Shown: piece after piece, positions 1 to 64,000 of the stretch
Layout of the letters: every line of letters begins with the position of its first letter
How positions within the stretch are numbered: position 1 is the first letter of the stretch
Source: Escherichia phage vB_EcoM_NBG2
DNA: 64,000 nucleotides
Strand: one strand, 5' to 3'
Sequence record: NC_054925.1
Position numbers and translations under genes: made by a program
Notes under the pieces: model-generated
What the model was told of the DNA's origin: nothing
Database searches by the model: none
The model's input: only the letters and a program-made list of their open reading frames with translations

Positions 1-1
1 T

Positions 2-1488
<1,487 letters not shown>

Positions 1489-1489
<1 letters not shown>

Positions 1490-1743
1490 TGGAAGGTTTA
1501 ATTGAAGCTATTAAATCAAACGACCTCGTAGCCGCTCGTAAATTATTTGCTGAAGCCATGGCTGCAAGAACGATTGATTTAATTAAAGAAGAAAAAATTG
1601 CTATCGCTCGTAATTTCTTAATTGAAGGTGAAGAACCTGAAGACGAGGATGAAGATGAAGATGATGACGAAGATAGCGATGATAAAGACGACAAAAAAGA
1701 CAAAGACTCTGATGAAGATGACGAAGACGAGGATGATGAATAA
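1489..1743 (+). CDS. 67: prohead core protein gp67 (acidic Asp/Glu tail)
   Basis: 84 aa, position after gene 20, ATG overlaps gp20 stop (TAATG), poly-acidic C-terminus typical of gp67. Confidence 0.9.
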
Positions 1744-2168
1744 TGCTTCTGATCCCTGAAACTCATGAATTAGTTCTCGAGAATGTCGAAGCACTTATTC
1801 CTGAAGCACAGGGTCGCTTTGACGAATTGTCTTCTGCTTTAAATAAAGACGATATAAATACAATTGTCGAGAATATGCTTGATGATGAAACTGATTTAGC
1901 GGTTGCATTAGCTTCTATTAATGAAAATATGCCGTTAAATGAATTTATCGTTAAACATGTTTCTGCCCGTGGTGAAATTACTCGCACTAAAGATCGCAAA
2001 ACCCGCGAACGTAATGCATTTCAAACTACCGGGTTGTCTAAAGCAAAACGTAGACAAATTGCTCGTAAAGCTACCAAAACGAAGATTGCCAATCCAGCAG
2101 GTCAATCTCGTGCTCAGCGTAAGCGTAAAAAAGCTCTTAAACGCCGTAAAGCATTAGGATTAAGCTAA
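1743..2168 (+). CDS. 68: prohead core protein gp68
   Basis: 141 aa as in T4, basic C-terminus, synteny 67-68-21. Confidence 0.9.
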
Positions 2169-2806
2169 TGAATGAACCCCAATTACTAATTGAAACTTGG
2201 GGTCAACCTGGCGAAATTATTGATGGCGTACCAATGCTTGAATCTCATGATGGAAAAGACTTAGGTTTAAAACCGGGTTTATACATCGAAGGAATATTCA
2301 TGCAAGCGGAAGTCGTCAATAGAAATAAACGTCTTTATCCAAAACGTATATTAGAAAAAGCGGTAAAAGACTATATTAATGAGCAAGTTTTAACTAAACA
2401 AGCTCTCGGAGAATTAAATCATCCTCCACGCGCTAATGTTGACCCGATGCAAGCCGCTATCATTATAGAAGATATGTGGTGGAAAGGAAATGACGTATAC
2501 GGACGAGCTCGTGTTATTGAAGGTGACCACGGTCCTGGAGATAAATTAGCAGCTAATATTCGTGCCGGATGGATTCCAGGAGTTTCTTCTCGTGGATTAG
2601 GTTCATTGACTGACACAAATAAAGGTTATCGTATCGTAAACGAAGGATTCAAATTAACTGTAGGTGTTGATGCAGTATGGGGTCCAAGTGCTCCAGATGC
2701 ATGGGTAACTCCTAAGGAAATTACCGAATCACAGACGGCGGAAGCCGATACAAGTGCCGATGACGCCTATATGGCTCTCGCAGAGGCCATGAAAAAAGCG
2801 TTATAA
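2168..2806 (+). CDS. 21: prohead core scaffold protein and protease gp21
   Basis: 212 aa, synteny and sequence recognised as T4 prohead protease. Confidence 0.95.
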   Translation: MNEPQLLIETWGQPGEIIDGVPMLESHDGKDLGLKPGLYIEGIFMQAEVVNRNKRLYPKRILEKAVKDYINEQVLTKQALGELNHPPRANVDPMQAAIIIEDMWWKGNDVYGRARVIEGDHGPGDKLAANIRAGWIPGVSSRGLGSLTDTNKGYRIVNEGFKLTVGVDAVWGPSAPDAWVTPKEITESQTAEADTSADDAYMALAEAMKKAL

Positions 2807-2809
2807 ATA
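2802..2809 (+). promoter_or_regulatory. T4-type late promoter (TATAAATA) for gene 22
   Basis: Exact TATAAATA 28 nt upstream of the gene 22 ATG, overlapping the gp21 stop. Confidence 0.65.
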
Positions 2810-2836
2810 TTATTATCTAAACAACAGGACTACAAA

Positions 2837-3646
2837 ATGCTTAAAGAACAACTGATTGCCGAAGCGCAGAAAATTGATGCTTCCGTTGCTCTTGATAGTA
2901 TTTTCGAATCAGTTAATATTTCTCCGGAAGCAAAAGAAACTTTCGGCACTGTATTCGAAGCTACCGTCAAGCAGCACGCCGTTAAATTAGCTGAATCTCA
3001 TATCGCTAAAATTGCTGAAAAAGCAGAAGAAGAAGTAGAAAAAAATAAAGAAGAAGCAGAAGAAAAAGCTGAGAAGAAAATCGCTGAGCAAGCTTCTAAA
3101 TTCCTTGACCATCTTGCAAAAGAATGGCTCACTGAAAATAAATTAGCAGTAGATAAAGGTATCAAAGCCGAACTGTTTGAATCCATGCTTGGTGGATTGA
3201 AAGAGCTCTTCGTTGAACACAACGTTGTTGTTCCAGAAGAATCAGTTGATGTTGTAGCTGAAATGGAAGAAGAACTGCAAGAACATAAAGAAGAATCAGC
3301 TCGTCTGTTCGAAGAACTCAATAAGCGTGACGCATATATCAATTATGTGCAGCGTGAAGTGGCATTGAGCGAAAGTACTAAAGATCTGACTGAGTCTCAA
3401 AAAGAAAAAGTCTCTGCTCTGGTCGAAGGTATGGATTATTCAGATGCATTCTCAAGTAAATTGAGTGCAATCGTAGAAATGGTGAAGAAATCTAATAAAG
3501 ATGAAAGCACTATTACTGAGAGTATAAATACTCCTGATACTGAAGCAGCCGGACTGAATTTCGTCACTGAAGCTGTAGAAGATAAAGCTGCACAGGGTGC
3601 AGAAGATATTGTAAGTGTATATGCGAAAGTCGCATCTCGTTTCTAA
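2837..3646 (+). CDS. 22: prohead core scaffold protein gp22
   Basis: 269 aa, Glu/Lys-rich coiled-coil scaffold, synteny. Confidence 0.95.
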   Translation: MLKEQLIAEAQKIDASVALDSIFESVNISPEAKETFGTVFEATVKQHAVKLAESHIAKIAEKAEEEVEKNKEEAEEKAEKKIAEQASKFLDHLAKEWLTENKLAVDKGIKAELFESMLGGLKELFVEHNVVVPEESVDVVAEMEEELQEHKEESARLFEELNKRDAYINYVQREVALSESTKDLTESQKEKVSALVEGMDYSDAFSSKLSAIVEMVKKSNKDESTITESINTPDTEAAGLNFVTEAVEDKAAQGAEDIVSVYAKVASRF

Positions 3647-3664
3647 TTTTAAAGGTTAACACAA

Positions 3665-5230
3665 ATGACTATCAAAACTAAAGCTGAACTTTTGAACAAA
3701 TGGAAGCCATTACTGGAAGGTGAAGGTTTACCGGAAATTGCTAATAGCAAACAAGCGATTATCGCTAAAATCTTTGAAAACCAGGAAAAAGATTTCCAGA
3801 CAGCTCCGGAATATAAAGACGAAAAAATTGCTCAGGCATTCGGTTCTTTCTTAACAGAAGCTGAAATTGGTGGTGACCACGGTTACAATGCTACCAACAT
3901 CGCTGCAGGTCAGACTTCTGGCGCAGTAACCCAGATTGGCCCGGCTGTTATGGGTATGGTACGTCGTGCTATTCCTAACCTGATTGCTTTCGATATTTGT
4001 GGTGTTCAGCCGATGAACAGCCCAACCGGTCAGGTATTCGCACTCCGCGCGGTATATGGTAAAGATCCGATCGCTGCCGGTGCTAAAGAAGCATTCCACC
4101 CAATGTATGGTCCAGATGCAATGTTCTCTGGTCAGGGTGCTGCTAAGAAATTCGCTGCTTTGAAAGCAAGTGATACTCTTGAAGTTGGAACTATTTACAC
4201 CCACTTCTTCCAGGACACTGGTACAGTATATCTGCAAGCTACAGAAGTTAAGCAAATTGATACTAGTGCATCTGACGCAGACAAATTAGATGCTGAAATT
4301 AAGAAACAAATGGAAGCTGGTGTACTGGTAGAAATCGCTGAAGGTATGGCTACTTCTATCGCTGAACTTCAGGAAGGTTTTAACGGTTCTACCGATAACC
4401 CATGGAATGAAATGGGCTTCCGTATCGATAAGCAAGTTATCGAAGCTAAATCTCGTCAGCTGAAAGCTGCTTACTCTATTGAATTAGCACAAGACCTTCG
4501 CGCTGTTCACGGTATGGATGCTGATGCTGAACTGTCTGGTATTCTGGCTACCGAAATTATGCTGGAAATCAACCGCGAAGTTGTTGATTGGATTAACTAC
4601 TCCGCTCAGGTTGGTAAATCTGGTATGACCCTGACTCCTGGTTCTAAAGCTGGTGTATTTGACTTCCAGGACCCAATCGATATTCGTGGTGCTCGCTGGG
4701 CAGGTGAATCCTTTAAAGCTCTGTTGTTCCAGATTGACAAAGAAGCAGTTGAAATTGCTCGTCAGACCGGTCGTGGTGAAGGTAACTTCATTATCGCTTC
4801 CCGTAACGTAGTTAACGTTCTGGCTTCAGTTGATACCGGCATTTCTTATGCTGCACAAGGTCTGGCTACCGGCTTTAACACTGATACTACCAAGTCAGTA
4901 TTTGCTGGTGTTCTGGGTGGTAAATACCGTGTATATATCGACCAGTATGCTAAACAGGATTATTTCACTGTAGGTTATAAAGGTCCGAACGAAATGGATG
5001 CTGGTATTTACTATGCTCCATATGTAGCTCTGACTCCGCTGCGTGGTTCCGATCCGAAGAACTTCCAACCAGTAATGGGATTCAAAACTCGTTACGGTAT
5101 CGGTATCAACCCATTTGCAGAATCCGCTGCTCAGGCTCCGGCTTCTCGCATCCAGAGCGGTATGCCTTCTATTCTGAATAGCCTTGGTAAAAACGCTTAC
5201 TTCCGCCGTGTATATGTTAAAGGTATCTAA
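3665..5230 (+). CDS. 23: major capsid protein gp23
   Basis: 521 aa; sequence recognised as T4 gp23 (MTIKTKAELLNKWKPLLEGEGLPEIANSKQ...). Confidence 0.98.
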   Translation: MTIKTKAELLNKWKPLLEGEGLPEIANSKQAIIAKIFENQEKDFQTAPEYKDEKIAQAFGSFLTEAEIGGDHGYNATNIAAGQTSGAVTQIGPAVMGMVRRAIPNLIAFDICGVQPMNSPTGQVFALRAVYGKDPIAAGAKEAFHPMYGPDAMFSGQGAAKKFAALKASDTLEVGTIYTHFFQDTGTVYLQATEVKQIDTSASDADKLDAEIKKQMEAGVLVEIAEGMATSIAELQEGFNGSTDNPWNEMGFRIDKQVIEAKSRQLKAAYSIELAQDLRAVHGMDADAELSGILATEIMLEINREVVDWINYSAQVGKSGMTLTPGSKAGVFDFQDPIDIRGARWAGESFKALLFQIDKEAVEIARQTGRGEGNFIIASRNVVNVLASVDTGISYAAQGLATGFNTDTTKSVFAGVLGGKYRVYIDQYAKQDYFTVGYKGPNEMDAGIYYAPYVALTPLRGSDPKNFQPVMGFKTRYGIGINPFAESAAQAPASRIQSGMPSILNSLGKNAYFRRVYVKGI

Positions 5231-5245
5231 TCTTTGACGATTTAA

Positions 5246-5275
5246 GGGACCTTCGGGTCCCTTTAGTTGTTTTTA
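5246..5275 (+). terminator. rho-independent terminator after gene 23
   Basis: GGGACC-UUCG-GGUCCC hairpin (UUCG tetraloop) followed by a T-rich run. Confidence 0.8.
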
Positions 5276-5278
5276 TGG

Positions 5279-5286
5279 TATAAATA
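5279..5286 (+). promoter_or_regulatory. T4-type late promoter (TATAAATA) for gene 24
   Basis: Exact TATAAATA 28 nt upstream of the gene 24 ATG. Confidence 0.7.
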
Positions 5287-5313
5287 AATCATATAAACTG
5301 AAAGGAAAGCGCA

Positions 5314-6597
5314 ATGGCTAAAATCAACGAACTTCTGCGCGAATCAACCACAACGAATAGCAACTCAATCGGTCGCCCAAATCTCGTTGCTTTGACTCGC
5401 GCTACCACTAAATTAATATATTCTGACATTGTAGCAACGCAAAGAACTAATCAACCTGTTGCTGCTTTTTATGGTATCAAATACCTTAACCCAGATAACG
5501 AATTTACATTTAAAACTGGTGCTACTTATGCTGGCGAAGCTGGATATGTAGACCGAGAACAAATCACAGAATTAACAGAAGAGTCTAAATTAACTCTCAA
5601 TAAAGGCGATTTATTCAAATATAATAATATCGTTTATAAAGTATTAGAAGATACACCATTTGCTGATATTGAAGAAAGTGATTTAGAATTAGCTCTTCAG
5701 ATTGCAATTGTTCTTTTAAAGGTTCGTCTATTTTCTGATGCTGCAGTAACAAGCAAATTTGAAAGCTCTGATAGTGAAATTGCGGATGCTAGATTCCAGA
5801 TTAATAAATGGCAAACCGCAGTTAAATCTCGTAAACTTAAAACTGGCATTACAGTTGAATTAGCACAAGATTTAGAAGCAAATGGATTCGATGCTCCTAA
5901 TTTCTTGGAAGATTTGCTTGCAACCGAAATGGCAGATGAAATCAATAAAGATATTCTGCAGTCTTTGATTACAGTGTCAAAACGTTATAAAGTTACAGGA
6001 ATTACTGATACTGGATTCATTGATTTGAGTTATGCATCTGCACCTGAAGCGGGTCGTTCATTATATCGAATGGTATGTGAAATGGTTTCACATATCCAAA
6101 AAGAATCAACTTATACAGCAACGTTCTGTGTTGCTTCAGCTCGTGCTGCTGCGATTCTTGCTGCATCAGGTTGGTTAAAACATAAACCAGAAGATGATAA
6201 ATATCTTTCACAAAATGCCTACGGGTTCTTAGCTAATGGTTTACCGCTTTATTGCGATACTAACAGCCCATTAGATTATGTAATCGTTGGTGTAGTAGAA
6301 AATATCGGTGAAAAAGAAATTGTTGGATCAATTTTCTATGCTCCATATACAGAAGGTCTCGACTTAGATGACCCTGAACATGTAGGTGCATTTAAAGTTG
6401 TTGTTGACCCAGAAAGTTTGCAGCCATCTATCGGTTTATTAGTTAGATATGCTTTATCAGCAAATCCTTACACTGTAGCAAAAGATGAAAAAGAAGCAAG
6501 AGTAATTGATGGTGGAGATATGGATAAAATGGCGGGTCGTTCAGATTTGTCTGTTTTATTAGGTGTTAAGCTACCAAAAATTATCATTGATGAATAA
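5314..6597 (+). CDS. 24: capsid vertex protein gp24
   Basis: 427 aa, paralog of gp23, synteny; no segD-like ORF between 23 and 24. Confidence 0.95.
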   Translation: MAKINELLRESTTTNSNSIGRPNLVALTRATTKLIYSDIVATQRTNQPVAAFYGIKYLNPDNEFTFKTGATYAGEAGYVDREQITELTEESKLTLNKGDLFKYNNIVYKVLEDTPFADIEESDLELALQIAIVLLKVRLFSDAAVTSKFESSDSEIADARFQINKWQTAVKSRKLKTGITVELAQDLEANGFDAPNFLEDLLATEMADEINKDILQSLITVSKRYKVTGITDTGFIDLSYASAPEAGRSLYRMVCEMVSHIQKESTYTATFCVASARAAAILAASGWLKHKPEDDKYLSQNAYGFLANGLPLYCDTNSPLDYVIVGVVENIGEKEIVGSIFYAPYTEGLDLDDPEHVGAFKVVVDPESLQPSIGLLVRYALSANPYTVAKDEKEARVIDGGDMDKMAGRSDLSVLLGVKLPKIIIDE

Positions 6598-6603
6598 AAC
6601 AAA

Positions 6604-6625
6604 GGGACCGAAAGGTCCCTTTTTA
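6604..6625. terminator. bidirectional terminator between gene 24 (+) and rnlB (-)
   Basis: GGGACC-GAAA-GGUCCC hairpin flanked by T-tracts on both strands, between convergent genes. Confidence 0.8.
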
Positions 6626-6626
6626 T

Positions 6627-7631
6627 TTAACTTACCAATTCAATCCAAGCCGGACGAAGTACATCTTGTACCATTTTAACTAATTCCTTTTTAATCAAAG
6701 AAGGATTATCCGCTTGAGTTAGAGTAATACCTTCACGAGAAGTTTCTTCCAAAATATCTTGAACAGTTAGTCCCATCACCTTTCCAAAATCTTTTGGACC
6801 AATTTCGCCAATTTTAGAAATAACGTTATTTACTCGGTTTAGTGTAACGTAACAAGCTAAAATCCCCACCAATTTGTTATCAGCTTCTGACAGTTCAACT
6901 TTAGCTTTAATAGGCTTATCAGACTTTTTCTTTTCACTAAATTTAGAGTTCTTGCATTTGATAGCTACGCGATTGCCATTAGGCATCCAAGAAGGATAAC
7001 AAGGTTTCAATACATATCCTTCAGCGGTAAATACTTCGCCTTTTACTTCAGCATTCCAAACGCATTTATTTGCATCAACTAATCCAGCATGGTCTACCGT
7101 AAAATTATAATCCTGGACGACAGAATCTAAATCATTTGGCAATTTAATAAGTTCTTCAAATTTACCGCGACCTAAAAGTGGAGCCATTTTAAATTTAAAT
7201 GTATTACAAAATGATTCCATCATATAATCATCGACATAAGTCACATCACCACTTTCTGTAGTGACAATAATGTCAAATACATAAAAATCTTTATCGCCAT
7301 AATCGACATTCTTCTGAATGCCAGGTCCAGCGAATTCGCCAAAAACTTGATAAGATACAACCGCTGAAGTTTCCATAATATCTTGTACTGCTTTAATGGA
7401 ATCAGAGTAATTCTTCAAAATAATTTCATACCCAAAGAAATCTTCAGCAGGAAGAATAGGACCAGTGCGTTTAGCGCAAGTTACTTTATCACGCTCAATA
7501 ATCAATGAGAAATTTGTGCCGTGAATCTTTTCACGAGCTACCCACTTCCCACCAGTCAATCCCAAGCTATAAAGTTTTTCAATAAATTTAGAATTGTAAT
7601 GATTTTCAAGACTGCTATACTTTTTAAACAT
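6627..7631 (-). CDS. rnlB: RNA ligase 2 (Rnl2)
   Basis: 334 aa; sequence recognised as T4 Rnl2 ([20 protein letters not shown]..., KIHGTN nucleotidyltransferase motif). Confidence 0.95.
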
Positions 7632-7640
7632 AATTAATCC

Positions 7641-7919
7641 TCAAAATGTAATTTCTAACCAATCACCATCACGCTGATCACTATTGACTTTAAAGCTGAA
7701 TCCTTCTTTTCTCAGCCAATCACCAATTTCTTCAGTAATCAATTTATCACGAGCAGTACAATAATAACTAAAATGTGTTTTACCTTGTTCAGCTGCTTTA
7801 TTAGCAAGTTCCGAAAAATCTTTAATAAAACACTCTAGCTTAAACTGTTTACTTTTGAATGCTTTTTCGCGTAATTGATTAGCAAAAGATTCATTTTCAT
7901 AAAGATCATACTGTTCCAT
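7641..7919 (-). CDS. hypothetical protein (24.2-like by position)
   Basis: 92-aa ORF, tight packing in minus operon. Confidence 0.6.
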   Translation of the reverse strand: MEQYDLYENESFANQLREKAFKSKQFKLECFIKDFSELANKAAEQGKTHFSYYCTARDKLITEEIGDWLRKEGFSFKVNSDQRDGDWLEITF

Positions 7920-8121
7920 TTTTCACCTTTTTATTGATATGTCTTTTTCTATAGACAACTTTTTCTCGAGTTTCAAATTTATTCTTAGCAGTCATAGCTC
8001 GAGCCCATAATACAGCCACCTCTTTTGCCTGTAAGTTCAATTCACGAGCAATTTCAATGAATGACTTTCCAGACTCATGGAGAGTAAACACCACAACCTC
8101 AGTTCTCATAATCAATCTCAT
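7906..8121 (-). CDS. hypothetical protein (24.3-like by position)
   Basis: 71-aa ORF overlapping downstream ORF by 14 nt. Confidence 0.55.
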   Translation of the reverse strand: MRLIMRTEVVVFTLHESGKSFIEIARELNLQAKEVAVLWARAMTAKNKFETREKVVYRKRHINKKVKNGTV

Positions 8122-8187
8122 GTTATCGAGTTGGTGCCATTATATACATCATTTTCTGATTGTGTTTTGCGTGCTTTCAAAATGAAG

Positions 8188-8206
8188 AAAGGGGCCGAAG
8201 CCCCTT
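8188..8206 (-). terminator. terminator-like hairpin downstream of hoc
   Basis: GGGGC-UUCG-GCCCC on the minus transcript followed by a U-rich run (UUUCUUCAUUUU). Confidence 0.6.
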
Positions 8207-8210
8207 ATGA

Positions 8211-9629
8211 TTATGGATAGGTATAGATGATACCAGTTTCTAAAGCAGTTTTATGAATGATGTATCCATTACGCGATTCTTGGACATCAACTTCTGGATA
8301 GTCTTTAATCATCTTCTGAAGAGTGTAACGATGCAGGTAGTATTTACTATCTGGGTCGTCAGTTTTCCAATCTTTACCTTCTTCGGTCATTTTTTGGATT
8401 TCATCCATAACCCACCAACCGCACCAGATATAAGCTGAAGTACGATGTGGAAGAGGATGAACATAAGGTAGTTCACCTTCTGGTTCCGGAGCAACTTTAT
8501 CAGTCACTTGAACTTGACCTGTGGCTTTAACTGTTTTACTATCATAGTCAGTTGCTGTAACGACAGCAGTAACTTCAATAGTTTGACTTCCAATAGATGA
8601 GGTATCAACAGTATATACGTTAGTTGACCCTTCCACAGGAGAAGAATCTTTCTTCCATGAGTAAGTAATTTGTGCTGCTTCAGGTGCGCCATTAACATTA
8701 GCAGTAAATGTAGCCGAAGCATCTTGCTGAACATTAATAGAAGGAGGAGTCAATGTAACCTGTGGATTCATTGTCTTCTTATTAACTGTCAATGATACTT
8801 CATTGGAAGTAACTTCCTTTTCATTATAATTTTCTGCAGTTACTTGGGCTACGCATTTAATTCTTTTTACTCCACTTGTAGTTGGAGTATAGTTAAATGT
8901 AGAGTTAGTTTCTCCACCAACTTGTGAATCATCTACATACCACTGATACGTAGCAGACGCTCCGTCAGGTTGAGAAGCTAATGCAGCAGTAAATTGAACC
9001 GGGGTTCCAATTACTCCAGCAGCAGGACTAGCAGGAGTTACTGCCAAGGTAGTTGTCTGTGTCTTTTTATTAACTGTCAATGATACTTCATTGGAAGTAA
9101 CGCTCAGTGCATCATAATCTGTCGCAGTTACTTGAGCTACACACTTAATTTTTTTAACTCCGCTTGTAGTAGGAGTATAATTGAATGTAGCAGAAGTTGC
9201 TTCGCTCACAGGAGAACCGTCAACGTACCATTGATACGTAGCAGATGCGCCCGATGGCTGTGAAGCTAAGGCAGCAGTAAATTCAACGGCTGTTCCGATT
9301 ACTCCTTCTGGAGGACTATTAGGAGTTACAGCTAAAGTAGTTGTCTGTGTTTTATTTTGAACTGTAATAGTTGTACTAATTTCAGCTGTTTCAGCTTCAG
9401 AATCAGGAATAGTATTTGTTGCAACTACCTTAATAGTCTTTTGACCAGCAGGTCCTTTTAATACATAATTAAAAGTTGCTTCAGCTCCATCTTGTGGAAC
9501 ATCATCTACAGTCCAAGCATATGTAATAGGTCCATCTCCAGTTTGACCACTGGGTGTAGCAGTAAACTGCTTAGTTTCATCAATAACCCCTGTCGGTGTT
9601 TTAGGAGTTATATCAACTGTAAAAGCCAT
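8211..9629 (-). CDS. hoc: head outer capsid protein Hoc, 472 aa, with an extra Ig-like domain
   Basis: Ig-like repeats plus C-terminal capsid-binding region; T4 Hoc recalled as 376 aa; contains an internal near-identical 96-aa duplication. Confidence 0.85.
   Translation of the reverse strand: MAFTVDITPKTPTGVIDETKQFTATPSGQTGDGPITYAWTVDDVPQDGAEATFNYVLKGPAGQKTIKVVATNTIPDSEAETAEISTTITVQNKTQTTTLAVTPNSPPEGVIGTAVEFTAALASQPSGASATYQWYVDGSPVSEATSATFNYTPTTSGVKKIKCVAQVTATDYDALSVTSNEVSLTVNKKTQTTTLAVTPASPAAGVIGTPVQFTAALASQPDGASATYQWYVDDSQVGGETNSTFNYTPTTSGVKRIKCVAQVTAENYNEKEVTSNEVSLTVNKKTMNPQVTLTPPSINVQQDASATFTANVNGAPEAAQITYSWKKDSSPVEGSTNVYTVDTSSIGSQTIEVTAVVTATDYDSKTVKATGQVQVTDKVAPEPEGELPYVHPLPHRTSAYIWCGWWVMDEIQKMTEEGKDWKTDDPDSKYYLHRYTLQKMIKDYPEVDVQESRNGYIIHKTALETGIIYTYP
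8778..9353 (-). repeat. tandem direct duplication (2 x 288 bp) inside hoc encoding two near-identical Ig-like domains
   Basis: Same 35-mer ttattaactgtcaatgatacttcattggaagtaac at about 8780 and 9068; protein residues about 93-188 and 189-284 nearly identical (unit boundaries approximate). Confidence 0.85.
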
Positions 9630-9638
9630 AAGTTATCC

Positions 9639-10319
9639 TTATTTTAATGTTACGAAAGAAGAATTGCGTGTTTCACGAATTAAAACCGATCCATCGCGAT
9701 TAATGTAATAAATTAAGCTAAATAAAGTTTGGTGTGCTGACGCATGCTCAAAACTTGTTGGGTGAGATTTCCAATCTGGAGTTTCAGCAATCCATTGATA
9801 AATCCACCAAGGAACAGTGCAGAATCCTGGATTTTTTCCAATCAGCTGAAGATTTGGGCTAAAGTTTTCTGGAAGAGTAAATACAGACGGCTTTTCAGAT
9901 TCAATAATCTCAGCTACAGCCTGTTCGAATTTTTCTTCAACAAAAGGAGTATCTTCAATTAAAACAGTGGTATTTTCAGGAATTTTATCCGTTTCTACTA
10001 CTTCAATTTTAATGTCAGATTTAACCGGAGAATCAATCAGAAGTGCTGCCTCTGGATTGACTTCTTCATCGTCATATTTTAATCCGTCTGCGGCATCAGC
10101 AGCATCAATTAAGTCTTTAATAGATAACCCATCAGTCTCTGGCATAGGTTCACTAGCGAGCTTCTGGAGAGCTTCTTCAATATCATTAACGATATTATCA
10201 AAAGATTTATTCTTTTTGACCTTTATACCAAACTGTTCAGCATATTCAGCTAATTTAGCTTTAGCTTCTTTATTATCATCAAGAGCCTTCAGCTCTGCAA
10301 TATAATCTTTATCTATCAT
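9639..10319 (-). CDS. inh: Inh, inhibitor of prohead protease
   Basis: 226 aa, synteny downstream of hoc, acidic head-associated protein. Confidence 0.8.
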   Translation of the reverse strand: MIDKDYIAELKALDDNKEAKAKLAEYAEQFGIKVKKNKSFDNIVNDIEEALQKLASEPMPETDGLSIKDLIDAADAADGLKYDDEEVNPEAALLIDSPVKSDIKIEVVETDKIPENTTVLIEDTPFVEEKFEQAVAEIIESEKPSVFTLPENFSPNLQLIGKNPGFCTVPWWIYQWIAETPDWKSHPTSFEHASAHQTLFSLIYYINRDGSVLIRETRNSSFVTLK

Positions 10320-10332
10320 AATATTTCCTCAG

Positions 10333-10340
10333 TATAAATA
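10333..10340 (+). promoter_or_regulatory. candidate late promoter (TATAAATA) upstream of segE
   Basis: Exact TATAAATA 29 nt upstream of the segE ATG in the divergent inh/segE gap. Confidence 0.5.
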
Positions 10341-10368
10341 TAGATATATTTATTACTCGGAAAATAGT

Positions 10369-10986
10369 ATGTACCACTTTGTATATGAAACAACAAATCT
10401 AATAAATGGTAAAAAGTATATAGGAAAGCACTCTACTGATGACTTGAATGATGGTTACCTTGGTTCCGGTAAGGCAATTCAGCAGGCTATAAAGAAATAT
10501 GGTGAAAACAATTTCTCTAGAACAATACTAAAAGAGTTTAAAACTTCCGAAGAAGCGTACATGTATGAAGAAGAAATTATAACTCCTGAACTAATAAAAA
10601 GCAAAAATTATTATAATATGAAACCTGGTGGAATTGGTGGAATTGTTATGACTACAGATGTTATAGCAAAGATGAAAGAATCTTCCGCTAAAAGATTTGA
10701 AAACTCACCGGGCACGGTATTAGGTAAAACTTGTTATACTAATGGAACTAAAAATATTTTTATTAAACCTGGAGAACTTGTTCCAGAAGGATTTGTAAAA
10801 GGGATGGTTCATCCTAATAGAAAGTCCAGAAAAGGATGTAAAGTCAAACCGACTACCACAGGAACTTTTTGGGTCAATAATGGCACAATAAATAAATTAA
10901 TACAACCAGACGGTATTATTCCCGACGGATTTATTAAAGGTCGTCTCATGAAAAGAGATTCTAAAGGCAAATTTAGTAAGGCATAA
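10369..10986 (+). CDS. segE: GIY-YIG homing endonuclease (SegE-like)
   Basis: N-terminal GIY-YIG module (VYETTNLINGKKYIGKHS), 205 aa, location immediately upstream of uvsW as for T4 segE. Confidence 0.8.
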   Translation: MYHFVYETTNLINGKKYIGKHSTDDLNDGYLGSGKAIQQAIKKYGENNFSRTILKEFKTSEEAYMYEEEIITPELIKSKNYYNMKPGGIGGIVMTTDVIAKMKESSAKRFENSPGTVLGKTCYTNGTKNIFIKPGELVPEGFVKGMVHPNRKSRKGCKVKPTTTGTFWVNNGTINKLIQPDGIIPDGFIKGRLMKRDSKGKFSKA

Positions 10987-10988
10987 TT

Positions 10989-12497
10989 ATGGATATTAAA
11001 GTACATTTTCACGACTTCAGTCATGTACGCATCGATTGTGAAGAGAGCACGTTCCACGAATTAAGAGATTTCTTTTCGTTTGAGGCCGATGGATATAGAT
11101 TTAATCCTCGCTTCAGATATGGCAACTGGGATGGACGAATCCGTCTTTTAGATTATAATCGCCTTCTTCCATTCGGTTTAGTCGGGCAAATTAAAAAGTT
11201 CTGTGATAACTTTGGCTATAAAGCCTGGATTGACCCGCAAATTAACGAAAAAGAAGAATTATCAAGAAAAGATTTTGATGAATGGCTTTCTAAATTAGAA
11301 ATCTATTCAGGAAATAAAAGAATTGAACCACACTGGTATCAAAAAGATGCAGTGTTCGAAGGATTAGTTAATCGTCGTAGAATTCTTAATCTTCCAACAT
11401 CCGCTGGTAAATCGTTAATTCAAGCTTTGCTTGCGCGATATTATTTGGAAAATTATGAAGGTAAAATTCTTATCATTGTTCCAACAACTGCTCTGACAAC
11501 TCAGATGGCTGATGACTTCGTCGACTATCGTTTATTCAGTCATGCAATGATAAAGAAAATTGGCGGCGGAGCATCAAAAGATGATAAATATAAAAATGAT
11601 GCACCAGTCGTTGTTGGTACATGGCAAACTGTAGTTAAACAACCGAAAGAATGGTTCTCACAGTTTGGAATGATGATGAATGATGAATGCCATCTTGCTA
11701 CAGGAAAAAGTATTTCATCTATCATATCAGGTTTAAATAACTGCATGTTCAAATTCGGTTTGTCTGGTTCATTACGTGATGGCAAAGCCAATATCATGCA
11801 GTATGTTGGAATGTTTGGTGAAATATTTAAGCCAGTAACGACTTCTAAATTAATGGAAGATGGACAAGTAACTGAGCTAAAAATTAATAGTATTTTTCTT
11901 CGCTATCCCGATGAGTTCACTACTAAATTAAAGGGAAAAACTTATCAAGAAGAAATAAAAATTATTACTGGGCTTAGTAAAAGAAATAAATGGATCGCTA
12001 AATTAGCTATTAAGCTTGCGCAAAAAGATGAAAACGCTTTTGTCATGTTTAAACATGTATCGCATGGTAAAGCTATTTTCGATTTAATTAAAAATGAATA
12101 CGATAAAGTTTATTACGTATCAGGGGAAGTTGATACCGAAACCCGCAATATAATGAAAACCTTAGCTGAAAATGGTAAAGGAATAATTATAGTAGCTAGT
12201 TATGGTGTATTTTCTACTGGTATTTCAGTTAAAAATCTGCATCACGTTGTTTTAGCGCACGGTGTTAAATCAAAAATCATTGTATTACAAACAATCGGTC
12301 GTGTATTACGTAAGCATGGTTCTAAGACAATAGCAACCGTCTGGGACCTCATAGATGATTGTGGCGTTAAGCCAAAATCTGCTAATACGAAAAAGAAATA
12401 CGTTCATTTGAACTATCTTTTAAAACACGGCATTGATCGTATTCAGCGCTACGCAGATGAAAAATTTAATTACGTAATGAAAACAGTTAATTTATAA
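10989..12497 (+). CDS. uvsW: UvsW RNA-DNA/DNA-DNA helicase
   Basis: 502 aa; SF2 helicase motifs (PTSAGKS Walker A, DECH box); sequence recognised as T4 UvsW. Confidence 0.95.
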   Translation: MDIKVHFHDFSHVRIDCEESTFHELRDFFSFEADGYRFNPRFRYGNWDGRIRLLDYNRLLPFGLVGQIKKFCDNFGYKAWIDPQINEKEELSRKDFDEWLSKLEIYSGNKRIEPHWYQKDAVFEGLVNRRRILNLPTSAGKSLIQALLARYYLENYEGKILIIVPTTALTTQMADDFVDYRLFSHAMIKKIGGGASKDDKYKNDAPVVVGTWQTVVKQPKEWFSQFGMMMNDECHLATGKSISSIISGLNNCMFKFGLSGSLRDGKANIMQYVGMFGEIFKPVTTSKLMEDGQVTELKINSIFLRYPDEFTTKLKGKTYQEEIKIITGLSKRNKWIAKLAIKLAQKDENAFVMFKHVSHGKAIFDLIKNEYDKVYYVSGEVDTETRNIMKTLAENGKGIIIVASYGVFSTGISVKNLHHVVLAHGVKSKIIVLQTIGRVLRKHGSKTIATVWDLIDDCGVKPKSANTKKKYVHLNYLLKHGIDRIQRYADEKFNYVMKTVNL

Positions 12498-12510
12498 GGG
12501 CTTCGGCCCT

Positions 12511-12753
12511 TTGGAGAAAAAGATGTTACTAGAATTTAAACAATTTCTTTATGAAGCTTCTATTGATGAATTTATGGGTAAAATTGCCTCTTGTCAAACA
12601 TTAGAAGGTTTAGAAGAACTTGAAGCGTATTATAAGAAAAGAGTTAAAGAAACTGAATTAAAAGATACTGATGACATCTCTGTGAGAGATGCTTTGGCAG
12701 GAAAAAGAGCTGAATTAGAAGATTCAGACGATGAAGTAGAAGAAAGCTTTTAA
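12511..12753 (+). CDS. uvsW.1: UvsW.1 small acidic protein
   Basis: 80-aa ORF directly after uvsW. Confidence 0.7.
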   Translation: MEKKMLLEFKQFLYEASIDEFMGKIASCQTLEGLEELEAYYKKRVKETELKDTDDISVRDALAGKRAELEDSDDEVEESF

Positions 12754-12785
12754 ATTAAAAAAGGCCCAACCAAAAAGGAAGGGCC
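12751..12785 (-). terminator. terminator for the minus-strand uvsY operon
   Basis: GGCCC...GGGCC hairpin followed on the minus transcript by UUUUUUAAUUUA; lies between convergent uvsW.1 and the uvsY.-2-like ORF. Confidence 0.55.
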
Positions 12786-12808
12786 AAAACTATAGACTAA
12801 AGGTCACA

Positions 12809-12976
12809 CTATAGCAAAAGTTGTGTTTCATTTAATTGTTCTTCCGAACTTTCTGAAACTGGTAGTTCTTTGATGTAATTATAGCAAGGCCCAGGATGTA
12901 CAGGACCTTTGTCTGTTTCAACAACCAATGCAGAATCGATTGGAGTTTTACAGACAACACAAATCTTATCTGACAT
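12809..12976 (-). CDS. small Cys-containing protein (uvsY.-2-like), 55 aa, below ORF-track cutoff
   Basis: ATG with GAGGAG Shine-Dalgarno, late promoter upstream; translation MSDKICVVCKTPIDSALVVETDKGPVHPGPCYNY... (CxxC plus a third Cys). Confidence 0.55.
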   Translation of the reverse strand: MSDKICVVCKTPIDSALVVETDKGPVHPGPCYNYIKELPVSESSEEQLNETQLLL

Positions 12977-13001
12977 GATTGTCTCCTCTAAATTATATAT
13001 C

Positions 13002-13009
13002 TATTTATA
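13002..13009 (-). promoter_or_regulatory. late promoter (TATAAATA on minus strand) for the uvsY.-2-like ORF
   Basis: Plus-strand tatttata 26 nt upstream of the minus-strand ATG. Confidence 0.55.
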
Positions 13010-13099
13010 ACGCCATCTTAAAACGCATTTCTTGTACACGCTTTAAACATGCTTCCATTTCTGCTAAAAGTCTAAATACTTCTTTATAATTTGTCATAT

Positions 13100-13327
13100 T
13101 TACCCCATATCTCTCATATGCATATCAATGCCCATATCTTTAGAATAAAAATATTCATCAAGATATCCGGCAAATTTTCCTTTAATATAAAGTACATCTT
13201 CACCACACGGGTGGTCGGCCAGGATACGAATATCCTGACGCTTAAGATTATGCTTTTTCATTAAGAATTGAATTTCCGTTTCAAATTCTTCTTCATAATT
13301 AAAAGCATCATCAATGCTATATTTCAT
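13100..13327 (-). CDS. hypothetical protein (uvsY.-1-like by position)
   Basis: 75-aa ORF directly downstream of uvsY, start overlaps uvsY stop. Confidence 0.6.
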   Translation of the reverse strand: MKYSIDDAFNYEEEFETEIQFLMKKHNLKRQDIRILADHPCGEDVLYIKGKFAGYLDEYFYSKDMGIDMHMRDMG

Positions 13328-13740
13328 TATTTTCCAGCCTCAAATGCTCGCATGTCTTGAATATGCTTAATAGCAAATCCACGTGATTTAATAGCATCAA
13401 GAGCTCCGCTACAGAAATCTAATAAAATTCCCCAATATTGTAATGAAGTATCAACTTTTAAAACGTCCTTATCAGCTGATAGAACTGTCTTCATTTCTGA
13501 TTTTTCATAACGATCCATACTAAATTCATCACCATCTCCTCGTCCCGAGTAGTAGTCTAATTTAGCTTTAAGAGCAACTTTTTTCTGTGCTTCAATTCTA
13601 AGCATTTCCTTTTTAATACTTGAATGCTTATTAAGCCATTTACTGTATAACATCACATTATTAGCTGCTTCATACTGTAATTTAGTCGAATCTATAAACA
13701 CATCTTTCTTCAATTCTTCTTGAAGATCTTCTAATTTCAT
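13327..13740 (-). CDS. uvsY: UvsY recombination mediator
   Basis: 137 aa; sequence recognised as T4 UvsY. Confidence 0.95.
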   Translation of the reverse strand: MKLEDLQEELKKDVFIDSTKLQYEAANNVMLYSKWLNKHSSIKKEMLRIEAQKKVALKAKLDYYSGRGDGDEFSMDRYEKSEMKTVLSADKDVLKVDTSLQYWGILLDFCSGALDAIKSRGFAIKHIQDMRAFEAGK

Positions 13741-13780
13741 ATTGTTCTCTATTCAATTGTTATTGGATGGACTTAGATTC

Positions 13781-13806
13781 ATTATACCACGTTTATACGT
13801 GAAGCA
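13781..13806 (-). promoter_or_regulatory. MotA-dependent middle promoter for uvsY
   Basis: On the minus strand: MotA box TGCTTCA, 13-nt spacer, TATAAT, about 40 nt upstream of the uvsY ATG. Confidence 0.75.
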
Positions 13807-14205
13807 TTATACTCTATTACTGGAAGCCAGTTGCAGTTTTATCTGCTCAATATCATCAGGGTTATCAATGACCGAAAAGCGTATTTCTACTATCAAAGTA
13901 TAATCATCATAAACTGGTATTACATTAACTGCTAATTTATCAATACGTGGCTCGTAGTTTCTTACTGCGCTTTCGATGTTACGCTCAACTGTATCAGCAG
14001 TAAGAGGAGTCATATTCTCAAAAAGCTGATCAGATAAATCGCATCCAAATTCTGGGTCAAACGGTCTCGACCCTTTCCTGGTTGTAATAATTCCCAAAAG
14101 GCTATTTTTAATTGACCTTAATCCAAGAGATCTAGAAACATCTTTGTCCCAATCCATTTTCATTTCTGGGTCAATGTCAGAATAAAGCTTATTAATATTT
14201 GCCAT
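13807..14205 (-). CDS. 25: baseplate wedge protein gp25
   Basis: 132 aa, synteny, sequence recognised. Confidence 0.95.
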   Translation of the reverse strand: MANINKLYSDIDPEMKMDWDKDVSRSLGLRSIKNSLLGIITTRKGSRPFDPEFGCDLSDQLFENMTPLTADTVERNIESAVRNYEPRIDKLAVNVIPVYDDYTLIVEIRFSVIDNPDDIEQIKLQLASSNRV

Positions 14206-14831
14206 TACAATAGCTCAAAGAATTCTTTGAGTCCTCTTATTACATGAGCGTGAGTTTTTCCACACTCTGGACACTTAATTGGAACAGCCAAATAAACAGT
14301 AGGCTTTAAAAGTATATCTTTTATAGCTACAATATCTGACTCTGTGATGATAGAATATAAATCTTCCAACTCTTTTTCATTTAAGTCTTCAATTGGAATG
14401 CTTTCACCGTTAGCATGAATCGTTTCTATACATGATACTATCATGTGGGCTATATTTTTATCATCAAAAATTTTAGGGTAATGGAACTTAATTTTAATGT
14501 CACCCAGTGTATACCAGAGGTCTTCTGGTGCATCTATTTGTGTATGTAATAGATTTATATGGGTTGGTATTTCAGTTCCACAGGTGCACTTCCAGGAGTT
14601 TTCGTGATTAACTTCCCCAAGAGAATGTGCCCATAAATGAATCAACAAGAGTTCTGATTCTTGGCGGTTTAAATCTTTTGCGTTTGTACAGTCTTTAATT
14701 AGCTTTTTAACGATCTCTTCTACTGAACCGTTCTTTTTAGCAGTAATAAGTTCTAGATATTCTTTAAGAGTAAATGCGCGACAGTTGATTATTTTAGAAC
14801 CAACTGTCACGTCAAATTTGTATTCATACAT
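14205..14831 (-). CDS. 26: baseplate hub protein gp26
   Basis: 208 aa, synteny 25-26 divergent from 51. Confidence 0.9.
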
Positions 14832-14852
14832 ATTTAGCTCCTTTATTTATCA

Positions 14853-14864
14853 TATTTATAAATA
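14853..14864. promoter_or_regulatory. overlapping divergent late promoters for gene 26 (-) and gene 51 (+)
   Basis: Plus TATAAATA at 14857..14864 (18 nt before the gene 51 ATG) overlaps minus TATAAATA (plus tatttata 14853..14860, 22 nt before the gene 26 ATG). Confidence 0.7.
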
Positions 14865-14881
14865 GAATAAAAGGAGCATCT

Positions 14882-15631
14882 ATGGCAAACATTATTCGTT
14901 GTAAATTACCAGATGGTGTTCATCGTTTTAAACCATTTACGGTAGAAGATTATCGAGATTTTTTGTTAGTTCGAAACGATATAGAACATCGGTCACCACA
15001 AGAACAAAAAGAAATAATTGCTGATTTAATTGCCGATTATTTTGGAGACTATCCGAAGACTTGGCAACCATTTATATTTTTGCAGGTATTTGTAGGGTCA
15101 ATAGGTAAAACTAAAGTACCGGTCACATTTGTATGTCCAAAATGTAAAAAAGAAAAGACAGTTCCATTTGAAATATATCAAAAAGAATTAAAGGAACCTG
15201 TTTTTGATGTAGCTAATGTTAAAATTAAATTAAAGTTTCCTTCTGAGTTTTATGAAAATAAAGCAAAGATGATTACTGAAAATATTCATTCTGTTCAAGT
15301 AGATGAAACATGGTATGATTGGAAGGAAATTAGTGAATCGAGTCAAATAGAACTTGTTGATGCAATCGAGATAGAAACATTAGAAAAAATTCTCGATGCA
15401 ATGAATCCTATTAATTTAACATTGCATATGTCGTGTTGTAATAAGTATGTAAAAAAATACACTGATATAGTAGATGTGTTTAAGCTATTAGTTAACCCAG
15501 ATGAGATATTTACTTTTTATCAAATTAATCACACACTCGTAAAAAGTAATTATAGCTTAAATTCAATAATGAAAATGATTCCTGCCGAGCGCGGATTCGT
15601 ATTAAAACTGATTGAGAAGGATAAACAATAA
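14882..15631 (+). CDS. 51: baseplate hub assembly catalyst gp51
   Basis: 249 aa, synteny. Confidence 0.9.
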
Positions 15632-16806
15632 TGAGTATGTTGCAACGCCCTGGATATCCAAATCTCAGCGTTAAATTATTTGATAGCTACGACGCTTGGA
15701 GTAATAATAGATTTGTTGAATTAGCTGCTACTATTACCACATTAACTATGCGGGATTCTCTTTATGGCCGAAATGAAGGAATGCTGCAGTTTTATGATTC
15801 TAAAAACATTCATACAAAAATGGATGGAAATGAAATAATTCAGATTTCTGTAGCTAATGCAAACGATATTAATAATGTTAAAACAAGAATTTATGGATGT
15901 AAGCATTTTTCTGTGTCAGTAGATTCAAAGGGTGATAACATCATTGCTATTGAATTGGGAACTATTCATTCTATAGAAAATCTTAAATTTGGCAGACCGT
16001 TTTTCCCTGATGCAGGTGAATCTATAAAGGAAATGCTTGGCGTCATTTATCAAGACCGCACATTATTAACTCCAGCAATAAATGCTATAAATGCTTATGT
16101 TCCTGATATTCCGTGGACTAGTACATTTGAAAACTATTTGTCATATGTCAGAGAAGTTGCTCTAGCTGTAGGAAGTGACAAATTTGTATTTGTATGGCAA
16201 GACATCATGGGAGTTAACATGATGGACTATGATATGATGATAAATCAAGAACCGTATCCAATGATTGTCGGTGAGCCATCTTTAATAGGTCAATTCATCC
16301 AAGAATTAAAATATCCATTGGCATATGATTTCGTTTGGTTGACTAAATCGAATCCTCACAAACGTGACCCAATGAAAAACGCTACTATCTATGCTCATTC
16401 ATTTTTAGATTCTTCATTGCCAATGATTACTACAGGAAAGGGCGAAAACTCTATTGTAGTGTCAAGGTCAGGTGCTTATTCTGAAATGACTTATAGGAAT
16501 GGATATGAAGAAGCTATTCGTCTTCAAACTATGGCGCAATACGATGGCTATGCTAAATGTTCTACTGTCGGTAATTTTAACTTGACACCTGGCGTTAAAA
16601 TTATTTTTAATGATAGTAAAAACCAATTTAAAACAGAATTTTACGTTGATGAAGTCATCCATGAATTATCCAATAATAATTCAGTAACTCATCTATATAT
16701 GTTCACTAATGCAACGAAACTGGAAACAATAGACCCAGTTAAGGTTAAAAATGAATTTAAATCTGATACTACCACTGAAGAAAGTAGTTCTTCCAATAAG
16801 CAATAA
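15631..16806 (+). CDS. 27: baseplate hub protein gp27
   Basis: 391 aa, synteny. Confidence 0.95.
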
Positions 16807-17284
16807 AGAAGTTTCTATTCCTAAAATGGGTCTTAAACATTATAACATTTTAAAAGATGTTAAAGGTCCTGATGAAAATTTAAAACTTCTTATTGATTCT
16901 ATTTGTCCGAATTTATCACCGGCAGAAGTTGATTTCGTTTCTATTCATTTATTGGAATTTAATGGAAAGATTAAATCTCGTAAAGAAATAGATGGTTATA
17001 CTTATGACATTAATGATGTTTATGTATGCCAAAGATTGGAATTTCAATACCAAGGAAATACATTTTATTTTAGACCGCCTGGAAAATTTGAACAATTTTT
17101 AACTGTGAGCGATATGTTATCCAAATGCTTGCTTAAGGTCAATGATGAAGTTAAAGAAATTAATTTTCTTGAGATGCCAGCATTCGTTTTAAAATGGGCA
17201 AATGATATTTTTACAACTTTAGCAATTCCTGGCCCTAATGGTCCAATAACCGGAATTGGCAATATTATTGGATTATTTGAATGA
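16751..17284 (+). CDS. 28: baseplate hub distal subunit gp28
   Basis: 177 aa, ATG overlaps the end of gene 27 by 56 nt. Confidence 0.85.
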
Positions 17285-19053
17285 AAAAGCCACAAGAAAT
17301 GCAAACGATGCGTAGAAAAGTTATTTCAGATAATAAACCAACACAGGAAGCGGCTAAATCCGCTTCTAACACTTTATCTGGACTTAACGATATATCTACG
17401 AAATTGGATGATGCTCAAGCTGCTTCTGAATTAATTGCTCAAACGGTCGAAGAAAAATCAAATGAAATAATTGGAGCAATTGATAATGTAGAAAGCGCAG
17501 TGAGTGATACTACTGCCGGTTCTGAGTTAATTGCTGAAACTGTCGAAATTGGCAACAATATTAATAAAGAAATTGGTGAATCGCTCGGGAGCAAATTAGA
17601 TAAATTAACAAGTTTACTAGAGCAAAAAATTCAGACAGCTGGAATTCAACAGACGGGAACTAGTTTAGCCACGGTTGAAAGCGCTATTCCTGTTAAAGTT
17701 GTTGAGGATGATACAGCTGAATCTGTGGGTCCTTTATTACCGGCTCCTGAAGCAGTTAATAATGATCCTGATGCTGATTTTTTCCCTACCCCTCAGCCAG
17801 TTGAACCCAAACAAGAATCGCCAGAAGAAAAACAGAAAAAAGACGCATTTAACTTAAAATTATCTCAAGCTTTAGATAAATTAACAAAGACTGTTGATTT
17901 TGGATTTAAGAAATCCATTTCAATTACTGATAAAATATCAAGCATGTTATTTAAGTACACCGTCAGTGCTGCTATTGAAGCTGCTAAAATGACTGCAATG
18001 ATATTGGCTGTTGTTGTTGGAATAGACCTGTTGATGGTTCATTTTAAATATTGGTCAGATAAATTTTCACAGGCTTGGGATTTGTTTAGTACAGACTTTA
18101 CTAAATTCTCTAGCGAAACCGGAACATGGGGTCCTTTATTACAGAGCATCTTTGGTTCTATCGATGAAATTAAAAAATTCTGGGAAGCGGGAGATTGGGG
18201 TGGTTTGACGGTAGCTATTGTAGAAGGGCTTGGAAAGGTTCTTTATAATTTAGGTGAACTTATTCAGCTTGGAATGGCTAAATTATCTGCGGCAATTCTT
18301 CGAGTTATTCCTGGTATGAAGGATACCGCTGATGATGTAGAAGGAAGAGCACTAGAAAATTTCCAAAATACTACAAATGCTTCTCTTAGCAAAGAAGACC
18401 AAGAAAAAGTTGCAAATTATCAATATAAAAGAATGAATGGAGAACTTGGTCCGATAGCAAAAGGACTAGACAAAATTGCGAACTGGAAAACTCGCGCATC
18501 TAACTGGATTCGTGGTGTTGATAATAAAGAAGCACTAACGACTGATGAAGAGAGAGAAGAGGAAGAAGAAAAATTAAAGCAACTTTCTCCGGAGGAAGCT
18601 AAAATTGCTTTAATGAAAGCTAATGAAGCTCGTGCTGCTATGAATCGTTTTGATCAATATGCCGATTCAGCTGATATGAGTAAAGACTCAACAGTTAAAT
18701 CAGTTGAAGCTGCCTATGAAGACCTTAAAAAACGGATGGATGACCCGGATTTAAATAATTCACCGGCAGTTAAAAAAGAACTTGCTGCTAGATTTTCTAA
18801 AATTGATGCTACTTATCAAGAACTAAAGAAAAATCAACCTAATGCCAAACCTGAAACTTCTGCTAAATCGCCAGAAGCAAAACAAGTCCAGGTAATAGAA
18901 AAGAACAAAGCACAGCAAGCTCCTGTTCAACAAGCATCTCCTTCGATCAATAATACTAATAATGTTATTAAGAAAAATACTGTCGTTCATAATATGACAC
19001 CTGTTACGAGTACAACTGCTCCCGGTGTATTTGACGCGACTGGAGTTAATTAA
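17281..19053 (+). CDS. 29: baseplate hub / tail length determinator gp29
   Basis: 590 aa, synteny. Confidence 0.9.
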   Translation: MKKPQEMQTMRRKVISDNKPTQEAAKSASNTLSGLNDISTKLDDAQAASELIAQTVEEKSNEIIGAIDNVESAVSDTTAGSELIAETVEIGNNINKEIGESLGSKLDKLTSLLEQKIQTAGIQQTGTSLATVESAIPVKVVEDDTAESVGPLLPAPEAVNNDPDADFFPTPQPVEPKQESPEEKQKKDAFNLKLSQALDKLTKTVDFGFKKSISITDKISSMLFKYTVSAAIEAAKMTAMILAVVVGIDLLMVHFKYWSDKFSQAWDLFSTDFTKFSSETGTWGPLLQSIFGSIDEIKKFWEAGDWGGLTVAIVEGLGKVLYNLGELIQLGMAKLSAAILRVIPGMKDTADDVEGRALENFQNTTNASLSKEDQEKVANYQYKRMNGELGPIAKGLDKIANWKTRASNWIRGVDNKEALTTDEEREEEEEKLKQLSPEEAKIALMKANEARAAMNRFDQYADSADMSKDSTVKSVEAAYEDLKKRMDDPDLNNSPAVKKELAARFSKIDATYQELKKNQPNAKPETSAKSPEAKQVQVIEKNKAQQAPVQQASPSINNTNNVIKKNTVVHNMTPVTSTTAPGVFDATGVN

Positions 19054-19061
19054 GGAATAAT

Positions 19062-20156
19062 ATGGCAATTGTTAAAGAAATAACTGCTGATTTAATTAAA
19101 AAGTCCGGTGAGAAAATTTCAGCCGGACAGAGTACTAAATCAGAAGTAGGAACTAAAACATACACTGCCCAGTTTCCAACTGGGCGTGCTAGTGGTAATG
19201 ACACTACAGGGGACTTCCAGGTAACAGATCTATATAAGAATGGATTATTATTTACTGCATACAATATGTCATCTAGGGATTCTGGAAGTCTTAGATCGAT
19301 GAGATCTAACTACTCTTCTTCATCTTCGAGTATTTTACGTACAGCCAGAAACACTATCAGTAATACAGTATCAAAACTGTCAAATGGATTAATATCAGAT
19401 AATAATTCAGGAACAATAAGTAAAGCTCCTGTGGCAAACATTCTTTTACCGAGATCTAAATCTGACGTTGATACATCATCACATAGATTTAATGATGTTC
19501 AAGAAAGTCTTATCAGTAGAGGCGGAGGAACTGCTACTGGTGTGCTAAGTAATATTGCTTCAACTGCAGTATTTGGAGCACTGGAAAGTATAACACAAGG
19601 TATAATGGCTGATAATAATGAACAGATTTATACTACAGCCAGAAGTATGTATGGTGGTGCTGAGAATAGAACTAAAGTGTTTACATGGGATTTGACTCCA
19701 CGTTCAACAGAAGATTTAATGGCTATTATTAATATCTATCAATATTTTAACTATTTTTCTTATGGTGAAACGGGTAAATCTCAATATGCTGCTGAAATAA
19801 AGGGGTATTTAGATGATTGGTATCGTTCTACGTTAATTGAACCTTTATCTCCGGAAGACGCAGCTAAAAATAAAACACTATTTGAGAAAATGACATCGAG
19901 TTTAACTAACGTCCTAGTAGTTTCAAACCCGACAATTTGGATGGTGAAAAACTTTGGTGCAACATCTAAGTTTGATGGAAAAACTGAAATATTTGGTCCA
20001 TGCCAAATACAAAGCATCAGATTTGATAAAACGCCTAATGGTAACTTTAACGGATTAGCTATTGCTCCAAACCTCCCTAGTACATTTACTCTTGAGATTA
20101 CTATGAGAGAAATTATCACGTTAAACCGTGCTTCTTTATATGCGGGGACTTTTTAA
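19062..20156 (+). CDS. 48: baseplate tail-tube junction protein gp48
   Basis: 364 aa, synteny. Confidence 0.9.
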   Translation: MAIVKEITADLIKKSGEKISAGQSTKSEVGTKTYTAQFPTGRASGNDTTGDFQVTDLYKNGLLFTAYNMSSRDSGSLRSMRSNYSSSSSSILRTARNTISNTVSKLSNGLISDNNSGTISKAPVANILLPRSKSDVDTSSHRFNDVQESLISRGGGTATGVLSNIASTAVFGALESITQGIMADNNEQIYTTARSMYGGAENRTKVFTWDLTPRSTEDLMAIINIYQYFNYFSYGETGKSQYAAEIKGYLDDWYRSTLIEPLSPEDAAKNKTLFEKMTSSLTNVLVVSNPTIWMVKNFGATSKFDGKTEIFGPCQIQSIRFDKTPNGNFNGLAIAPNLPSTFTLEITMREIITLNRASLYAGTF

Positions 20157-21121
20157 TGTATTCTTTAGAGGAATTTAATAATCAAGCAATAAACGCAGAT
20201 TTCCAACGTAATAATATGTTTAGCTGCGTTTTTGCGACAACTCCATCAACTAAAAGCTCTTCGTTGATAAGTTCAATTAGCAACTTTTCTTATAATAACT
20301 TGGGCCTAAATTCAGATTGGTTAGGATTGACTCAAGGTGATATTAATCAGGGAATTACCACGCTAATTACAGCTGGCACACAAAAACTGATAAGAAAATC
20401 AGGGGTTAGTAAATATCTTATTGGTGCCATGAGTCAACGTACAGTTCAAAGTTTATTGGGCTCATTTACAGTTGGTACATATTTAATTGACTTCTTTAAC
20501 ATGGCATATAACTCATCTGGATTGATGATATATTCCGTAAAAATGCCAGAGAATAGATTATCCTATGAAACTGACTGGAACTATAATTCTCCTAATATTC
20601 GTATAACTGGGAGAGAATTAGACCCTTTGGTTATTTCATTTAGAATGGATTCAGAAGCATGTAATTATCGTGCGATGCAAGACTGGGTTAACGCTGTTCA
20701 AGACCCAGTAACTGGATTACGCGCTTTGCCACAAGATGTCGAGGCAGACATTCAGGTTAATCTTCATGCTCGCAATGGATTGCCTCATACTGCAGTGATG
20801 TTCACCGGATGCATTCCAGTGTCAGTGAGCGCTCCTGAGTTATCATATGATGGAGATAACCAAATAACTACATTTGATGTTACTTTTGCGTATAGAGTCA
20901 TGCAGGCTGGAGCAGTTGATAGACAAGCTGCGCTTGAATGGCTTGAATCTGCTGCTATAAACGGTATTCAAAGCGTTCTCGGAAATAGCGGAGGCGTTAC
21001 TGGACTATCTAATTCGCTTTCACGACTTAGTAGATTAGGAGGAACTGCTGGAAGCATTTCAAACATTAATACTATGACGGGAATTGTCAACTCGCAAAGT
21101 AAAATATTAGGAGCAATATAA
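20156..21121 (+). CDS. 54: baseplate tail-tube initiator gp54
   Basis: 321 aa, synteny. Confidence 0.9.
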   Translation: MYSLEEFNNQAINADFQRNNMFSCVFATTPSTKSSSLISSISNFSYNNLGLNSDWLGLTQGDINQGITTLITAGTQKLIRKSGVSKYLIGAMSQRTVQSLLGSFTVGTYLIDFFNMAYNSSGLMIYSVKMPENRLSYETDWNYNSPNIRITGRELDPLVISFRMDSEACNYRAMQDWVNAVQDPVTGLRALPQDVEADIQVNLHARNGLPHTAVMFTGCIPVSVSAPELSYDGDNQITTFDVTFAYRVMQAGAVDRQAALEWLESAAINGIQSVLGNSGGVTGLSNSLSRLSRLGGTAGSISNINTMTGIVNSQSKILGAI

Positions 21122-21125
21122 CAAT

Positions 21126-21152
21126 GGGGACCTTTCGGTCCCCATGTTTTTA
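21126..21152. terminator. bidirectional terminator between gene 54 (+) and the minus-strand alt block
   Basis: GGGGACC-UUUC-GGUCCCC hairpin with flanking T-runs between convergent ORFs. Confidence 0.8.
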
Positions 21153-21440
21153 TTTACGGAATGAAATAAAAGCAGCAACTGAAGCAACTAAACTGTCTTC
21201 AATATAAACTTCAATTTTTACCGGAGCTTCTGACTCAAATTTGCCTGTTACTACACCTTGGAAAATGCTTTCAGTCTGTTCTGGCTTTGAAAAATTTTCA
21301 GAAGGAAAAATTCCGAACTTTTTATCTGTTCCAAAAATTTTGATAAATTCATCATAAACTGCTTCATTAAAAGCGTTATCAGCAGGAATAACGCCTTCAA
21401 CTACAAGTTCTTGACCTAAAAAGCGCAAAGAAGATTTCAT
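21150..21440 (-). CDS. hypothetical protein
   Basis: 96-aa ORF downstream of an early-promoter cassette. Confidence 0.6.
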   Translation of the reverse strand: MKSSLRFLGQELVVEGVIPADNAFNEAVYDEFIKIFGTDKKFGIFPSENFSKPEQTESIFQGVVTGKFESEAPVKIEVYIEDSLVASVAAFISFRK

Positions 21441-21447
21441 TTTGTGT

Positions 21448-21501
21448 TCCTCATGTTATGTCAGTAAGTTTACTATAACACAACACGAGGGACTTGTAAA
21501 C
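21448..21501 (-). promoter_or_regulatory. early promoter with stem-loop (PeSL-like cassette), copy A
   Basis: Minus strand GTTTAC -35, 18-nt spacer, TATAGT; imperfect inverted repeat spanning the -10; 52 of 54 nt identical to 37403..37456. Confidence 0.65.
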
Positions 21502-23558
21502 TACATTTTGAACTTTTTAGACATTCCGTTAATATTAACCAAAGAAGCCAAGATTTGAGAAACTTCGTTTTCCTCTTCTTTTGATTCTTCTACAAGGAAT
21601 TGATTAAATCCAGTCATTGGACGAACTTCACCAGTTTCCATTAGATGGTCGCCATCATATACCGATTCTTCTAATTGTTCAGAAGGAGGAACGATTGTGC
21701 CTTCGATTAGATACTTGTTATAAGCAGTTTCTTTCATCATGTACGTACTCACTTTATTAATCTTCAGCAAAATTCCACGTGGTAAAATAACTTCAGCTTC
21801 TGATGGAAATCCTGATAAATGACCCGGAACGATAACTTTGATTCGCTCAGCTCCTTTAATTACCATACCTACGCTAGTTTCAGCATCTTCATTCGCATAA
21901 GCAGAGTGACTGCCCATATGCATCAAATCTTCTGCGTCAACTGAACCTTCTCCTTCACCAGAAAATACTGCACTGGAATCATCTAGGGCCATATAGTTTT
22001 TACCATACTCACCGAAGATATTTGGTTTAAGCGATGTGGATACGAAGTTCTTGAAATAGAACATTTTATTTTCAATATTATGACGTAAAGTTTTAAAGGT
22101 AACTTCTTGGCCACGGTAAAGCGTAGTTCCTGGAGGAAGAACTGATCCTTTGGCAAAGGCAGAATCCATTGTCTCGATGTGTTTAATAGCTCGTTCCATA
22201 TATTCTTCACGGGTAGAATCCGGTTTACCTAAAAGGAACGAGTTCATTTCAACATATGAATCTGCACAATAATCTTCAATTACATCAGACTCAGCTTGAG
22301 TTAATCCTTTTGGAGTTACTTCAGTACTTGCATATTCATACGCTTGAGAAGCAGACTCATTAATCAATTTATAAACGCCATTCATGACAAATTGAACAAT
22401 AGCTACCTTTTCATCTGGTGTGGCTTTAGAACCTTTAACTAAATCATTGACAATTTTCTTAATAACATCAAAGCTATTAGAAATATTAATGTCAGCAAGA
22501 TCGCTTAAAATTTTATCAGTTTTATAATCAAAAAATTCTTTATTCTTTAAATATTCTTGAGAACCTTGATATGTTATATCGCTCTGTAACTTGATAGATG
22601 GATCACGTAAACGCGCATGAGCCAATGCAATATGATTTCGGAAGCTTTCTAATTCATAATCACTAGATTTAAAACGGGAAGCACTTCTCATACCACCGAT
22701 AGCTCCTTTGCTGAAGTTTGAACCAACCTGAATAACGCCAGAGTTCATTGGTCCTTCTGCTTTATATACCGGAACTTTAGATTCAAACTCTTGATATTTC
22801 TTAGCAGCGAAGCTATCACCCTGAAGTGAAGCATCGACAGTAGAATATTGAGCTTGTGCTGCTAACCGACGACTAATTTTAGTTTTCTGAATAACAGCTT
22901 GATCCGTGCGCTTATCGTTTTCTAAAGCAATAGAAGCAGCAACAGCAACAGCTTTAGGAACAGCATTACCTGTTTTAACATCTATATAAACATCACCAAC
23001 CTTTGATTCAACTTTTGTGAATAACTCAGTTGAAATAGGAGGTACACCTGGAATGTCTTCTAAATTAGCATTTTTACGGTAAACCATAATATATGCGTAC
23101 TTTTTATCGTAATCCCAGATTTCCTTTAAAAGAACATATCGACCTGCTCCTTTAGTACGTACTAAACGGTCGGCAATAACTTGCATTTGACGAGCTGCAC
23201 CATTTGTTTTACTCTTTAGTACGCGGAATAAGCATGCGTCAATTTTGTATTGTTTCATTGTCTGAAGAGCAGTATCAAAAACCGCATTAATGACACCAAT
23301 TGGATTTCCACCCAAGTTTTTAAGTTTAACTAATGATAGTTTTTCATTGACCCCTATCATTACGATATGCATCATTTTATCGCCTGGCTTAACGTTTTTA
23401 TTTGTATCACCGCCAGAGGTGTATGTACAAAATCTAAATCCAGGAAGCACGCTTTCTTCACCGGCTTGAATAGCAAAAATTTGAGGTATTTTATGCTTAG
23501 GATTTAAGTTAACAACCGGCGCCGAAGCGCCGTCAAATAATTCTGTAATAAGTTCCAT
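21501..23558 (-). CDS. Alt-like ADP-ribosyltransferase paralog (685 aa)
   Basis: N-terminus MELITELFD...; R-S-E signature (TLYRGQ, FVSTSL, EAEVILPRG); tandem to a second Alt-like gene. Confidence 0.85.
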   Translation of the reverse strand: MELITELFDGASAPVVNLNPKHKIPQIFAIQAGEESVLPGFRFCTYTSGGDTNKNVKPGDKMMHIVMIGVNEKLSLVKLKNLGGNPIGVINAVFDTALQTMKQYKIDACLFRVLKSKTNGAARQMQVIADRLVRTKGAGRYVLLKEIWDYDKKYAYIMVYRKNANLEDIPGVPPISTELFTKVESKVGDVYIDVKTGNAVPKAVAVAASIALENDKRTDQAVIQKTKISRRLAAQAQYSTVDASLQGDSFAAKKYQEFESKVPVYKAEGPMNSGVIQVGSNFSKGAIGGMRSASRFKSSDYELESFRNHIALAHARLRDPSIKLQSDITYQGSQEYLKNKEFFDYKTDKILSDLADINISNSFDVIKKIVNDLVKGSKATPDEKVAIVQFVMNGVYKLINESASQAYEYASTEVTPKGLTQAESDVIEDYCADSYVEMNSFLLGKPDSTREEYMERAIKHIETMDSAFAKGSVLPPGTTLYRGQEVTFKTLRHNIENKMFYFKNFVSTSLKPNIFGEYGKNYMALDDSSAVFSGEGEGSVDAEDLMHMGSHSAYANEDAETSVGMVIKGAERIKVIVPGHLSGFPSEAEVILPRGILLKINKVSTYMMKETAYNKYLIEGTIVPPSEQLEESVYDGDHLMETGEVRPMTGFNQFLVEESKEEENEVSQILASLVNINGMSKKFKM

Positions 23559-23561
23559 GAT

Positions 23562-25658
23562 TTATCCTTGAACGAACTTGTAAGGCATGTTTGTAATATC
23601 TATGCAAGACGCAATAATTCCAAGAGATGATTCTACTTTCTGTTTAACATTTGATGAAACAAATGATGCAAAGTCAACTCTGTCTTCTATTTCAATATCA
23701 TCTGTCATTGCAACTACTTCACCCGTTTCCATTAGACGGTCACCGTCATAAATTACTGATTCGGTGAGTTCTTCCGTAGTCATAACTTCAGCTTGAATGA
23801 GTTTTGTATTATTAGATGTTGTTCCGTCATTATTAGAAGCATCAGTTATTTTATTAACTTTGACCATCAATCCGCGCGGTAGAATAACTTCAGCTTCAGT
23901 TGCTATTCCGAGACTTCCTGGATATACAACATTAACTTTATGAGCTCCATCAATTGCCCATCCTATTTGAACTTTAACGTATTCAGGATTTTCTTTATAC
24001 GCTCTTATTTCGTTTGGATTAATAGTTATTCCTTCTTCATTTTTATCAACTGTTAATTCATTACGAGCTTCTGGTTCTAAAAGACCGATACCAGCATGTG
24101 TAATTCCAAAACGTCCAAAAATGATAGGAGTTAAAGAAGTAGATACAAAATTTCTGAAATAGAACACTTTATTTTTAACTAGCGCTTCGTATATAGGAGC
24201 AGTCATACTTTGAGCACGATAAACTGTAATGCCCTCTGGTATACGGTCACCATTTTCAAAAGCTGAATCTAAATTATTTATCGCAGATTCAATTTCTTTT
24301 TCACTCATTACATCATATCGTTCTGGATTGTAGCGGCCTAAAAGAAGATTATTGATGTCAGTATATCCTGATCCACAATACTCTCTAATGCCGCGCTTTT
24401 GCGATGGAGTATATTTAGAACCATCACGTGCAATGGTAATATCAATCATTGGACCTGCACCAATTCCAGAAAAGCTATAAATCATTCGTTTGAGGAATTT
24501 AGTTTTTGCTGCGTTCCAGGAATTTTTAGTTATTTCTTCCCAGACTTCATCTGGCTGCCCTTTACGAGTTTTATTATGTTTATCAAGCCAATTATCTTTA
24601 TATTCTTCAAATAATTGATTAACAGCTGCTGCGTATTTCTCTAAACATTTTATTGAAGTAGTTGGTTCATTTTTAATCGCATTAAGAATTACATCTTTAA
24701 TTTTTTCAGAAACTTCATTAACCTCACTTTTTGAAAAGAATTTATAGTCATAGTGAAGTTCATCTGCGGTTCCTTCGGCAATAATTTTTGCTGCCTTAGT
24801 TTTAGAAGCTAATGAATTAATTCCAAGCTTCATTTCTTCTGCTTCGGGAATTAAAGGAGCTGTAGCAGGTTTATTGAAATTAGCTGCGGTAGATTCATAT
24901 TTCTGGAATAATTCGCTTTCAAATCTAGAAGATTCTAATGACTGACTTTGTGCAATTGCTCTACGGGAAATTTTAACTTTAACGATAACAGCTTGGTCAG
25001 AGCGTTTATCATTTTCTTGTGCAATAGATGCTGCAATTGCCTCATTTTTAGTTACTTGAGCTCCAGTATCTTTATTGATATAAACATCGCCGACTTTCGA
25101 TTCAACCTTAGTAAAGAGCTCGGTACTAATTTCAGGAACTCCTGGAATGTCTTCTAGTGATACATTTTTGCGATGTATAAGAATATATGCGTACTTTTTA
25201 TCATAATCCCAGAGTTCCTTAAGAAGGACGTATCTGCCACCTGAACGACTACGGATAAGTCTATCAGCAATAACTTGAATTTGTCGAGCTTGACCAGCAG
25301 TTTTAGACTTAAGAATACGAAGCATACAGGCATCAATTTTATACTGACGCATCGTCTGCATTGCAACAGTAAAAACTGAATTGATGTAATTAATTGGGCT
25401 TGGACCGAGACCTTTTAATTTAGCAATTGAACCTTTAGCAGTTAATGTAAAAGGAACAATATGCATCATTTTATCGCCCATTTTTAAATCGCGATTAGTA
25501 TCACCTCCAGATGTATAGGTACATAAACGAAAGCCTGGTTGTTCAATTGCATCATCAACATGAACTGAAAAAATTTGTGGTATTTTCTTCTTTGGATTTA
25601 AGTTTGTAATCGGAAGAGTAGTATCTTCGTCAAATAATTCTGTAATGAGTTCCATCAT
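23562..25658 (-). CDS. alt: Alt ADP-ribosyltransferase (698 aa), ligase-proximal copy
   Basis: Same architecture and R-S-E motifs (VYRAQ, FVSTSL, EAEVILPRG); position next to gene 30 as for T4 alt; which copy is orthologous to T4 alt is uncertain. Confidence 0.8.
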   Translation of the reverse strand: MMELITELFDEDTTLPITNLNPKKKIPQIFSVHVDDAIEQPGFRLCTYTSGGDTNRDLKMGDKMMHIVPFTLTAKGSIAKLKGLGPSPINYINSVFTVAMQTMRQYKIDACMLRILKSKTAGQARQIQVIADRLIRSRSGGRYVLLKELWDYDKKYAYILIHRKNVSLEDIPGVPEISTELFTKVESKVGDVYINKDTGAQVTKNEAIAASIAQENDKRSDQAVIVKVKISRRAIAQSQSLESSRFESELFQKYESTAANFNKPATAPLIPEAEEMKLGINSLASKTKAAKIIAEGTADELHYDYKFFSKSEVNEVSEKIKDVILNAIKNEPTTSIKCLEKYAAAVNQLFEEYKDNWLDKHNKTRKGQPDEVWEEITKNSWNAAKTKFLKRMIYSFSGIGAGPMIDITIARDGSKYTPSQKRGIREYCGSGYTDINNLLLGRYNPERYDVMSEKEIESAINNLDSAFENGDRIPEGITVYRAQSMTAPIYEALVKNKVFYFRNFVSTSLTPIIFGRFGITHAGIGLLEPEARNELTVDKNEEGITINPNEIRAYKENPEYVKVQIGWAIDGAHKVNVVYPGSLGIATEAEVILPRGLMVKVNKITDASNNDGTTSNNTKLIQAEVMTTEELTESVIYDGDRLMETGEVVAMTDDIEIEDRVDFASFVSSNVKQKVESSLGIIASCIDITNMPYKFVQG

Positions 25659-25678
25659 ATCCTCTCTAGTGTTTATTC

Positions 25679-25686
25679 TATTTATA
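25679..25686 (-). promoter_or_regulatory. late promoter (TATAAATA, minus) for alt
   Basis: Plus tatttata 21 nt upstream of the alt ATG; Alt is a virion-packaged protein. Confidence 0.6.
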
Positions 25687-25691
25687 AAATT

Positions 25692-25709
25692 AAAGGCCCG
25701 AAGGCCTTT
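25692..25709 (-). terminator. stable hairpin / terminator between the ligase operon and alt
   Basis: AAAGGCC-UUCG-GGCCUUU on the minus transcript, overlapping the stop of ORF 25708..25896. Confidence 0.55.
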
Positions 25710-25896
25710 AATAATCTAGTGGTAAGAGAGTACGATATATTTCAAACTTTGGACCTTTTTCGTAGGCATCAAATGTTTCTGTAAATTTATTATAAGCATA
25801 TGCATCTACAAATTCGAGAATGACTTGTGATACCGAAGTAGAAACATCTCCACCTTCTTTTTGAGCAACGACAATTGTTTCTAAGTAAGCTTTCAT
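25708..25896 (-). CDS. hypothetical protein
   Basis: 62-aa ORF, ATGA overlap with the ligase stop. Confidence 0.5.
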   Translation of the reverse strand: MKAYLETIVVAQKEGGDVSTSVSQVILEFVDAYAYNKFTETFDAYEKGPKFEIYRTLLPLDY

Positions 25897-27353
25897 AAAC
25901 CAGTTACCTCATGAAAATCACCAAATACATCCTCGAATGTATTAGCTTTAGTTTTATCTTCACGTAAACGAATCGCAATTGGAAGAAATAATTTAACGTA
26001 ATCAGTGCGACCATCAGATTTTAACCAACCATTGCATTCGCACTCTAGAATTTTTCCAATATAATAATTTTGGTTTTCCATAATGCGAGTACGGTCAAGT
26101 TCATGTGATTTTACACCGGCTTTATCTTTTAAGCCTGAACCAGCATTTACTTTAATTTTTCCACACTCTGATTCAAGAATAAATCCACCCGCTTTAGTAG
26201 GGTCTTTACGGTGAGGATAAATTCCTACAATTTTTAAATCAACATCAATTACTTCTTTAAATTTATAGAGATTTTTTGAACGAGCATTTTCCCACAATCC
26301 ATCGGTATTTTTGAGAATAATACCTTCAAGACCTTGGTCAATATATTTTTTATAAATTACCTTAGCTTCATCTAGGTTATTTACTACTTGGTTTTCAATT
26401 AAAATTACTTTATCATATCCTGATGTCATTTGTTCTAGTTTAGAAAAACGTACATCATATTTTAAACGAAACGCCGGAAGACCGTATATTTCTACCAACG
26501 GAACATAATCCCAGACCTGAAACTTCATACATTGGGCTTCTTTTTCTGAAATAGTTCCCTTTAAAGATTTATTAGCGATTCCATTAGAAGCAGTACGAGA
26601 TTCAGCTACTTCTGTGAAGTCTTTAGCTTTGCTAATTTCAGGAGTGTCAAAAAGAAAATCTAGGCCTTCTGGTTCCTTTTTAACTTGCTCATGGTATACC
26701 AATTCGCCATCAATTAACACACCTTCTGGATGAATCTGGCGGGCTTCAGCGGTCATTTTGATTAACTCTTCCTTAAGAAGATCTAATCCTAGATATTCAT
26801 TACCAGCTCGTGATAAAAGACGAACATCATCTAATTCATCTCCTCTGACTTCAGCAAAACACCGGGCTCCATCTGCTTTTAACTGCGCAAAAGCTGGAAA
26901 TTTGATATTCTTACTAATGCCTTTTTCATCATAAGAACTTGCAAGCATTTGAGGTTGTTCAGGAATTAAACCTGGCCAAACTTTGTTTGCAATAGATACT
27001 GAAGCACCGCATTCAAGGTCTCGCATCATAACTCGGCGCAAAACTTCAACATCATCCTTTTTACCATCGGTGATATATCCAGTTAATTCCTCAATTGCTG
27101 CATTTCCAGTCAATTTCCGAGTAGCTAACGTAAATTCAATAAAGTCAAGCATATCGGTAATGGTCAGCATTCCAAAACTCTGGGTAGCAATACCAGGCTT
27201 AGGCCATTTCTTGATATAATACTGTAACCCACGAGAATAAGTCAGACGATATACTCGTTTAAGCAATTCATTATCTTTATTCTTTTCAAGAATTGCTTGC
27301 TTCTGCTTAGTTGATCCAATAGATGCTATTTCATTCAGAATTTTAAGAATCAT
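25893..27353 (-). CDS. 30: ATP-dependent DNA ligase gp30
   Basis: 486 aa; adenylation motif KADGAR; sequence recognised as T4 DNA ligase. Confidence 0.97.
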   Translation of the reverse strand: MILKILNEIASIGSTKQKQAILEKNKDNELLKRVYRLTYSRGLQYYIKKWPKPGIATQSFGMLTITDMLDFIEFTLATRKLTGNAAIEELTGYITDGKKDDVEVLRRVMMRDLECGASVSIANKVWPGLIPEQPQMLASSYDEKGISKNIKFPAFAQLKADGARCFAEVRGDELDDVRLLSRAGNEYLGLDLLKEELIKMTAEARQIHPEGVLIDGELVYHEQVKKEPEGLDFLFDTPEISKAKDFTEVAESRTASNGIANKSLKGTISEKEAQCMKFQVWDYVPLVEIYGLPAFRLKYDVRFSKLEQMTSGYDKVILIENQVVNNLDEAKVIYKKYIDQGLEGIILKNTDGLWENARSKNLYKFKEVIDVDLKIVGIYPHRKDPTKAGGFILESECGKIKVNAGSGLKDKAGVKSHELDRTRIMENQNYYIGKILECECNGWLKSDGRTDYVKLFLPIAIRLREDKTKANTFEDVFGDFHEVTGL

Positions 27354-27619
27354 TGTTCATCCTTCAGAGTTTGATTTACATCTCTATTATAAATCAATTC
27401 ATCATTAAGCTCAGGCAAAGACTTATGATATGTAGTTCTAACTTTATTTCCTTGCATCCAGTGCTTGACGTAAATGAAACCTTGCTCTACACATTTTTTA
27501 AAAATTCGTTCGTCTTTTTGAGCACGGAATTCTGGATTGCATCTAAAAAATTGATTTACGTGACCGTAATCACGTGTAGTATTACCTTCATTTTCATAAA
27601 TAGTATGAACAACAAACAT
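27350..27619 (-). CDS. hypothetical protein (30.1-like)
   Basis: 89-aa ORF, ATGA-coupled to ligase. Confidence 0.6.
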   Translation of the reverse strand: MFVVHTIYENEGNTTRDYGHVNQFFRCNPEFRAQKDERIFKKCVEQGFIYVKHWMQGNKVRTTYHKSLPELNDELIYNRDVNQTLKDEQ

Positions 27620-28464
27620 TAGAATGCTCCTTGAAAAATATTATCACCACTAGTAGGTCTATTATACAAATACTCTATGCCACCAGGTTTAATATAGTTC
27701 CATGTCTGAAACGGATATGTCTGATATGGATAATATGGATGATATAGATTATAAGGATTAAATCCAGGCGTTCTCCAGGTAGTGTTCCAAGGAAAAGAAT
27801 CGTTTTTAACCATCTTCTCAATTACATCTTTTATAGCTTTTTCACTATCAAAATTTTCTTTATTTTCCTTCGGTGAAAAAAGCTTATTTTCTACATCATT
27901 CCATGTATAAACTCGCTGAGCAGTTTTTGGAATATTGTCACGTTCTCCTCGAGCCATCCAATAAACCGGAACATTTAATATTTCACTCGCGTGGTCGCAG
28001 TGGTGAGCGAGATCGTCAATATAACAAATTACGTTATATTTCTCTTTTGCCTTTTTAAACAACTCTTCTTTTGAAGAATCATGACCACACATCATTACTT
28101 CTGAGAAGGCACCAGGAAAAAGAGCATTCAAATTAAATTGACGATTTAATAGAGCATCAATAGAATCACCCAATGCTGTAACAGCTACAAAATTATAATC
28201 TTCTTTTAATTTGTTAATTACACACAGGGCATCTTTATACGGAGACAAGTAACGAATAAAATCTGAACGATTGTATTTTTCAATTAACTTGACGCCAAGT
28301 TCTTCGTCACAATTAAAGAGTTTACCTGGAGAAATAAATTTCTCATCTTGGATCATTTTTAAAATATGTTCTAATGGAAGATTATATTTCTGAGCAAAAT
28401 AAGGAAGGCCTGATTGCCAGCTTAAACATACTCCATCAATATCAGTCAAAATAGTTGGCTTCAT
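27619..28464 (-). CDS. HAD-superfamily hydrolase-like protein (30.2-like) with aromatic/Pro-rich C-terminal tail
   Basis: N-terminal LTDIDGV (HAD motif I) and later YIDDL (motif IV); C-terminal 55 aa rich in Y/P/W/N. Confidence 0.65.
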   Translation of the reverse strand: MKPTILTDIDGVCLSWQSGLPYFAQKYNLPLEHILKMIQDEKFISPGKLFNCDEELGVKLIEKYNRSDFIRYLSPYKDALCVINKLKEDYNFVAVTALGDSIDALLNRQFNLNALFPGAFSEVMMCGHDSSKEELFKKAKEKYNVICYIDDLAHHCDHASEILNVPVYWMARGERDNIPKTAQRVYTWNDVENKLFSPKENKENFDSEKAIKDVIEKMVKNDSFPWNTTWRTPGFNPYNLYHPYYPYQTYPFQTWNYIKPGGIEYLYNRPTSGDNIFQGAF

Positions 28465-28925
28465 AGAGAGTCTCTTAATAGGTTTAACACATCAATAAAT
28501 TCAGCTTCGGTTAGTATTGTATCATCTTTTGTTAGACCACTAGCCATGCTGTGCTTCAAAACTTTTCCTTTCGAGGCTTGTAATGCATCACGAAAGCCCC
28601 TGTTTTGGATCGCTGCTTCAAAATATGCATTTGTGTATAATTCTTTCCATGCTTCGGAATATCTTGAAAACGGAGTTCCAAGCCAGAACAACGTGCCACG
28701 GTCCTGAGCTCTTGCATAAGCTCGTCCAGCTTTTTGCGCATCCAACCCGGACATCCCAAATATGCGTCTTTGCTGTTCAACATTTTTCACCTTACACCCT
28801 TGGAGGAATCCTTCGAGACCTCCAAATTGGATACCATCCATAACGAAAGGCCATTGGGCGAAATTGCTTAATGCACATGATGGCCATCTAAAATTGCTTC
28901 TTATCTCTAGCTCAGACATTTTCAA
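28461..28925 (-). CDS. NADAR (YbiA/DUF1768-like) domain protein (30.3-like)
   Basis: N-terminal LSNFAQWPF...DG...LEGFLQ motif resembling the NADAR signature; TTG start in ORF track with ATG 2 codons downstream. Confidence 0.6.
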   Translation of the reverse strand: MKMSELEIRSNFRWPSCALSNFAQWPFVMDGIQFGGLEGFLQGCKVKNVEQQRRIFGMSGLDAQKAGRAYARAQDRGTLFWLGTPFSRYSEAWKELYTNAYFEAAIQNRGFRDALQASKGKVLKHSMASGLTKDDTILTEAEFIDVLNLLRDSL

Positions 28926-29118
28926 TACTTATAATTTCAACATCAGCCCAATGACCATAGCAAGGAAGACGAAATTCAACTGGCCAGTTAGGGTCCTTTT
29001 CTAATATAATAGACTTAACTTGTGGTTCTTCATGTTCATCGGTATACGGACCTTTATACGTTACTTTATATGTGACCTTAATGTACTGAATTCCAAAAAT
29101 CTTATTAATTATATTCAT
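28912..29118 (-). CDS. hypothetical protein
   Basis: 68-aa ORF in the 30.x cluster. Confidence 0.5.
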   Translation of the reverse strand: MNIINKIFGIQYIKVTYKVTYKGPYTDEHEEPQVKSIILEKDPNWPVEFRLPCYGHWADVEIISIENV

Positions 29119-29312
29119 ACTAATTCCTTTAATCCATAGATAGGAGATAATTCATCACCCATACGAAGGTCTTCATTTCCATCTACCCAGGAAACAATAT
29201 AAGCCTCTTTTATTTGAACGTCTCTCCATTTAAATGCAGGCAAAACCTTAGAAATTAATCCAGGTATACCGACTCCCTTTAATTCAACAGTTTGACCCAA
29301 AAAGAATTTCAT
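29115..29312 (-). CDS. hypothetical protein
   Basis: 65-aa ORF, ATGA-coupled. Confidence 0.5.
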   Translation of the reverse strand: MKFFLGQTVELKGVGIPGLISKVLPAFKWRDVQIKEAYIVSWVDGNEDLRMGDELSPIYGLKELV

Positions 29313-29602
29313 TAGAACCTCATCTGAAATCCGTGCGATTTAACATTACCACCACCAATGTCAGAAATATTAATTTCACTCGCAATTGAAGGGTCAATGT
29401 CAATTTCACGATTGAGTTTAATGATTGCTAGAGTATCACGTCCATTTACAGTACGGAACTCTAAAGGACATACTACATTAACGTAGTTTTTAATCGATTC
29501 ACTGGTAGGCTGCAAATGAGCAGGAAGGTCTTTAGGCGCCTTAGAGAAAACCACTTCACAGAAATTTTTGCGGGTATCAAAATAAGTAGTCATAAACATA
29601 GT
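29312..29602 (-). CDS. hypothetical protein (start trimmed to ATG with Shine-Dalgarno)
   Basis: ORF track begins at TTG 29650; ATG at 29602 is preceded by GAGGA and leaves the GC hairpin in the intercistronic region. Confidence 0.5.
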   Translation of the reverse strand, partial: TMFMTTYFDTRKNFCEVVFSKAPKDLPAHLQPTSESIKNYVNVVCPLEFRTVNGRDTLAIIKLNREIDIDPSIASEINISDIGGGNVKSHGFQMRF

Positions 29603-29616
29603 ATTTTCCTCAGTAA

Positions 29617-29630
29617 GGGGCCGAAGCCCC
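29617..29630 (-). promoter_or_regulatory. intercistronic GGGGC-UUCG-GCCCC hairpin
   Basis: 14-nt hairpin with UUCG tetraloop on the minus transcript; identical sequence at 8191..8204. Confidence 0.5.
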
Positions 29631-29639
29631 TGTTTTATT

Positions 29640-30005
29640 TTAAATATCAAATTCGTTAAGAACTACATCAAAGATTGCTTCAAGATGCTCAGGTTTAGCT
29701 CTGTTACTCAGAATATGACGAATCCAAGTTTTAACCAGAAGCTTACGATTGACGCCATTCCAACAAGGATGAGTCCCTAAATCACGTTGACGAAAATCAT
29801 CATCCAGAGCGATTTTAAAAGAAGAACCTTCTTTCGTGATTGAAACCGTAATGCCATTTTCAAATCGCATATAAACGTAGTTAGGAGTCATATACTGTTC
29901 AATTTCGCATACTGATCCATTTTGATGTTTCCAAAGGCAAATAGTATCAATAGAACCTGCAATACCGTTAGAAACATATTTACGTTCAAAGTTAATGTAG
30001 TTCAT
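29640..30005 (-). CDS. hypothetical protein (30.7-like), start trimmed to ATG
   Basis: ORF track start is TTG at 30017; ATG at 30005 has GGAGAATAAA Shine-Dalgarno. Confidence 0.6.
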   Translation of the reverse strand: MNYINFERKYVSNGIAGSIDTICLWKHQNGSVCEIEQYMTPNYVYMRFENGITVSITKEGSSFKIALDDDFRQRDLGTHPCWNGVNRKLLVKTWIRHILSNRAKPEHLEAIFDVVLNEFDI

Positions 30006-30030
30006 TTTATTCTCCAAGATGTTTAATTGC

Positions 30031-30070
30031 GGTACAGGTATATAATATCATATCCTGTACCAAAGTAAAC
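30031..30070 (-). promoter_or_regulatory. early promoter with stem-loop (PeSL-like)
   Basis: Minus GTTTAC, 17 nt, TATTAT; 8-bp inverted repeat GGTACAGG/CCTGTACC flanking the -10. Confidence 0.6.
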
Positions 30071-30072
30071 AA

Positions 30073-30405
30073 TTATTTTACTAATTTCCAATGCTTCATG
30101 TCAAGTTTGCCAACTTTTTTCATCTTCTCAATTAAGCGTTCGGCACGCTGGCGAGCTGTAACATAATACCATTCACCCAATTCATTTTGTTCAATTTTTC
30201 CAACGATTACTGTATTCAATTCATAAATCCAACCAGTAAAGAAATTATGAACTTGAATTGTAAAGGTGAAATCTGTTCCCATACCTTCTGTTGTTTCTAC
30301 TTCAACAATATCACCTTCAACTGCCATTAAGAACCACATAGTTTCATCATATTTACCATTGAAGCATTTAGTTTTAACTGCAGCGTTCAGATTAATCGTT
30401 TTCAT
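30073..30405 (-). CDS. hypothetical protein (30.8-like)
   Basis: 110-aa ORF. Confidence 0.6.
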   Translation of the reverse strand: MKTINLNAAVKTKCFNGKYDETMWFLMAVEGDIVEVETTEGMGTDFTFTIQVHNFFTGWIYELNTVIVGKIEQNELGEWYYVTARQRAERLIEKMKKVGKLDMKHWKLVK

Positions 30406-30413
30406 TTTATTCT

Positions 30414-30462
30414 CCTTTGTTTGTGTAAGATAATACTATCACAAAGGAACCATACTGTAAAC
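30414..30462 (-). promoter_or_regulatory. early promoter with stem-loop (PeSL-like)
   Basis: Minus GTTTAC, 18 nt, TAGTAT; 7-bp inverted repeat CCTTTGT/ACAAAGG. Confidence 0.55.
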
Positions 30463-30480
30463 AACTTTGTGCAATCTTTG

Positions 30481-30510
30481 GAAAATAAAAAAGGACTCCC
30501 GAAGGAGTCC
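30481..30510 (-). terminator. rho-independent terminator after the 30.9-like ORF
   Basis: GGACUCC-UUCG-GGAGUCC hairpin followed by UUUUUUAUUUUC on the minus transcript. Confidence 0.8.
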
Positions 30511-30515
30511 TCAAC

Positions 30516-30692
30516 TTATGCTTTCTGCTTACCAAAACGAGAAGCATCATCTCGAAGAACCGCACGTGCTCGGCGCATGATCTTCTCAACAGTTTGATTG
30601 ATACGAGAGTTCGACCCACGCTTGTAACCAGCGCGTTTAGAATCACCAACTTTCTTTTCAACTGCTTTCTTTGCTTTAGCTTGTTTTGCCAT
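30516..30692 (-). CDS. small basic protein (30.9-like), start trimmed to ATG
   Basis: 58 aa MAKQAKAKKAVEKKVGDSKRAGYKRG...; ORF track N-terminal extension judged unlikely. Confidence 0.5.
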   Translation of the reverse strand: MAKQAKAKKAVEKKVGDSKRAGYKRGSNSRINQTVEKIMRRARAVLRDDASRFGKQKA

Positions 30693-30997
30693 TATAAATT
30701 CTCTTTTAAATGAAAATGCAGGACTTATTGGCATTGCCTGCGCAAGCCCTCAAGGGGAACATAGGTTTTGTATATTTACCGACAGGATAACCATAAACCT
30801 CGTCAACATACCTTATAGCTCTTATCTGTTGCACACCGTTAGCTTAAAGGTTCCGGGTTCGATTTCTCGAGGATAAGATATATACTGATGGATATATAGG
30901 CCTTGAGGCGTACTCCCGATTGGCCATCACCTCGGGGTAGCATGCACTTGCCGCTATAAGAATAACATTCAAGAGGTACACCATAAAACTGCCGGGG

Positions 30998-31028
30998 TCT
31001 TAAAACTATAATGATTCGCAAATCATTA
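30998..31028 (-). terminator. terminator-like hairpin downstream of rIII
   Basis: Perfect 8-bp stem UAAUGAUU-UGCG-AAUCAUUA followed by UAGUUUUAAG on the minus transcript, 60 nt after the rIII stop. Confidence 0.55.
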
Positions 31029-31089
31029 ATCAGACAGTTCGATGGCTCCTCGATTTTAGCTCACACTAAGGCAGTGAATCTCCAATAAA

Positions 31090-31338
31090 TTACTTCAGTG
31101 TTACCACAAAGTGACGAACTGCTTTTCGTGCGGCAGAAGCCAGAGGCTTAGCATATTTAAGTTCATCTTTTTCCTGGAGCTCAGCAGCTAATGCAGTTTG
31201 AGCAGGATTCAGATGTTTGAAATAACGCAGGATTTCAAGAGCTTCGGCTTCAACATCAATAGATGCGCCATAGTTTTCGTGACCATTATTCCATGCGTTT
31301 CGTTGCAGTTCAAGAGCGTGTTGTAATTGTTTAATCAT
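31090..31338 (-). CDS. rIII: RIII lysis-inhibition accessory protein
   Basis: 82 aa, position between the 30.x genes and gene 31, sequence recognised. Confidence 0.85.
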   Translation of the reverse strand: MIKQLQHALELQRNAWNNGHENYGASIDVEAEALEILRYFKHLNPAQTALAAELQEKDELKYAKPLASAARKAVRHFVVTLK

Positions 31339-31485
31339 TTAAAAATTCTCGTTAGAGATTAAAACTCGGTAGTCACGTTCTTCTGAATTTCATCTTCTTT
31401 CGACAGATCTCTCAGTTGTAGACTACCACGTAGAATTGTTCGGTTAACTTATTATTCCGACACCCAATTCATATTATTATTTATA

Positions 31486-31821
31486 TCACTTATAAAGACA
31501 CGGAATAGCTTTATAATGACATGTTACGAATTTTTGTTTAATTTCTTTTGGCTGCTTAAGACCCAGAGCTACAAAAGGATGCGGAACGTTTCGAATTTGA
31601 CCAACTGGAAGAGAAGTCAAATCACCAACTTCGCAGAAACCTTCAGGAACATCAGGACCAACAGAGTGAACTACACACAGTTCAGGAACTTCACCTTGAA
31701 CACGTTTACCGATAATAAGTCCTGATTCTGTAACTTCTTCATCACCGGCTTGCGCAGGTTCAGAAACTAAAATAACATATTCACCGACAGCACGAATTGG
31801 TAGCTGTTGTACTTCAGACAT
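31486..31821 (-). CDS. 31: co-chaperonin gp31 (GroES analogue)
   Basis: 111 aa; sequence recognised as T4 gp31. Confidence 0.95.
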
Positions 31822-31851
31822 CGTTTTTCCTTTTTGTTAACAGATGAATTA

Positions 31852-31876
31852 ATAATAACAAATAATTCTTAAAGCA
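31852..31876 (-). promoter_or_regulatory. MotA-dependent middle promoter for gene 31
   Basis: Minus strand MotA box AATGCTTTA, 12-nt spacer, TATTAT, about 30 nt upstream of the gene 31 ATG. Confidence 0.65.
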
Positions 31877-31877
31877 T

Positions 31878-32186
31878 TTATTTACCAATAAATTGAAGCA
31901 AATGCTCAACTTTCATACCATTAACGGAAATCAATTTGTCAATAGAAAAACCTCGCCATGCACCAAGCTCAACATCAAATACTGGAATCATATCAGTAGA
32001 TTCTTTCCGAGTAGATTCAGTCAATTTACCAGTTTGCATGGTTGGCATAAAGTCAGCATCACGAGTACCTTTCATAGTACGAATAGTACCGTCAGACTTT
32101 TCAAAAACCACGTTTGAAATACCCATAGACAATTTAGTTTTCAAAATTTCACGAATTGCTACTTTTTGTTCAGTCGTCAGTTTCAT
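31878..32186 (-). CDS. hypothetical protein (31.1-like)
   Basis: 102-aa ORF. Confidence 0.6.
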   Translation of the reverse strand: MKLTTEQKVAIREILKTKLSMGISNVVFEKSDGTIRTMKGTRDADFMPTMQTGKLTESTRKESTDMIPVFDVELGAWRGFSIDKLISVNGMKVEHLLQFIGK

Positions 32187-32423
32187 TTATTTACCTATCA
32201 CAGTTTTAATATGAGTTGTTCCACGTTCTTTAAGAGTGGAAAGCAATTTTTGGCATTTTTCTAAATCAGATTTCCAACTATACGGTCTATCAATACAAAC
32301 CCAGTTTGACTTATAATACTGCTTCCATTTAGAGAAAAAATACTTCTTATACTCTACAGCAAATGAAATGTTCTCGTTGGAATAAGAACTAATTGCTGTG
32401 AGTTGTACCAAACGAAATTTCAT
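32187..32423 (-). CDS. hypothetical protein (31.2-like)
   Basis: 78-aa ORF. Confidence 0.55.
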   Translation of the reverse strand: MKFRLVQLTAISSYSNENISFAVEYKKYFFSKWKQYYKSNWVCIDRPYSWKSDLEKCQKLLSTLKERGTTHIKTVIGK

Positions 32424-33004
32424 TATTCACCACAGAATTCGTTGATATTTTCCCAGTTTAACTTATTCAAGTTTTTCTTAGGAACATTGAACACTTCAAT
32501 ACCCGCATTTCGCAGAATATCATCCCAACCAGGTTTATTTTTATCGTATGTTTCGCAATAAACCAGCTTTTTAATTCCAGATTGAGCTATCGCTTTTGCA
32601 CAATCTGGACAAGGAGAAAGTGTTACATACATAGTAGCACCTTCAATTGAAGAACCATTTCGTGCAGCAAACAAAATTGCATTTAGTTCAGCATGAATTT
32701 CATTTTTAGACGACCATTCAGAATGAGCGCTGCGGTGTTCTTTCGCCAAAACAAAACGATCAGTTGAACCAAATGATACGCATTCAGGCTTATGACCTTG
32801 AATGATAGTATGTTTAGGCTTATTCAGCAACCAACCTTGCTCAGCAGCATAATCACAACAGTTCACACCACCTGCCGGAGAACCGTTATATCCAGTAGAA
32901 ATAATACGTCCATTCTTTTCAATTACTGCTCCTACCTTCCAGGAGCAACATTTTGATTCTTGTGATACTAAATATGCAATTTGAAGTACTGTACTCGCTT
33001 TCAT
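32423..33004 (-). CDS. cd: dCMP deaminase
   Basis: 193 aa; zinc-binding deaminase motifs HAELNAI and PCPDCAKAI. Confidence 0.95.
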   Translation of the reverse strand: MKASTVLQIAYLVSQESKCCSWKVGAVIEKNGRIISTGYNGSPAGGVNCCDYAAEQGWLLNKPKHTIIQGHKPECVSFGSTDRFVLAKEHRSAHSEWSSKNEIHAELNAILFAARNGSSIEGATMYVTLSPCPDCAKAIAQSGIKKLVYCETYDKNKPGWDDILRNAGIEVFNVPKKNLNKLNWENINEFCGE

Positions 33005-33339
33005 TTCATAATCACCAGATAAGCAGATTTAGCAGTTTCAACACGATAAATTTCGTGACGAAGTTTAGTTATACTTTTAATAACAGAACTAATTATATTC
33101 TGCCCGTCTTTAAAGCGGTTTTTCTTATCAATAAAAATTGCACCAGCCATCTTTTTGTGAAGCTCAACTGGATACTTCGTCACAATAATAGCATCATACA
33201 CAGAAGGATGAATACTGTTCACCAGAGTATCATTCATTAAAGTTATTCTAATGAACTGTGCTGTTTCAGAATCAAGCGCTCTATGATCGCCAGTATCATT
33301 TTCAAGACAATTATCAATTATATCAGTTAAATTCATCAT
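33001..33339 (-). CDS. hypothetical protein (cd.1-like)
   Basis: 112-aa ORF, ATGA-coupled. Confidence 0.55.
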   Translation of the reverse strand: MMNLTDIIDNCLENDTGDHRALDSETAQFIRITLMNDTLVNSIHPSVYDAIIVTKYPVELHKKMAGAIFIDKKNRFKDGQNIISSVIKSITKLRHEIYRVETAKSAYLVIMK

Positions 33340-33572
33340 AGTACGCCATACACCCTTTGTGCTTCAACTAATCCATCAAAATCCAGTTTAAGATGCGTTA
33401 TTTGGTCACCATCACCTGGATTCACAATTACTAATACTGAACGAGGAGTTTCGGTAATAACACGAACCGACGTTTCAGGAAATCGTTCAGAAACCTTATT
33501 TACCAATTCTTGAGCAAATAGTTTAACTTTTTCTTGGAATTCTTTAACAGTAATTGGTTTTTCGCTTAGCAT
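33336..33572 (-). CDS. hypothetical protein (cd.2-like)
   Basis: 78-aa ORF. Confidence 0.55.
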   Translation of the reverse strand: MLSEKPITVKEFQEKVKLFAQELVNKVSERFPETSVRVITETPRSVLVIVNPGDGDQITHLKLDFDGLVEAQRVYGVL

Positions 33573-34093
33573 GTTGATCCCAGCTCCTTACTTTCAACGT
33601 TTTTAACTAATTTGACAGAAACTAATTCAGCATCTTGAGTAATCATTACCGGACCTTCTTCATACTCTTCAAGATATTCTAGAGCTTTCTTTTTAGCTTC
33701 TTCCTTCGTATCAGTTTGAGCATAGATATAAAACATACAACCAGTAATACCTACTACTTTCCACTTAATTTCTTTATCAGCTTTAATTTCAAATTTACTG
33801 ACAGAATCATCTTTTTTAACTTCTTCGAAAAAAGAATATTCTAGCATATAAGCAATTGAAAATAACGGACTAACTTTATAGGATTCACCCATTACATCAA
33901 CAGCTTTATACCAGCAATCGTCAATTTCGCGTTTAATGCTAATAACATTTTTCGCAGGATCTATTTTTACTTTAAATGAATTTTCCCCAATAAACTGAGC
34001 AATTCGTTTATTAGCCCCACAAGTTTCATTAAAAATATCTTTATATCCAGCTTTAAAGCGATAAACCTTATCTTCTTCAAACCATTCGCTCAT
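33566..34093 (-). CDS. hypothetical protein (cd.3-like)
   Basis: 175-aa ORF downstream of an early-promoter cassette. Confidence 0.6.
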   Translation of the reverse strand: MSEWFEEDKVYRFKAGYKDIFNETCGANKRIAQFIGENSFKVKIDPAKNVISIKREIDDCWYKAVDVMGESYKVSPLFSIAYMLEYSFFEEVKKDDSVSKFEIKADKEIKWKVVGITGCMFYIYAQTDTKEEAKKKALEYLEEYEEGPVMITQDAELVSVKLVKNVESKELGSTC

Positions 34094-34114
34094 TTCAATT
34101 TCCTCATTTGTTTT

Positions 34115-34153
34115 GGTAGAGCTATAATATCACAACTCTACCGTAAAGTAAAC
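34115..34153 (-). promoter_or_regulatory. early promoter with stem-loop (PeSL-like)
   Basis: Minus GTTTAC, 18 nt, TATTAT; 7-bp inverted repeat GGTAGAG/CTCTACC flanking the -10. Confidence 0.6.
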
Positions 34154-34155
34154 TA

Positions 34156-34431
34156 TTAAATTGCTTTGAATTCTGATGTCTGTGATTCAAAGCGAATATC
34201 GCCTTTGATGACTAGCTCAGCATCAAGACCGAATACGACAATGATATGCGCGGAACCTGGATACAGCGTAATTGCAATAGAATCCACTTGGTCTGGAAGC
34301 AAAGCGTTCAATACATGAGTCACTTGAGCGTGGATTCGAAGTTCAGCTGCATTATCAAGCTTTTCAAACATATTATTAGCGATAATTTGGCTAAACACTA
34401 CTTCTACGATTTTAGAATAAGTCGGAAACAT
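34156..34431 (-). CDS. hypothetical protein (cd.4-like)
   Basis: 91-aa ORF. Confidence 0.55.
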   Translation of the reverse strand: MFPTYSKIVEVVFSQIIANNMFEKLDNAAELRIHAQVTHVLNALLPDQVDSIAITLYPGSAHIIVVFGLDAELVIKGDIRFESQTSEFKAI

Positions 34432-34433
34432 AT

Positions 34434-34634
34434 TTACCTCACATAATTTTCTTCAAGCCAATCAATAACATCCAAAGCGTTATCAAAAATTGAACCATCT
34501 ACTTTGTCTTCTGTTTCATAATCAAGAACATCTAAGCCTACTCTTCCATCAACAATAGGCCATAAACAAAATAGATATTTCTTTTCTTTTTCAATTTCAT
34601 CACAAAGTCGATAAATCTTTTCTATGTTATTCAT
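34434..34634 (-). CDS. hypothetical protein (cd.5-like)
   Basis: 66-aa ORF. Confidence 0.5.
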   Translation of the reverse strand: MNNIEKIYRLCDEIEKEKKYLFCLWPIVDGRVGLDVLDYETEDKVDGSIFDNALDVIDWLEENYVR

Positions 34635-34823
34635 AAGTTTTCCATGGTAAAGGCAGTTTAGTTTTCTTTACTGTTAGTTCAACATCAGGATTCTTTTCTC
34701 TTAATTTAAGGCATTCCTCCCAAGCCCTAATTTCACTAGTGAATATACAAAATTGCCCATTACTAGTACCAACTAAACCACTGTTTACAATAACAATAGC
34801 CCAAGTTTCATGATGCCAAGCCA

Positions 34824-34824
<1 letters not shown>
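34627..34824 (-). CDS. hypothetical protein
   Basis: 65-aa ORF, overlaps neighbours by a few nt. Confidence 0.5.
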
Positions 34825-36024
<1,200 letters not shown>

Positions 36025-36028
<4 letters not shown>

Positions 36029-36255
36029 TTATTTTTCTCAACCAATGATTGAATATAATCATGCAGGTCTTTAGATGCTTTGCCCCACTTATTTTGGTAT
36101 TCATTTTTGAGATTAGCACGTGATTGAGCTAATAAAACATCATTAGTTGGAGGTAAAGATTCTAATCGTTGAATCTGGCGTCCATAAATCATTGCAGCCA
36201 TCTCGGATTCATAAATCAATCCTTTGAGATGTTCAAATTGATGCCATGAAATCAT
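36025..36255 (-). CDS. hypothetical protein
   Basis: 76-aa ORF. Confidence 0.5.
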
Positions 36256-36551
36256 TTACACTTATCCTCTTTTAACTCTTGACGATAATAACATATCATA
36301 GTTTTTTGGTCATGTACATATCGTTTTACATCATTAAGCCAAATACGAAATTCCTGGGAATCTTCAAATGGCATACCGACCCAAGCTTTACCATCAATAA
36401 CTTTAACTTGCCAAGATAGTTTAGCTTCATCATATGACTTTATTTGTACAGGCCAATTAGGATGAACTGTTTCTTTCTTTACTTCTAGAGGCTTTGTCGA
36501 ACAACCAACTAGAAGACCAATAGATAATATTACTGCTGATAGTTTAATCAT
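36252..36551 (-). CDS. outer-membrane spanin lipoprotein (Rz1 equivalent, pseT.2-like)
   Basis: Signal peptide with lipobox LLVGC, 99 aa, directly downstream of a TM/coiled-coil partner. Confidence 0.7.
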   Translation of the reverse strand: MIKLSAVILSIGLLVGCSTKPLEVKKETVHPNWPVQIKSYDEAKLSWQVKVIDGKAWVGMPFEDSQEFRIWLNDVKRYVHDQKTMICYYRQELKEDKCK

Positions 36552-36901
36552 TTAGAAAGGTCCTGGATGTCTTCTGCGAACTTGTTGAAGGAGTTGTTGA
36601 TTTGTTTTTCAACCAATCCTGGCTTATGAGCCACCACATCCGCCTTCTTTGCATCTTTGCGCAGTTTTTCATTTTCACGCTCAATAGCAGCAATTGCCTC
36701 ACGATTTTTATTATTCATCGCATCAATATAATTATACTGAATTCGCAAATTATCTAATGCTAAAGCGTTTTCATTGGCTGTTTTTGTAATTTCAGTAACC
36801 GATGTTTCTAATCTTTCTACCTTATTTTTTAAAATAATAGATGTTCCGCCAAATGCTATTACAAGTAATAGCAATCCAGCTGTAAAATTACTTACATGCA
36901 T
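36548..36901 (-). CDS. inner-membrane spanin (Rz equivalent, pseT.3-like)
   Basis: N-terminal TM helix (FTAGLLLLVIAFGGTSIIL) followed by coiled-coil, 117 aa. Confidence 0.7.
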   Translation of the reverse strand: MHVSNFTAGLLLLVIAFGGTSIILKNKVERLETSVTEITKTANENALALDNLRIQYNYIDAMNNKNREAIAAIERENEKLRKDAKKADVVAHKPGLVEKQINNSFNKFAEDIQDLSK

Positions 36902-37398
36902 AAAGTTTTAATAACCTCTACAATATCGTCTTGAGAAAGACCGTTAATTAAAATATGATGTTCAGCTGGAGATTTAGAAATTTTAAAGCATGCCTCAACA
37001 TCTTCTGCCATATCCGATGCGCTACGATTTGGATTACTAATTCCAAGACGATGTTTTCCCGTCAAAGGATTAACGATGATGTAGCATTTACAGCTATTAA
37101 TGTGAACATTAGGTTGAGTCTGATTAATGAACACATCACAATCGTATTTCGCAAGCTGATTTTCTAAAAAGACTTTCATCTCCTCAACCGCATCAGGAAG
37201 CATATCACGGGCTTGCTCAAGACGACGATTTCGATATTCTTTAATGGTCGTTTTCCGTTTGACTTGCTTAGCTAAATCTTTCTTAAGATCGGTGATATAT
37301 CCAACTCGACGATTTCCTTTAAATACAGAAATCCCATCTGTAGTATCACCGTATGCTTCAACGACCATCTCAGTAGTAATAAGCTGCAAATCCATCAT
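36892..37398 (-). CDS. alc: Alc, host transcription shutoff protein
   Basis: 168 aa, position between the spanins and rnlA as in T4. Confidence 0.75.
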   Translation of the reverse strand: MMDLQLITTEMVVEAYGDTTDGISVFKGNRRVGYITDLKKDLAKQVKRKTTIKEYRNRRLEQARDMLPDAVEEMKVFLENQLAKYDCDVFINQTQPNVHINSCKCYIIVNPLTGKHRLGISNPNRSASDMAEDVEACFKISKSPAEHHILINGLSQDDIVEVIKTLCM

Positions 37399-37402
37399 AA
37401 AG

Positions 37403-37456
37403 TCCTCATGTTATGTCAGTAAGACTACTATAACACAACACGAGGGACTTGTAAAC
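37403..37456 (-). promoter_or_regulatory. early promoter with stem-loop (PeSL-like cassette), copy B
   Basis: Minus GTTTAC, 18 nt, TATAGT; 52 of 54 nt identical to copy A at 21448..21501. Confidence 0.65.
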
Positions 37457-37459
37457 AGC

Positions 37460-39047
<1,588 letters not shown>

Positions 39048-39055
39048 AATAAAAT

Positions 39056-39069
39056 GGGCCTTGCGGCCC
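39056..39069 (-). terminator. hairpin / terminator between nrdB and denA
   Basis: GGGCC-GCAA-GGCCC (GNRA loop) on the minus transcript followed by AUUUUAUU. Confidence 0.6.
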
Positions 39070-39074
39070 ACTCC

Positions 39075-40253
39075 TTAAAAGTATTTTTTAAAACTCATCA
39101 TAACTTTATCATCAACATCATTATCAATCTGTGCTACAAGGTAAGATGACAGTTCTACTTCTTGCGGCGCGGATTGAACATTATCAGAATTAAGGTATTC
39201 ACGAATCCAAGGATATGGATGTTTAACCGGAGCATCGGTAATTGGGCATGGAAGACCACACTGTTTCATACGAGATACAGTTAAGTAATCAATAAAGCTC
39301 CACATGCTATTTGTATTTAATCCAGGAACATCGCCATCTTTAAATAAATGAACTGCCCAATCTTTTTCTTGGCGGTTAACTTCCATGAAAATATCAACTG
39401 CTTCTTGTTCACACTCTTGAGCAATTTTAACCCATTCATCGCCATCAGTGCCAAGTTGAAGTTGACGAATAATATATTGAGTGCCTTTAAGGTGAAGCTG
39501 CTCATCACGTGCAATAAACTTCATAATCTTGGCATTACCTTCCATGATTTCCATGTTCTTATGGAAGTTAAAGGTACATGCAAAAGATACATAAAAACGA
39601 ATAGCTTCTAAGGCATTAATAACGTGTAAACAGAGGTAAAGAGACTTCATTAAAGCACGTTTAGCTTCGGCCTCTTGTTTAATAGCTCGGTTTAAACGAA
39701 AGTCGGCATCAGGAGATTCTTTAGCTAGTTCTACAAATTCTTTAGCATTTTCCCATTCACGGGTTTTAATCAGAACATCATCATAATAGCGACCGATAGA
39801 TTCAGCACGTTTCATGATAGCTTCATCTAATACAATCTCATCAAATACCTTTGATGGGTCAGTATAAAGATTTCGCATGATATGAGTATATGAACGGCTG
39901 TGAATAGTTTCACTAAAAGTCCATGTAGCAACCCATGTATCAAGGCTTGGGTCTGAAATTAATGACATAAGTACAGCAGACGGCGCACGACCCTGAATGC
40001 TATCCAAAAGTGATTGATACTTCAGGTTGTTAGTAAAAATATTTTGCTGATACTGAGGAAGCTTATTAAACTGCGCAGCATCCATCATTAAGTTTACTTC
40101 TTCAGGACGCCAGAAAAATGACAACTGCTTTTCGGTTAAATCTTCAAAAACTTTATGACGTTGAATATCATAACGCGCAATACCAAGACCTGAACCGAAG
40201 AACATAGGTTCTTTTAAAACATCAACTGGATTTGTATTAAAAACTGTGCTCAT
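39075..40253 (-). CDS. nrdB: ribonucleotide reductase small subunit; uninterrupted (no intron)
   Basis: 392-aa continuous ORF with the di-iron/tyrosyl-radical R2 fold. Confidence 0.97.
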   Translation of the reverse strand: MSTVFNTNPVDVLKEPMFFGSGLGIARYDIQRHKVFEDLTEKQLSFFWRPEEVNLMMDAAQFNKLPQYQQNIFTNNLKYQSLLDSIQGRAPSAVLMSLISDPSLDTWVATWTFSETIHSRSYTHIMRNLYTDPSKVFDEIVLDEAIMKRAESIGRYYDDVLIKTREWENAKEFVELAKESPDADFRLNRAIKQEAEAKRALMKSLYLCLHVINALEAIRFYVSFACTFNFHKNMEIMEGNAKIMKFIARDEQLHLKGTQYIIRQLQLGTDGDEWVKIAQECEQEAVDIFMEVNRQEKDWAVHLFKDGDVPGLNTNSMWSFIDYLTVSRMKQCGLPCPITDAPVKHPYPWIREYLNSDNVQSAPQEVELSSYLVAQIDNDVDDKVMMSFKKYF

Positions 40254-40304
40254 AAATTTTCCGCTTAGTTAATAGATAGTGACTCGTCCGTGAGTCAAAT
40301 TATA

Positions 40305-42569
40305 TCATAATTTACAGGATGAACAATCTTCAGCTTTTGGAGTTTCTATTTCATAATCATCAGTACCGGAACCATCACGGGTATTATGATAATAGAAATT
40401 TTTTCCGCCAAAATACCAAAAGTACAAAAGGTCATCAATCATTATTGACATTGGAACCTTTCCTTTTGGAAAAATCTGCGGGTCATAATATGTATTCGCT
40501 GAAGCTGATTGACACACCCATTTCAGCATAATAGCTACCTGCGTAAGATAAGGTTTATTACCTTTCTTAGCTAATTTCCACGTATAATCATATAGGTCTA
40601 TGTTATGCTCAATATTGGGCACGACTTGATTAAAGGAACCCTCTTTTGATTCTTTAACAGAGACTGGTCCACGTGGAGGCTCGATACCGTTTGTACTGTT
40701 AGAAACTTGGGAAGATGACTCACATGGCATAAGTGCTGATAATGTGCTATTACGGATGCCAAAGAGCTTAAGGTCTTCCCGCAGCGCCGACCAGTCACAA
40801 ACGTATTTTGGAGCTGCGATTTGGTCAATCTTTTTATTGTACCAGTCGATAGGTAATTCGCCTCGAGACCAACGAGTGTCTGAATAATATTCGCAAGGTC
40901 CTTTTTCTTTGGCGAGCTTAATGGATGCTTTAATGAGTCCATACTGTAATCTCTCAAATAGTTCATGTGTTAAATCGTTAGCATCTTCATAAGAAGCAAA
41001 GTTACTTGCCAGCCAAGCTGCATAGTTGGTAACACCTACGCCAAGATTACGACGCTTTTTAGCTTTTTCTGCTTCAGGAACTGGATATCCTTGGTAATCC
41101 AAAAGATTATCAAGAGCGCGAACTTGAACTTCTGCTAATTCATTAATTTTATCTTGGTCTTGCCAATCGAAGTTATCCAACACAAATGCAGATAACGTAC
41201 ACAATCCAATTTCAGCATCAGGACTATTCACATCATTTGTTGGAATAGCAATTTCACAACACAAGTTACTCTGGCGAATAGGTGCCTTTTCACGAATAAA
41301 CGGAGTATAGTTATTCGTATTATCAATGAACTGCACATAAATCCTTGCTGTTCCTGAGCGTTCAGTCATGAGCAATTCAAATAGTTCACGGGCTTTAATA
41401 CGCTTTTTACGAATATTAGGATCTTTTTCTGCTGCTTCGTATAATTCACGGAAACGGTCTTGGTCTTTAAAATAAGAATAATAAAGTTCGCCACCCATTT
41501 CATGTGGACTAAACAAAGTAATGTAATCGTTCTTTCCAAAACGTTCCATCATCAAATCATTCAGCTGGACACCATAATCCATATGACGGATACGGTTTTC
41601 TTCTACGCCTTTGTTATTTTTCAAAACGAGAAGATTTTCAACTTCCAAATGCCAAATAGGATAATAAGCAGTAGCAGCGCCGCCACGAATTCCGCCCTGT
41701 GAACATGATTTAACAGCAGTCTGAACATGTTTCCAAAAAGGAATAACACCAGTATGACGCACTTCACCTGTGCCAATCTTAGAACCTTCGGCACGAATCA
41801 TACCAACGTTAATGCCGATTCCAGCTCGCTTGGAGATATATTCAACAATTGAAGCAGAAGCTTTGTTGATAGACTTCAGCGAATCACCTGCCTCAATAAC
41901 AACGCATGAACTAAACTGTCGAGTTGGAGTACGACATCCAGCCATAATAGGAGTTGGCAGTGAAATCTGTCGAGTAGATACTGCTTCATAAAAACGAATA
42001 ACATGTTTTAATCTGTCAACAGGTTCATCTTGATGCAATGCCATTCCAATAGTCATAAATGCAAACTGCGGAGTTTCATAAATTTGACCAGTGGTTTTAT
42101 CTTTAACGAGATATTTTTCTTTTAATTGCATCGCTCCGGAATAAGTAAATTCCATATCCCGCTCGTGCTTAATTTTTGATTCTAAAAATGTAATTTCTTC
42201 TGCAGAATATTTTGACAACAATTCAGGGTCGTATTTACCTTCATTTACACAGTAAGAAATATGGTCAATAAATGAACGTGGTTCATACTGCCCATAAACA
42301 TGCTTACGAAGAGCAAACATTAAACAGCGTGCAGCTACATATTGATAATCAGGTTCTTCAACCGAAATAGAATTCGCAGCAGCCTTAATGACAATAGTCT
42401 GAATATCATCAGTTGTCATTCCATCACGGAGATAAGATTTAATATTTTCATATAATTCATAAGGATCTACTGATGTTCCCTCAGCTGCCCAAGATAAAAC
42501 TTTAATAATTTTTTGTGGGTCAAAGCTCTGAGAAACACCACTACTTTTGATAACATTAATTAATTGCAT
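40305..42569 (-). CDS. nrdA: ribonucleotide reductase large subunit
   Basis: 754 aa, class Ia RNR alpha. Confidence 0.97.
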   Translation of the reverse strand: MQLINVIKSSGVSQSFDPQKIIKVLSWAAEGTSVDPYELYENIKSYLRDGMTTDDIQTIVIKAAANSISVEEPDYQYVAARCLMFALRKHVYGQYEPRSFIDHISYCVNEGKYDPELLSKYSAEEITFLESKIKHERDMEFTYSGAMQLKEKYLVKDKTTGQIYETPQFAFMTIGMALHQDEPVDRLKHVIRFYEAVSTRQISLPTPIMAGCRTPTRQFSSCVVIEAGDSLKSINKASASIVEYISKRAGIGINVGMIRAEGSKIGTGEVRHTGVIPFWKHVQTAVKSCSQGGIRGGAATAYYPIWHLEVENLLVLKNNKGVEENRIRHMDYGVQLNDLMMERFGKNDYITLFSPHEMGGELYYSYFKDQDRFRELYEAAEKDPNIRKKRIKARELFELLMTERSGTARIYVQFIDNTNNYTPFIREKAPIRQSNLCCEIAIPTNDVNSPDAEIGLCTLSAFVLDNFDWQDQDKINELAEVQVRALDNLLDYQGYPVPEAEKAKKRRNLGVGVTNYAAWLASNFASYEDANDLTHELFERLQYGLIKASIKLAKEKGPCEYYSDTRWSRGELPIDWYNKKIDQIAAPKYVCDWSALREDLKLFGIRNSTLSALMPCESSSQVSNSTNGIEPPRGPVSVKESKEGSFNQVVPNIEHNIDLYDYTWKLAKKGNKPYLTQVAIMLKWVCQSASANTYYDPQIFPKGKVPMSIMIDDLLYFWYFGGKNFYYHNTRDGSGTDDYEIETPKAEDCSSCKL

Positions 42570-42886
42570 AAGTCCTCAACTTGAAAATCGTCTTTAAACA
42601 ATCGGTTAACTATATGAGCTATTATATCACCATGACACGGCTTTGGTTTACATGTGCATCCTAGCCTCATTCCACGTAAAGGCTCTAAATGTGCTTTAGT
42701 TATTTCTCCGGATTTAATTCGACGTATAAAATCTTTTTTGAATAATTCAATGGCAGCCTCCCGGCTGCCAGCATCTTTACCGACGTAATTTCCCCAAAAT
42801 GTACCACGGTGAATATTAACATCAAAGTCGGATTTGTATTTATTCACTACCCGGCATAGACGGCCCGCGCGGTTGTAGGTGTTCAT
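42560..42886 (-). CDS. hypothetical Cys/His-motif protein (nrdA.1-like)
   Basis: 108-aa ORF with C-terminal [11 protein letters not shown] motif. Confidence 0.55.
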
Positions 42887-43115
42887 ATTGTTCTTCCGTT
42901 AAAACAGTAATATCGTAGTAACAGTCAGAAGAAGTTTTAACTGTAGAAATTTTATTATCAAAATACTCACGAGTCATTTTATGAGTATAATATTTTTTGC
43001 CATAAATGATAATAGGCTGATTTGGTCCTGGAACTTCTAACTCACTTGGATTAGGAAGTGTAAAAAGAACTACACCAGAAGTATCTTTAAATCGTAAAAT
43101 CATATATCCTCGCAA
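42840..43115 (-). CDS. hypothetical protein
   Basis: 91-aa ORF, overlaps the downstream ORF by 47 nt in another frame. Confidence 0.5.
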
Positions 43116-43126
43116 TTAAATTAAAA

Positions 43127-43438
43127 TTACACCGCCATCTTTCCTTTAATAGGAGGGTGTGATTCATAGTTGTTAAGAACAAAATTATGCGGCTTTGCGA
43201 ATTGACTCAACCAAAATACCTGCGATTCTGTGTCCCATTCATCAAATTCATCTGGAAATTTTAATTGCAATTCGCATAAATCCATAGGTTCACGACGCAA
43301 AATTTCTTTACATTGTTCTACGTGATTCATATAGATATGAGTATTACCACCGGAAAATATCAAATCTCCCGGAATAAGATTACACATCTTAGCTACAATA
43401 TGAACTAACGTAGCATATGATGCAATGTTGAATGGAAG
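43127..43438 (-). CDS. td: thymidylate synthase, exon 2
   Basis: Encodes [15 protein letters not shown]...PPIKGKMAV, continuing exon 1 across a 1016-nt group I intron. Confidence 0.93.
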
Positions 43439-44454
43439 CATTATGTTCAGATAAGGTCGTTAATCTTACCCCGGAATTATATCCAGCTGCATGTCACCAT
43501 GCAGATCAGACTATATCTCCAACTTGTTAAAGCAAGTTGTCTATCGTTTCGAGTCACTTGACCCTACTCCCCAAAGGGATAGTCGTTAGGCATTTATGTA
43601 GAACCAATTCCATTTATCAGATTTTACACGATAAGTAACTAATCCAGACGAAATTTTAAAATGTCTAGCTGCATCTGCTGCACAATCAAAAATAACCCCA
43701 TCACATGAAATCTTTTTAATATTACTAGGCTTTTTACCTTTCATCTTTTCTGATATTTTAGATTTAGTTATGTCTGAATGCTTATGATTAAAGAATGAAT
43801 TATTTTCACCTGAACGATTTCTGCATTTACTACAAGTATAAGCAGAAGTTTGTATGCGAACACCGCACTTACAAAACTTATGGGTTTCTGGATTCCAACG
43901 CCCGTTTTTACTTCCGGGTTTACTGTAAAGAGCTTTCCGACCATCAGGTCCAAGTTTAAGCATCTTAGCTTTAACAGTTTCAGAACGTTTCTTAATAATT
44001 TCTTCTTTTAATGGATGCGTAGAACATGTATCACCAAACGTTGCATCAGCAATATTGTATCCATTAATTTTAGAATTAAGCTCTTTAATCCAAAAATTTT
44101 CTCGTTCAATAATCAAATCTTTCTCATATGGAATTTCTTCCAAAATAGAACATTCAAACACATTACCATGTTTGTTAAAAGACCTCTGAAGTTTTATAGA
44201 AGAATGGCATCCTTTTTCTAAATCTTTAAAATGCCTCTTCCATCTCTTTTCAAAATCTTTAGCACTTCCTACATATACTTTATTGTTTAAAGTATTTTTA
44301 ATCTGATAAATTCCGCTTTTCATAAATACCTCTTTAAATATAGAAGTATTTATTAAAGGGCAGTCCTACAATTTAGCACGGGATTGTCTACTAGAGAGGT
44401 TCCCCGTTTAGATAGATTACAAGTATAAGTCACCTTATACTCAGGCCTCAATTA
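43439..44454 (-). mobile_element. td group I intron (1016 nt) carrying the I-TevI gene
   Basis: 5' splice site after ...TTGGGT with in-frame TAA at intron start; intron begins UAAUUGAGGCCUGAGUAUAAGGUGACUUAUACUUG; ends ...CAUAAUG before exon 2. Confidence 0.93.
43586..44323 (-). CDS. I-TevI: intron-encoded GIY-YIG homing endonuclease I-TevI
   Basis: 245 aa; GIY-YIG module (GIYQIKNTLNNKVYVGSA) plus zinc finger and DNA-binding C-terminus. Confidence 0.95.
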   Translation of the reverse strand: MKSGIYQIKNTLNNKVYVGSAKDFEKRWKRHFKDLEKGCHSSIKLQRSFNKHGNVFECSILEEIPYEKDLIIERENFWIKELNSKINGYNIADATFGDTCSTHPLKEEIIKKRSETVKAKMLKLGPDGRKALYSKPGSKNGRWNPETHKFCKCGVRIQTSAYTCSKCRNRSGENNSFFNHKHSDITKSKISEKMKGKKPSNIKKISCDGVIFDCAADAARHFKISSGLVTYRVKSDKWNWFYINA

Positions 44455-45003
44455 ACCCAAGAAAACATCTACTGATCGTTGATACCACTGCAAATCCAAA
44501 TAGCCATTACGCACATTAAATTGATAGAACATATGACAAGGCGGTAATGCCATATATTTAAGTTCAGCTGGATTCCATGCAGAAACAATTTGACGCCTAT
44601 CATTTGGCAGTTTTTTAATACGATCAATAACTTCTATAATTTGGTCTACACCGCCAAAATCACGCCACTGTTTTCCATAAATTGGACCAAGTTCACCGCT
44701 ATGGTATCCTAAATCTTTTGCTTGATTTTCGTAATTTTCATCCCAGACTGTTTTGCCTTGAATTAATGAATCATGCTGAATTAATCGTAAATCATTTACG
44801 TTAGTGCTTCCTGATAAAAACCAAAGCAGCTCAGCAATGCAAGCTTTCCAGGCGAGCTTCTTAGTTGTTACTGCAGGAAAACCTTTAGTTAAATCCCAGC
44901 GTAATTTAGTACCGAACAAAGCAATTGTTCCTGTGCCTGTTCGGTCATCGGTTTCGTAGCCATTTTCAAAAATGTCTTTAATTAAATCTTGGTATTGTTT
45001 CAT
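44455..45003 (-). CDS. td: thymidylate synthase, exon 1
   Basis: 183 codons, TS active-site region (…LPPCHMFYQF…). Confidence 0.95.
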
Positions 45004-45048
45004 TTAGTACCTTATATAAATTATAATACATTTTATGAAGCTAAATAA

Positions 45049-45408
45049 TCAATACGGTTTAGCATCAAATTTTCTCTCAATTTCAGGTGTGAAATATAAT
45101 TCTTTACCACGTTTGGAAAAGCGACCAATAATATGATAATTATTCTCATCAAACGTGATATTACCAATATCCATAGCTTTCAACCAAATATCGATATTTC
45201 TATCCAGCTTTATGTCAAAATTCCAATACGGAGAACTATTACCAAAAATACTACAAGCGGATTCAGTGAAACAACTGCTATAAATCTTGTCTTTAGGAAC
45301 TACTAATTGATAGACACCTTTAATAAACTGAGGACCTTGCCACTTTGGCTGTTTCGCGTCTTCTTCTAATAGAATAGGGTAATAATTAAAATTCATATTT
45401 TCCGCCAC
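45049..45408 (-). CDS. hypothetical protein located between frd and td
   Basis: 119-aa ORF; in T4 frd and td are recalled as directly adjacent. Confidence 0.55.
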   Translation of the reverse strand: MAENMNFNYYPILLEEDAKQPKWQGPQFIKGVYQLVVPKDKIYSSCFTESACSIFGNSSPYWNFDIKLDRNIDIWLKAMDIGNITFDENNYHIIGRFSKRGKELYFTPEIERKFDAKPY

Positions 45409-45416
45409 GCGTTATT

Positions 45417-46243
<827 letters not shown>

Positions 46244-46253
46244 ATTATTTTCC

Positions 46254-46496
46254 TTAAACAGACTTTTTCACAATTTTCCAATCAGCTTTAAACTGCTCGA
46301 CGTCAGAATGGTAAATCCAGAATCCTGCGCTTTCTCCGTCTTCATAAAGAGGACATCCATCGCATTCATCTTCCCATCCCATGTCACGTAAAAGATGTTC
46401 AGCTTTTTCAACAAGTTCAGAATCTTTACCGATGATATTAAAATACCATTTACCTCTAACTTCTGAATCTTTGATGCTCTGGCGTTGTAATCTCAT
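46254..46496 (-). CDS. hypothetical protein (frd.2-like)
   Basis: 80-aa ORF downstream of a promoter cassette. Confidence 0.5.
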   Translation of the reverse strand: MRLQRQSIKDSEVRGKWYFNIIGKDSELVEKAEHLLRDMGWEDECDGCPLYEDGESAGFWIYHSDVEQFKADWKIVKKSV

Positions 46497-46515
46497 TTTA
46501 TTCTCCTTAGTTGAT

Positions 46516-46551
46516 AGGGTAATAGTATCACACTACTACCCTGTTGTAAAC
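46516..46551 (-). promoter_or_regulatory. early promoter with stem-loop (PeSL-like)
   Basis: Minus GTTTAC, 18 nt, TACTAT; 11-bp inverted repeat AGGGTAATAGT/ACTACTACCCT (one mismatch) with 5-nt loop. Confidence 0.6.
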
Positions 46552-46937
46552 TACTTTTTGAAAGTTTTTCGCAAAAGTTCAATGATTTCATCTACATTAT
46601 TTTCGTCAACAATGCAGTGAATTTTTGTTACGCCATAAACCTTGTCTTTGACTTCATCTTCTTCAAAAGTTGGTTCTTTATACTCGCGAAAACAATAAAA
46701 CTCTTCTTCACTAAGTTCAAAATAATCATCACCCATACCATCATCATTATAGATTTCACCATTGGCGCAAATGATTTCGGTTACATAATCAAATCCATCT
46801 AAACTTGATATTGATTTAACTTCAAACCAACCGCCATTTTCTTGAATGATGCCGACCATACTAGCATTTGATGAACTAATATCAATGAAAGATTTAATAC
46901 GGTGTGGATTTAACTCATATTTTTTGCCGATTTCCAT
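46551..46937 (-). CDS. hypothetical protein (frd.3-like)
   Basis: 128-aa ORF. Confidence 0.55.
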   Translation of the reverse strand: MEIGKKYELNPHRIKSFIDISSSNASMVGIIQENGGWFEVKSISSLDGFDYVTEIICANGEIYNDDGMGDDYFELSEEEFYCFREYKEPTFEEDEVKDKVYGVTKIHCIVDENNVDEIIELLRKTFKK

Positions 46938-46959
46938 TTTTGATTTTCCTCATTTTAAT

Positions 46960-46977
46960 AGGGGCTTGATAGCCCCT
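46960..46977 (-). terminator. terminator-like hairpin
   Basis: AGGGGCU-loop-AGCCCCU followed by a moderately U-rich tail on the minus transcript. Confidence 0.45.
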
Positions 46978-46983
46978 TGATAA

Positions 46984-47211
46984 TTATTGTTCAATCAATC
47001 CCATGTAAAATTCTGCGTCTTCAGAATCCATGCCATCACAATATTCATTAGCCATAAAGAGGGTGAGGTCTTCAAGAGGACCTTTAATAACGATTTGAAT
47101 ACTCCAAAACTTAGAATCTTGCACGCTTGTGATACTAAGTTCAGGATAACGATTACGAATAGTCTCTTCAATATATTCAAAATCAACGATGTCAATATCA
47201 ACTTTAGCCAT
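46984..47211 (-). CDS. hypothetical protein, start trimmed to ATG
   Basis: 75 aa from ATG with AAGAGGAAA Shine-Dalgarno; ORF-track TTG start at 47274 discarded. Confidence 0.5.
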
Positions 47212-47254
47212 ATTATTTTCCTCTTTAATCATCAGCAGTATTGCCGATAGTTGT

Positions 47255-47284
47255 ATAGTACCATGGAAGGACAAGGATGTAAAC
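47255..47284 (-). promoter_or_regulatory. early promoter (GTTTAC -35 type)
   Basis: Minus GTTTAC, 18 nt, TACTAT upstream of ORF 46984..47211. Confidence 0.5.
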
Positions 47285-47295
47285 GGCTTTGTGAA

Positions 47296-47334
47296 AAAAT
47301 TTTTGAAATAAAAAAGGGGACCTCTAGGGTCCCC
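47296..47334 (-). terminator. rho-independent terminator after gene 32
   Basis: GGGGACC-loop-GGUCCCC hairpin followed by UUUUUUAUUUC on the minus transcript. Confidence 0.8.
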
Positions 47335-47356
47335 AATTAATTAGTAATATAATCTG

Positions 47357-48265
47357 TTAAAGGTCATTCAAAAGGTCATCCAGGTCCGTGTCATCAGCAC
47401 TAGATGAACTGCCAGAGCTTGAGCTCATAAAATCATCTTCAGTTTTTGTTTTGAAGTCATCAACATTGAATGCATCCAAATCATCAGCAACTTTATCAGC
47501 TTTCTTAGCGGCAGTTGCTGCGGCACCACCCATAGCAGCAGTTCCCATAACTTGACTGAACTTAGTGCTCAGTTCTTCAAACGATTTGAATTTATCTTTA
47601 GAAGTCATTTCAGAAAGGTCAACCATTTGTTCGAACAGTTCTTTCTGGAAAGATTCATCGTCAATGTTTGGAATCGCAGATTGATTCAGGAATTTAGATT
47701 CATCGTAGTTACTAAAACCAGAAACTTGTTTAACTTTCAGTACAAAGTTAGCACCTTCCCACGGACAAGTTACATCAACCGGAGTTTCACCCATTTCAAC
47801 ATCAACCGCAATCATTGCATTGATTTTATCCCAGATTTTCTTACCGAAACGGTATTTAAATACTTTACCTTCGTTTTCTGGAGCAGCTGGGTCTTTTACA
47901 ACAAGAATGTTAGCCCAGTAAGAAGTTTTACGTTTAACAAGACTGTACTCTTTATTGTCAGTGTTGTACAGATCATTTTTACTGATGTACTGACATACTG
48001 GGCAAGAATCGTAATCACCGTGGGTAGATGAACAGTTTTCAATATACCATTTACCATTTTTCTTGAAACCGTGATTTACAAGAATTGCGAATGGTGCCTG
48101 TTCATCATTTTTAGACGGAAGAAAACGAATTACTGCTTGACCGTTACCCGCATTGTCGAGTTTCAGTTTCCACTCGCCTTTATCTTCAGAAGAAAAACCA
48201 CCTTTATTTCCAGCCAGTTTAGCCATTTGTGCAGCGAGTTCAGCAGTAGATTTACGTTTAAACAT
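47357..48265 (-). CDS. 32: single-stranded DNA-binding protein gp32
   Basis: 302 aa; sequence recognised as T4 gp32 incl. acidic C-terminal tail. Confidence 0.97.
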
Positions 48266-48340
48266 TTTTATTTCCTTTTTAATTTAATTAACAGTTGGTG
48301 CTATGACGATGTATGACCTCATAGCTGGTCAGTGAGATAA
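48266..48340 (-). promoter_or_regulatory. gene 32 mRNA leader: translational operator (pseudoknot plus A/U-rich gp32 binding region)
   Basis: Leader ...GCUAUGAGGUCAUACAUCGUCAUAGCAC...UUAAUUAAAUUAAAAAGGAAAUAAAAAUG matches the T4 gene 32 autoregulatory element as recalled. Confidence 0.7.
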
Positions 48341-48348
48341 TTATAATC

Positions 48349-48356
48349 TATTTATA
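48349..48356 (-). promoter_or_regulatory. late promoter (TATAAATA, minus) for gene 32
   Basis: Plus tatttata about 84 nt upstream of the gene 32 ATG, consistent with a long structured leader. Confidence 0.55.
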
Positions 48357-48364
48357 ATAAGCAA

Positions 48365-49018
48365 TTAATACTTACAAGATTTCACAGTTTCAATGAAAAC
48401 ATTTTTAGCTTTCTGTGAATCAATATTTAAAATTTTTCTATAAGCCTTTAACTTTATAGAATAATTATTCCAGACTAAATTATCAGTCTGTTCATCATGT
48501 TTATCAATTATATTTAAAAACGAATCAAGCAAGATAAACGTCTCAAACGAAATTATATTCGATTGAAGTAGTTTAAAAATATAACTTGATTGAACTTTTG
48601 GATTATATTCAAAAATTTCTTTAAAAGCAGAAACTTCAACTTTTTTACTAAAATAATAAATGTTGCGAATATCTTCTTCAAACTTAAACTTAATTTGCTT
48701 TAAGCGTCCGATATATTCACGATAAAACACAAGTGCATCAGCGTCAGAGATGTCACCAATCCAAGCATCTTGGTTAGCAACCAGATTGCTTATAAAAATT
48801 AAAGCAAGTTCCTTTAATTTATATTTTTCTGATAGCTTTTGGAAAAAATACTTATCCCTTCGCTTTTGATAAGCGGCATCAGACACCCGCATGCACCAAT
48901 TATACTTAATAACATCATACTTTCCATTCATATGTTGTTTTATCATTAAGTATAATTTATAAACTGATTTACCATCAATGTATCTTTCACCACCAGCAGG
49001 CATGCGGAGTTTAATCAT
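48365..49018 (-). CDS. 59: helicase loader gp59
   Basis: 217 aa; sequence recognised. Confidence 0.95.
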   Translation of the reverse strand: MIKLRMPAGGERYIDGKSVYKLYLMIKQHMNGKYDVIKYNWCMRVSDAAYQKRRDKYFFQKLSEKYKLKELALIFISNLVANQDAWIGDISDADALVFYREYIGRLKQIKFKFEEDIRNIYYFSKKVEVSAFKEIFEYNPKVQSSYIFKLLQSNIISFETFILLDSFLNIIDKHDEQTDNLVWNNYSIKLKAYRKILNIDSQKAKNVFIETVKSCKY

Positions 49019-49353
49019 AGTAGAAAATCTAATGTATTAGTTTTTTCACAACGAACAACAGAAGGACGTAAAAGATTTTCGTCGATAGCTTCTGATTGAA
49101 TTTTTTCAATTATACCAGAAGGAATAAATTTAGCAAATTGAGTTTCAGGAATAGAGTTTTCTTCCAAGAATGCTGTCGTAGCTTCAAGATAACTCATTCC
49201 AAACTCTTCTACCATTTTTTCAATAATAAATCCATTTTCTTGACGATCAAGAAGCTTTGCTATTTCATCCTTTTCTTTCTTGATTGAAAGTTCTTTTTCT
49301 GAAAGACCGGTCTCATCGACCGGACGAATATCATTTAGAGAAAACTGTGTCAT
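49015..49353 (-). CDS. 33: late transcription co-activator gp33
   Basis: 112 aa from ATG (MTQFSLNDIRPVDETG...); ORF-track extension discarded. Confidence 0.9.
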   Translation of the reverse strand: MTQFSLNDIRPVDETGLSEKELSIKKEKDEIAKLLDRQENGFIIEKMVEEFGMSYLEATTAFLEENSIPETQFAKFIPSGIIEKIQSEAIDENLLRPSVVRCEKTNTLDFLL

Positions 49354-49600
49354 AAAGTTCAACTACCTCTTCAGTTTCAGCTTCAAACACATCACGATTA
49401 TCTTTATGATACAAAGCTAATAGACGATTAAACATCTTACCATCAACGCCAAGTTCATCTTTGGCACGAATTCGAATATCTTTAATCAGTTCATTATAAC
49501 CGGAAATTTTCAGTTTATGATCAGATGCTTCTTTAATAAATTTAGCCAAGTCTTCGCCATGGATAGCTTCATCAAATTCAACCATTTCTTTTTTAGCCAT
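49331..49600 (-). CDS. dsbA: double-stranded DNA-binding protein DsbA
   Basis: 89 aa; sequence recognised; 23-nt overlap with the gene 33 start. Confidence 0.9.
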   Translation of the reverse strand: MAKKEMVEFDEAIHGEDLAKFIKEASDHKLKISGYNELIKDIRIRAKDELGVDGKMFNRLLALYHKDNRDVFEAETEEVVELYDTVFSK

Positions 49601-49608
49601 TATTCACC

Positions 49609-50526
49609 TCAAAATTCATTAATGCTATTAGTTAATTTAGAAAGACCCGCTTTTACAAAATATGAATAAATTTTGCCACGCGGTGGTAATTTGTATGAAT
49701 TATAGTAATTCACAATGTTTGAAGCAATATTATCAGGAATATAATCAAAATCAATTAGAACTAAATTTTCTTTATAACGATTATATTCAGATTCTGTGAG
49801 AAGCACCTTAGCTTGCTCACGGTCATTAGCAATAGCTTCAACGATTGAAGTTTTCATTGAAGGAGTTCGTTCACCTTCAACTCTGGTAAACCAAAAGTCA
49901 GATCGTACTTTAACTGAAGCAACGTTATCCTTTTTGTCGCCTTTAAGGATTTTAGTCATACAGTCAATTTCAGCAGAACCGCTTTTAATTTTAACCCATT
50001 TCTTATGCATCGGTGACCATTGCTTAACATTTGGATATTTGTGAAGTTGAGTAAAGTCACCATCCGATGAAATGATCAAAATCTTATGTCCTTCTAAAGA
50101 GAACTTTTTAACAAGAACAGCAATATGGTCATCTGCTTCATACTTATCAATATCCATAACGATGTATGGCATATAAGCTTTTAATTCATCTATAACTTTA
50201 TGACTGGATTCAAAATAACCTTCCCAGTCCCAAGTAGATTCTTCTCGTGCTTTTCCACGGTTTTTCTTGTAATAATACGCGAAATCACGACGCCAATATC
50301 CAGATTTCGCGTTATCAATACACAGTACAATTTTAGTGTATCCGAGCGTTTTTGCTTTTTTGACATTAAACTTAATTGAGTTCAATATCAAATGACGAAC
50401 CATTGATAAATTAATTTTTTCTTTATCTGGGAAGTTTACCAAAGCAGTTGAAAGCGCAATTTGACTAAAGTCAATTAAGCAGATTCCTTCTTTGTAATCT
50501 TCATCCAGCATCATTTCTAAATCCAT
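49609..50526 (-). CDS. rnh: RNase H (5'-3' exonuclease, FEN family)
   Basis: 305 aa from ATG (MDLEMMLDEDYKEG...); ORF-track TTG extension discarded. Confidence 0.95.
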   Translation of the reverse strand: MDLEMMLDEDYKEGICLIDFSQIALSTALVNFPDKEKINLSMVRHLILNSIKFNVKKAKTLGYTKIVLCIDNAKSGYWRRDFAYYYKKNRGKAREESTWDWEGYFESSHKVIDELKAYMPYIVMDIDKYEADDHIAVLVKKFSLEGHKILIISSDGDFTQLHKYPNVKQWSPMHKKWVKIKSGSAEIDCMTKILKGDKKDNVASVKVRSDFWFTRVEGERTPSMKTSIVEAIANDREQAKVLLTESEYNRYKENLVLIDFDYIPDNIASNIVNYYNSYKLPPRGKIYSYFVKAGLSKLTNSINEF

Positions 50527-50547
50527 ATGAACCTCGTTCAATTAGTG

Positions 50548-50585
50548 AGATTTCTATTATATACCATCCAAATCTTAAAGTAAAC
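50548..50585 (-). promoter_or_regulatory. early promoter with stem-loop (PeSL-like) for rnh
   Basis: Minus GTTTAC, 18 nt, TATAAT; 6-bp inverted repeat AGATTT/AAATCT flanking the -10. Confidence 0.6.
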
Positions 50586-50588
50586 AAG

Positions 50589-50596
50589 TATAAATA
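50589..50596 (+). promoter_or_regulatory. late promoter (TATAAATA) for gene 34
   Basis: Exact TATAAATA 35 nt upstream of the gene 34 ATG. Confidence 0.7.
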
Positions 50597-50630
50597 CTTA
50601 TTATTGAAAACACAATAGGAGCCCGGGAGA

Positions 50631-53600
50631 ATGGCCGAGATTAAAAGAAAGTTCAGAGCAGAAGATGGTCTGGACGCAGGTGGTGATAAAATAATCAACG
50701 TAGCTTTAGCTGATCGTACCGTAGGAACTGACGGTGTTAACGTTGATTACTTAATTCAAGAAAACACAGTTCAACAATATGATCCAACTCGTGGATATTT
50801 AAAAGATTTTGTAATCATTTATGATAACCGCTTTTGGGCTGCTATAAATGATATTCCAAAACCAGCAGGAGCTTTTAATAGCGTACGCTGGAGAGCATTA
50901 CGTACTGATGCAAACTGGACAACTGTTTCATCAGGACCTTATCAATTAAAATCGGGCGAATCAATTTCAGTTGATACTGCAGCTGGTAATGACATTACAT
51001 TTACTTTACCATCTTCTCCAATTGACGGTGATACTATCGTTCTCCAAGATATTGGAGGAAAACCTGGAGTTAATCAAGTTTTAATTACAGCTCCGGTACA
51101 AAGCATTGTAAATTTTAGAGGTCAGCAAGTACGTTCAGTACTAATGACTCATCCAAAATCACAGATAGTTTTAATTTTTAGTAATCGTCTGTGGCAAATG
51201 TATGTTGCTGATTATAGCAGAGAAGCTGCAATTGTAACACCGGCAAGTCTTTATCAGGCGCAATCTAACGATTTTATCGTGCGTAGATTTACTTCCGCTG
51301 CGCCGATTAATATTAAACTTCCAAGATTTGCTAATCATGGCGATATTATTAATTTCGTTGATTTAGATAAATTAAATCCTCTTTATCACACAATTGTTAC
51401 TACATATGATGAAACAACTTCAGTACAAGAAGTTGGAACTCATTCCATTGAAGGTCGTACATCGATTGACGGTTTCTTGATGTTTGATGATAATGAGAAA
51501 TTGTGGAGATTGTTTGACGGGGATAGTAAAGCACGTTTACGCATTATAACGACTAATTCTAATATTCGTCCAAATGAAGAAGTTATGGTATTTGGTGCGA
51601 ATAATGGAACAACCCAAACAATTGAACTTCAGCTTCCGACTGATATTTCTGTTGGTGATACTGTCAAAATTTCCATGAATTACATGAGAAAAGGACAAAC
51701 AGTTAAAATCAAAGCTGCCGGTGAAGATAAAATTGCTTCTTCAGTTCAATTGCTGCAATTCCCAAAACGCTCAGAATATCCGCCTGAAGCTGAATGGGTT
51801 ACAGTCCAAGAATTAGTTTTTAATGGTGAAACTAATTATGTTCCGGTTTTACAACTTGCTTATATAGAAGATTCTGACGGAAAATACTGGGTAGTACAGC
51901 AAAACGTTCCAACTGTAGAAAGAGTAGATTCTTTAAATGATTCTACTAGAGCAAGATTAGGCGTAATTGCTTTAGCTACACAAGCTCAAGCTAACGTCGA
52001 TTTAGAAAATTCTCCACAAAAAGAATTAGCAATTACTCCAGAAACGTTAGCTAATCGTACTGCTACAGAAACTCGTAGAGGTATCGCAAGAATAGCAACT
52101 ACTGCTCAAGTTAACCAGGATACTACATTCTCTTTTGCTGATGATATTATCATCACTCCTAAAAAGCTGAATGAAAGAACAGCTACTGAAACTCGCAGAG
52201 GTGTTGCTGAAATTGCTACACAGCAAGAAACTAATGCAGGAACCGATGATACTACAATCATCACTCCTAAAAAGCTTCAAGCTCGCCAAGGTTCTGAATC
52301 ATTATCTGGTATTGTAACTTTTGTATCTACTGCAGGAGCTACTCCAGCTTCTAGCCGTGAATTAAATGGTACGAATGTTTATAATAAAAACACTAATAAT
52401 TTAGTTGTTTCACCTAAAGCTTTGGATCAGTATAAAGCTACTCCAACACAACAAGGTGCGGTAATTTTAGCAGTTGAAAGTGAAGTAATTGCTGGACAAA
52501 GTCAGGAAGGATGGGCAAATGCGGTTGTAACGCCAGAAACGTTACATAAAAAGACATCAACTGATGGAAGAATTGGTTTAATTGAAATTGCTACGCAAAG
52601 TGAAGTTAATACAGGAACTGATTATACTCGTGCAGTCACTCCTAAAACTTTAAATGACCGTAGAGCAACTGAAAGTTTAAGCGGTATAGCTGAAATTGCT
52701 ACGCAGGTTGAATTCGACGCAGGCGTCGACGATACTCGTATCTCTACACCATTAAAAATTAAAACCAGATTTAATAGTACTGATCGTACTTCTGTTGTTG
52801 CTCTATCTGGATTAGTTGAATCAGGAACTCTCTGGGACCATTATACCCTTAATATTCTTGAAGCAAATGAGACACAGCGTGGTACACTTCGTGTAGCTAC
52901 ACAAGTCGAAGCTGCTGCAGGAACATTAGATAATGTTTTAATAACTCCTAAAAAGCTTTTAGGTACTAAATCTACTGAAGCACAAGAAGGTGTTATTAAA
53001 GTTGCAACTCAGTCTGAAACTGTGACTGGAACATCAGCAAATACTGCTGTATCTCCAAAAAATTTAAAATGGATTGTGCAGAGTGAACCTACCTGGGCAG
53101 CTACTACTGCGATAAGGGGATTTGTTAAAACTTCATCTGGTTCAATTACGTTCGTTGGTAATGATACAGTTGGTTCAACACAGTCATTAGAATTGTACGA
53201 GAAAAATAGTTATGCAGTATCGCCATACGAATTAAACCGTGTATTAGCAAATTATTTGCCGTTAAAAGCAAAAGCTGTAGATAGTAATTTACTGGATGGT
53301 CTAGATTCATCTCAGTTCATTCGTAGGGATATTGCACAAACGGTTAATGGTTCACTAACCTTAACCCAACAAACGAATCTGAGTGCCCCTCTTGTATCAT
53401 CTAGTACTGCTACGTTCGGTGGATCAGTTTCAGCAAATAGTACACTAACCATTTCTAATACTGGAACAGCAACTCGTCTGATTTTTGAGAAAGGACCTCA
53501 AACTGGAACGAACCCGGCTCAAACGATGACAGTCAAAGTGTGGGGAAATCAATTTAGTGGTGAATCAGACACAACGCGTTCTACTGTATTTGAAGTTAGT

Positions 53601-54500
53601 GATGAAACGTCTAGTCACTTTTATTCTCAGCGCAATAAAGCTGGTAATATAACATTTAATATCAATGGTACAGTAACACCGATAAATGTGAATGCTTCAG
53701 GAACATTGAATGCGAATGGCGTTGCAACATTCGGTAGTTCAGTTACTGCTAATGGCGAATTTATCAGTAAATCGTCGAATGCTTTTAGAGCAATAAATGG
53801 TGATTACGGATTCTTTATTCGTAATGATGGTGCTAACACCTATTTTATGCTTACTGCATCTGGTGATCAGACTGGTGGGTTTAATGGATTACGTCCATTA
53901 TCAATTAATAATCAATCTGGTCAGGTTACAATTGGTGAAAGCTTAATCATTGCCAAAGGTGCTACTATAACTTCAGGTGGTTTAACTGTTAACTCGAGAA
54001 TTCGTTCTCAGGGTACTAAAACCTCTGATTTATATACCCGTGCGCCAACATCTGATACTGTAGGATTCTGGTCAATCGATATTAATGATTCAGCCACTTA
54101 TAACCAGTTCCCGGGTTATTTTAAAATGGTTGAAAAAACTAATGAAGTGACTGGGCTTCCATACTTAGAACGCGGTGAAGAGGTTAAATCTCCTGGTACG
54201 CTGACTCAATTTGGTAACACACTCGATTCGCTTTACCAAGATTGGATTACTTATCCAACGACCCCAGAAGCGCGCACCACTCGCTGGACGCGTACATGGC
54301 AGAAAACCAAAAATTCTTGGTCAAGCTTTGTTCAGGTATTTGATGGAGGTAACCCTCCTCAGCCATCTGATATCGGTGCTTTACCATCTGATAATGCTAT
54401 AATGGGGAATCTTACTATTCGTGATTTCTTACGAATTGGTAATGTTCGCATTATTCCTGACCCAGTGAATAAAACGGTTAAATTTGAATGGGTTGAATAA
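50631..54500 (+). CDS. 34: long tail fibre proximal subunit gp34
   Basis: 1289 aa as in T4, internal repeat motifs, synteny 34-35-36-37. Confidence 0.95.
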   Translation: MAEIKRKFRAEDGLDAGGDKIINVALADRTVGTDGVNVDYLIQENTVQQYDPTRGYLKDFVIIYDNRFWAAINDIPKPAGAFNSVRWRALRTDANWTTVSSGPYQLKSGESISVDTAAGNDITFTLPSSPIDGDTIVLQDIGGKPGVNQVLITAPVQSIVNFRGQQVRSVLMTHPKSQIVLIFSNRLWQMYVADYSREAAIVTPASLYQAQSNDFIVRRFTSAAPINIKLPRFANHGDIINFVDLDKLNPLYHTIVTTYDETTSVQEVGTHSIEGRTSIDGFLMFDDNEKLWRLFDGDSKARLRIITTNSNIRPNEEVMVFGANNGTTQTIELQLPTDISVGDTVKISMNYMRKGQTVKIKAAGEDKIASSVQLLQFPKRSEYPPEAEWVTVQELVFNGETNYVPVLQLAYIEDSDGKYWVVQQNVPTVERVDSLNDSTRARLGVIALATQAQANVDLENSPQKELAITPETLANRTATETRRGIARIATTAQVNQDTTFSFADDIIITPKKLNERTATETRRGVAEIATQQETNAGTDDTTIITPKKLQARQGSESLSGIVTFVSTAGATPASSRELNGTNVYNKNTNNLVVSPKALDQYKATPTQQGAVILAVESEVIAGQSQEGWANAVVTPETLHKKTSTDGRIGLIEIATQSEVNTGTDYTRAVTPKTLNDRRATESLSGIAEIATQVEFDAGVDDTRISTPLKIKTRFNSTDRTSVVALSGLVESGTLWDHYTLNILEANETQRGTLRVATQVEAAAGTLDNVLITPKKLLGTKSTEAQEGVIKVATQSETVTGTSANTAVSPKNLKWIVQSEPTWAATTAIRGFVKTSSGSITFVGNDTVGSTQSLELYEKNSYAVSPYELNRVLANYLPLKAKAVDSNLLDGLDSSQFIRRDIAQTVNGSLTLTQQTNLSAPLVSSSTATFGGSVSANSTLTISNTGTATRLIFEKGPQTGTNPAQTMTVKVWGNQFSGESDTTRSTVFEVSDETSSHFYSQRNKAGNITFNINGTVTPINVNASGTLNANGVATFGSSVTANGEFISKSSNAFRAINGDYGFFIRNDGANTYFMLTASGDQTGGFNGLRPLSINNQSGQVTIGESLIIAKGATITSGGLTVNSRIRSQGTKTSDLYTRAPTSDTVGFWSIDINDSATYNQFPGYFKMVEKTNEVTGLPYLERGEEVKSPGTLTQFGNTLDSLYQDWITYPTTPEARTTRWTRTWQKTKNSWSSFVQVFDGGNPPQPSDIGALPSDNAIMGNLTIRDFLRIGNVRIIPDPVNKTVKFEWVE

Positions 54501-54508
54501 GAGGTATT

Positions 54509-55627
54509 ATGGAAAAATTTATGGCAGAGTTTGGACAAGGATATGTCCAAACGCCATTTTTATCGGAAAGCAATTCAGTAAGATATAAAATAAGTATAGC
54601 GGGTTCTTGCCCGCTTTCTACTGCAGAAGGACCATACGTTAAATTTCAGGATAATCCTGTTGGAAGTCAAACATTTAGCGCAGGACTTCATTTAAGAGTT
54701 TTTGACCCTTCTACAGGAGCATTAGTTGATAGTAAGTCATATGCTTTTTCGGCTTCAAATGATACTACATCAGCTGCTTTTGTTGGTTTCATGAACTCTT
54801 TGACGAATAATAGACTTGTTGCTATATTAACTAACGGAAAAGTTAATTTTCCTCCTGAGGTAGTATCTTGGATAAGAACCGCAGGAACGTCTGCTTTTCC
54901 ATCTGATTCTGTATTGTCAAGATTTGACGTATCATATGCTGCCTTTTATACTTCTTCTAAAAGAGCTATTGCATTGGAACATGTTAAACTAAGTAATAGA
55001 AAAAGCACAGATGACTATCAAACTATTTTAGATGTTGTATTTGATAGTTTAGAAGACGTCGGAGCTACAGGATTTCCTAAAAGAACATATGAAAGTGTCG
55101 AGCAATTCATGTCAGCAGTTGGTGGAACTAATAACGAAATTGCGCGATTACCAACTTCAGCTGCTATAAGTAAACTATCTGATTATAATTTAATTCCTGG
55201 TGATGTTCTTTATCTTAAAGCACAGTTATATGCTGATGCTGATTTACTTGATCTTGGAACTACAAATATATCCATTCGTTTTTATGATGCATCAAATGGA
55301 TATATTTCTTCAACACATGCTGAGTTTACTGGACAAGCTGGGTCATGGGAATTAAAGGAAGATTATGTAGTTATTCCAGAAAATGCAGTAGGATTTACGA
55401 TATATGCACAAAGAACTGCTCAAGCTGGTCAAGGTGGCATGAGGAATTTAAGCTTTTCGGAAGTGTCAAGAAATGGAAGTATTTCGAAACCTGCTGAATT
55501 TGGTATCAACGGCATTCGTGTTAATTATATCTGTGAATCTGCTTCACCTCCGGATATAATGGTACTTCCTACGCAAGCATCGTCTAAAGCTGGTAAAGTA
55601 TTTGGGCAAGAATTTAGAGAAGTATAA
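54509..55627 (+). CDS. 35: long tail fibre hinge protein gp35
   Basis: 372 aa, synteny. Confidence 0.9.
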   Translation: MEKFMAEFGQGYVQTPFLSESNSVRYKISIAGSCPLSTAEGPYVKFQDNPVGSQTFSAGLHLRVFDPSTGALVDSKSYAFSASNDTTSAAFVGFMNSLTNNRLVAILTNGKVNFPPEVVSWIRTAGTSAFPSDSVLSRFDVSYAAFYTSSKRAIALEHVKLSNRKSTDDYQTILDVVFDSLEDVGATGFPKRTYESVEQFMSAVGGTNNEIARLPTSAAISKLSDYNLIPGDVLYLKAQLYADADLLDLGTTNISIRFYDASNGYISSTHAEFTGQAGSWELKEDYVVIPENAVGFTIYAQRTAQAGQGGMRNLSFSEVSRNGSISKPAEFGINGIRVNYICESASPPDIMVLPTQASSKAGKVFGQEFREV

Positions 55628-55632
55628 ATTGA

Positions 55633-55658
55633 GGGAGCCTTCGGGTTCCCTTTTTCTT
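55633..55658 (+). terminator. terminator after gene 35
   Basis: GGGAGCC-UUCG-GGUUCCC hairpin followed by TTTTTCTTT. Confidence 0.7.
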
Positions 55659-55666
55659 TATAAATA
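55659..55666 (+). promoter_or_regulatory. late promoter (TATAAATA) for gene 36
   Basis: Exact TATAAATA 24 nt upstream of the gene 36 ATG. Confidence 0.7.
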
Positions 55667-55689
55667 CTATTAAAATAAAGGGGCATACA

Positions 55690-56346
55690 ATGGCTGATTT
55701 AAAAGTAGGTTCAACAACTGGAGGCTCTGTCATTTGGCATCAAGGAAATTTTCCATTGAATCCAGCCGGTGACGATGTACTCTATAAATCATTTAAAATA
55801 TATTCAGAATATAATAAGCCACAAGCTGCTGATAACGATTTCGTTTCTAAAGCTAACGGTGGTACGTATTTAAATAAAGTAATTTTTAATAAAGGAATGA
55901 CTGTTCCTGGTGCAGGGTCAGGTGACAACGGTATTTTTGCTGGTCCTGGTGATAATGCCACATATGATACTACAAATATGGATATTGTTTCGTGGTATGG
56001 TATTGGTTTTAAATCATCACAGGGTTCAGCGGGTAGAACTGTAGTAATTAACACGCGAAATGGAGATATTAGCTCAAAGGGTGTAATTGAAGCATCACAA
56101 ATACGCGCAACTTCATTATCTCCAGTAAATAATTATGACCTTACACGGAAAGATTATGTTGATGGAGCAATAAATATTGTTACAGCAAACGCAAACTCTA
56201 GGGTATTACGCTCTGGAGATACTATGACAGGAAATTTAACTGCGCCAAACCTTTTTTCGCAGAATCCTGCATCTCAACCTTCACATGTTCCACGATTTGA
56301 TCAAATTGTTATTAAGGATTCTGTTCAAGATTTCGGCTATTATTAA
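55690..56346 (+). CDS. 36: long tail fibre distal connector gp36
   Basis: 218 aa, synteny. Confidence 0.9.
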   Translation: MADLKVGSTTGGSVIWHQGNFPLNPAGDDVLYKSFKIYSEYNKPQAADNDFVSKANGGTYLNKVIFNKGMTVPGAGSGDNGIFAGPGDNATYDTTNMDIVSWYGIGFKSSQGSAGRTVVINTRNGDISSKGVIEASQIRATSLSPVNNYDLTRKDYVDGAINIVTANANSRVLRSGDTMTGNLTAPNLFSQNPASQPSHVPRFDQIVIKDSVQDFGYY

Positions 56347-56354
56347 GAGGACTT

Positions 56355-59300
56355 ATGGCTACTTTAAAACAAATACAATTTAAAAGAAGCAAAACTGCAG
56401 GAGCACGTCCTGCCGCTTCAGTATTAGCCGAAGGTGAATTGGCTATAAACTTAAAAGACCGCGTACTTTTTACTAAAGACGACCAAGGAAATATCATTGA
56501 TCTTGGTTTTGCTAAGGGCGGTAGCATTGACGGGAATGTTATTCATATAGGAAACTATAATCAAACTGGTGATTATACTTTAAATGGCGCTTTCACTCAG
56601 ACAGGTAATTTTAATTTAACTGGTATTGCTCGAGTAACTCGCGATATTATTGCCGCCGGGCAGATTATGACTGAGGGCGGAGAACTTATTACAAAAAGTT
56701 CAGGTACAGCGCATGTTCGTTTTTTCGATGGCAATAACCGCGAACGCGGAATAATTTATGCCCCGGCTAATGATGGATTAACTACACAAGTACTTAATAT
56801 CAGGGTTCAAGACTACGCCGCTGGTGATGAAAGCACCTATGCATTTTCAGGCAGTGGCCTATTTACTTCACCTGAAGTATCAGCATGGAAATCTATTTCG
56901 TCTCCACAAATTCTGACCGATAAAGTTATTACAGATGGGAAGAAGACGGGCGATTATGATATATCTTCATTAGCAAATAATAATTCTGACACAGATAAAA
57001 ACTATTTGCGCATTGTACGTACCGACCCAGCGGCCGCAATGCTCCATGAAATTTGTGAAAATAACGGCATCAGTTGGTATTCTGGTTCAACCCCTACTGA
57101 TTACATGTTGTCATTTTCTTATTCCGGTGGGCTTCAAGCAGGCCATTCAATTGCAGTAGGTATGGAATCAAGTCCTATGACATATTCAGCCTTAGGTAAA
57201 GGTTCTATTGCTATTGGCGATAATGATACCGGATTTAAATGGCATCAGGACGGATATTTTCATGCAGTAAACAACGGAACAAGAACTTTCATTTACGGTC
57301 CTGCGGAAACACAAAGCCTTAGAAAAATGGTTATGGGTTATTCTCCGGATGGGATTCTTATGACAACGCCACCGACAGAAAACTATGCATTAGCCACTGT
57401 TGTTACTTACCATGATAATAACGCGTATGGTGACGGTCAAACTCTTTTAGGATATTATCAAGGCGGTAACTATCATCACTATTTCCGCGGTAAGGGTACC
57501 ACAAACATTAATACTCATGGCGGTTTGTTAGTTACTCCAGGCAATATTGACGTTATTGGTGGTTCGGTTAATATTGATGGTAGAAATAATAATTCAATTT
57601 TAATGTTTAAAGGCTATACCATGGGTCAAAGCTCCGTTGATAACATGTATATAGCTGTTTGGGGAAATACTTTTACTAATCCAAGTGAAGGCACCCGTAA
57701 AAATGTCATGGAAATTTCTGATGATATTGGATGGATGCATTATATTCAACGAACAACTGCGGGTAAAATCGAATCGGTTATAAATGGCACCCAGATTGTT
57801 AATGAAAACTTTACAGTAGTAAAAAATGCTACATTTGACGGTACAATCAGCGCAGCCGGTGAAATCGCGACAAATGCTGTAAATGGTCTTCGCATTTGGA
57901 ACGCAGATTATGGAGCTATTTTTAGACGTTCAGAAGGCAGTCTTCATATTATTCCAACTGCTTATGGTGAAGGTAAACATGGCGATATCGGTCCACTTCG
58001 CCCGTTTAGTATGGCTTTAGATACCGGTAAAGTTACTATTCCAGATTTACAATCAAGTTACAATACGTTCGCTGCGAACGGCTATATTAAATTTGTTGGT
58101 CATGGCGCTGGCGCTGGTGGTTATGATATTCAATATGTTCAAGCGGCTCCTATTTTCCAGGAAATCGATGATGATGCTGTAAACAAATATTATCCGATTG
58201 TTAAGCAAAAATACCTTCAAGGTAAAGCAGTTTGGTCTTTAGGTACTGAAATTAATTCAGGTACATTCGTGATACACCATATCAAAGAAGATGGAACACA
58301 GGGCCATACATCAAGATTTAATGCTGATGGTACAGTTAACTTCCCGGATAACGTTCTGGTCGGCGGTGATATTAACATGAAAGGCTTGATGACTTTTGAC
58401 GCCGGACGTTTAGGATCACGAGATTATTTTAAATTTAACCATTGGGGTGATAGCAATAACGCTCGTGATAACATCATCCAGTTAGAAGATAGTCAAGGCG
58501 CCCATTTTTCCACTGAACGTACTTTAGCGACAGGTGCAATTAAAACTCGTTTCTTTGGCGAAACATTCACTGATGGTACATTATACTTAAATCAGATGAA
58601 TAATAGCTCTGAACGATTCTCTATCAACAATTGGGGAAATTCAGAAGTTGGTCGCGCGGCAGTATTGGAAGTCGGCGATTCAAAAGGTTATCACTTCTAT
58701 GCTGAACGCAGGACAGATAACAGTTTGATGTTTGATGTTGCTGGTTCTTTGACCGTGCATGGACCTAGCGGAATAACCATCAAAAACTCAACTGGTGCTC
58801 GCCATATCTGGTTTAGAGATGATAGCGATGCAGAAAAGGCTGTTATCTGGGCTACAGATGAGGGTATTTTACATATACGAAATAATCATGGGGGTTCATT
58901 TAGTCATCACTTCCAGGGTGCAATGATTAAAGCGGGAGAGCAAGTTCCTTATAATAGTGAATACGCTCTTATCCGTGGTGATGTTTTTGGTGGTGCTTGG
59001 GATGACTGGCGCAACCGTCCTGCTGGTATTCTCTTAGATTGTCAGGATTCACATACCCGAGCATATTCAATTTGGAAAGCAACTCATTGGGGTGTTGATC
59101 ATCTTGCGGCAATGGGTGTTCATGCTGTCGGTGGTCAAGCTACCGTAATGATGCATATGAACAAAGGCGGCTGGTATTCATGGACTGCAAATGGTGATTT
59201 CATATCTAGTGCGTCGGTTTACTGTAACGATGTTTATATTCGTTCCGACCGTCGTCTGAAAATTAACGTTGAAGACTACGAAGAAAATGCGGTAGATAAG

Positions 59301-59597
59301 GTAAATAAACTAAAAGTTAAAACCTACGATAAAGTTAAGTCTCTTTCTGACCGAGAAGTCATCGCACATGAGATTGGTATTATCGCGCAGGATTTACAAG
59401 AAATTTTACCGGAAGCTGTTAGCACTTCTAATGTCGGATCTCTTGATAACCCAGAAGAGATTTTAACAATTTCTAACTCTACAGTGAATGCTCTTTTAAT
59501 TAAGGCTATTCAGGAAATGAGTGAAGAAATTAAAGAATTGAAAACGCCTCTCTTTACTAAAATTGCTCGCAAAATTAGTAAATATTTTAAATTCTAA
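56355..59597 (+). CDS. 37: long tail fibre distal subunit gp37 with C-terminal intramolecular chaperone-like domain
   Basis: 1080 aa; C-terminal about 117 aa begins ...YIRSDRRLKINVEDYEENAV..., resembling self-cleaving chaperone domains of other phage fibres. Confidence 0.9.
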   Translation: MATLKQIQFKRSKTAGARPAASVLAEGELAINLKDRVLFTKDDQGNIIDLGFAKGGSIDGNVIHIGNYNQTGDYTLNGAFTQTGNFNLTGIARVTRDIIAAGQIMTEGGELITKSSGTAHVRFFDGNNRERGIIYAPANDGLTTQVLNIRVQDYAAGDESTYAFSGSGLFTSPEVSAWKSISSPQILTDKVITDGKKTGDYDISSLANNNSDTDKNYLRIVRTDPAAAMLHEICENNGISWYSGSTPTDYMLSFSYSGGLQAGHSIAVGMESSPMTYSALGKGSIAIGDNDTGFKWHQDGYFHAVNNGTRTFIYGPAETQSLRKMVMGYSPDGILMTTPPTENYALATVVTYHDNNAYGDGQTLLGYYQGGNYHHYFRGKGTTNINTHGGLLVTPGNIDVIGGSVNIDGRNNNSILMFKGYTMGQSSVDNMYIAVWGNTFTNPSEGTRKNVMEISDDIGWMHYIQRTTAGKIESVINGTQIVNENFTVVKNATFDGTISAAGEIATNAVNGLRIWNADYGAIFRRSEGSLHIIPTAYGEGKHGDIGPLRPFSMALDTGKVTIPDLQSSYNTFAANGYIKFVGHGAGAGGYDIQYVQAAPIFQEIDDDAVNKYYPIVKQKYLQGKAVWSLGTEINSGTFVIHHIKEDGTQGHTSRFNADGTVNFPDNVLVGGDINMKGLMTFDAGRLGSRDYFKFNHWGDSNNARDNIIQLEDSQGAHFSTERTLATGAIKTRFFGETFTDGTLYLNQMNNSSERFSINNWGNSEVGRAAVLEVGDSKGYHFYAERRTDNSLMFDVAGSLTVHGPSGITIKNSTGARHIWFRDDSDAEKAVIWATDEGILHIRNNHGGSFSHHFQGAMIKAGEQVPYNSEYALIRGDVFGGAWDDWRNRPAGILLDCQDSHTRAYSIWKATHWGVDHLAAMGVHAVGGQATVMMHMNKGGWYSWTANGDFISSASVYCNDVYIRSDRRLKINVEDYEENAVDKVNKLKVKTYDKVKSLSDREVIAHEIGIIAQDLQEILPEAVSTSNVGSLDNPEEILTISNSTVNALLIKAIQEMSEEIKELKTPLFTKIARKISKYFKF

Positions 59598-59603
59598 CAA
59601 CAA

Positions 59604-59621
59604 GGGGGAAATGCCCCCTTT
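59604..59621 (+). terminator. weak hairpin after gene 37
   Basis: GGGGG-AAAUG-CCCCC followed by only UUU. Confidence 0.4.
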
Positions 59622-59633
59622 GGAGTATAAATT

Positions 59634-60413
59634 ATGGCAGTAGTTGGAGTTCCTGGCTGGATTGGAAGTTCAGCCGTAAATGAAACGGGTCAGCGCTGGA
59701 TGAGTCAAGCAGCTGGTCAATTAAGATTGGGTGTTCCTTGCTGGATGAGTCAATTTGCAGGTCGCTCAAGAGAAATTATTCATACACTTGGAGCAGACCA
59801 TAACTTCAATGGTCAATGGTTCCGAGATAGATGTTTTGAGGCAGGTAGTACACCTATAGTGTTTAATATCACTGGAGATTTAGTATCATATTCTAAAGAT
59901 GTTCCTTTATTCTTCATGTACGGAGATACACCGAATGAATATGTTCAGTTGAATATACACGGCGTAACGATGTATGGACGTGGCGGTAATGGCGGTAGCA
60001 ATAGTCCTGGTTCAGCTGGAGGTCATTGTATTCAAAACGATATTGGTGGGAGACTAAGAATTAATAATGGCGGAGCTATTGCTGGAGGCGGCGGTGGCGG
60101 CGGCGGCGGCAACAGGGGTAGACTATCCTTTGGCGGCGGAGGCGGTCGTCCATTTGGCGCTGGTGGGTCTTCCTCTCATATGAGTGCTGGTGCAACCAGC
60201 GGCACTATTTACGCTCCGGGTGCAGGATCTGTCGGTGAGGGGTCTCTTAGTGCATATACAGGCGGGAATGGCGGTGAAGTTGGCTCCGCAGGAGGTAGAT
60301 GTAATACTCACGGTACCGGTACAGAATATGACGGCGGTGCTGCTGGTTATGCCGTCATAGGGTCTACACCGACATGGCAAAATGTTGGAGCAATATATGG
60401 TCCAAGAGTATAA
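59634..60413 (+). CDS. 38: tail fibre tip adhesin gp38 (T2/T6-type, glycine-rich motifs)
   Basis: 259 aa with several poly-Gly motifs separated by short variable segments; unlike the 183-aa T4 gp38 chaperone. Confidence 0.85.
60084..60110 (+). repeat. (GGN)9 codon tract inside gene 38
   Basis: ggaggcggcggtggcggcggcggcggc encoding nine consecutive Gly. Confidence 0.9.
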
Positions 60414-60443
60414 TTTGAATAAATATCCTTAAAAGGAGGGTCT

Positions 60444-61100
60444 ATGGCAGCACCTAGAATATCATTTTCGCCCTCTGATATTCTATTTGGTGTTCTAGAT
60501 CGCTTGTTCAAAGATAATGCTACCGGGAAAGTTCTTGCTTCCCGGGTAGCTGTCGTAATTCTTTTGTTTATAATGGCGATTGTTTGGTATAGGGGAGATA
60601 GTTTCTTTGAGTACTATAAGCAATCAAAGTATGAAACATACAGTGAAATTATTGAAAAGGAAAGAACTGCACGCTTTGAATCTGTCGCCCTGGAACAACT
60701 CCAGATAGTTCATATATCATCTGAGGCAGACTTTAGTGCGGTGTATTCTTTCCGCCCTAAAAACTTAAACTATTTTGTTGATATTATAGCATATGAAGGA
60801 AAATTACCTTCAACAATAAGTGAAAAATCACTTGGAGGATATCCTGTTGATAAAACTATGGATGAATATACAGTTCATTTAAATGGACGTCATTATTATT
60901 CCAACTCAAAATTTGCTTTTTTACCAACTAAAAAGCCTACTCCCGAAATAAACTACATGTACAGTTGTCCATATTTTAATTTGGATAATATCTATGCTGG
61001 AACGATAACCATGTACTGGTATAGAAATGATCATATAAGTAATGACCGCCTTGAATCAATATGTGCTCAGGCGGCCAGAATATTAGGAAGGGCTAAATAA
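60444..61100 (+). CDS. t: holin T
   Basis: 218 aa; single N-terminal TM and large periplasmic domain; sequence recognised as T4 T. Confidence 0.95.
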   Translation: MAAPRISFSPSDILFGVLDRLFKDNATGKVLASRVAVVILLFIMAIVWYRGDSFFEYYKQSKYETYSEIIEKERTARFESVALEQLQIVHISSEADFSAVYSFRPKNLNYFVDIIAYEGKLPSTISEKSLGGYPVDKTMDEYTVHLNGRHYYSNSKFAFLPTKKPTPEINYMYSCPYFNLDNIYAGTITMYWYRNDHISNDRLESICAQAARILGRAK

Positions 61101-61373
61101 TTATTTGTTCGTATACATCTCTAGATATCGATATACACTCTCAAAACCCTCGTTGAATTCGTCGATGAGGGTTTTCTTATCTTCTTGAGTTAATTCAGAA
61201 ACAATTTTACGGAATGAATTCTGATTTAACTTTCTACCTTCATGCGTTACTCCAATCTCATTCAGAAATGCAATAAAATTAGCACGATTTTCAACAATAT
61301 CTTCTCTGGAAAATTTAATCAAAATAGACGCAACAGTAATAATTTCACGAACTGTATCAATGTTTTTATTCAT
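61101..61373 (-). CDS. asiA: anti-sigma70 factor AsiA
   Basis: 90 aa; sequence recognised (MNKNIDTVREIITVASILIKFSREDIVENRANFIAF...). Confidence 0.95.
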   Translation of the reverse strand: MNKNIDTVREIITVASILIKFSREDIVENRANFIAFLNEIGVTHEGRKLNQNSFRKIVSELTQEDKKTLIDEFNEGFESVYRYLEMYTNK

Positions 61374-61382
61374 TAACTATAC

Positions 61383-61538
61383 CACTCAATTAGTTGACTT
61401 TGTTATAATATCATCAGACACTTGATTTGTAAACTGGTCTGTGTTATTTTCTTCAAAAATTTTTTCTACGAATTCCTTGAACGACTCGCGTTCCTGAGCT
61501 ACATTATGCTCGATTACCTTTTCAAGATTATGACTCAT
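61383..61538 (-). CDS. small ORF (51 aa), ATGA-coupled to arn
   Basis: ATG overlaps the arn stop (ATGA); below ORF-track size cutoff. Confidence 0.4.
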
Positions 61539-61813
61539 TCGAAATAATCTTCAATTTCGTAATCATGGACATAAATCATTATAGTTTTTAATACATCATC
61601 AATACTTTTTCCTGGAGCTGGAATTACGTAAAAATATCCTGCTTTTGAGAGGTCTTTATAAGTTCCAATCAAGAAATCATTATTCTCAAGATGTAACTCT
61701 TCAACTAATTCATTGACAATTGAATGGTATAGGTTTGGTAGAAACTTATATAGCTTTTCTAGAATATCAATTTTGATTGTGTATTGAACCACGGACTGAG
61801 AATCAATAATCAT
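61535..61813 (-). CDS. arn: Arn, anti-restriction nuclease (McrBC inhibitor)
   Basis: 92 aa, acidic, position between asiA and motA as in T4. Confidence 0.7.
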   Translation of the reverse strand: MIIDSQSVVQYTIKIDILEKLYKFLPNLYHSIVNELVEELHLENNDFLIGTYKDLSKAGYFYVIPAPGKSIDDVLKTIMIYVHDYEIEDYFE

Positions 61814-61896
61814 AGACCTTCCCCTTATGTTTCTGTTTGCGATTAGATTCTTTAAACGCTTTCTTCTTATCCTTATGAACAGAAGCTTTATTAAAA

Positions 61897-62115
61897 TTAT
61901 GCTTTGCGACTAAATTGTTCATAGTGCTGAATTACCTCTCTTAAACATTTGCATGTGAATGAAAACTTTTTAGCTACACCACATTCAAATATATGTTCTC
62001 TTAAATCGTGTGTATCGGTATATCCCATCTCAACAATAAAATGTCGTATTAGATTTTTATCTTTATCATTGAGAGAATTAAAATAATCAGATTTTGAATT
62101 AATTTCCCTGGCCAA
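61897..62115 (-). CDS. hypothetical protein
   Basis: 72-aa ORF. Confidence 0.5.
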   Translation of the reverse strand: MAREINSKSDYFNSLNDKDKNLIRHFIVEMGYTDTHDLREHIFECGVAKKFSFTCKCLREVIQHYEQFSRKA

Positions 62116-62395
62116 ATTGAATCACCTTCAGTTGACGTTTTAACTCTTTTATCATCTCTTCGTTCATTGCAATATAAAGATCGCGTAGAGCAGGTTTTAG
62201 CATTCCATTTACCGGAGAACTAAATGGACATACATAATCTTTTCCTACGAGCTTTTTGGCGAATTCCATATCGCAGAACTTAAATCCCGGCTCATTGGTA
62301 TAAATTCCCCAATTAGTTGACATCATTTTATTGGCATATTCCAATGCCTGGATTTGATTAGTAATTCCATCAATTTGAAACTTTTTAATATTCAT
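62099..62395 (-). CDS. hypothetical protein
   Basis: 98-aa ORF. Confidence 0.5.
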   Translation of the reverse strand: MNIKKFQIDGITNQIQALEYANKMMSTNWGIYTNEPGFKFCDMEFAKKLVGKDYVCPFSSPVNGMLKPALRDLYIAMNEEMIKELKRQLKVIQFGQGN

Positions 62396-62862
62396 TAGTA
62401 AAGGTCCTCAGAGTAAAGTTCTTTTTCACTACCACCACGTTCAATACGCACTTGTCCAGCGTAAGTTGCAATAATCATTGCTTCTTCACGTGTCCAATAA
62501 TTACTATATTGGTCAATAAATCCTTGGTCTTCACCACAAACATGGTCTGATACAAGTTTATCACTTACCTGGTCAAGAACTTCAGCCATATCTTTAGAAT
62601 AATGACGAGCACCAGGAATAACCAGAGTCCCACCATCTTTTAACTTAAAGCGGTTGGCTGCACACACAATTCGACGTTGATATTTTTCATTATTGTTCCA
62701 ATGAGCTACTTGCCAACAGATTTCAGGAACCTCTTCTAAAACATCCTCTTCCGTATATTCGGTGTAGTCGCCATAGGCCTGTAATTTAGCTGCTAGACTT
62801 TCTGGAGTTTCACGTAATAAAGCCAGGTCTAATAATTCAAGACGCTCTTTGAAGGTTTTCAT
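62395..62862 (-). CDS. hypothetical protein
   Basis: 155-aa ORF, ATGA-coupled on both sides. Confidence 0.55.
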
Positions 62863-63014
62863 TTGGTTTCCTCAACACTTTTAATTTTTATAGCTTGTTT
62901 AGAACTTTCAAAGCATTGACAATATACTCTTACCGCATCAAACTGGTTGGCCGCTTTAAGATGGACTACACCTTCGCCGTTATAAAATTCTACAACAATT
63001 TTAAATGTTTTCAT
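62859..63014 (-). CDS. small ORF (51 aa), ATGA-coupled on both sides
   Basis: [35 protein letters not shown]...; below ORF-track cutoff. Confidence 0.4.
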
Positions 63015-63340
63015 TTAAACCATCCTTTAATACGTTGCCATAAAGTTTTCTGTTGAGCTTTGTTAACACCAATTGAGCGAATAACTGGTTGAGATTCATG
63101 GAATTCTTTATAATCAGCAAGGTAAATTTCGTAAGCTGAATCCATAAAGGAACTTATAGCTGCCATGAAATTATTGCGAATACCTACTGGAGCATCTTTA
63201 CTTTCACGAATAATCATGTATTTACCAGTCTTAATCTTTACAATAGTTCCAAGATAAGCCCCATGGTACCAGATGTCCCATCCCTCTTGAGTGGGTTCTG
63301 CACAACGACGAAGTTCATTGATAATTTCTAACTTGTTCAT
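63011..63340 (-). CDS. hypothetical protein (motA.1-like)
   Basis: 109-aa ORF directly downstream of motA. Confidence 0.55.
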   Translation of the reverse strand: MNKLEIINELRRCAEPTQEGWDIWYHGAYLGTIVKIKTGKYMIIRESKDAPVGIRNNFMAAISSFMDSAYEIYLADYKEFHESQPVIRSIGVNKAQQKTLWQRIKGWFK

Positions 63341-63350
63341 TATTTATTCC

Positions 63351-63986
63351 TCACAGTTCAGATGCTACGGTGATTACTGCTTCAATGTTTTCTGCCGAGC
63401 GTTTAATGTCAAGATACACATTACCGTTTTTAGCGATTTTACATGACATTCCGATATCAGTAAATTTCTGAATATGATGTTCCATCATTTTGTATCCAAA
63501 AATTCGCATATTTCCATTGTTATTAATTTCAAAATTACGAATTCCGTGAGTGCGTTTTTCTAAAATAGCAAGATAGTTACTGCGGTAAGTTTCAACCTTT
63601 TTAAGAACAAATCCATTTTCATCTAAAAGTTTTAACATGAAGTCTTTATCTTCTTCCATATCAGAAGTAATCTCACGAGCTTTACGAGTTGCTCGTTTTT
63701 TCAACAGTTCAGGAGCATTTTCCTGTGCGTATAAAGTTGCTGCATTTGAAATAATATCCTGAGCTTCGCCTGTAATGATTAATCCATCACCAGATTTCTC
63801 CACCAGGCCTTTTTTAATCAATACCCCAATATTACTATTAACTACTGCGTTACCTAAATCTGGATGCACCTCACGAACTTCTGCAGCTGTAATGAAATCT
63901 TTCTTAGCAACAGTAATTAAAATCGCAGCAGTTTTTTCATTCAGAACATCGTTAGAAGCTTTGATGATGTAAGTTACTTTAGACAT
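63351..63986 (-). CDS. motA: MotA, middle-promoter transcription activator
   Basis: 211 aa; sequence recognised as T4 MotA. Confidence 0.95.
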   Translation of the reverse strand: MSKVTYIIKASNDVLNEKTAAILITVAKKDFITAAEVREVHPDLGNAVVNSNIGVLIKKGLVEKSGDGLIITGEAQDIISNAATLYAQENAPELLKKRATRKAREITSDMEEDKDFMLKLLDENGFVLKKVETYRSNYLAILEKRTHGIRNFEINNNGNMRIFGYKMMEHHIQKFTDIGMSCKIAKNGNVYLDIKRSAENIEAVITVASEL

Positions 63987-64000
63987 TTTAATCTCCGTTT

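Follow-up and report, generated by a model that had tools for sequence, protein, structure and literature searches.

Hoc of the T4-type phages is a highly immunogenic outer capsid protein. It is a non-essential fibre, one monomer of which occupies the centre of each gp23 capsid hexamer, and infectivity does not depend on it. Variability in the number of Hoc domains is already published. The string of Ig domains varies among Hoc homologues (PMC10385173), and the 650 homologues described as Hoc-like proteins have up to 10 Ig domains, as in Serratia phage Muldoon (Fokine et al. 2023, PMC10385173). The C-terminal domain of Hoc, with its residues H299/R300, is assigned a capsid-binding role (PMC10385173), and the Ig domains of Hoc-like proteins are credited with mucin and fucose binding. 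In a related Hoc, an SLT motif has been reported as a MUC2/fucose-binding site; in phage PNJ-9, whose Hoc lacks domain 3, this site is SLT183-185 of domain 2 (PMC11853027). In contrast to PNJ-9, phage PNJ-6 is reported to bind MUC2 through domain 1 and not domain 2. For a tandem array of domain 2 (D2) in Tequatrovirus Hoc, a literature search returned general statements on variable domain number and no explicit description.

The window considered here is the whole analysed stretch of 64,000 nucleotides from Escherichia phage vB_EcoM_NBG2 (NC_054925.1). According to its list of open reading frames, it harbours an intact hoc gene on the minus strand that encodes 472 amino acids and a stop codon. 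The features of the locus, in the direction of transcription, are as follows.

8211..9629, minus strand: hoc coding sequence (ORF list; phmmer; DNA match to phage G2540-3)
9354..9629, minus strand: Ig-like domain 1, residues 1-92 (phmmer to T4 Hoc 1-92; AlphaFold2 beta-sandwich)
9066..9353, minus strand: repeat unit 1, residues 93-188, a D2-type Ig/PKD-like domain (288-nt period, Pfam, AlphaFold2)
9067..9101, minus strand: 35-nt identical tract at the 3' end of unit 1, GTTACTTCCAATGAAGTATCATTGACAGTTAATAA, encoding VTSNEVSLTVNK
8778..9065, minus strand: repeat unit 2, residues 189-284, a D2-type Ig/PKD-like domain (288-nt period, Pfam, AlphaFold2)
8779..8813, minus strand: 35-nt identical tract at the 3' end of unit 2, partner of the tract at 9067..9101
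8502..8777, minus strand: last Ig-like domain, residues 285-376, equivalent to T4 Hoc domain 3 (phmmer to T4 189-280; Pfam)
8214..8501, minus strand: C-terminal capsid-binding domain, residues 377-472 (near-identical to T4 Hoc 281-376 by phmmer)
8189..8206, minus strand: intrinsic-terminator-like hairpin, AAGGGGCTTCGGCCCCTT followed by a T-run (terminator scan)

The identification of the gene as hoc is secure. The protein matches T4 Hoc (5vf3_Z) with E = 2.2e-217 in phmmer, and the gene occupies the conserved genomic position of hoc between inh and 24.3, the order inh-hoc-24.3-24.2-rnlB being that of the T4 annotation. As read from the sequence, the ATG start lies 9 nt 3' of the inh stop codon, with a Shine-Dalgarno-like AAGGA motif just upstream. 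The terminator-like hairpin lies 5 nt past the hoc stop codon, and the G2540-3 record has a terminator annotated at the matching position.

The 472-residue protein consists of four Ig-like domains and the capsid-binding domain. AlphaFold2 models residues 1-376 as four beta-sandwich domains with a pLDDT of about 90, whereas the C-terminal domain is modelled with low confidence (pLDDT <50). Domain 1 is a beta-sandwich (pLDDT about 90) with 60% amino acid identity to domain 1 of RB69 Hoc. Pfam PKD and Ig families match both units. Unit 1 has Pfam matches to PKD, BiPBP_C and Ig_2 and strands at residues 99-187 (pLDDT >90); in unit 2, the best PKD stretch is 197-267 (pLDDT about 90). The last Ig-like domain matches Ig_3 and I-set at 289-374. 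The top Foldseek matches to the model are strings of four Ig domains (Dscam1, Sidekick, ICAM-5), and RB49 Hoc (3SHS) is matched with E = 5e-10. The N-terminal part is thus a linear Ig-like string by all three methods, which also agree that one entire Ig-like domain is present as two tandem copies in frame, as had been proposed from the sequence alone. In the phmmer alignment, window residues 1-103 pair with T4 1-103 and residues 189-472 with T4 93-376, so that unit 1 has no counterpart in T4 beyond residue 103, and H395 and R396 fall on the conserved H299 and R300 of the T4 C-terminal domain (281-376). The claim that this Hoc is one domain longer than that of T4 is borne out: 472 and 376 residues differ by exactly one 96-residue unit.

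The preliminary description placed the two units correctly, at 9353..9066 (residues 93-188) and 9065..8778 (residues 189-284) on the minus strand and in frame. Each runs from KTQTTTLAVTP to SNEVSLTVNK, and Tandem Repeats Finder returns a period of 288 nt with 2.1 copies and 79% matches over 8772..9365. The description also called the units almost identical at the DNA level, a claim that does not survive the self-alignment it proposed as a check. The units agree at 226 of 288 nucleotides (78.5%, 62 differences) and at 76 of 96 residues (79%, 20 differences). This is far above chance, since codon shuffles give 89.6 +/- 7.5 matches (z = 18). With a dS of 0.75 and a dN of 0.14, dN/dS is 0.19, and purifying selection has kept both units. 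Their differences concentrate outside the beta-strands: 15 of the 45 positions that are not in a strand in both units differ, compared with 5 of the 51 that are (p = 0.006). The divergence is therefore biased towards loops.

The unit is found in 615 phage records, with 888 copies in total. In an evenly spaced sample of 60 of these records, 37 (~62%) have one unit, 20 (33%) have two, 2 (3%) have three and 1 (2%) has four. Among the best 120 protein clusters, Hoc is 376 residues long in 79, 472 in 29 and 567-570 in 9, and the Hoc of slur03 reaches 664 residues. The comparison of Hoc lengths across phages that had been suggested thus yields steps of 96 residues (376, 472, 568, 664). Alleles differ by whole units in a single register, from one to four copies, which is the behaviour of a variable cassette. 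The pair in the window is an ordinary allele of this known cassette, an old and common variant and not a recent event. The reading preferred here, with a probability of roughly 0.85, is that it represents an old in-frame tandem of domain 2, the common two-copy allele of a Tequatrovirus Hoc cassette with one to four copies.

Between phages, the unit sequences have undergone heavy shuffling. Where an array has two units, the first tends to carry unit-1 states (mean 0.79) and the second unit-2 states (unit-1 fraction 0.20), and in the module table the middle and C-terminal modules are both of the unit-1 state in 29 of 30 first units. Among single-unit alleles, all 8 module combinations are present. 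Mapping with the 62 diagnostic DNA sites locates a changeover between nt 219 and 231 of the single unit of phage T4_ev240, with unit-1 states before it and unit-2 states after it. Counted from the start of this unit, nucleotides 277-1131 of the gene show 13 mismatches in 855 nt to the window allele minus one unit. T4_ev240 thus provides a crossover product between neighbouring units, another mark of a variable cassette, and its domain 2 would be the chimera expected of an in-register unequal crossover in a window-like allele. In T4 itself, the order is reversed, with unit-2 states ahead of a changeover between nt 213 and 231 and unit-1 states beyond it, so that its domain 2 appears to be a unit-2/unit-1 chimera. 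If so, the 376-residue reference Hoc is probably derived and not ancestral. A chimera of this direction is impossible by a single deletion in an array of unit 1 followed by unit 2; a longer array or ordinary allelic recombination is needed. Chimera directions were also tried as a guide to the ancestral copy number. They did not settle the question, because single-unit alleles show every module combination and recombination among T-even phages is too frequent. The ancestral state may have been one unit, or it may have been two units with later losses.

The strongest rival of the old tandem is the possibility, judged rather improbable, that unequal recombination joined two diverged D2 alleles of different co-infecting phages into the array. 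The divergence of the units would then reflect the age of the alleles and not that of the junction, and a one-unit Hoc would be ancestral, with arrays assembled and dismantled repeatedly. T4-type phages have a very high recombination frequency, and the hybrid Tequatrovirus/RB69-type Hoc P0045 shows that hoc segments move between lineages. Besides the full set of module combinations among single-unit alleles, almost pure single units of both types occur, as this account would have it: type 1 in P0112 (protein) and, for the most part, in L011 (DNA), and type 2 in L009 and P0114. However, such pure alleles are equally explicable as deletions with a crossover at either unit end. Two alleles that reached a dS of 0.75 although their population recombines freely, at a locus whose flanks have a dS of up to 0.5, would in addition need balancing selection or import from outside. 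Nearly every array of two, three or four units preserves the succession of unit 1 and unit 2, which a single origin explains better than repeated assembly does.

RB69 Hoc also has four Ig-like domains (471 residues), which raises the idea that units 1 and 2 are the orthologues of RB69 domains 2 and 3, made alike by later gene conversion, and that the duplication is older than the split of Tequatrovirus and Mosigvirus. There are signs of exchange between the units, and small motif echoes link RB69 domain 2 to unit 1 (VDG and TATDY) and domain 3 to unit 2 (DDS and NY..KE). However, units 1 and 2 have 53% and 54% identity to RB69 domain 2 and 39% each to domain 3, and such equal distances are what a duplication later than the split would leave. 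Orthology would further need complete conversion followed by fresh divergence, and is unlikely. A one-to-one pairing of the units with the middle domains of RB69 was accordingly rejected, both being co-orthologous to RB69 domain 2. These distances show that the pair arose within the Tequatrovirus lineage, since neither unit is closer than the other to the single RB69 domain 2.

The preliminary description further took high DNA identity to imply a recent duplication. A tandem private to the window phage with copies still nearly identical might be suggested by the perfectly in-register, in-frame period of 288 nt and by the identical unit ends, KTQTTTLAVTP and VTSNEVSLTVNK, the latter within the 35-nt identical tract. 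Such an event should leave near-identity at synonymous sites as well, but 62 of 288 nucleotides differ and only 60 of 96 third codon positions match. Neighbouring genes of the window and T4 have diverged with a dS of 0.04-0.18, and the unit-to-unit dS of 0.75 is 4-18 times as high; among Tequatroviruses, the other Hoc domains have dS values of 0-0.52. The pair is thus several-fold older than the divergence of the window phage from T4, although dS is only a rough clock here because of heavy recombination. Heavy recombination also blurs the distinction between paralogues within one array and alleles brought together. The arrangement is not restricted to this genome and its closest relatives: G2540-3 has exactly both units with 0 differences, each unit has diverged orthologues in AR1, ime09, slur03 and L008, and two units are present in about a third (~33%) of the 615 records. 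Units within one array of G2540-3, AR1, ime09, slur03 or L008 have 74-84% DNA identity to each other. The 52 within-array pairs from the best 120 protein clusters reach at most 82 of 96 identical residues (median 76 of 96) and include no recently duplicated units, and near-identical units were not found in any array examined. The reading of a recent duplication is refuted by the near-identity criterion that the preliminary description had itself set, and such an event private to this phage is highly improbable. Repeats are a classic source of assembly error, but a mis-assembled or falsely expanded repeat has a negligible probability, given the intact reading frame, the recurrence of the architecture across hundreds of phage genomes and metagenome contigs that were sequenced independently, and the ease with which reads tell the units apart because 62 sites differ.

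Under the old-tandem reading, copy number and unit content would change by in-register homologous recombination, which would use the conserved unit boundaries with their 35-nt tract and internal tracts such as that encoding CVAQVTA. The 35-nt tract is the longest identical run shared by units 1 and 2 and a likely substrate for such recombination. Codons for the same amino acid differ at 1 of 12 positions in the tract and at 23 of 52 in the central part of the unit (Fisher p = 0.02), a modestly significant reduction in synonymous divergence that constraint could explain instead. The TVNK-KTQTTT boundaries are conserved in three- and four-unit Hoc too. In P0015 and P0025, the linker reads KSMNP/KKMNP.

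Each added unit would contribute one more Ig domain, corresponding to about 4 nm of fibre, and would bring a second copy of the SLT motif, which is present in the window Hoc at residues 183-185 and 279-281. For the T4 fibre, a length of 18 nm is reported (PMC10385173). The extra domain and the second motif may change reach or glycan-binding valency. The three-domain Hoc in which the SLT site was mapped is encoded by a gene with only 65% DNA identity to T4 hoc. That a longer fibre would alter adhesion is plausible, and the idea has been discussed in general terms (PMC11150434, PMC10385173). A broader and tentative proposal is that the D2 array is a maintained polymorphism of length and valency, with one to four loop-diversified Ig modules whose three sub-modules are reshuffled by recombination, possibly aided by double-strand breaks from the adjacent homing endonuclease SegE, about 1-1.6 kb from the array. 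If this is true, fibre reach and glycan specificity would be tuned to differing mucosal or host surfaces, and the 376-residue T4 Hoc used in all structural work and all work on bacteriophage adherence to mucus (BAM) would be a derived, shortened chimera and not the typical form.

Taken at face value, the window allele means little, since hundreds of phage genomes already contain it in annotated form. At least two D2 units occur in about 40% of sequenced Tequatrovirus-type phages, and therefore the T4 reference Hoc under-represents natural fibre lengths. This bears on BAM experiments, on the pharmacokinetics of phage therapy and on Hoc-display vaccine platforms. The natural allelic series of one to four units could serve to test fibre length and valency in mucin binding. 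The recognition of T4 domain 2 as a probable recombinant of two unit types is, like these two points, a modestly useful by-product.

Among known systems, bacterial surface adhesins whose tandem Ig-like or repeat domains vary in number offer a parallel: homologous recombination changes the repeat number in frame and with it the length of a surface projection. The likeness is by analogy only, with no homology claimed, and rapid variation of the slippage type is not expected in Hoc because its units are 21% diverged in DNA. Hoc-like proteins share with the window Hoc a C-terminal capsid anchor and a linear Ig-like string of variable number. A scan of IMG/VR yielded 21 loci, mostly from other genera, with independent gains and losses of domains. 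The last Ig domain is duplicated in L012 and L013, and a domain is lost in L018, as in PNJ-9, whereas in the window it is specifically domain 2 that is arrayed. T4 Hoc (NP_049793, 376 residues; PDB 5VF3 chain Z, 8T1X and others) shares the gene and the locus inh-hoc-24.3. Its domain 1 and last Ig domain are the same domains as in the window, its C-terminal domain differs at 2 of 96 aligned residues, and its domain 2 has 93% amino acid identity to unit 2 and 84% to unit 1; the window Hoc has one additional 96-residue D2-type Ig domain. UGKSEcP1 and OMNI12 (568 residues) and slur03 and slur14 (664 residues) have the cassette and 96-residue register of the window in more copies, with further unit-1/unit-2 chimeras as internal units. 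Hoc proteins of 472/474 residues are variously labelled Hoc, "PKD domain protein" or "capsid and scaffold protein". Those of G2540-3, G2133, PP01, AR1, ime09, BF15 and many other phages have an architecture identical to that of the window and differ from it by point differences and mosaic patches only, mostly in domain 1. The closest is hoc of G2540-3, with 98.2% DNA identity over the gene and both units identical.

The tandem pair of Ig-like domains in hoc is real but ordinary, and its earlier reading as recent is wrong. The window is a segment of a Tequatrovirus (T4-like) genome; over its first 25 kb it shares about 97% identity with several E. coli phages, P922 and KarlGJung among them. The gene order around hoc is that of the T4 annotation, with 24.3, 24.2, and rnlB coming after it. 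The features are as follows:

9639..10319, inh, which precedes hoc
8211..9629, minus strand, hoc, an intact ORF of 472 aa
9353..9066, minus strand, unit 1 of the repeat, aa 93-188 of Hoc
9065..8778, minus strand, unit 2 of the repeat, aa 189-284 of Hoc
8206..8189, terminator-like hairpin past the hoc stop codon

The protein satisfies each testable defining feature of Hoc. It matches T4 Hoc (5vf3_Z) with E = 2.2e-217 (phmmer, PDB sequences) in two colinear stretches, 1-103 to T4 1-103 and 189-472 to T4 93-376, and is therefore Hoc with exactly one additional 96-residue block. Hoc sequences of 472 aa nearly identical to it are already in GenBank.

Pfam matches along residues ~100-375 are to PKD, Ig_2, BiPBP_C, Ig_3, and I-set. 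An AlphaFold2 model built from 27 aligned 472-aa homologues contains four successive all-beta domains (pLDDT ~90 over residues 1-376), with units 1 and 2 superimposable in their strand patterns; its C-terminal domain is of poor quality (pLDDT < 50). The top Foldseek matches of the model in the PDB are four-Ig strings (Dscam1 Ig1-4, Sidekick Ig1-4, ICAM-5 D1-D4), and RB49 Hoc (3SHS) is matched with E = 5e-10. The unit boundaries are domain boundaries, and each unit is therefore one whole Ig-like domain of the T4 "domain 2" (D2) type, with 93% (unit 2) and 84% (unit 1) aa identity to T4 D2. The 20 aa differences between the units cluster outside the beta-strands, affecting 15/45 positions that lie outside a strand in both units and 5/51 that lie within one in both (Fisher p = 0.006).

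Tandem Repeats Finder places 2.1 copies of a 288-nt period at 8772..9365, with 79% matches. Together with direct comparison of the units, this bears out the preliminary description of an in-frame repeat at 8778-9353 within a 472-aa Hoc. The units had also been called almost identical at the DNA level, yet their identity is 226/288 nt (78.5%) and 76/96 aa. Matches at the first, second, and third codon positions number 83, 83, and 60 of 96. The similarity is far beyond chance (89.6 +/- 7.5 matches in codon shuffles, z = 18), and the remaining pairings of Ig domains within hoc give just 55-64% identity.

Between the units, dS is 0.75, dN 0.14, and dN/dS 0.19 (Nei-Gojobori). The dS between the window and T4 is much smaller in the neighbouring genes 24.2, uvsW, inh, and rnlB (0.04-0.18), and dS for the remaining Hoc domains, compared across ten Tequatrovirus hoc genes, is likewise smaller (0-0.52). 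The units within the arrays of AR1, ime09, slur03, and a further compared locus (L008) are equally diverged (74-84% DNA identity), and in 52 pairs of units from the same array, drawn from database proteins, a median of 76 and at most 82 of 96 residues are identical. Both units of phage G2540-3 are the same as those of the window, with 0 differences. Judged from these sequence comparisons, the duplication is an old one, and selection has maintained both copies.

With unit 2 alone as the query, blastn found 888 unit copies in 615 phage records. Of 60 records sampled at regular intervals along the ranking, 37 carry one copy, 20 two, two three (OMNI12, UGKSEcP1), and one four (slur14). A full-gene search agrees: in a spread sample of its matches, records with a hoc of 1131 nt occur beside records in which it measures 1416-1425 nt. 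In a collection of 5.8 billion proteins, the best 120 Hoc clusters measure 376 aa (79), 472 aa (29), and 567-570 aa (9), and slur03 Hoc measures 664 aa. The lengths rise in steps of exactly 96 aa. The window allele, one D2 domain longer than T4 hoc (1131 nt, 376 aa, as the preliminary description had it), is therefore one of two major forms.

The Hocs of slur03 (L006 31..2025) and slur14 have four D2-type units (664 aa), those of OMNI12 and UGKSEcP1 three (568 aa), and the internal units of all four are further chimeras of both unit types. The record of phage FriedrichMiescher (MZ501066.1) splits hoc into "capsid whiskers protein Hoc part 1 / part 2". Its match to the unit spans 289 nt instead of 288, which suggests an indel of 1 nt; either a frameshift in hoc or an error in sequencing may lie behind this. 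A 32-kb record, "Staphylococcus phage SAJK-IND" (MG010123.1), contains a two-unit T4-type hoc (91.8% identity) and is probably mislabelled or contaminated.

Units were scored at the 62 DNA or 20 protein sites that tell window unit 1 from unit 2. Where an array has two units, the unit 1 state predominates in the first (mean 0.79) and the unit 2 state in the second (unit 1 fraction 0.20). Single-unit alleles are mosaics: divided into sub-modules N (sites 12-24), M (46-55), and C (78-84), the 79 single-unit clusters include all eight combinations, the commonest being the 2-2-1 pattern of T4 (18/79). T4 D2 (L002 201..1331) is unit-2-like to about nt 213 and unit-1-like from nt 231; that of T4_ev240 (L001 1501..2631) is reciprocal, unit-1-like to nt 219 and unit-2-like from nt 231. 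Both switches fall within a conserved stretch, CVAQVTA (unit nt 213-231). If the units of a window-like array crossed over unequally but in register, the T4_ev240 pattern would be the expected product. Over its unit and all that follows (gene nt 277-1131), T4_ev240 hoc has only 13 mismatches in 855 nt to the window allele minus one unit.

Co-infecting phages might instead have recombined unequally and so joined two diverged alleles into the array. This would fit the existence of pure type-1 and pure type-2 single-unit alleles, but the 1-then-2 order conserved across arrays makes it the less probable reading; that order speaks for one old duplication, after which units were lost repeatedly and alleles recombined. 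It is unlikely that the units are orthologous to the second and third domains of RB69 and were homogenised later, as both are equally distant from these (53% and 54% identity to the second, 39% and 39% to the third). This equidistance places the duplication within the Tequatrovirus lineage, later than the Mosigvirus split. The previously proposed recent duplication, taken as private to this phage, is refuted by the divergence of the units, the age estimates, and the frequency of the two-unit form in other phages. An assembly artefact is excluded by the diverged units and their recurrence in independent genomes.

Copy number would change through homologous recombination between conserved tracts, amid the intense recombination that accompanies T-even replication. 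A 35-nt tract at the 3' end of each unit, the longest over which the two are identical, is a plausible substrate for in-register exchange; 1/12 of its codons and 23/52 of those in the middle of the unit diverge synonymously (p = 0.02). Some 1-1.6 kb from the array lies segE (10369..10986, plus strand, between inh and uvsW), a mobile GIY-YIG homing endonuclease gene absent from this site in T4_ev240. Its product is identical to T4 SegE at 204/205 aa (dS = 0), while its flanking genes differ from T4 (dS 0.04-0.18) and hoc much more so. Speculatively, segE could promote co-conversion in the D2 array. The adjacent uvsW ORF (10989..12497, plus strand) encodes 502 aa; RefSeq annotates T4 uvsW as 587 aa, noting that "sequence discrepancies were found for this section".

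In other T4-like genera, IMG/VR loci reveal changes independent of the Tequatrovirus D2 array. The last Ig domain is tandemly duplicated in L012 (1201..2619; copies 59% identical in aa) and L013 (1201..2616), and the middle one is lost in L018 (1201..2049, 282 aa). L021 (115..2838) holds a 907-aa ORF ending in the Hoc C-terminal domain, by simple ORF extension. One protein (P0045, 567 aa) is a hybrid Hoc: it has domain 1 of the Tequatrovirus type, then one D2 unit, then two middle domains of the RB69 type. Segments of hoc are therefore exchanged between genera.

The 472-aa Hoc would assemble on capsids as T4 Hoc does, given its conserved anchor domain, in which H395 and R396 (T4 H299, R300) are retained, and it would reach one Ig domain beyond the 18-nm T4 fibre (PMC10385173). 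In phage PNJ-9, S183-L184-T185 in domain 2 of Hoc has been reported as a MUC2/fucose contact (PMC11853027). SLT is found in both window units (residues 183-185 and 279-281), and across the 27 aligned 472-aa Hocs T185 is almost invariant and the other five residues do not vary. A two-unit fibre may therefore present two putative mucin-binding (MUC2/fucose) sites. The literature is not uniform, since in phage PNJ-6 MUC2 is bound by domain 1, not domain 2 (PMC11150434).

In the literature searched, no explicit description of a D2 cassette of 1-4 copies or of a chimeric T4 D2 was found. Variation in Ig-like domain number among Hoc homologues has already been published, with up to 10 Ig domains among 650 homologues (Fokine et al. 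2023, PMC10385173), and PNJ-9 Hoc differs in that domain 3 is absent (PMC11853027). The D2 copy series and the T4 D2 chimera are thus refinements of a known phenomenon.

Follow-up and report, generated by a model that had tools for sequence, protein, structure and literature searches.

The window analyzed here is a stretch of 64,000 nucleotides from Escherichia phage vB_EcoM_NBG2 (NC_054925.1), a Tequatrovirus that is ~98% identical to phages LYE-01, BP32, and PP01. Two genes lie in tandem on its minus strand: gene A (21501..23558, 685 aa), a second Alt paralog, and gene B (23562..25655, 697 aa from its second ATG), the positional ortholog of T4 alt. The ORF list leaves a gap of 3 nt between them and gives B a longest ORF of 698 aa, starting at 25658. 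An earlier, sequence-only reading of this DNA had reported minus-strand ORFs at 21501-23558 (685 aa) and 23562-25658 (698 aa), and both are exact in that list. It had also reported that both proteins start with MELITELFD. This is correct for A, but the longest ORF of B begins MMELITELFD, and it is the second ATG that yields MELITELFD and the 697-aa product. The same ATGATG start is found in T4, where alt is annotated from the second ATG.

The pair is flanked by gene 30/alt.1 on one side and alt.-3/gene 54 on the other, and the baseplate genes are on the opposite strand. Upstream of it is a minus-strand alt.1 homolog of 62 aa (25708..25896; Pfam PF24647 Phage_blade, 2.2e-29), positioned as alt.1 is in T4. 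A stem-loop read from the sequence, AAAGGCC-TTCG-GGCCTTT, lies over the alt.1 stop codon (25692..25709, minus strand) and is possibly a terminator or an RNA-stability element; lacking a T-run, it was not called by the terminator scan. At the other end of the pair is a minus-strand alt.-3 homolog (21150..21440, 96 aa, DUF5498) that is 100% identical to T4 Alt.-3, a protein whose C-terminal extensions confer escape from the CmdTAC defense system (PMC11618068). The scan placed a bidirectional terminator hairpin in the alt.-3/gene 54 interval (21124..21145). Right after the stop codon of A and before alt.-3 is a Sigma-70/T4-early-like promoter, TTTACA-17-TATAGT (21472..21500, minus strand), a consensus match only, at 10 of 12 positions with TG.

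A T4-type late promoter motif, TATAAATA, precedes the first ATG of B by 21 nt (25679..25686, minus strand), and its match to the T4 late-promoter consensus suggests that it functions as such. It is the sole motif of this kind on the minus strand from 14.9 kb to 31.5 kb, it does not recur in the A/B gap, and the promoter search found no promoter of A's own. A and B thus probably share a single late promoter. The ATG of A is 3 nt past the stop codon of B in the same frame (TAA ATC ATG), and an AAGGA Shine-Dalgarno sequence for A sits within the 3' end of B. As the genes are in frame, a B-A fusion by stop-codon read-through was considered; the stop is TAA, and nothing supports read-through.

A and B are 41% identical over their full lengths by BLASTP (E = 1e-162), so their likeness is beyond chance. 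The identity is unevenly distributed. Over the first 230 residues it is 68.7%, higher than the ~60% given in the earlier reading, and it falls to 21% at residues 236-410, in agreement with the central divergence noted before. The catalytic domain stands at 34%, the C-terminal tail at 43%, and residues 510-560, a loop that adjoins the active site between the STS and ExE motifs, at 19%. Divergence therefore peaks in the helical central domain and in this loop. Compared with T4 Alt, A is 42% identical overall and 68% identical over residues 1-235.

Both proteins pass the threshold for Pfam PF03496 (ADPrib_exo_Tox; A 2.1e-20, B 1.6e-37) and match phrog_802 at full length. PF26846 (Tevenvirinae_ADPRT) is precomputed on homologs with 96-98% identity; our Pfam search of A and B themselves did not report it, and NCBIfam has no model for either. 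The complete R-S-E signature claimed for both proteins is present. In A it comprises TLYRGQ (R482; 22113-22115), FVSTSL (S507-S509; 22032-22040), and EAEVILPRG (E587/E589; 21792-21800), and in B it comprises TVYRAQ (R480; 24216..24218), FVSTSL (S505-S507; 24135..24143), and EAEVILPRG (E587/E589 in the 697-aa numbering; 23889..23897), all on the minus strand. After careful alignment, the Arg, STS, and ExE residues are invariant across 15 diverged homologs, and neither copy lacks them. R480 of B aligns with the catalytic Arg of CDTa and iota toxin (phmmer), and its ExE motif aligns with that of CDTa. Once the numbering is reconciled by comparison, the second Glu of B (E589) is the residue published as E577 of T4 Alt, whose Ala mutant is catalytically dead (PMC11404850). 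A search of PDB sequences with A gave no match at E <= 0.01; the motif assignment for A thus draws on three sources: Pfam, the predicted fold, and an alignment to B and T4 Alt.

The predicted structures of A and B have the same three-domain layout, with a C3/Vis-like catalytic fold last. In A, an alpha/beta domain, the Tevenvirinae_ADPRT module, spans residues 7-235 (22854..23540, minus strand; pLDDT 70-88) and is a candidate packaging/core-binding module. A helical central region follows (residues 236-470; 22149..22853, minus strand), with a helix pattern that parallels the model of B; its most divergent part, residues 236-410, is a candidate substrate-selection module. An exhaustive phmmer search with residues 236-415 against 1.84 billion representatives returned one marginal match (E = 9.5e-4), and the center of A is therefore without recognizable relatives outside the family at the sequence level. 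The ART catalytic core (residues 471-631; 21666..22148, minus strand) runs to a predicted gp21 site, LEE-631.

The predicted fold of A matches Vis and C3, and the fold matches overall are to Vis, C3, CDTa, and VIP2. The C3-like and binary-toxin arginine ADP-ribosyltransferases (Vis, C3bot, iota Ia, CDTa, VIP2) share the catalytic fold and R-S-E site with A and B. What they do not have are the gp21 propeptides and the two Tevenvirinae modules, N-terminal and helical central. Further, the STS-ExE interval of Alt proteins is longer than that of the toxins by ~30-40 residues, which vary greatly, taking the spacing of iota toxin Ia for comparison. T4 ModA and ModB are small early ARTs of ~200 aa, encoded at the mod locus, that have no N-terminal packaging module; A and B are set apart from them by their lengths (685 and 697 aa), their Alt N-terminal module, and their position at the alt locus.

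T4 Alt is packaged in the head at ~40 copies and injected with the DNA. It is cut at ITE-6 and LTE-619, sites mapped by mass spectrometry, to a 68.2-kDa form (PMC5694885). Both mapped motifs (ITE-6 and LxE) are kept in A and B, and the P1 glutamates E6 and E631 are invariant in 15 family members. The N-terminal propeptide MELITE, with a predicted gp21 cut after E6, lies at 23541..23558 in A and at 25638..25655 in B, where it is identical to the T4 Alt ITE-6 site (both minus strand). The C-terminal propeptide of B (65 aa plus stop; 23562..23759, minus strand) is predicted to be removed after LTE-632, in a context identical to LTE-619 of T4 Alt; this region has low pLDDT in the model. That of A (54 aa plus stop; 21501..21665, minus strand) has a conserved SV(I)YDGDxLMETGE block and a pLDDT below 50. 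In both AlphaFold models, the low-confidence termini coincide with the propeptides. With these sites, the mature form of B comes to 70.1 kDa and that of A to 69.1 kDa, by a calculation that reproduces the published 68.2 kDa for T4. The T-even proteins Ip1, Ip2, and Ip3 are likewise head-packaged, gp21-processed via an N-terminal propeptide, injected, and variable between T2, T4, and T6. They differ from Alt in being small and non-enzymatic; their sequences are unrelated to it, and their genes lie at other loci. Two of them, Ip1 and Ip2, act as inhibitors of restriction systems (PMC12373910; PMC9026906).

B occupies the same position as T4 Alt (NP_049811, gene alt) and is 70% identical to it. 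The first 235 residues are 99.6% identical, and the gp21 sites, R-S-E motifs, and late promoter/ATGATG context are alike. In contrast, the central cassettes are ~32% identical with undetectable DNA similarity, and the ART domains are 66% identical. B is a position-1 allele with a central cassette unlike that of T4. Counts in the phage collection are ~336 records for the B-type cassette and ~175 for the T4 type.

The question of whether T4 itself has a second full-length copy had been left open. It does not; all that it retains is a remnant, alt.-1 and alt.-2 (NP_049810 and NP_049809), which correspond to residues 1-116 of A at 95% and 98% identity. The segment of A absent from T4 is 1,699 nt long (21521..23219, minus strand) and is flanked by imperfect 9-bp direct repeats, CTAAAGAGT and CTAAAAAGT. 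The remnant is also broken by a frameshift, a 1-nt deletion in an A-run. By this comparison, alt.-1 and alt.-2 are the leftovers of a full-length paralog. The text of the T4 record describes them as a duplicate of the first part of alt.

An A copy at least 80% identical, and mostly 95-99% identical, is present in ~400 phage records. The intact pair is found in T2, T6, and ~400 records (~80% of relatives), and the T4-type deletion in ~91. The second Alt proteins of T6 (YP_010067344), T2 (BBF63359), PP01 (YP_010073571), RB6, Shfl2, and others are orthologs of A: they have 685 aa, are 97-99% identical to it, and show the same 3-nt spacing, with no substantive difference. Two genes are thus the ordinary, majority state of the genus. 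The novelty implied by the sequence-only reading falls away: the finding is real, yet ordinary and already annotated, with two ‘Alt-like RNA polymerase ADP-ribosyltransferase’ genes in hundreds of records. Other Tevenvirinae have tandem alt arrays in the same interval, from gene 30 to alt.-3/gene 54 (SP18 alta/altb, three genes in QL01, 44RR ORF187c/188c, and RB49 ORF183c); these belong to other lineages, vary in copy number from 1 to 3, and are 31-48% identical to A. Tandem Alt paralogs and their duplication were noted in 2006 (Nolan et al. 2006, PMC1524935).

Selection has acted to preserve both genes. Within the genus, A has a dN/dS of 0.03-0.05 and B one of 0.02-0.07; the ART domain has an omega of 0.03-0.06. 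Against a divergent pair in L009, omega is 0.14 for A and 0.24 for B. There are no internal stops in seven orthologs. The A gene of the window has no frameshift, stop, deletion, or sign of relaxed selection. With complete ORFs and invariant catalytic residues as well, neither copy is decaying, which agrees with the earlier reading, and both genes look functional. The broader claim of two intact Alt-type enzymes, probably both packaged, is supported, having come through every sequence-level test.

We think it probable that the locus is a late operon for two functional, paralogous Alt-family mono-ADP-ribosyltransferases, of which B is the alt allele and A an ancestral second gene that has been largely deleted in T4. 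T4 Alt biology and the conserved sequence features suggest the following mechanism. Both proteins would be made late, with transcription passing from the late promoter through B and then A. The shared N-terminal module would bring them into the prohead core, and gp21 would cut each twice, after ITE-6 and after a C-terminal site (LTE-632 in B, LEE-631 in A), to leave proteins of ~70 and ~69 kDa. Ejected with the DNA, they would use host NAD+ to ADP-ribosylate arginines of host proteins within the first seconds of infection; the ExE-type active site points to this arginine specificity. [quoted passage not shown] Because A and B diverge mainly in the helical central domain and the STS-ExE loop, they most likely modify different sets of host proteins. 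Divergence by itself is no proof of different substrates.

A could instead be a redundant copy that is packaged and active on Alt's own targets (e.g., Arg265 of RNA polymerase alpha) and serves to raise the injected activity. Its architecture, catalytic motifs, and locus are those of B, and where phages have lost it, as T4 has, laboratory hosts reveal no obvious effect. Nevertheless, we consider this unlikely. Identity between the two proteins is just 34% across the catalytic domain and 21% across the center, and ~400 genomes keep A as a lineage of its own that hardly varies and is under strong purifying selection. Further, gene conversion would be expected to homogenize a pure dosage copy, but the paralogs stay distinct even in the divergent L009 pair.

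Another possibility, to which we assign a similarly low probability, is more specific than two functional enzymes with different targets. A would be a fourth T-even ADP-ribosyltransferase, injected to modify some host factor left alone by Alt, perhaps a defense protein; it would have escaped study because T4 deleted it, and its losses would reflect a cost in some hosts. If this is true, the repeated loss of A marks such a cost, for example through sensing by a defense system, and the presence or absence of A contributes to the differences between T2/T6 and T4 in sensitivity to hosts and defense systems.

That A is left unpackaged and acts late within the producing cell is very unlikely. We found no specific point in its favor. 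Against it, A retains the MELITE propeptide and the two gp21 sites, where E6 and E631 do not vary, and is probably co-transcribed with the packaged paralog from a predicted late promoter. We give still less credence to A as mainly a structural head-core component, or a chaperone for the packaging of B, with enzyme activity irrelevant or lost. Alt figures in the literature as a prohead core protein, and no part of A is better conserved than its N-terminal module; yet the catalytic Arg, STS, and ExE residues are invariant, the ART domain is under an omega of 0.03-0.06, and T4 heads assemble without A. A decaying pseudogene, as A is in T4 and inactivated in two other lineages, is already refuted for the window by a complete ORF with all motifs, an omega of ~0.03-0.05, and intact copies 97-99.7% identical in hundreds of genomes.

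T4 is the source of nearly all knowledge of how phages ADP-ribosylate their hosts, and three enzymes (Alt, ModA, and ModB) are usually cited for it. If A and B are both functional enzymes, as we prefer, then most T4 relatives, including T2 and T6, have a fourth, both intact and conserved, which is probably injected. Nearly every defense-system screen includes T2 and T6 beside T4. The second enzyme's targets have escaped study, since T4 lacks that enzyme, and our literature searches found no paper on A, virion proteomics for A included. For a laboratory already working on Alt, these targets are a cheap and well-defined question.

A has been inactivated independently at least three times in natural phages: by the T4 deletion, by an 8-bp duplication, and by a 1-nt deletion. 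Its absence from T4 and ~91 other records, together with the two further frameshift alleles, indicates that it is dispensable in at least some hosts. P0004, P0006, and P0007 have a B-type N-terminus joined to an A-type remainder and might be true B/A fusion deletions; P0007, at the very end of the 7-kb short-read contig L008, may instead be a product of assembly, a chimera joined where the N-terminal regions are alike. One long query, used to look for linkage between the T4-type deletion and the T4-type cassette, left the classes unseparated at the 80% coverage threshold. Record BYEP02 shows an apparent deletion junction without the T4-type cassette.

The best-supported reading of the adjacent minus-strand open reading frames at 21501-23558 (685 aa; the second Alt paralogue, here gene A) and 23562-25658 (698 aa; gene B, at the position of T4 alt) is that each encodes an intact Alt-type enzyme, that both enzymes are probably injected and that they probably differ in specificity. 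The ORF list placed both exactly where the sequence-only reading had put them. The two products are 41% identical across their full length (BLASTP, E = 1e-162), score above the Pfam cut-off for PF03496 (ADPrib_exo_Tox), and match phrog_802, "Alt-like RNA polymerase ADP-ribosyltransferase", end to end. The shared start MELITELFD claimed in that reading holds for gene B only from its second ATG, the one annotated in T4 alt, which gives 697 aa; the longest frame opens MMELITE, and this ATGATG start is also present in T4. Identity over the first 230 residues, put earlier at about 60%, measures 68.7%. The central divergence described there was borne out (21% identity in residues 236-410); for the catalytic domain the figure is 34%, and for the tail 43%.

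As had been proposed, both proteins retain a complete Arg, S-T-S and E-x-E signature, and these residues are invariant in an alignment of 15 diverged family members. In a phmmer alignment, the Arg and ExE of gene B's product coincide with the catalytic Arg and ExE of CDTa. The second Glu of the ExE corresponds to the residue published as E577 of T4 Alt, once a one-residue numbering offset arising from the double ATG is taken into account; the E577 Ala mutant of T4 Alt is inactive (PMC11404850). The suggestion that neither gene is decaying also agrees with the selection estimates, which lie at 0.02-0.07 (dN/dS) within close relatives: 0.03-0.05 for gene A (window copy against PP01, T2, T6 and two IMG/VR loci) and 0.02-0.07 for gene B (against PP01, T2, T6 and IMG/VR loci, with locus L004 excluded for the different, T4-like cassette of its position-1 gene). 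Comparison with the pair in L009, a T4-like contig of greater divergence, gives 0.14 for A and 0.24 for B. No internal stops were found in seven orthologues of either gene.

The gene pair is not novel: in Tequatrovirus it is the usual arrangement and already annotated, and the second gene is missing only in T4 and a minority of relatives. LYE-01, BP32 and PP01 are among the many Tequatrovirus genomes that match positions 21000-26000 at 97-98% identity. The pair is labelled as two Alt-type ADP-ribosyltransferase genes in many of the records (in RefSeq as "Alt-like RNA polymerase ADP-ribosyltransferase (x2)") and only as hypothetical proteins in others. Its surroundings correspond to the T4 alt locus: genes 29, 48 and 54 on the plus strand and, on the minus strand, alt.-3 (21150-21440; DUF5498, 96 aa, 100% identical to T4 Alt.-3), alt.1 (25708-25896; Pfam PF24647 "Phage_blade", 2.2e-29) and the DNA ligase gene 30. 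C-terminal extension mutants of T4 Alt.-3 escape the CmdTAC defence system (PMC11618068). The name "siderophore-interacting protein" that some GenBank records give to alt.1 seems to be a misannotation that has spread between records.

The two-gene state is the norm of the genus and T4 is the exception, as the record counts and the pairs of T2 and T6 (685 aa + 697 aa) attest. Copies of gene A at least 80% identical occur in about 401 phage records, mostly at 95-99%, and at least 80% of the 5-kb region is covered in 385 of 543 matching records; the T4-type junction appears as a single contiguous match in 91 of 498 records, including T4 isolates, RB55 and RB59. In L009, the pair is followed by an alt.-3 homologue. 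Beyond the genus, SP18 carries an alt array (alta/altb) and QL01 one of three genes. Nolan et al. 2006 described alt duplications, one of them full-length in 44RR (PMC1524935). In reviews, T4 Alt figures as the prototype of an injected ADP-ribosyltransferase (ART) in the Alt/VIP2 R-S-E clade, and conserved Alt contexts in T4-like phages are pointed out (PMC5512222, PMC9503650). In the literature searched, we found no studies of the product of gene A. What interest remains is of a practical kind and attaches to a fourth ADP-ribosyltransferase, conserved and probably injected, that T2, T6 and most relatives of T4 carry.

In the T4 record, the gene order is alt, alt.-1, alt.-2, alt.-3. T4 Alt is 70% identical to the product of gene B versus 42% to that of gene A, which makes gene B the orthologue of alt. 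T4 alt.-1 is 95% identical to residues 1-56 of the gene A product and alt.-2 is 98% identical to residues 62-116. Base-level alignment with intact gene A locates two lesions in T4: an A-run at coding position 160 is one nucleotide short, and 1,699 nt (window 21521-23219) bounded by the imperfect direct repeats CTAAAGAGT and CTAAAAAGT are lost. T4 thus retains a stump of what is elsewhere a second alt gene of full length; the words "a duplication of the first part of gene alt" in its annotation are an understatement. Other lesions of gene A are an 8-bp tandem duplication (AGTTTGAA) at coding position 769, in at least 16 metagenomic T4-like contigs, and a 1-nt deletion at coding position 459, in two; the first alt gene is undamaged in all of them. 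Gene A is thus strongly conserved where present, yet has been lost at least three separate times, a pattern typical of accessory host-interaction genes. BYEP02 (OR757454.1, search hits H134 and H175; query coverage 1-879 only) has the T4-type deletion junction, but the match ends short of the central cassette of T4 type, which suggests that recombination has joined the deletion allele to another position-1 alt allele.

The first gene itself exists as alleles with swapped cassettes of centre and ART domain. Over the N-terminal 235 residues, the gene B product matches T4 Alt at 99.6% identity, but the figure is only 32% for the centre and 66% for the ART domain; at the DNA level, similarity ends abruptly at about window position 24849. 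About 336 records contain the B-type cassette, against about 175 with the T4-type; intact gene A stands beside the former in this window and beside the latter in G9062, a15 and L004. Between A and B, divergence peaks in the centre and in the stretch from STS to ExE (19% identity), where residues 515-536 of the B model have pLDDT below 50. In C3-like enzymes, this stretch holds substrate-contacting loops. The helix patterns of the two modelled centres are nearly superimposable in sequence order, so the centres appear to be homologues that diverge fast, not inserts of unrelated origin. A search of 1.84 billion representative proteins with the centre of A alone found no relatives. Three database proteins (P0004, P0006 and P0007) combine the two types: their first 235 residues are of B type (86-98% identity), and the centre, ART domain and tail are of A type (97%). 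One of them, P0007 (5001-7061 of locus L008), comes immediately after alt.1 where a 7-kb Logan contig ends; it represents either a genuine allele in which B and A are fused into a single gene, or a chimera that assembly produced across the N-terminal regions, which are similar.

The prohead protease gp21 cuts T4 Alt after ITE-6 and LTE-619, leaving a 68.2-kDa mature protein (PMC5694885, PMC9026906). Gene B encodes identical site motifs (MELITE|L and EELTE|SVIYDGD), and gene A encodes MELITE|L and SEQLEE|SVYDGD. All 15 aligned sequences keep both P1 glutamates unchanged, together with the Y-D-G-D..E.GE block that comes after the C-terminal site. The masses computed for the mature proteins are 70.1 kDa (B), 69.1 kDa (A) and, for T4 Alt, 68.2 kDa, which agrees with the published figure. 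Apart from the predicted propeptides, neither model has a long terminus of low confidence. Packaging and processing of the gene A product thus have good support at the sequence level, short of proof.

On the minus strand, a stem-loop (25692-25709) follows the alt.1 stop, and the T4 late-promoter motif TATAAATA (25679-25686), a Shine-Dalgarno and the start of gene B come next. This motif is single on that strand in the neighbourhood of the pair, and none was found between B and A. The TAA of B is separated from the ATG of A by 3 nt (CAAGGATAAATCATG), with AAGGA as the Shine-Dalgarno of A. The lone motif ahead of B and the short gap make co-transcription of A with B most likely. An early-type promoter match (TTTACA-17-TATAGT, 21472-21500, minus strand) stands directly after the A stop and before alt.-3, and a bidirectional terminator lies between alt.-3 and gene 54. 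The T4 deletion ends about 20 nt upstream of this promoter match.

At the TAA ATC ATG junction (23556-23564, minus strand), the upstream alt stop and the next ATG are in frame and exactly 3 nt apart. The same in-frame gap occurs in T2, T6, PP01, the divergent L009 pair and all three QL01 genes, as well as at T4 alt/alt.-1 (5451-5455 of its locus, L001); it was seen at loci L002, L009, L010, L011, L012 and L001. A duplication junction or translational coupling likely lies behind this constant gap. The spacer between the SP18 alt genes is 9 nt, in frame.

Follow-up and report, generated by a model that had tools for sequence, protein, structure and literature searches.

A putative adfN allele (gene 30.3) and a ligase-linked, predicted HAD phosphatase gene in Escherichia phage vB_EcoM_NBG2

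Gene 30.3 of Escherichia phage vB_EcoM_NBG2 very probably encodes AdfN, a NADAR enzyme that reverses the marks made by DarT1. The product of the neighbouring gene 30.2 would be a separate HAD phosphatase and a companion of the DNA ligase, and a joint module of the three genes is not supported. The analysis followed up an earlier note on the sequence, in which a NADAR-like protein, a HAD-like hydrolase and the ligase were proposed to act together. The window is the whole stretch of DNA analysed, 64,000 nucleotides of record NC_054925.1. The NADAR anti-DarT function of T4 gp30.3 is already known: it had been predicted in bioinformatic and contextual studies, and demonstrations followed in 2024 (in vitro) and 2025 (in infection). 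The window would add one more intact adfN allele, from which resistance of the phage to DarTG1 is predicted. The remaining interest lies in the widely conserved, ligase-linked phosphatase gp30.2 and in the T-even factor of AdfN.

The locus and the NADAR family membership of gp30.3

A megablast search with positions 27300-29200 returned 693 phage records, the best of them 97-98% identical and nearly all from Escherichia, Shigella or Yersinia T4-like phages. The window belongs to a Tequatrovirus (T4-like) genome, in which the minus-strand genes run alt, alt.1, gene 30 (ligase), 30.1, 30.2, 30.3, 30.4, 30.5 to 30.8, rIII, 31 and cd, every one of them matching the T4 reference annotation. The alt gene (23562-25658, minus strand; PF03496, E = 1.6e-37) belongs to the same early block as 30.3 and lies 2.8 kb from it. 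Gene 30 (25893..27353, minus strand) encodes an ATP-dependent DNA ligase of 486 aa (PF01068, E = 7.8e-33) that is 98% identical to the T4 ligase. The two open reading frames of the earlier note, 28461..28925 and 27619..28464, are present on the minus strand as described. They were said to stand next to the ligase gene, which holds in that they are close by but not in that they are immediate neighbours, as gene 30.1 (27350..27619, minus strand) is situated between 30.2 and the ligase. This gene encodes a DUF3045 protein of 89 aa (PF11243, E = 4.7e-62) and is found only in closer relatives.

Nine consecutive genes, from 30.7 to alt.1, each overlap by 1-11 nt, the 30.3/30.2 overlap being 4 nt. 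The ATGA that 30.3 and 30.2 share was considered as a sign of specific translational coupling, an idea that was rejected because all nine genes overlap. A promoter and terminator scan gave no excess over shuffled sequence (33 vs 31.4 and 4 vs 4.6, respectively), and the scan is thus silent on the transcription unit. Its top minus-strand site, TTGACA-18-TAAAAT, lies upstream of 30.7 at 30104-30075.

The reading frame 28461..28925 is a mechanical, TTG-initiated call of 154 aa. By sequence comparison, the true start of gene 30.3 is placed at the ATG at 28919, giving a gene at 28461..28919 (minus strand) and a protein of 152 aa. This placement is based on the identity with the annotated 152-aa gp30.3 of T4 and on the overlap with the stop of gene 30.4, which the ATG overlaps by 8 nt in the sequence ATGTCTGA. 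Gene 30.4 itself (28912..29118, minus strand) encodes 68 aa and belongs to PHROG 2042, labelled as of unknown function.

The gp30.3 proteins of the window and of T4 align over their full length, gap-free, with 95% identity (144/152). The differences, T4 residue first, are L56M, A60D, Q63K, S67A, V82T, P89E, K107R and I125M, and none of the eight substitutions falls at an invariant family position. The codons of the catalytic residues E36 and K43 lie at 28812-28814 and 28791-28793, and that of the clade-specific H123 at 28551-28553, all on the minus strand. The C-terminal helix is intact, as the alignment with T4 reaches residue 152, ending ...TEAEFIDVLNLLRDSL. Elsewhere, the adfN alleles of loci L005 and L006 were suspected of C-terminal truncation because the tblastn match ended at residue 144; both proved to be full-length.

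Window gp30.3 matches PF08010 (Phage_30_3) with E = 2.7e-68 and 228.5 bits, against a gathering cut-off of 36. In the Pfam search the protein alone matched only this family and gave no match to PF08719 (NADAR). A phmmer search of the PDB with the single gp30.3 sequence returned nothing relevant, and an NCBIfam search gave no match for gp30.3 or gp30.2. As single-sequence searches failed for both proteins, family profiles were needed. Many gp30.3 relatives are labelled YbiA/DUF1768 family by JGI, some of them bearing both Pfam domains, and PF08719 is matched by 27 of the 64 aligned gp30.3-family members (best E = 1.5e-7). When the gp30.3-family profile was compared with the whole PDB, the sole match was E. 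coli YbiA (2b3w, E = 0.0019), on the N-terminal motif. Compared by hhalign, a 64-sequence gp30.3-family alignment and a 31-sequence YbiA-family alignment matched over 137 columns (probability 97.3%, E = 2.5e-11). In this match E36 of gp30.3 is paired with E48 of YbiA and K43 with K55, and H123 falls within one residue of the invariant E125 of YbiA. The outcome that the earlier note had named as refuting, a lack of any significant NADAR profile match, therefore did not occur.

The resemblance to the NADAR signature reported earlier is not due to chance. The block SNFAQWPF..DG..LEGFLQ corresponds to residues 18-40, the most conserved segment of the family, and aligns to YbiA. Its invariant residues are S18, N19, F20, F25, E36, G37, F38 and Q40. 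Across the 64 sequences E36 is invariant and K43 is at least 90% conserved, and H123 (within VLKHSM) is invariant in 64/64 members. The family is large: a search of 1.84 billion proteins at E ≤ 0.001 yielded 1661 cluster representatives. An AlphaFold2 model of gp30.3 from the single sequence reached a pLDDT of 44 and was uninformative on the NADAR (YbiA) fold, in which two small beta-hairpins flank a core of five helices. On the profile and alignment evidence, gp30.3 is a NADAR-superfamily protein and the ortholog of T4 AdfN.

DNA de-ADP-ribosylation by AdfN

It has been reported that T4 gp30.3 strips ADP-ribose from guanine in DNA and counters DarT1/DarTG1 (PMC11825919, PMC11125620), the DNA de-ADP-ribosylation having been demonstrated in vitro by two laboratories. 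According to a later citing paper, the protein had been recognised bioinformatically as a phage NADAR before 2024. A study by Cihlova et al. (Toxins 2024) noted that T4 gp30.3 acts in vitro on guanine-linked, not thymine-linked, ADP-ribose in DNA, and that in cells it failed to relieve the toxicity of DarT1. The name AdfN (anti-DarT factor NADAR) was given by Johannesman et al. (Nat Commun 2025), who found that resistance to DarTG1 in T-even infection requires the protein and that the protein suffices for it. In the same study, the substitutions E36A and K43A impaired T4 AdfN, DarT1 was not bound by AdfN, and full activity was seen only in T-even infection, implying a further phage factor. The RB69 allele is frameshifted, has lost the C-terminal helix and is inactive. 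In a 2025 Tn-seq preprint on T4, insertions in 30.3 were independently found to be lost on DarTG1 (log2FC −7.25, adjusted p = 0), so that deletion, complementation and Tn-seq all speak for its role in T4.

In the phage studied here, adfN would be expressed early and would encode a single-domain NADAR enzyme, an orphan homolog of the antitoxin DarG1. Host DarT1 would ADP-ribosylate guanines in the replicating phage DNA, and AdfN would hydrolyse the N-glycosidic bond that joins ADP-ribose to the base. With unmodified guanine restored, replication would proceed and the DarTG1 defence would fail. AdfN is expected neither to bind the toxin nor to act on thymine-linked ADP-ribose, the product of DarT2. 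These steps have been shown for the T4 ortholog and are extended to the window because of the 95% identity and the intact catalytic and invariant residues. The removal of ADP-ribose from guanine and the reversal of DarT modification, which the earlier note had ascribed to NADAR enzymes, are thus published for the ortholog and predicted for this allele.

It is quite improbable that gp30.3 mainly hydrolyses soluble ADPr derivatives, or corrects off-target products of ARTs encoded by the phage itself, such as Alt, with DarT reversal as a secondary activity. Iyer et al. (2022) argued from context for early expression of phage NADARs alongside ARTs and for a possible preference for ADPr derivatives of low molecular weight. 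The presence of alt in the same early block as 30.3 is in line with this, as is the failure of T4 AdfN to rescue DarT1 toxicity in uninfected cells. Against it stands the direct genetic and biochemical evidence from T4 for DNA de-ADP-ribosylation and for counter-defence against DarTG1. In addition, T4 Tn-seq found 30.3 to be dispensable without DarTG1, in both LB and M9, and alt insertions to be neutral on DarTG1. Reversal of DarT1 marks on phage DNA is therefore the preferred reading of AdfN.

Within the block, 30.4 was the only other gene depleted on DarTG1 in the T4 Tn-seq (log2FC −1.79, adjusted p = 0.014). The candidacy of gp30.4 as a cofactor of AdfN is an unremarked lead in published data: it could be the T-even factor that AdfN needs, although the lead is weak and the depletion may be a polar effect.

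Gene 30.2 and its linkage to the ligase gene

Gene 30.2 (27619..28464, minus strand; stop codon 27619-27621) encodes a protein of 281 aa that is 96% identical to T4 gp30.2. It has no match of its own in Pfam, and no mention of gp30.2 by name was found in the literature. The HAD motifs seen earlier, DIDGV (residues 8-12) and YIDDL (residues 148-152), are borne out by conservation and by the predicted fold. An alignment of 65 homologs, reaching down to 34% identity, shows no variation at D8, D10 and K132 and conservation of at least 90% at T96, D150 and D151. On the minus strand, motif I (D8/D10) is encoded at 28441-28443 and 28435-28437, motif II (T96) at 28177-28179, motif III (K132) at 28069-28071 and motif IV (D150/D151) at 28012-28017. 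The second Asp of motif I, here D10, is the mark of HAD phosphatases rather than dehalogenases. An AlphaFold2 model built with the 65-homolog alignment has a pLDDT above 90 over residues 1-200 and places the motifs at the expected strand ends. It also contains a helical insert of roughly 60 residues between residues 16 and 86, a C1 cap. By this model gp30.2 is a HAD-fold protein with all four phosphatase motifs, and phosphatase activity is predicted.

The C1-capped HAD-superfamily phosphatase domain covers residues 1-195 (27880..28464, minus strand). Residues 196-281 (27622..27879, minus strand) form a tail that is predicted to be disordered, with pLDDT below 50 from residue 226. From about residue 200 onwards this tail is rich in Trp, Tyr, Pro and Asn, and it ends with the short conserved motif GGIEYLYNRPT. 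The pattern G[IT]EY[LWY]xx[QR]PT is common to many homolog tails, and further tail classes occur. The tail is variable in length and is missing in many homologs, and tblastn found it in the closest relatives only.

The best PDB match of the gp30.2 profile, 2jao, is of marginal significance (E = 0.044); the alignment sets W16-x-SGL against F-E-SGL. PF06941 (NT5C) is matched by 12 of 65 gp30.2-family members, and viral structural neighbours carry 5'-nucleotidase annotations. The sequence signals thus lean to the NT5C family. HAD enzymes with a cap take small substrates, and those directed at macromolecules, Pnkp among them, have none. In light of this general knowledge of the superfamily, the capped architecture suggests a small-molecule substrate for gp30.2.

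Both the architecture and the sequence signals bear on whether gp30.2 is a DNA-end 3'-phosphatase, healing 3'-phosphate termini for the ligase in the manner of the HAD domain of T4 Pnkp. This role is unlikely, since gp30.2 has the helical C1 cap that Pnkp lacks and its sequence points to NT5C nucleotidases over Pnkp. T4-type phages already encode Pnkp (pseT), and adjacency to the ligase gene is weak evidence, as T4-like synteny is generally conserved. The protein is most likely a separate HAD phosphatase of the Mg-dependent type that would dephosphorylate a small, nucleotide-like substrate. A minimal-medium phenotype was sought in the T4 Tn-seq as a hint of nucleotide metabolism, and 30.2 proved neutral in M9 (log2FC −0.10). 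The T4 gene is non-essential, with 72/72 sites hit, and its insertions were also neutral on DarTG1 (log2FC −0.12, p = 0.61).

Neighbourhood scans of viral contigs covered the best 80 loci per scan, and the loci counted were those with at least 3 kb of flank on each side. With gp30.2 as the anchor, the ligase was found within 2 kb in 70 of the 72 loci counted from the best 80, and gp30.3 in 36/72; gp30.3 without the ligase was seen in none of these 72. Three distant loci have the inverted order of ligase, two small ORFs and 30.2, the genes being still adjacent. When gp30.3 was the anchor, 30.2 lay within 2 kb in only 19/67 loci and the ligase within 3.5 kb in 20/67 (again from the best 80).

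Within the same best 80, loci with gp30.3 identity of at least 80% had both 30.2 and the ligase in 12/12 cases, in the order 30.3-30.2-30.1-ligase. Below 43% identity the two were nearby in 5-6 of 52 loci. The locus counts, together with the neutral Tn-seq result, suggest that 30.2 is a companion of the ligase gene and adfN a mobile early gene that sits beside 30.2 in the T-evens. As gene order is conserved generally among T4-like phages and each scan took the best 80 loci, the 30.2-ligase linkage suggests rather than proves a functional tie. It is possible, though doubtful, that gp30.2, its gene being retained next to that of the ligase throughout the Straboviridae, is a dedicated accessory enzyme of the ligase that acts on a nucleotide or DNA-end substrate relevant to ligation and is recruited through the tail motif GIEYLxxxPT.

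These results weigh heavily against the proposal that the NADAR protein (30.3), the HAD hydrolase (30.2) and the DNA ligase (30) constitute a single de-ADP-ribosylation and repair or anti-defence module. The three genes do fit within 3 kb of a single strand, where stop codons overlap start codons, their order is kept in the 12 close loci, and T4 AdfN depends on some further T-even factor. However, 30.2 and the ligase are near only the minority of gp30.3 loci counted above. In several T4-like genomes, e.g. UViG_2706796756 (L078, L099), gp30.3 and 30.2/ligase are 55-60 kb apart. The overlaps are generic to the nine-gene string, and no HAD or ligase fusion was present in the ten long multidomain gp30.3-family proteins sampled. 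The neutrality of 30.2 insertions on DarTG1 largely refutes the idea as far as 30.2 is concerned. Moreover, removal of N-glycosidic ADP-ribose would, going by the published chemistry, restore guanine without a nick, so that the NADAR reaction leaves the DNA intact with nothing to ligate. The joint module is accordingly very improbable, and this part of the earlier note is not supported.

The published Tn-seq likewise argues that the T-even factor of AdfN is not gp30.2. This candidate was rejected on the neutral insertions, the weak co-localisation and the 0/10 HAD fusions. A role for the ligase, the conserved neighbour of 30.2, in the function of AdfN is not supported. Under the preferred reading, gp30.2 would be an evolutionary companion of the ligase gene and not of adfN, and dispensable for DarTG1 resistance. 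The genes adfN, 30.2 and ligase would then stand together through membership in one tightly packed early-gene string, not as a repair module.

Comparison with known systems

The protein gp30.2 resembles the 5'(3')-deoxyribonucleotidases (PF06941; 2JAO, 6G2N, 3BWV) in its C1-capped HAD fold and in the DD of motif IV. It also shares with NT5C a DxDGV motif that has an aromatic residue and SGL behind it, where W16-x-S18-G19-L20 of gp30.2 corresponds to F-E-S-G-L in 2jao. It differs from NT5C in the marginal significance of the match (E = 0.044) and in some 85 additional residues, predicted to be disordered, at its C-terminus, and the protein falls outside every named Pfam family. T4 Pnkp (PseT; 1LTQ, 5UJ0) has a capless phosphatase domain that acts on polynucleotide ends; gp30.2, by contrast, bears a helical cap and lacks a kinase domain.

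E. coli YbiA (PDB 2B3W, PF08719) is the founding NADAR structure, and gp30.3 shows full-length profile homology to it, with SNFA..DG..E.F.Q..K in common. The profile-level identity is about 23%. YbiA differs from gp30.3 by a Glu in its last-strand motif and by a longer insert rich in Gly and Asp; it serves as a housekeeping N-glycosidase and is encoded in a LexA-regulated operon.

Outside phages, the nearest reported relatives of the gp30.3 clade are the DarG1-type NADAR antitoxins of DarT1-NADAR toxin-antitoxin systems (Schuller et al., Mol Cell 2023). Window AdfN belongs to the same superfamily and would share with them the hydrolysis of guanine-linked ADP-ribose on DNA. Unlike DarG1, it is encoded by an orphan gene with no DarT partner and carries no N-terminal extension, and T4 AdfN cannot substitute for DarG1 in uninfected cells. 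The last-strand His is a hallmark of the phage NADAR clade, the position being occupied by Glu in YbiA and Asp in the DarG1-type proteins; window AdfN has the His.

The nearest known system is T4 AdfN. The window allele differs from it by eight substitutions, and its function is read from the sequence. It has the same position (30.4/30.3/30.2), the same length of 152 aa and 95% identity, and it retains E36, K43, H123 and the C-terminal helix.

Gene 30.4 within an overlapping gene string

Nine consecutive minus-strand genes, 30.7, 30.6, 30.5, 30.4, 30.3, 30.2, 30.1, 30 and alt.1 (25708-30017), overlap their neighbours by 1-11 nt, and form a single uninterrupted string that is predicted to be translationally coupled. 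The top promoter-like site on the same strand, TTGACA-18-TAAAAT (30104-30075), is located just upstream of 30.7. Within the string, gene 30.4 (28912-29118, minus strand) encodes a protein of 68 aa, and its stop codon overlaps the start of adfN, the NADAR gene 30.3, by 8 nt. A 30.4 homolog lies immediately upstream of adfN in all fetched viral loci with at least 85% gp30.3 identity (L002-L014 and L036).

In the published T4 HIDEN-SEQ table comparing control with DarTG1, 30.4 shows significant depletion (log2FC -1.79, adjusted p = 0.014), while 30.6, 30.7, 30.2 and 30.1 are all neutral. The depletion was not commented on by the HIDEN-SEQ authors. It could stem from polarity onto adfN, or 30.4 could contribute in its own right; the latter is conceivable because AdfN reportedly requires an unknown T-even factor.

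The gp30.2-ligase pair and its mobile NADAR neighbour

In the window, gene 30.2 occupies 27619-28464 and the ATP-dependent DNA ligase gene 25893-27353. Among the best 80 viral loci anchored on gp30.2 homologs (L082-L161), with identity down to ~40%, 72 qualified for the comparison, and in 70 of these the ligase gene was found within 2 kb of the gp30.2 homolog. Unlike ligase, the presence of 30.1, 30.3 and alt is variable across these loci. In three of them (L157, L158 and L160) the gp30.2 homolog and ligase occur in reversed order, yet are still neighbours.

The C-terminal tail of gp30.2 (residues 196-281; 27622-27879) is predicted to be disordered, has a high content of Trp, Tyr, Pro and Asn, and ends in GGIEYLYNRPTSGDNIFQGAF. 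Many gp30.2 homologs share a short motif, G[IT]EY[LWY]xx[QR]PT, close to the C-terminus. Alternative tail classes contain ..LRAYY.. or ..ALLGM.., some homologs have no tail, and the window and T4 versions differ by a 3-residue indel. The tail thus resembles a docking peptide that can be exchanged.

Several complete T4-like genomes (170-174 kb) carry the gp30.3 homolog ~55-60 kb away from the 30.2-ligase pair (L025/L147, L076/L100 and L078/L099, each pair of loci being on one contig). The NADAR gene has therefore changed genome region during the evolution of the Straboviridae.

The gp30.3 family and its alternative frame

The gp30.3-type NADAR family comprises 1661 cluster representatives. Among relatives of unusual architecture (P0204, P0206, P0219, P0256, P0271, P0241 and P0322), two or three tandem NADAR repeats are present in some. 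Others carry apparent fusions to unrelated domains, namely prolipoprotein diacylglyceryl transferase, BspA-type leucine-rich repeats, a GDSL lipase and an FtsW-like domain. Gene-calling errors in metagenomes may account for some of them.

An alternative-frame ORF of 75 codons within 30.3, named 30.3' in the T4 annotation, is also open in the window (28556-28783, minus strand) and in 10 of 11 close homologs. Most of these homologs have ACG, ATT or ATA in place of its ATG, and its sequence diverges far more than the main 30.3 frame, so 30.3' appears to be a weak candidate for a real gene.

The alt allele compared with T4

The alt gene (23562-25658) encodes the Alt ADP-ribosyltransferase of 698 aa. 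This protein shares only ~70% identity with T4 Alt, versus 99% with Alt of other Tequatroviruses (loci L002 and L004), whereas the flanking genes (ligase, 30.1, 30.2 and 30.3) are 95-98% identical to those of T4. The disparity indicates that alt is probably a mosaic, fast-evolving allele within an otherwise conserved block.

Follow-up and report, generated by a model that had tools for sequence, protein, structure and literature searches.

Upstream of gene 30.7 in Escherichia phage vB_EcoM_NBG2, the -10 element of an early promoter is enclosed by the two arms of an inverted repeat, and similar arrangements recur at other early promoters of the same DNA. The question raised by this locus is what such a repeat is doing at a position where the sequence is already occupied by a promoter. 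We address it here by computational analysis of a 64,000-nucleotide stretch of the phage genome (NC_054925.1), called the window below, and by comparison with phage T4 and other T4-like phages. An earlier note on the same DNA had proposed an operator, a DNA structural switch or a recombination hot spot. We will argue that the sites are probably composite early-promoter/stem-loop cassettes of the PeSL (promoter-early stem-loop) type, with an RNA hairpin of the sense transcript that insulates read-through RNA at stacked early units.

Early promoters of the window and their repeats

The DNA of the window comes from the early region of a Tequatrovirus (T4-like) phage. For positions 29000-35000, matches were obtained in about 1000 genomes of T4-like phages, with 96-97% identity to many Tequatrovirus isolates, and the segment 29600-30700 is 100% identical to Escherichia phage vB_EcoM_DalCa. 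The T4 gene order from gene 30 to gene 34 is kept, with 30.x, rIII, 31, cd, pseT, alc, rnlA, denA, nrdB/A, td, frd, 32, 59, 33 and rnh all lying on the minus strand, and gene 34, from 50631, on the plus one. On the basis of this gene order, the sites in the window are orthologs of T4 early promoters. Orthologous sequences were taken from GenBank phage records; an IMG/VR protein scan gave 9 loci and a DNA-pattern scan 13 loci, mostly redundant. An Rfam search of the whole window returned no family match.

The pattern GTTTAC-N16-19-TANNAT occurs 8 times in the window, compared to 1.2 expected. A wider scan of the minus strand, with an exact -35 and the definition GTTTAC-N17/18-TAnnnT, gives nine sites (61434, 50585, 47284, 46551, 37456, 34153, 30462, 30070 and 21501), each named here by its highest coordinate (Table 1). 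The early strand of the whole T4 genome contains 31 exact GTTTAC-N17/18-TGnTAnnnT sites. All sites listed in the earlier note were found, as early-promoter-like sequences on the minus strand. The TG said to precede every -10 is present at the listed sites in general, the exception being 50585, which has an 18-nt spacer and no TG at -15/-14. The repeat itself is likewise found at the listed sites and does not extend to early promoters at large: the exact-consensus promoters 47284 and 61434 have none, 50585 is at chance level, and about half of the consensus promoters lack a hairpin.

Table 1. Promoter cassettes, their stems and neighbouring terminators in the window, followed by the stems of orthologous promoters (5' arm / 3' arm).
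Feature	Position	Strand	Details
Early promoter cassette 21501, upstream of alt.-3 homologue	21446..21501	minus	-35 21501-21496; -10 TATAGT 21477-21472; ATG 21440
21501 hairpin	21490-21475 with 21459-21449	minus	SD (GAGG) included
Early promoter cassette 30070, upstream of gene 30.7	30031..30070	minus	-35 GTTTAC 30070-30065; -10 TATTAT 30047-30042
30070 stem	30061-30054 with 30038-30031	minus	5' arm GGTACAGG; 3' arm CCTGTACC
Early promoter cassette 30462, upstream of gene 30.8	30413..30462	minus	-35 30462-30457; -10 TAGTAT 30438-30433; ATG 30405
30462 stem	30448-30441 with 30420-30413	minus	5' arm TCCTTTGT; 3' arm ACAAAGGA
Intrinsic terminator	30493..30510	minus	GGACTCC-TTCG-GGAGTCC + T-tract; 28 nt upstream of 30462 promoter
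Early promoter cassette 34153, cd.3/next ORF junction	34115..34153	minus	-35 34153-34148; -10 TATTAT 34129-34124
34153 stem	34142-34131 with 34126-34115	minus	GGTAGAG with CTCTACC; 12 bp with G.U
Early promoter cassette 37456, rnlA/alc junction	37400..37456	minus	-35 37456-37451; -10 TATAGT 37432-37427; ATG 37398
37456 long hairpin	37450-37430 with 37414-37400	minus	3' arm includes alc SD (GAGGA)
Early promoter cassette 46551, upstream of frd.1	46516..46551	minus	-35 46551-46546; -10 TACTAT 46527-46522
46551 stem	46542-46531 with 46527-46516	minus	AGGGTA with TACCCT; 12 bp with G.U, AGGGTAGTAGTG with TACTATTACCCT
Exact-consensus early promoter 47284, upstream of frd.3	47211..47284	minus	no repeat around -10; terminator 47334-47316 precedes
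Intrinsic terminator	47316..47334	minus	GGGGACC-CTAGA-GGTCCCC + T-tract; downstream of gene 32, 31 nt upstream of 47284 promoter
Early promoter 50585, upstream of rnh	50548..50585	minus	first promoter of leftward unit, divergent from late gene 34
50585 repeat	50575-50570 with 50553-50548	minus	weak 6-bp A/T-rich, AGATTT with AAATCT
Exact-consensus early promoter 61434	61373..61434	minus	no significant hairpin (MFE -5.2)
frd.1 promoter stem			window/T4 AGGGTAGTAGTG / TACTATTACCCT; NHEP10/ST2 GATAGGG(T/C)TA / TAGCCCTATC; VR5 AGGCTAT / ATAGCCT (VR5/VR25 group); Merlin GGTGTAAGAT / ATCTTACACC
30.7 promoter stem			window/T4 GGTACAGG / CCTGTACC; Merlin CTCCGTTGTATGT / ACATACAACGGAG
alc promoter stem			window/T4 AAGTCC(C)TCGTG.. 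/ ..CATGAGGACTT; VR5 TCTCCTCATG / CATGAGGAGA; Merlin TCTCCATTTGGTTG / CAACCAAATGGAGA

The cassettes are very compact. At 30070, 34153, 46551, 37456 and 21501, the gap between the upstream stop codon and the -35 is -1 to 3 nt (the 30.8 stop codon ends 2 nt before it at 30070, and at 46551 a TAG overlaps it), while the Shine-Dalgarno (SD) sequence and the ATG lie 19-37 nt past the predicted +1. Stop codon, promoter, RNA hairpin and ribosome-binding site are thereby packed in ca 65 nt. The 21501 cassette is a near-identical copy of the one at 37456, and the 34153 cassette is the ortholog of the T4 promoter Pe133295. Close to 30462 there is also a genuine terminator (30493-30510), annotated as such in phage DalCa, whose T-tract overlaps the A/T-rich region upstream of the promoter.

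The earlier note held the repeats to be non-random, and the frequency check against other hexamers, which it had named as a possible refutation, agrees with this. The same stem geometry was applied to the remaining -10-like hexamers of the window (2266 in number), and 10% of these have a perfect stem of 6 bp or more, compared to 5/9 of the promoter sites (binomial p ~9e-4); for a perfect stem of at least 7 bp the values are 2.7% and 3/9 (p ~1.5e-3). For the individual sites, RNA folding relative to dinucleotide shuffles gives z-scores of -5.6 for 30070 (MFE -16.1 kcal mol−1), -2.7 for 30462, -6.45 for 34153, -3.7 for 46551 and -5.05 for 37456 (MFE -23.9). For 50585 the z-score is +0.05, with 96/200 shuffles folding as well as the native sequence.

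We have also considered a more stringent control, in which the 5' half of one promoter is joined to the 3' half of another, so that composition and consensus features are preserved. In T4, a perfect stem of at least 7 bp is present in 12/31 promoters, compared to 4.2% of these chimeras (binomial p 2e-9; 0/2000 permutations), and the mean RNA MFE is -13.4 kcal mol−1 for the native promoters and -8.9 for the chimeras (0/5000 permutations). The corresponding means in the window are -15.75 and -9.5. The pooled early regions of five other T4-like phages, namely VR5 (Dhakavirus), VR25 (Gaprivervirus), NHEP10, ST2 and Merlin (Moonvirus), give -12.0 and -8.7 (0/5000 permutations). Since the native promoters fold better than mismatched halves, the complementarity is specific to each promoter. 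The same control rules out that it is a by-product of the promoter consensus, for example of the recurrent GGTA...TACC. The inverted repeats around the early-promoter -10 are thus real and, as a set, non-random.

Pairing of the sense strand

We now consider whether the complementarity belongs to double-stranded DNA or to a single strand. The gain in stem length obtained by allowing G.U pairs, minus that obtained by allowing A.C pairs, is 1.45 bp for the native promoters and 0.27 for the chimeras (0/5000 permutations), and the sense-strand folds are more stable than the antisense ones, over and above the effect of base composition. The pairing accordingly belongs to the sense strand in single-stranded form, for which RNA is the simplest reading; the tolerance of G.T would also fit a hairpin in single-stranded sense DNA. 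A double-stranded palindrome, on the other hand, should be strand-symmetric, and the fact that G.T is tolerated and A.C is not speaks against both a cruciform and an operator, as does the variety of the arms, whose sequences are different at each site and contain no common recognition sequence.

The promoter downstream of cd.3 (34153 in the window) was aligned across three lineages, in eight non-identical sequences, and the hairpin is free of gaps in this alignment. In the 12-pair hairpin, 95.8% of the cells are paired, while controls in which the pairing is slid give 33-69%. Three pairs are changed on both sides (A-U to G-C, G-C to A-U, and U.G/C-G/U-A), the remaining variation goes via G.U pairs, and 0/500 shuffles reach the observed values. 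As the independent events are few and one of the aligned sequences supplied the structure itself, this covariation is supportive but not decisive.

Stronger evidence comes from more distant phages, in which the orthologous frd.1, 30.7 and alc promoters keep a stem of unrelated sequence (Table 1). In VR5 and Merlin, the stem of the alc promoter is again an anti-SD one, of a sequence that differs from that of the window. The stem at 30070 is conserved in Tequatrovirus, Dhakavirus and Gaprivervirus, while loop and leader diverge, and the only changes in its arms are from C to U, giving G.U pairs, in two lineages. This stem is conserved and does not covary, and its sequence may be conserved for another reason at that single site.

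Read-through RNA, upstream context and ribosome-binding sites

The position of the transcription start is of central importance for what the hairpin can do. The T4 record names the early promoter between cd.3 and cd.2 Pe133295, and 133295 is the seventh nucleotide after the -10, inside the 3' arm. Transferring this rule to the window, with +1 predicted at the seventh nucleotide after the -10, places the start at ca 30035 in the 30070 cassette and at 34117 in the 34153 cassette, in both cases within the 3' arm. The 5' arm lies upstream of the -10 at every cassette. With the start inside or beyond the 3' arm, a cassette's own transcript cannot form the hairpin, and only RNA read through from upstream can. 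A literature search for T4 transcripts with mapped 5' or 3' ends gave nothing usable, and for these sites it yielded no end or structure-probing data, for this phage or for T4. The earlier note had overlooked this geometry, in which the start falls within the 3' arm and the hairpin exists only in read-through RNA.

If the hairpin serves an incoming transcript, its strength should depend on what lies upstream, and this is the case. T4 promoters that abut an upstream same-strand stop without a terminator (-35 within 30 nt of the stop, usually within 3 nt) have a mean hairpin of -16.1 kcal mol−1 (n=18). Promoters preceded by a canonical hairpin and T-tract terminator have a mean of -8.5 kcal mol−1 (n=6), and those without a close upstream ORF one of -9.0 kcal mol−1 (n=9), which is the chimera baseline. 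The excess of strong hairpins in the abutting class has a Mann-Whitney p of 0.001. In the window, the five sites 46551, 37456, 34153, 30070 and 21501 abut a stop codon and have a mean of -18.9, while 30462 and 47284 follow the canonical terminators at 30493-30510 and 47316-47334. At 61434, which serves as an internal negative example, the closest upstream ORF stop is 100 nt off. There is no upstream ORF on the same strand at 50585; this promoter opens the leftward unit and faces the divergent late gene 34, and no read-through RNA is therefore expected there.

The hairpins are not simple U-tract terminators, as had been noted earlier. The embedded hairpins are followed by A-rich tails and no T-tract, and in a terminator scan of 29000-38000 no call coincides with a promoter-embedded hairpin, the sole nearby call being the canonical 30512-30491. 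With no U-tract behind the hairpins, classical intrinsic termination is not expected. They resemble intrinsic terminators, including the T4 type with a UUCG tetraloop, in being stable G+C-containing RNA hairpins at the end of a cistron, and differ from them in the missing U-tract, the larger loops and the -10 inside the hairpin. Identity with intrinsic terminators was ruled out for this reason, genuine ones with a T-tract being found nearby.

Three forms of the hairpin can be distinguished. In the tight form (30070, 34153 and 46551), the 3' arm comes directly after the -10, as the earlier note had described for all sites, and the SD stays free. In the second form (30462, 37456 and 21501), an anti-SD sequence is located in the spacer and the 3' arm is the SD itself, 12-20 nt further downstream. 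At 30462, for instance, the 5' arm is, to judge from its sequence, an anti-SD element and the 3' arm overlaps the SD. Similarly, at locus L031 the 5' arm GTTCCTTATGTT matches the SD context AACATGAGGAAC of the alt.-3 homologue gene. The third form, found in T4 and relatives and at none of the sites in the window, lies wholly in the spacer as CCAC-N6-GTGG, and covaries as GCAC/GTGC, ACACC/GGTGT and CACAT/ATGTG.

For the second form, the SD is predicted to be unpaired with a probability of 0.94 in the own transcript and 0.01 in the read-through RNA at 30462, and of 0.72 and 0.01, respectively, at 37456. A similar difference (0.97 and 0.05) is predicted at 47284, despite there being no repeat around its -10, while at 21501 the SD is predicted to be paired in both RNAs (unpaired 0.03 and 0.0). 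No masking of the SD is predicted at 30070, 34153, 46551 or 50585. Anti-SD tetramers occur 16 times in the T4 early spacers, compared to 3.6 expected. The mean SD masking in T4 is the same for native promoters (0.326) and chimeras (0.331), a comparison that is uninformative because any anti-SD spacer masks any SD. Strongly masked SD sites number 12 in T4, compared to ca 7 by chance (p 0.014), with the chimera control being a weak one here too. SD masking was ruled out as an explanation of all sites, the mean masking being equal to that of the chimeras, and it is predicted for a subset only.

Known systems, proposed role and alternatives

The architecture is of a kind already published, rediscovered here in another genus of the same subfamily. 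In the accessible parts of the literature, PeSL cassettes were described in phi1/RB49 by Arbiol et al. 2010 (PMC2839356) as located between an upstream stop codon and a downstream SD/ATG, with the stem-loop mostly between -35 and -10 or overlapping the -10. With a lacZ reporter placed downstream, one phi1 stem-loop lowered expression by as much as rrnB T1 did (PMC2839356). The 2014 study of Comeau et al. added PST/T4 to the phages with PeSLs, the promoter consensus there being TTTACW-N17-TAYWAT (PMC4122927). The same features are found here: all nine sites in the window have a strong sigma-70-like early promoter with A/T-rich DNA upstream of it, five of the six sites that were folded have a stem-loop (50585 does not), the position is intergenic between the upstream stop codon and the downstream SD/start codon, and the cassette recurs nine times in the window and 31 times in T4, small-ORF indels and cassette swaps lying directly beside 34153 and 46551 when the window is compared with T4, Dhakavirus and Gaprivervirus. 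As far as the available text of these papers goes, both systems also have in common that the repeats fall in early, plastic genome regions and that gene indels adjoin the cassettes, and the published stems are drawn with G.T pairs.

There are differences as well. The RB49/phi1 stems consist of a G-run and a C-run, and the promoters are of the TTGACA type, while the ones studied here are of the GTTTAC type with varied stems. According to the 2014 legend, the stem-loops of T4/PST are 'just upstream of the promoter', which fits the terminators at 30493-30510 and 47316-47334 (PMC4122927). The accessible portions of the two PeSL papers gave no mention of the strand asymmetry, of a dependence on an abutting ORF or of the anti-SD subset (PMC2839356, PMC4122927). 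In reviews, T4 early promoters are credited with 'additional regions of consensus', and an inverted repeat is not mentioned. The present results add sequence-level support for the PeSL concept in the T4 genus, in the form of strand asymmetry, covariation and context dependence.

A second relevant precedent is provided by T4 e, soc, 49 and I-TevI, in which the promoter lies inside a hairpin that sequesters the translation start (review PMC3014915). The SD is paired in the long transcripts, with the promoter between the arms, and the geometry is that of 30462, 37456 and 21501; the transcripts of the internal promoter do not contain the 5' arm and are hence translated. The promoters of those genes, however, are late ones (gp55, TATAAATA), and expression is delayed until late, whereas the promoters considered here are sigma-70 early ones. 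Since early RNA is produced both from the internal promoter, itself an early one, and by read-through, the SD hairpins in the window would insulate early neighbours and not switch expression in time. The tight hairpins at 30070, 34153 and 46551 differ further in that they do not involve the SD.

The following picture can be proposed. The 5' arm sits in the promoter spacer, which would be free to encode something else, as RNA polymerase hardly reads its sequence; the 3' arm lies at or past the -10, and the predicted start of the cassette is inside or beyond it. The hairpin would then mark and insulate read-through RNA at the junction of stacked early transcription units. The tight hairpins, directly after the stop codon, would replace a separate terminator hairpin, and may either attenuate or end the upstream transcript or protect its 3' end; attenuation or termination of upstream transcription at the cassettes of the window is suggested by analogy with the PeSLs. 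The SD-arm hairpins would make the read-through RNA poorly translated, such that the gene is expressed mainly from its own promoter. The pairing is non-random, promoter-specific, strand-asymmetric, maintained across genera and correlated with an abutting upstream ORF; the effect on termination, RNA stability or translation is what we infer.

A broader generalization can be suggested tentatively, and we are inclined to doubt it in its full form: the early-promoter spacers of T4-type phages may be a systematic coding space for RNA elements that act on read-through RNA only and that insulate stacked early units. Anti-SD sequences would be included, such that the transcripts of its own promoter would be the main source of translation for each early gene. 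Such a rule, if general, would contribute to the immediate-early/delayed-early distinction and be conserved across several genera by continual re-invention of the stems. If the insulation is true, it would explain why many T4 early genes follow their own promoter despite long read-through transcripts, terminator-like elements lacking a U-tract would have to be recognised by annotation pipelines, and compact promoter/insulator cassettes would become available for phage engineering. The cassettes also show how a compact phage genome reuses the promoter spacer to fit several signals.

The alternative that survives best is that the tight hairpins leave transcription untouched and work post-transcriptionally on the message upstream of them. 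They would then stop 3'-to-5' exonucleases after the polycistronic RNA has been cut, or hide the A/U-rich promoter sequence, which would attract RNase E if left exposed. T4 mRNA is known to be degraded through RNase E and to be protected by RNA structure (PMC3014915), and hairpins of -15 to -24 kcal mol−1 that come right after the upstream stop codon and have no U-tract speak for this role. We nevertheless consider it unlikely as the main explanation: it leaves the SD-masking subset unexplained, and the phi1 PeSL stem-loop that was tested lowered a downstream reporter, a result that, as given in the accessible part of that paper, fits attenuation at least as well (PMC2839356).

A less probable possibility, which we would give little weight, is that the repeat is retained chiefly as a signal for recombination at the DNA level, the cassettes flanking small genes recombining with each other, and so shuffling genes in the plastic regions, and the stem-loop perhaps being the target of a recombination protein. 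The recombination hot spot of the earlier note agrees with the PeSL work, the accessible parts of which report PeSL-to-PeSL recombination and mini-circles in RB49/phi1, with the crossover in the loop (PMC2839356; see also PMC4122927), and with the adjoining gene indels. In the window, an extra 175-aa ORF (33566-34093) directly follows the 34153 promoter, where T4 has cd.2, and conversely T4 has an extra 22-aa ORF after the frd.1 promoter that is absent in the window. Locus L024 carries the remnant of a half-promoter (half-cassette), the cd.3 site has a different promoter type in some Dhakavirus and Gaprivervirus genomes, and the Dhakavirus 30.8 and 30.7 cassettes have an identical leader of ca 40 nt in common. 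These indels and cassette swaps are consistent with the PeSL shuffling idea, judging from the sequences compared, the shared leader and the half-cassette being indirect signs of recombination between cassettes, but the conserved pairing itself is not explained by it. Homologous recombination needs shared sequence, and the stems are precisely the part that differs between cassettes. The G.U/A.C asymmetry and the compensatory changes point instead to selection on single-strand pairing of the sense strand, and a dependence on an abutting upstream ORF is not predicted by recombination. A hot spot is more likely a consequence of the repeated cassettes than the reason for the conserved pairing.

Returning to insulation of read-through RNA by a hairpin in the sense transcript, the same asymmetry separates it from a DNA operator or cruciform at the early promoter, which we regard as very improbable. 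Such an element would have some appeal, as the repeat spans the -10, so that RNA polymerase would be kept out by a protein bound there or by an extruded structure, and early-promoter shut-off has not been completely explained (PMC2988021). The operator proposed in the earlier note is not borne out by arms that have no sequence in common, nor is its DNA structural switch by a pairing that is strand-asymmetric, unlike that of a double-stranded palindrome or cruciform, and would be poor on the complementary strand. The loops of 8-22 nt disfavour cruciform extrusion, equally good promoters manage without any repeat in about half of the cases, and the stem sequence changes freely at orthologous sites. 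A palindromic operator or cruciform was accordingly rejected, there being no shared recognition sequence and, by the G.U/A.C difference (0/5000 permutations), no both-strand Watson-Crick symmetry.

Finally, the idea that the repeats are chance matches, or were passively inherited with a duplicated promoter family, has the lowest standing of all, even though many T4 early promoters are paralogous copies (37456 and 21501 being an example), since chance is rejected by the control hexamers and the mismatched halves, and passive inheritance by the compensatory changes and the non-homologous stems at orthologous sites. For 50585 alone, where the repeat is at chance level, chance is the best reading.

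Hairpins and terminators at the early promoters

Besides the tight hairpin around the -10 element and the form in which the 3' arm is the Shine-Dalgarno (SD) sequence, there is a third type, in which the entire hairpin, CCAC-N6-GTGG, lies within the promoter spacer and the TGn extended -10 motif is part of the 3' arm. It is found in T4 and at loci of related phages (see the table), and its stem covaries across phages (GCAC/GTGC, ACACC/GGTGT and CACAT/ATGTG).

Two of the early promoters, named here by the first nucleotide of their -35 element, are preceded by canonical intrinsic terminators, one of which has a UUCG tetraloop. In both, the T-tract overlaps the A/T-rich stretch in front of the promoter that follows. 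This placement, with the stem-loop immediately preceding the promoter, is the form of the promoter-early stem-loop (PeSL) described for T4/PST. A near-perfect sigma-70 consensus is also present within the 3' end of gene 30.8, ca 34 nt upstream of promoter 30070.

Coordinates of the features discussed in the text
Feature	Location	Strand	Remarks
Canonical intrinsic terminators (two)	30493-30510; 47316-47334	minus	28-31 nt upstream of promoters 30462; 47284
Sigma-70-like sequence (TTGACA, 18 nt, TAAAAT)	30075-30104	minus	11/12 matches
Spacer-internal hairpins	T4 2458, 50973, 167086; L016 11753; L017; L018 27906, 29089, 13937; L033
Near-identical promoter cassettes (pair)	37400-37456; 21446-21501	minus	ca 60 nt alike, 16 kb between
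175-aa ORF	33566-34093	minus	after promoter 34153; absent from T4
22-aa ORF	T4 146004-146143		after T4 frd.1 promoter; absent from window
245-aa ORF, I-TevI-sized	43586-44323	minus	td region

Duplicated and shared cassettes

The two near-identical cassettes of the window drive different genes, alc in the case of 37400-37456 and an alt.-3 homologue in that of 21446-21501. At the related locus L031, the second copy has an altered 5' arm that now fits its own SD context, the pairing of AAGTCC with GGACTT being replaced by that of GTTCC with GGAAC. In the Dhakavirus loci (L004-L008), the neighbouring 30.8 and 30.7 promoter cassettes have an identical leader of ca 40 nt (GTACCAAATAATACGAAAACAAAC...GGAGAATAAAATGAA), which suggests that adjacent cassettes have recombined or undergone gene conversion with each other.

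Gene content and relatives

Two differences in gene content between the window and T4, the 175-aa and 22-aa ORFs, directly adjoin promoter cassettes. We also note that in the td region, where the window has the 245-aa ORF, the record of phage vB_EcoM_DalCa has an uninterrupted td gene, and the window is thus mosaic relative to DalCa. An Rfam search of the whole window matched no family, group I introns included.

Finally, the taxonomy line of one comparison record, Escherichia phage ST2 (OM982647.1), reads Guernseyvirinae; Kagunavirus. The 41-kb stretch examined is, however, collinear with the T4 early region, and the record appears to be misclassified.

Follow-up and report, generated by a model that had tools for sequence, protein, structure and literature searches.

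A structured RNA family carried as an optional cassette between rIII and 30.9 in T4-like phages

The DNA analysed here (the window, the whole stretch of 64,000 nucleotides) is a segment of a Tequatrovirus (T4-like) genome. It contains a 153-nt RNA cassette at positions 30812..30964, on the minus strand and in the sense of rIII and 30.9, the two genes that flank it. Comparative evidence makes it very probable that this cassette is a functional structured RNA module. We further consider it likely to be an autonomous, accessory module of ~150 nt that works alone or with a host factor. The RNA family seems to be new, since no match was found in Rfam 15 or in the searchable literature; this newness concerns the family and not the function.

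The genes near the cassette all lie on the minus strand. They run from cd (32423..33004) through 31 (31486..31821) and rIII (CDS 31090..31338) to 30.9 (CDS 30516..30692), and a strong intrinsic terminator (30512..30491) lies between 30.9 and 30.8. The same gene order is annotated in the T4, T2 and LZ9 records. From the rIII stop to the 30.9 start there are 397 nt (30693..31089), and the CDS coordinates confirm the description of this interval in an earlier note as a gap between coding regions. The gap is non-coding; it is not uniform. What the earlier note recorded as a GC-enriched, hairpin-rich island is a real but diffuse observation, and the actual object is a sharply bounded structured RNA family. 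The GC enrichment is present but modest (41.6% in the gap against a window mean of 36.1%), a level reached by 8% of the 397-nt windows in the stretch. The excess comes mainly from the central cassette, at 45.5% (top 3.7%), with the remainder of the gap at 39%. Thermodynamics gives no support to the term hairpin-rich: the minimum free energy of the cassette is ordinary (z -1.2 and -1.1 on the two strands), and the evidence for structure is comparative rather than energetic. The single elements that had been pointed out were all found, namely the 8-bp palindrome TAATGATT-CGCA-AATCATTA at 31009..31028, a hairpin at 30718..30741 just ahead of the 30.9 ribosome-binding site and a 60-aa TTG ORF at 30839..31021. 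As the proposed rIII terminator the palindrome is a poor candidate; its stem is A-U but for one pair, the U tract behind it is only four long, and it was not flagged in the terminator scan.

The boundaries of the cassette are those of the exact segment that T4 lacks. In the alignment, the gaps of T4 (244 nt) and T2 (288 nt) match the window almost exactly on either side of the cassette and are without 30812..30964. T2 has an unrelated 44-nt filler where the cassette would be, and RB69 is also without the cassette. T4, the phage with transcriptomes, is therefore among the cassette-free phages. None of the relatives has a normal protein gene at this site, the arrangement that the earlier note had set against its own reading; they either are without the cassette or have the same non-coding sequence.

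The distribution of the cassette was determined by BLAST against a phage database of 50,697 records. The gap was matched by 994 phage records, only 178 of which cover at least 80% of it, and the central piece was matched by 406 phage records in 407 places, essentially one copy per genome. Carriers account for ~400 of roughly 1000 T4-like phage records and belong to at least nine genera, which include Tequatrovirus, Jiaodavirus, Moonvirus, Karamvirus, Muldoonvirus, Roskildevirus, Kagamiyamavirus and Marfavirus. Their hosts are Escherichia, Shigella, Klebsiella, Enterobacter, Citrobacter, Salmonella, Yersinia, Serratia, Erwinia, Edwardsiella and Raoultella, and the named hosts are all Enterobacterales but one, that of Aeromonas phage PS49, a Karamvirus. 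In Klebsiella Jiaodavirus phages the match to the window is limited to the central 135 nt (91-96% identity) and lies at the same rIII-30.9 site. A covariance model built from the alignment described below (A5) gave a single match in the 64-kb window, at 30809..30964 on the minus strand (187.7 bits, E 1e-38), and no match in the T4 and T2 gaps. Because an exact 20-mer from the cassette had 0 matches in contigs of 185,579 bacterial and archaeal genomes, we call the cassette phage-only. A search of the cassette against E. coli genomes gave no match at E up to 10, and the contigs added by scans of IMG/VR and metagenomes were T4-like only. Two hits of the first 20-mer scan (L018 and L040) were chance matches. 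Two degenerate patterns yielded 7 and 34 new IMG/VR loci as candidate distant relatives, all of which the covariance model assigned to chance except a T4-like fragment (L061). The cassette is an optional module, gained, lost and moved as a unit.

The cassette is strongly conserved. Over the 135-nt core, the identity of the window to six other genera is 95.6, 85.2, 80.3, 71.6, 85.2 and 95.6%, compared to 66-74% for rIII and 59-87% for 30.9 in the same six comparisons. In five of the six genus-level comparisons the conservation of the cassette exceeds that of both flanking genes, as in Klebsiella phage 311F (cassette 95.6%, rIII 73.9%, 30.9 86.7%), Muldoon (85% against 71/69% for the flanking genes) and Cronus (80% against 67/59%). 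EcS1 represents the sole genus where the cassette falls below its neighbours, and its copy has a 7-nt insertion and a remodelled P3. No reading frame is open across 25 cassette variants, the longest stop-free stretch being 28-31 codons in several of them; the variants differ by indels of 1, 3 and 7 nt, and no ORF remnant was found in the cassette. Many GenBank records annotate a spurious 'hypothetical protein' over it. The suggestion that the gap holds a decayed foreign insertion is thus half right: the cassette is a presence/absence element that crossed phage families, but it is not decayed, as constraint is stronger than in the neighbouring genes and compensatory changes are seen.

Another suggestion of the earlier note, a structured non-coding RNA, has strong support, though only for the central 153 nt and on the minus strand. 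We aligned 23 distinct cassette copies in the RNA sense (A5). Nested helices were obtained with RNAalifold, and the loop-loop contact, which RNAalifold cannot draw, was obtained from a scan of all column pairs. In the resulting 50-pair structure, 96.0% of cells are in standard pairs, compared to 30-43% when the partners are slid by 1-3 columns. Changes on both sides are seen in 27 of the 50 pairs, against 5-10 with slid partners. On four of five measures none of 500 shuffles matched the observed value, a type of statistic that overstates significance for related sequences. The 23 sequences are closely related (mean column identity 82%), and much of the apparent invariance may come from shallow divergence or recent exchange. 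Counted over the whole structure, G·U cells number 41 and A·C cells 0; therefore the folded strand is the minus sense, that of the rIII/30.9 mRNA.

The P1-bounded fold occupies 30812..30960 within the cassette, and all of its elements are on the minus strand. P1 pairs 30953..30960 (CUUAUAGC) with 30812..30819 (GCUAUAAG), and seven of its eight pairs change on both sides. The P1 sequence is lineage-specific, yet complementarity is kept in the inner 4-9 pairs. P2 (GGC, 30950..30952, with GCC, 30899..30901) is invariant and opens the P2-P3 arm (30899..30952), in which an invariant internal loop, AAGUGCAU opposite CUCAAG, lies between P2 and P3. P3 pairs 30932..30941 with 30908..30919; five of ten pairs change on both sides and 96.9% of cells are paired. 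The P4 hairpin (30879..30898) has a stem of 7 bp (30892..30898 with 30879..30885) and a 6-nt loop. Four of the seven P4 pairs change on both sides, 99.4% of cells are paired and the closing pair is U·G in 21 of the 23 sequences. The P4 loop, CCAUCA (30886..30891), forms a 6-bp kiss with UGAUGG (30924..30929) in the P3 loop. This kiss is paired in 100% of the 23 sequences and covaries in three of its six pairs (C-G/U-A 16:7; G-C/U-A/A-U 18:3:2; G-C/A-U 21:2); it replaces an internal pairing of the P3 loop proposed by RNAalifold (A5 columns 34-44, 35-43, 37-42). The P5 arm (30820..30878) begins with P5, UCUUAUC/GAUAAGA (30872..30878 with 30820..30826), which changes on both sides in four of seven pairs and encloses P6, P7 and an invariant GCAACA. 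P6 (30867..30870 with 30859..30862) has a loop of GAAA, GUAA or UAAA and changes on both sides in three of four pairs; P7 (30854..30858 with 30833..30838) is invariant but for one compensatory change of A-U to U-A. P1, P2, P4 and P5 abut with zero unpaired nucleotides between them, giving a gapless four-way junction. The invariant unpaired stretches are the AAGUGCAU loop opposite CUCAAG, GGA(A/C)CC...GCUAA and GCAACA, and the conserved unpaired stretches are all 9 nt or shorter. In the arrangement we propose, the P1 closing stem would bring both RNA ends to the four-way junction of P1, P2, P4 and P5, and the long P2-P3 arm would bend back, its end loop pairing six bases with the P4 hairpin loop. 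The working surface is likely to be the AAGUGCAU/CUCAAG region together with the P5-P6-P7 three-way junction and its GCAACA.

The cassette is also present in PKM.Lu.22.1, a 76-kb phage of the Grimontviridae, at 85% identity. There it is located in the replication gene cluster and starts 5 nt past the stop of an SSB-like gene; a strong terminator lies ~50 nt beyond it, followed by a sigma-70-like gene. The genes flanking the cassette in this phage are unrelated to rIII and 30.9. The 293 ORFs of PKM.Lu.22.1 were compared by tblastn with a complete T4-like genome, made up of the window and the remainder of BW-1, at E below 1e-3. No convincing shared protein was found in this comparison, which gave only three weak matches (E 4e-4; 5e-9, a tail-type protein; and 2e-4), so that a phage protein partner for the RNA is not supported. 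Because the two genomes share no convincing protein, the RNA cassette appears to have been transferred by itself.

No promoter-like site was found in the gap. No terminator-like site was found in 30693..31089 either, the only two being at 30512..30491 and 30554..30538. The terminator at 30512..30491, with a 9-bp stem, five G-C pairs and a U tract, is the probable 3' end of the cassette-carrying transcript. In several genera the cassette starts 11-27 nt past the rIII stop codon. Since the gap has no promoter-like site and the cassette follows so closely behind the rIII stop in these genera, we infer that the cassette is most likely made within an rIII-30.9 transcript, co-transcription with the upstream gene being the simplest reading.

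The other modules of the gap, all on the minus strand, have histories of their own. The 5' module (30965..31089) is near-identical in T4 and T2, includes the A-U-rich palindrome hairpin (31009..31028) and shows no conservation outside Tequatrovirus. Motif 2 (30764..30811), present in every T4-like phage examined, T4 included, is a short hairpin with a stem of 30780..30786 with 30798..30804 and a conserved loop of ~11-16 nt; three of its six pairs are compensatory among 10 phages. Motif 3 (30747..30757), a mini-hairpin CCCCUUGAGGG, and the leader hairpin GCAGG..CCUGC (30718..30741), which immediately precedes the 30.9 ribosome-binding site, are also found in T4. The position of the cassette relative to these intergenic modules differs among genera. 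In the window the cassette comes first, ahead of motif 2 and then motif 3. Klebsiella and Serratia phages have it after motif 2 and before motif 3, and COW86c, PS49 and EcS1 have it after motif 3 and before motif 2. In Cronus the cassette directly follows rIII. Among carriers, 44 to 185 nt separate the cassette from the next gene.

The Rfam scan that the earlier note had proposed identified no family for the cassette. Rfam 15 comprises 4227 models, including riboswitches, ribozymes, RNase P, tmRNA and leaders. No match was obtained in the whole window at the gathering score, over the cassette at E up to 10 (on 1001 nt and on 181 nt) or over the cassette in five other carriers. Two weak matches nearby, Atu_C8 and Phe_leader, are merely the terminator after 30.9. 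ARAGORN reported 0 tRNA or tmRNA genes in the window, and a tRNA-like element suggested by a T-loop look-alike, GGTTCGAT, was rejected, as the look-alike is on the plus strand whereas the folded strand is the minus strand. Words shared with E. coli RNase P RNA (GUGCAACAGA, GAACCCGG, CAAGGCC, GAUGGCC and others) total 62 nt, a total equalled in one of 2000 mononucleotide shuffles, with the longest word equalled in 61 of 2000. The shared words are drawn from separate domains of RNase P, one falls within the variable flank of P1, ACCCGG occurs more than once in M1 RNA, and no RNase P model matched; these matches are probably due to chance. UCUUAUC...GAUAAGA and ACCCGG.AACC resemble elements of the SAM-I and TPP riboswitches. 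This likeness was rejected on the lack of a model match and a different order of helices. A host antisense target was also rejected: the search of E. coli genomes (E up to 10) gave no match, and conserved unpaired stretches of 9 nt or less are too short for such a test.

The closest relatives in kind are other RNAs that phages carry. The T4 RNAs rnaC and rnaD (species 1 and species 2 of the T4 annotation) are, like the cassette, stable non-coding RNAs of T-even phages of ~120-140 nt with no function assigned. They differ in lying at the tRNA-cluster locus and in having no similarity to the cassette, and T4 has both yet is without the cassette; the covariance model found nothing in T4 69000-74500 at E up to 10, which rejects homology. 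ROOL, GOLLD and other orphan structured motifs are known from the comparative surveys of Weinberg and Breaker (PMC5737381, PMC2864571). Like the cassette, these phage-borne orphan motifs are intergenic and known by conservation and covariation, and both they and the cassette have invariant unpaired nucleotides suggestive of a specific partner. The cassette is much smaller than ROOL or GOLLD, shows no sequence or structure match to them (Rfam 15) and, unlike them, is confined to enterobacterial Straboviridae and one Grimontviridae phage. Searches of the open full-text literature, made also with the RNA's own sequence words, found no description of it (subscription-only papers lie outside this scope), and T4-like phages go unnamed in the main text of a 2023 survey of structured RNA candidates from viruses and phages. 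On the expression of rIII and 30.9, a 2003 paper in Biologija is cited in PMC9409239.

The cassette shares with the small non-coding PeSL modules (early promoter plus stem-loop) a place in the variable regions of T4-type genomes, and the order of modules here is shuffled among genera. PeSL cassettes, a subject associated with Arbiol et al. 2010, reportedly mediate modular shuffling in T4-type genomes. The cassette differs from them in having no sigma-70-like promoter and no terminator hairpin, and in its complex multi-helix fold in place of a single stem-loop. A PeSL-like pair sits just downstream of 30.9, outside the cassette.

Among the explanations that compete with an autonomous accessory module, the one that survives best is a new self-cleaving or otherwise self-processing ribozyme, which would cut the rIII-30.9 transcript between both genes; we regard it as possible, though rather unlikely. 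The phage self-cleaving ribozymes (hammerhead, twister, twister-sister, hatchet, pistol and hairpin) share with the cassette its size range, its same-sense intergenic place, a patchy cassette-like distribution, a multi-helix junction and tertiary loop contacts. The natural hairpin ribozyme and the four-way twister-sister use four-way junctions. The ~150 nt of the cassette, its sporadic occurrence in the sense of its flanking genes, its invariant internal loops and its loop-loop contact would all suit a ribozyme, as would a protein-free transfer between unrelated phages, for which no phage partner is needed. In addition, the motif 3 hairpin adjoins P1 on its 5' or 3' side depending on the genus, which recalls permuted ribozyme architectures; motif 3 is, however, present in T4 without the cassette. 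Known self-cleaving classes gave no consensus match in Rfam, either on 181 nt searched at E up to 10 or in the five other carriers, and no cleavage site can be named.

A regulator acting in cis is less probable. The RNA could be a riboswitch or attenuator for 30.9 and 30.x, or a gene-independent antitermination RNA of the put/EAR kind. Its place within an operon upstream of a strong terminator (~300 nt away in the window, ~50 nt in PKM.Lu.22.1), beyond which same-sense genes run on in both phages, would fit such a role, and its conserved multi-helix fold with invariant junction nucleotides is aptamer-like, a feature that is not riboswitch-specific. Downstream of P1, however, the window has motif 2, Klebsiella and Serratia phages have motif 3 and PKM.Lu.22.1 has a terminator region, and with 44-185 nt to the next gene the carriers show no conserved expression platform and no consistent downstream gene class. 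The PKM.Lu.22.1 genes upstream and downstream are unrelated to rIII and 30.9. For an intrinsic terminator or attenuator we found neither a site in the gap nor a conserved downstream partner sequence. The idea of an attenuator for the 30.x/ligase operon, raised in the earlier note, finds no support either: the cassette has no terminator-like hairpin, the sequence after it varies among genera, and the same operon runs in T4 and T2, which retain the genes, leader hairpins and terminator, without it. Because an expression platform is not conserved, the neighbours vary and T4 and T2 manage without the cassette, these results argue against a gene-specific cis regulator.

We also doubt that the cassette is a passive RNA-stability element whose fold would bar exonucleases or RNase E and thereby stabilise the message of the upstream gene (rIII or SSB-like) or that of the downstream one. 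Its start 5-27 nt past the upstream stop codon in several carriers and its compact, closed fold are consistent with this role. A barrier, however, needs just a stable hairpin, and the fold is not unusually stable; the 95% cross-genus identity would be left unexplained, as would the invariant unpaired nucleotides and the covarying kiss, and these last two features argue against a simple terminator or stability hairpin.

It is very improbable that the element works as single-stranded DNA of the same polarity, serving as an initiation or priming signal or as a recombination or replication hairpin cluster. Folded single-stranded DNA tolerates G·T wobbles too, so the strand asymmetry alone is no proof of RNA, and covariation alone fits single-stranded DNA of the same strand as well; the PKM.Lu.22.1 copy, moreover, adjoins an SSB-like gene in a replication cluster. 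Against this, the polarity is that of the mRNA in every carrier, and GNRA-type loops, a six-pair kiss and a four-way junction are typical of RNA. In addition, no origin of replication is known at the rIII-30.9 site in T4-like phages, which counts against a DNA signal. Least probable of all is that the cassette does nothing for the phage and is a selfish or neutral remnant, such as a MITE-like element or a decayed gene, a reading which the presence/absence polymorphism, the inverted ends given by P1 and the AUGUU on both sides of the cassette in the window might suggest and which is largely refuted: the end repeats differ by lineage yet stay complementary, the opposite of a transposase-binding end, there is no consistent flanking duplication in other carriers and no second copy in the window (407 places in 406 records), and conservation is above that of the coding neighbours with no ORF remnant. 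Ends that covary rather than being conserved, a single copy and the lack of a flanking duplication thus argue against a transposon or IS remnant.

The reading we favour is the autonomous, accessory RNA module. Since PKM.Lu.22.1 shares no convincing protein with the T4-like genome and the flanks differ among carriers, a link of the RNA to nearby genes or to a phage protein seems improbable. The RNA would then act alone, by catalysis, or with a host component, either a protein or a small molecule, to which the restriction of the named hosts, PS49 apart, to Enterobacterales also points. The argument for a host factor draws on negative evidence, that is one non-T4 carrier and one tblastn comparison, and we put action in trans with a host factor or ligand at somewhat less than an even chance. 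We propose an accessory host-interaction or counter-defence role rather than regulation of rIII or 30.9, as the patchy distribution in a hyper-variable region would, by analogy, be that of accessory functions of this type. Tentatively, and with less confidence still, the cassette could be the first member of a new functional RNA class carried by virulent phages of enterobacteria. It would then be either a new self-cleaving ribozyme or an RNA that binds a protein or a small signalling molecule serving as a target in host defence or takeover.

No virulent phages have been studied better than the T4-like ones, and still the cassette RNA seems to have been overlooked, likely because T4, T2 and RB69 are without it and because spurious 'hypothetical protein' calls cover it in GenBank. 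The naturally cassette-free relatives T4 and T2 offer ready isogenic controls for its function. An RNA fold that includes a tertiary contact and exceeds its neighbouring genes in conservation has been swapped singly between unrelated phage families, whose named hosts are nearly all Enterobacterales. This pattern of exchange fits that of accessory host-interaction or counter-defence genes, here with RNA as the gene product. If this is true, an RNA-only counter-defence module could hop between unrelated phages with no phage protein needed.

The region between rIII and 30.9 holds more than the 153-nt structured-RNA cassette. A short hairpin with a conserved loop, motif 2, lies at window 30764..30811 on the minus strand and was found in every T4-like phage examined, T4 (L045) included, with further copies in T2 (L002) and at loci L003-L007 and L046-L048. 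In the window its stem is formed by GACGAGG..CCUGUCG, the conserved loop reads ..GGUUAUC, and GUAAA...AAACC follows. Compensatory changes were observed in three of the six predicted pairs. Motif 2 is a second conserved module of the intergenic region. The mini-hairpin (GUA)CCCCUUGAGGG(CUUG), motif 3, is located at window 30747..30757 (minus), with equivalent sites in the other loci; it is kept across genera and is also present in T4. In several genera motif 3 directly adjoins the closing stem of the cassette, on its 5' side in phages COW86c, PS49 and EcS1 and on its 3' side in the Klebsiella and Serratia phages. From genus to genus, the modules between the two genes are shuffled in their order.

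In PKM.Lu.22.1 (L008 1117..1200, minus), an unrelated phage of the Grimontviridae that carries the cassette, a canonical terminator, CCCCUCUUCGGAGGGGUUUUCUUU, comes after the cassette, and next to it lies a phage sigma-70-family gene with Pfam regions 2 and 4. The 257-aa protein encoded upstream of the cassette had no Pfam match, and its C-terminal DFDDDCPF resembles the acidic tail of SSB proteins. A scan of the window sequence (30433..30512, minus) revealed a strong terminator downstream of 30.9 (30512..30491). Immediately after it, at 30461..30433, lies a promoter-like site that reads TTTACA-17-TAGTAT and has a TG upstream. The PeSL cassettes of T4-type phages are pairs of a terminator and an early promoter, and the pair after 30.9 is similar to these.

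Comparison of the cassette (window 30809..30964) with E. coli rnpB (L091 317..693) revealed eight exact common words of 7-10 nt, namely GUGCAACAGA, GAACCCGG (twice), CAAGGCC, GAUGGCC, UAAGAGC, ACCCGGA and AUAAGGUA. Together these words shared with M1 RNase P RNA amount to 62 nt, a total equalled or exceeded in 1 of 2000 mononucleotide shuffles. None of the RNase P models matched the cassette, and the sharing of words is probably due to chance. An Rfam scan of the whole window (1..64000) at the gathering threshold returned zero families. The earlier note had mentioned a td intron in the window, yet no group I intron was matched in this 64-kb scan; either the intron is absent from the window or the Rfam model missed it.

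Many GenBank records place short 'hypothetical protein' ORFs over the cassette, on varying strands and in varying frames. None of the reading frames is conserved, which makes these short ORFs look like artefacts of annotation. In some records, the feature under the match to the 397-nt gap is named '1,4-alpha-glucan branching enzyme, GH-13-type'.

Where the cassette would sit, T2 has a 44-nt filler (L002, about 1120..1165; RNA sense UACUAUCAUGCGUCAGAAAAGUGUUAUCUGUGUAAGUCUUGGUG) that is unlike both T4 and the cassette. The cassette site therefore has at least three alleles within Tequatrovirus.
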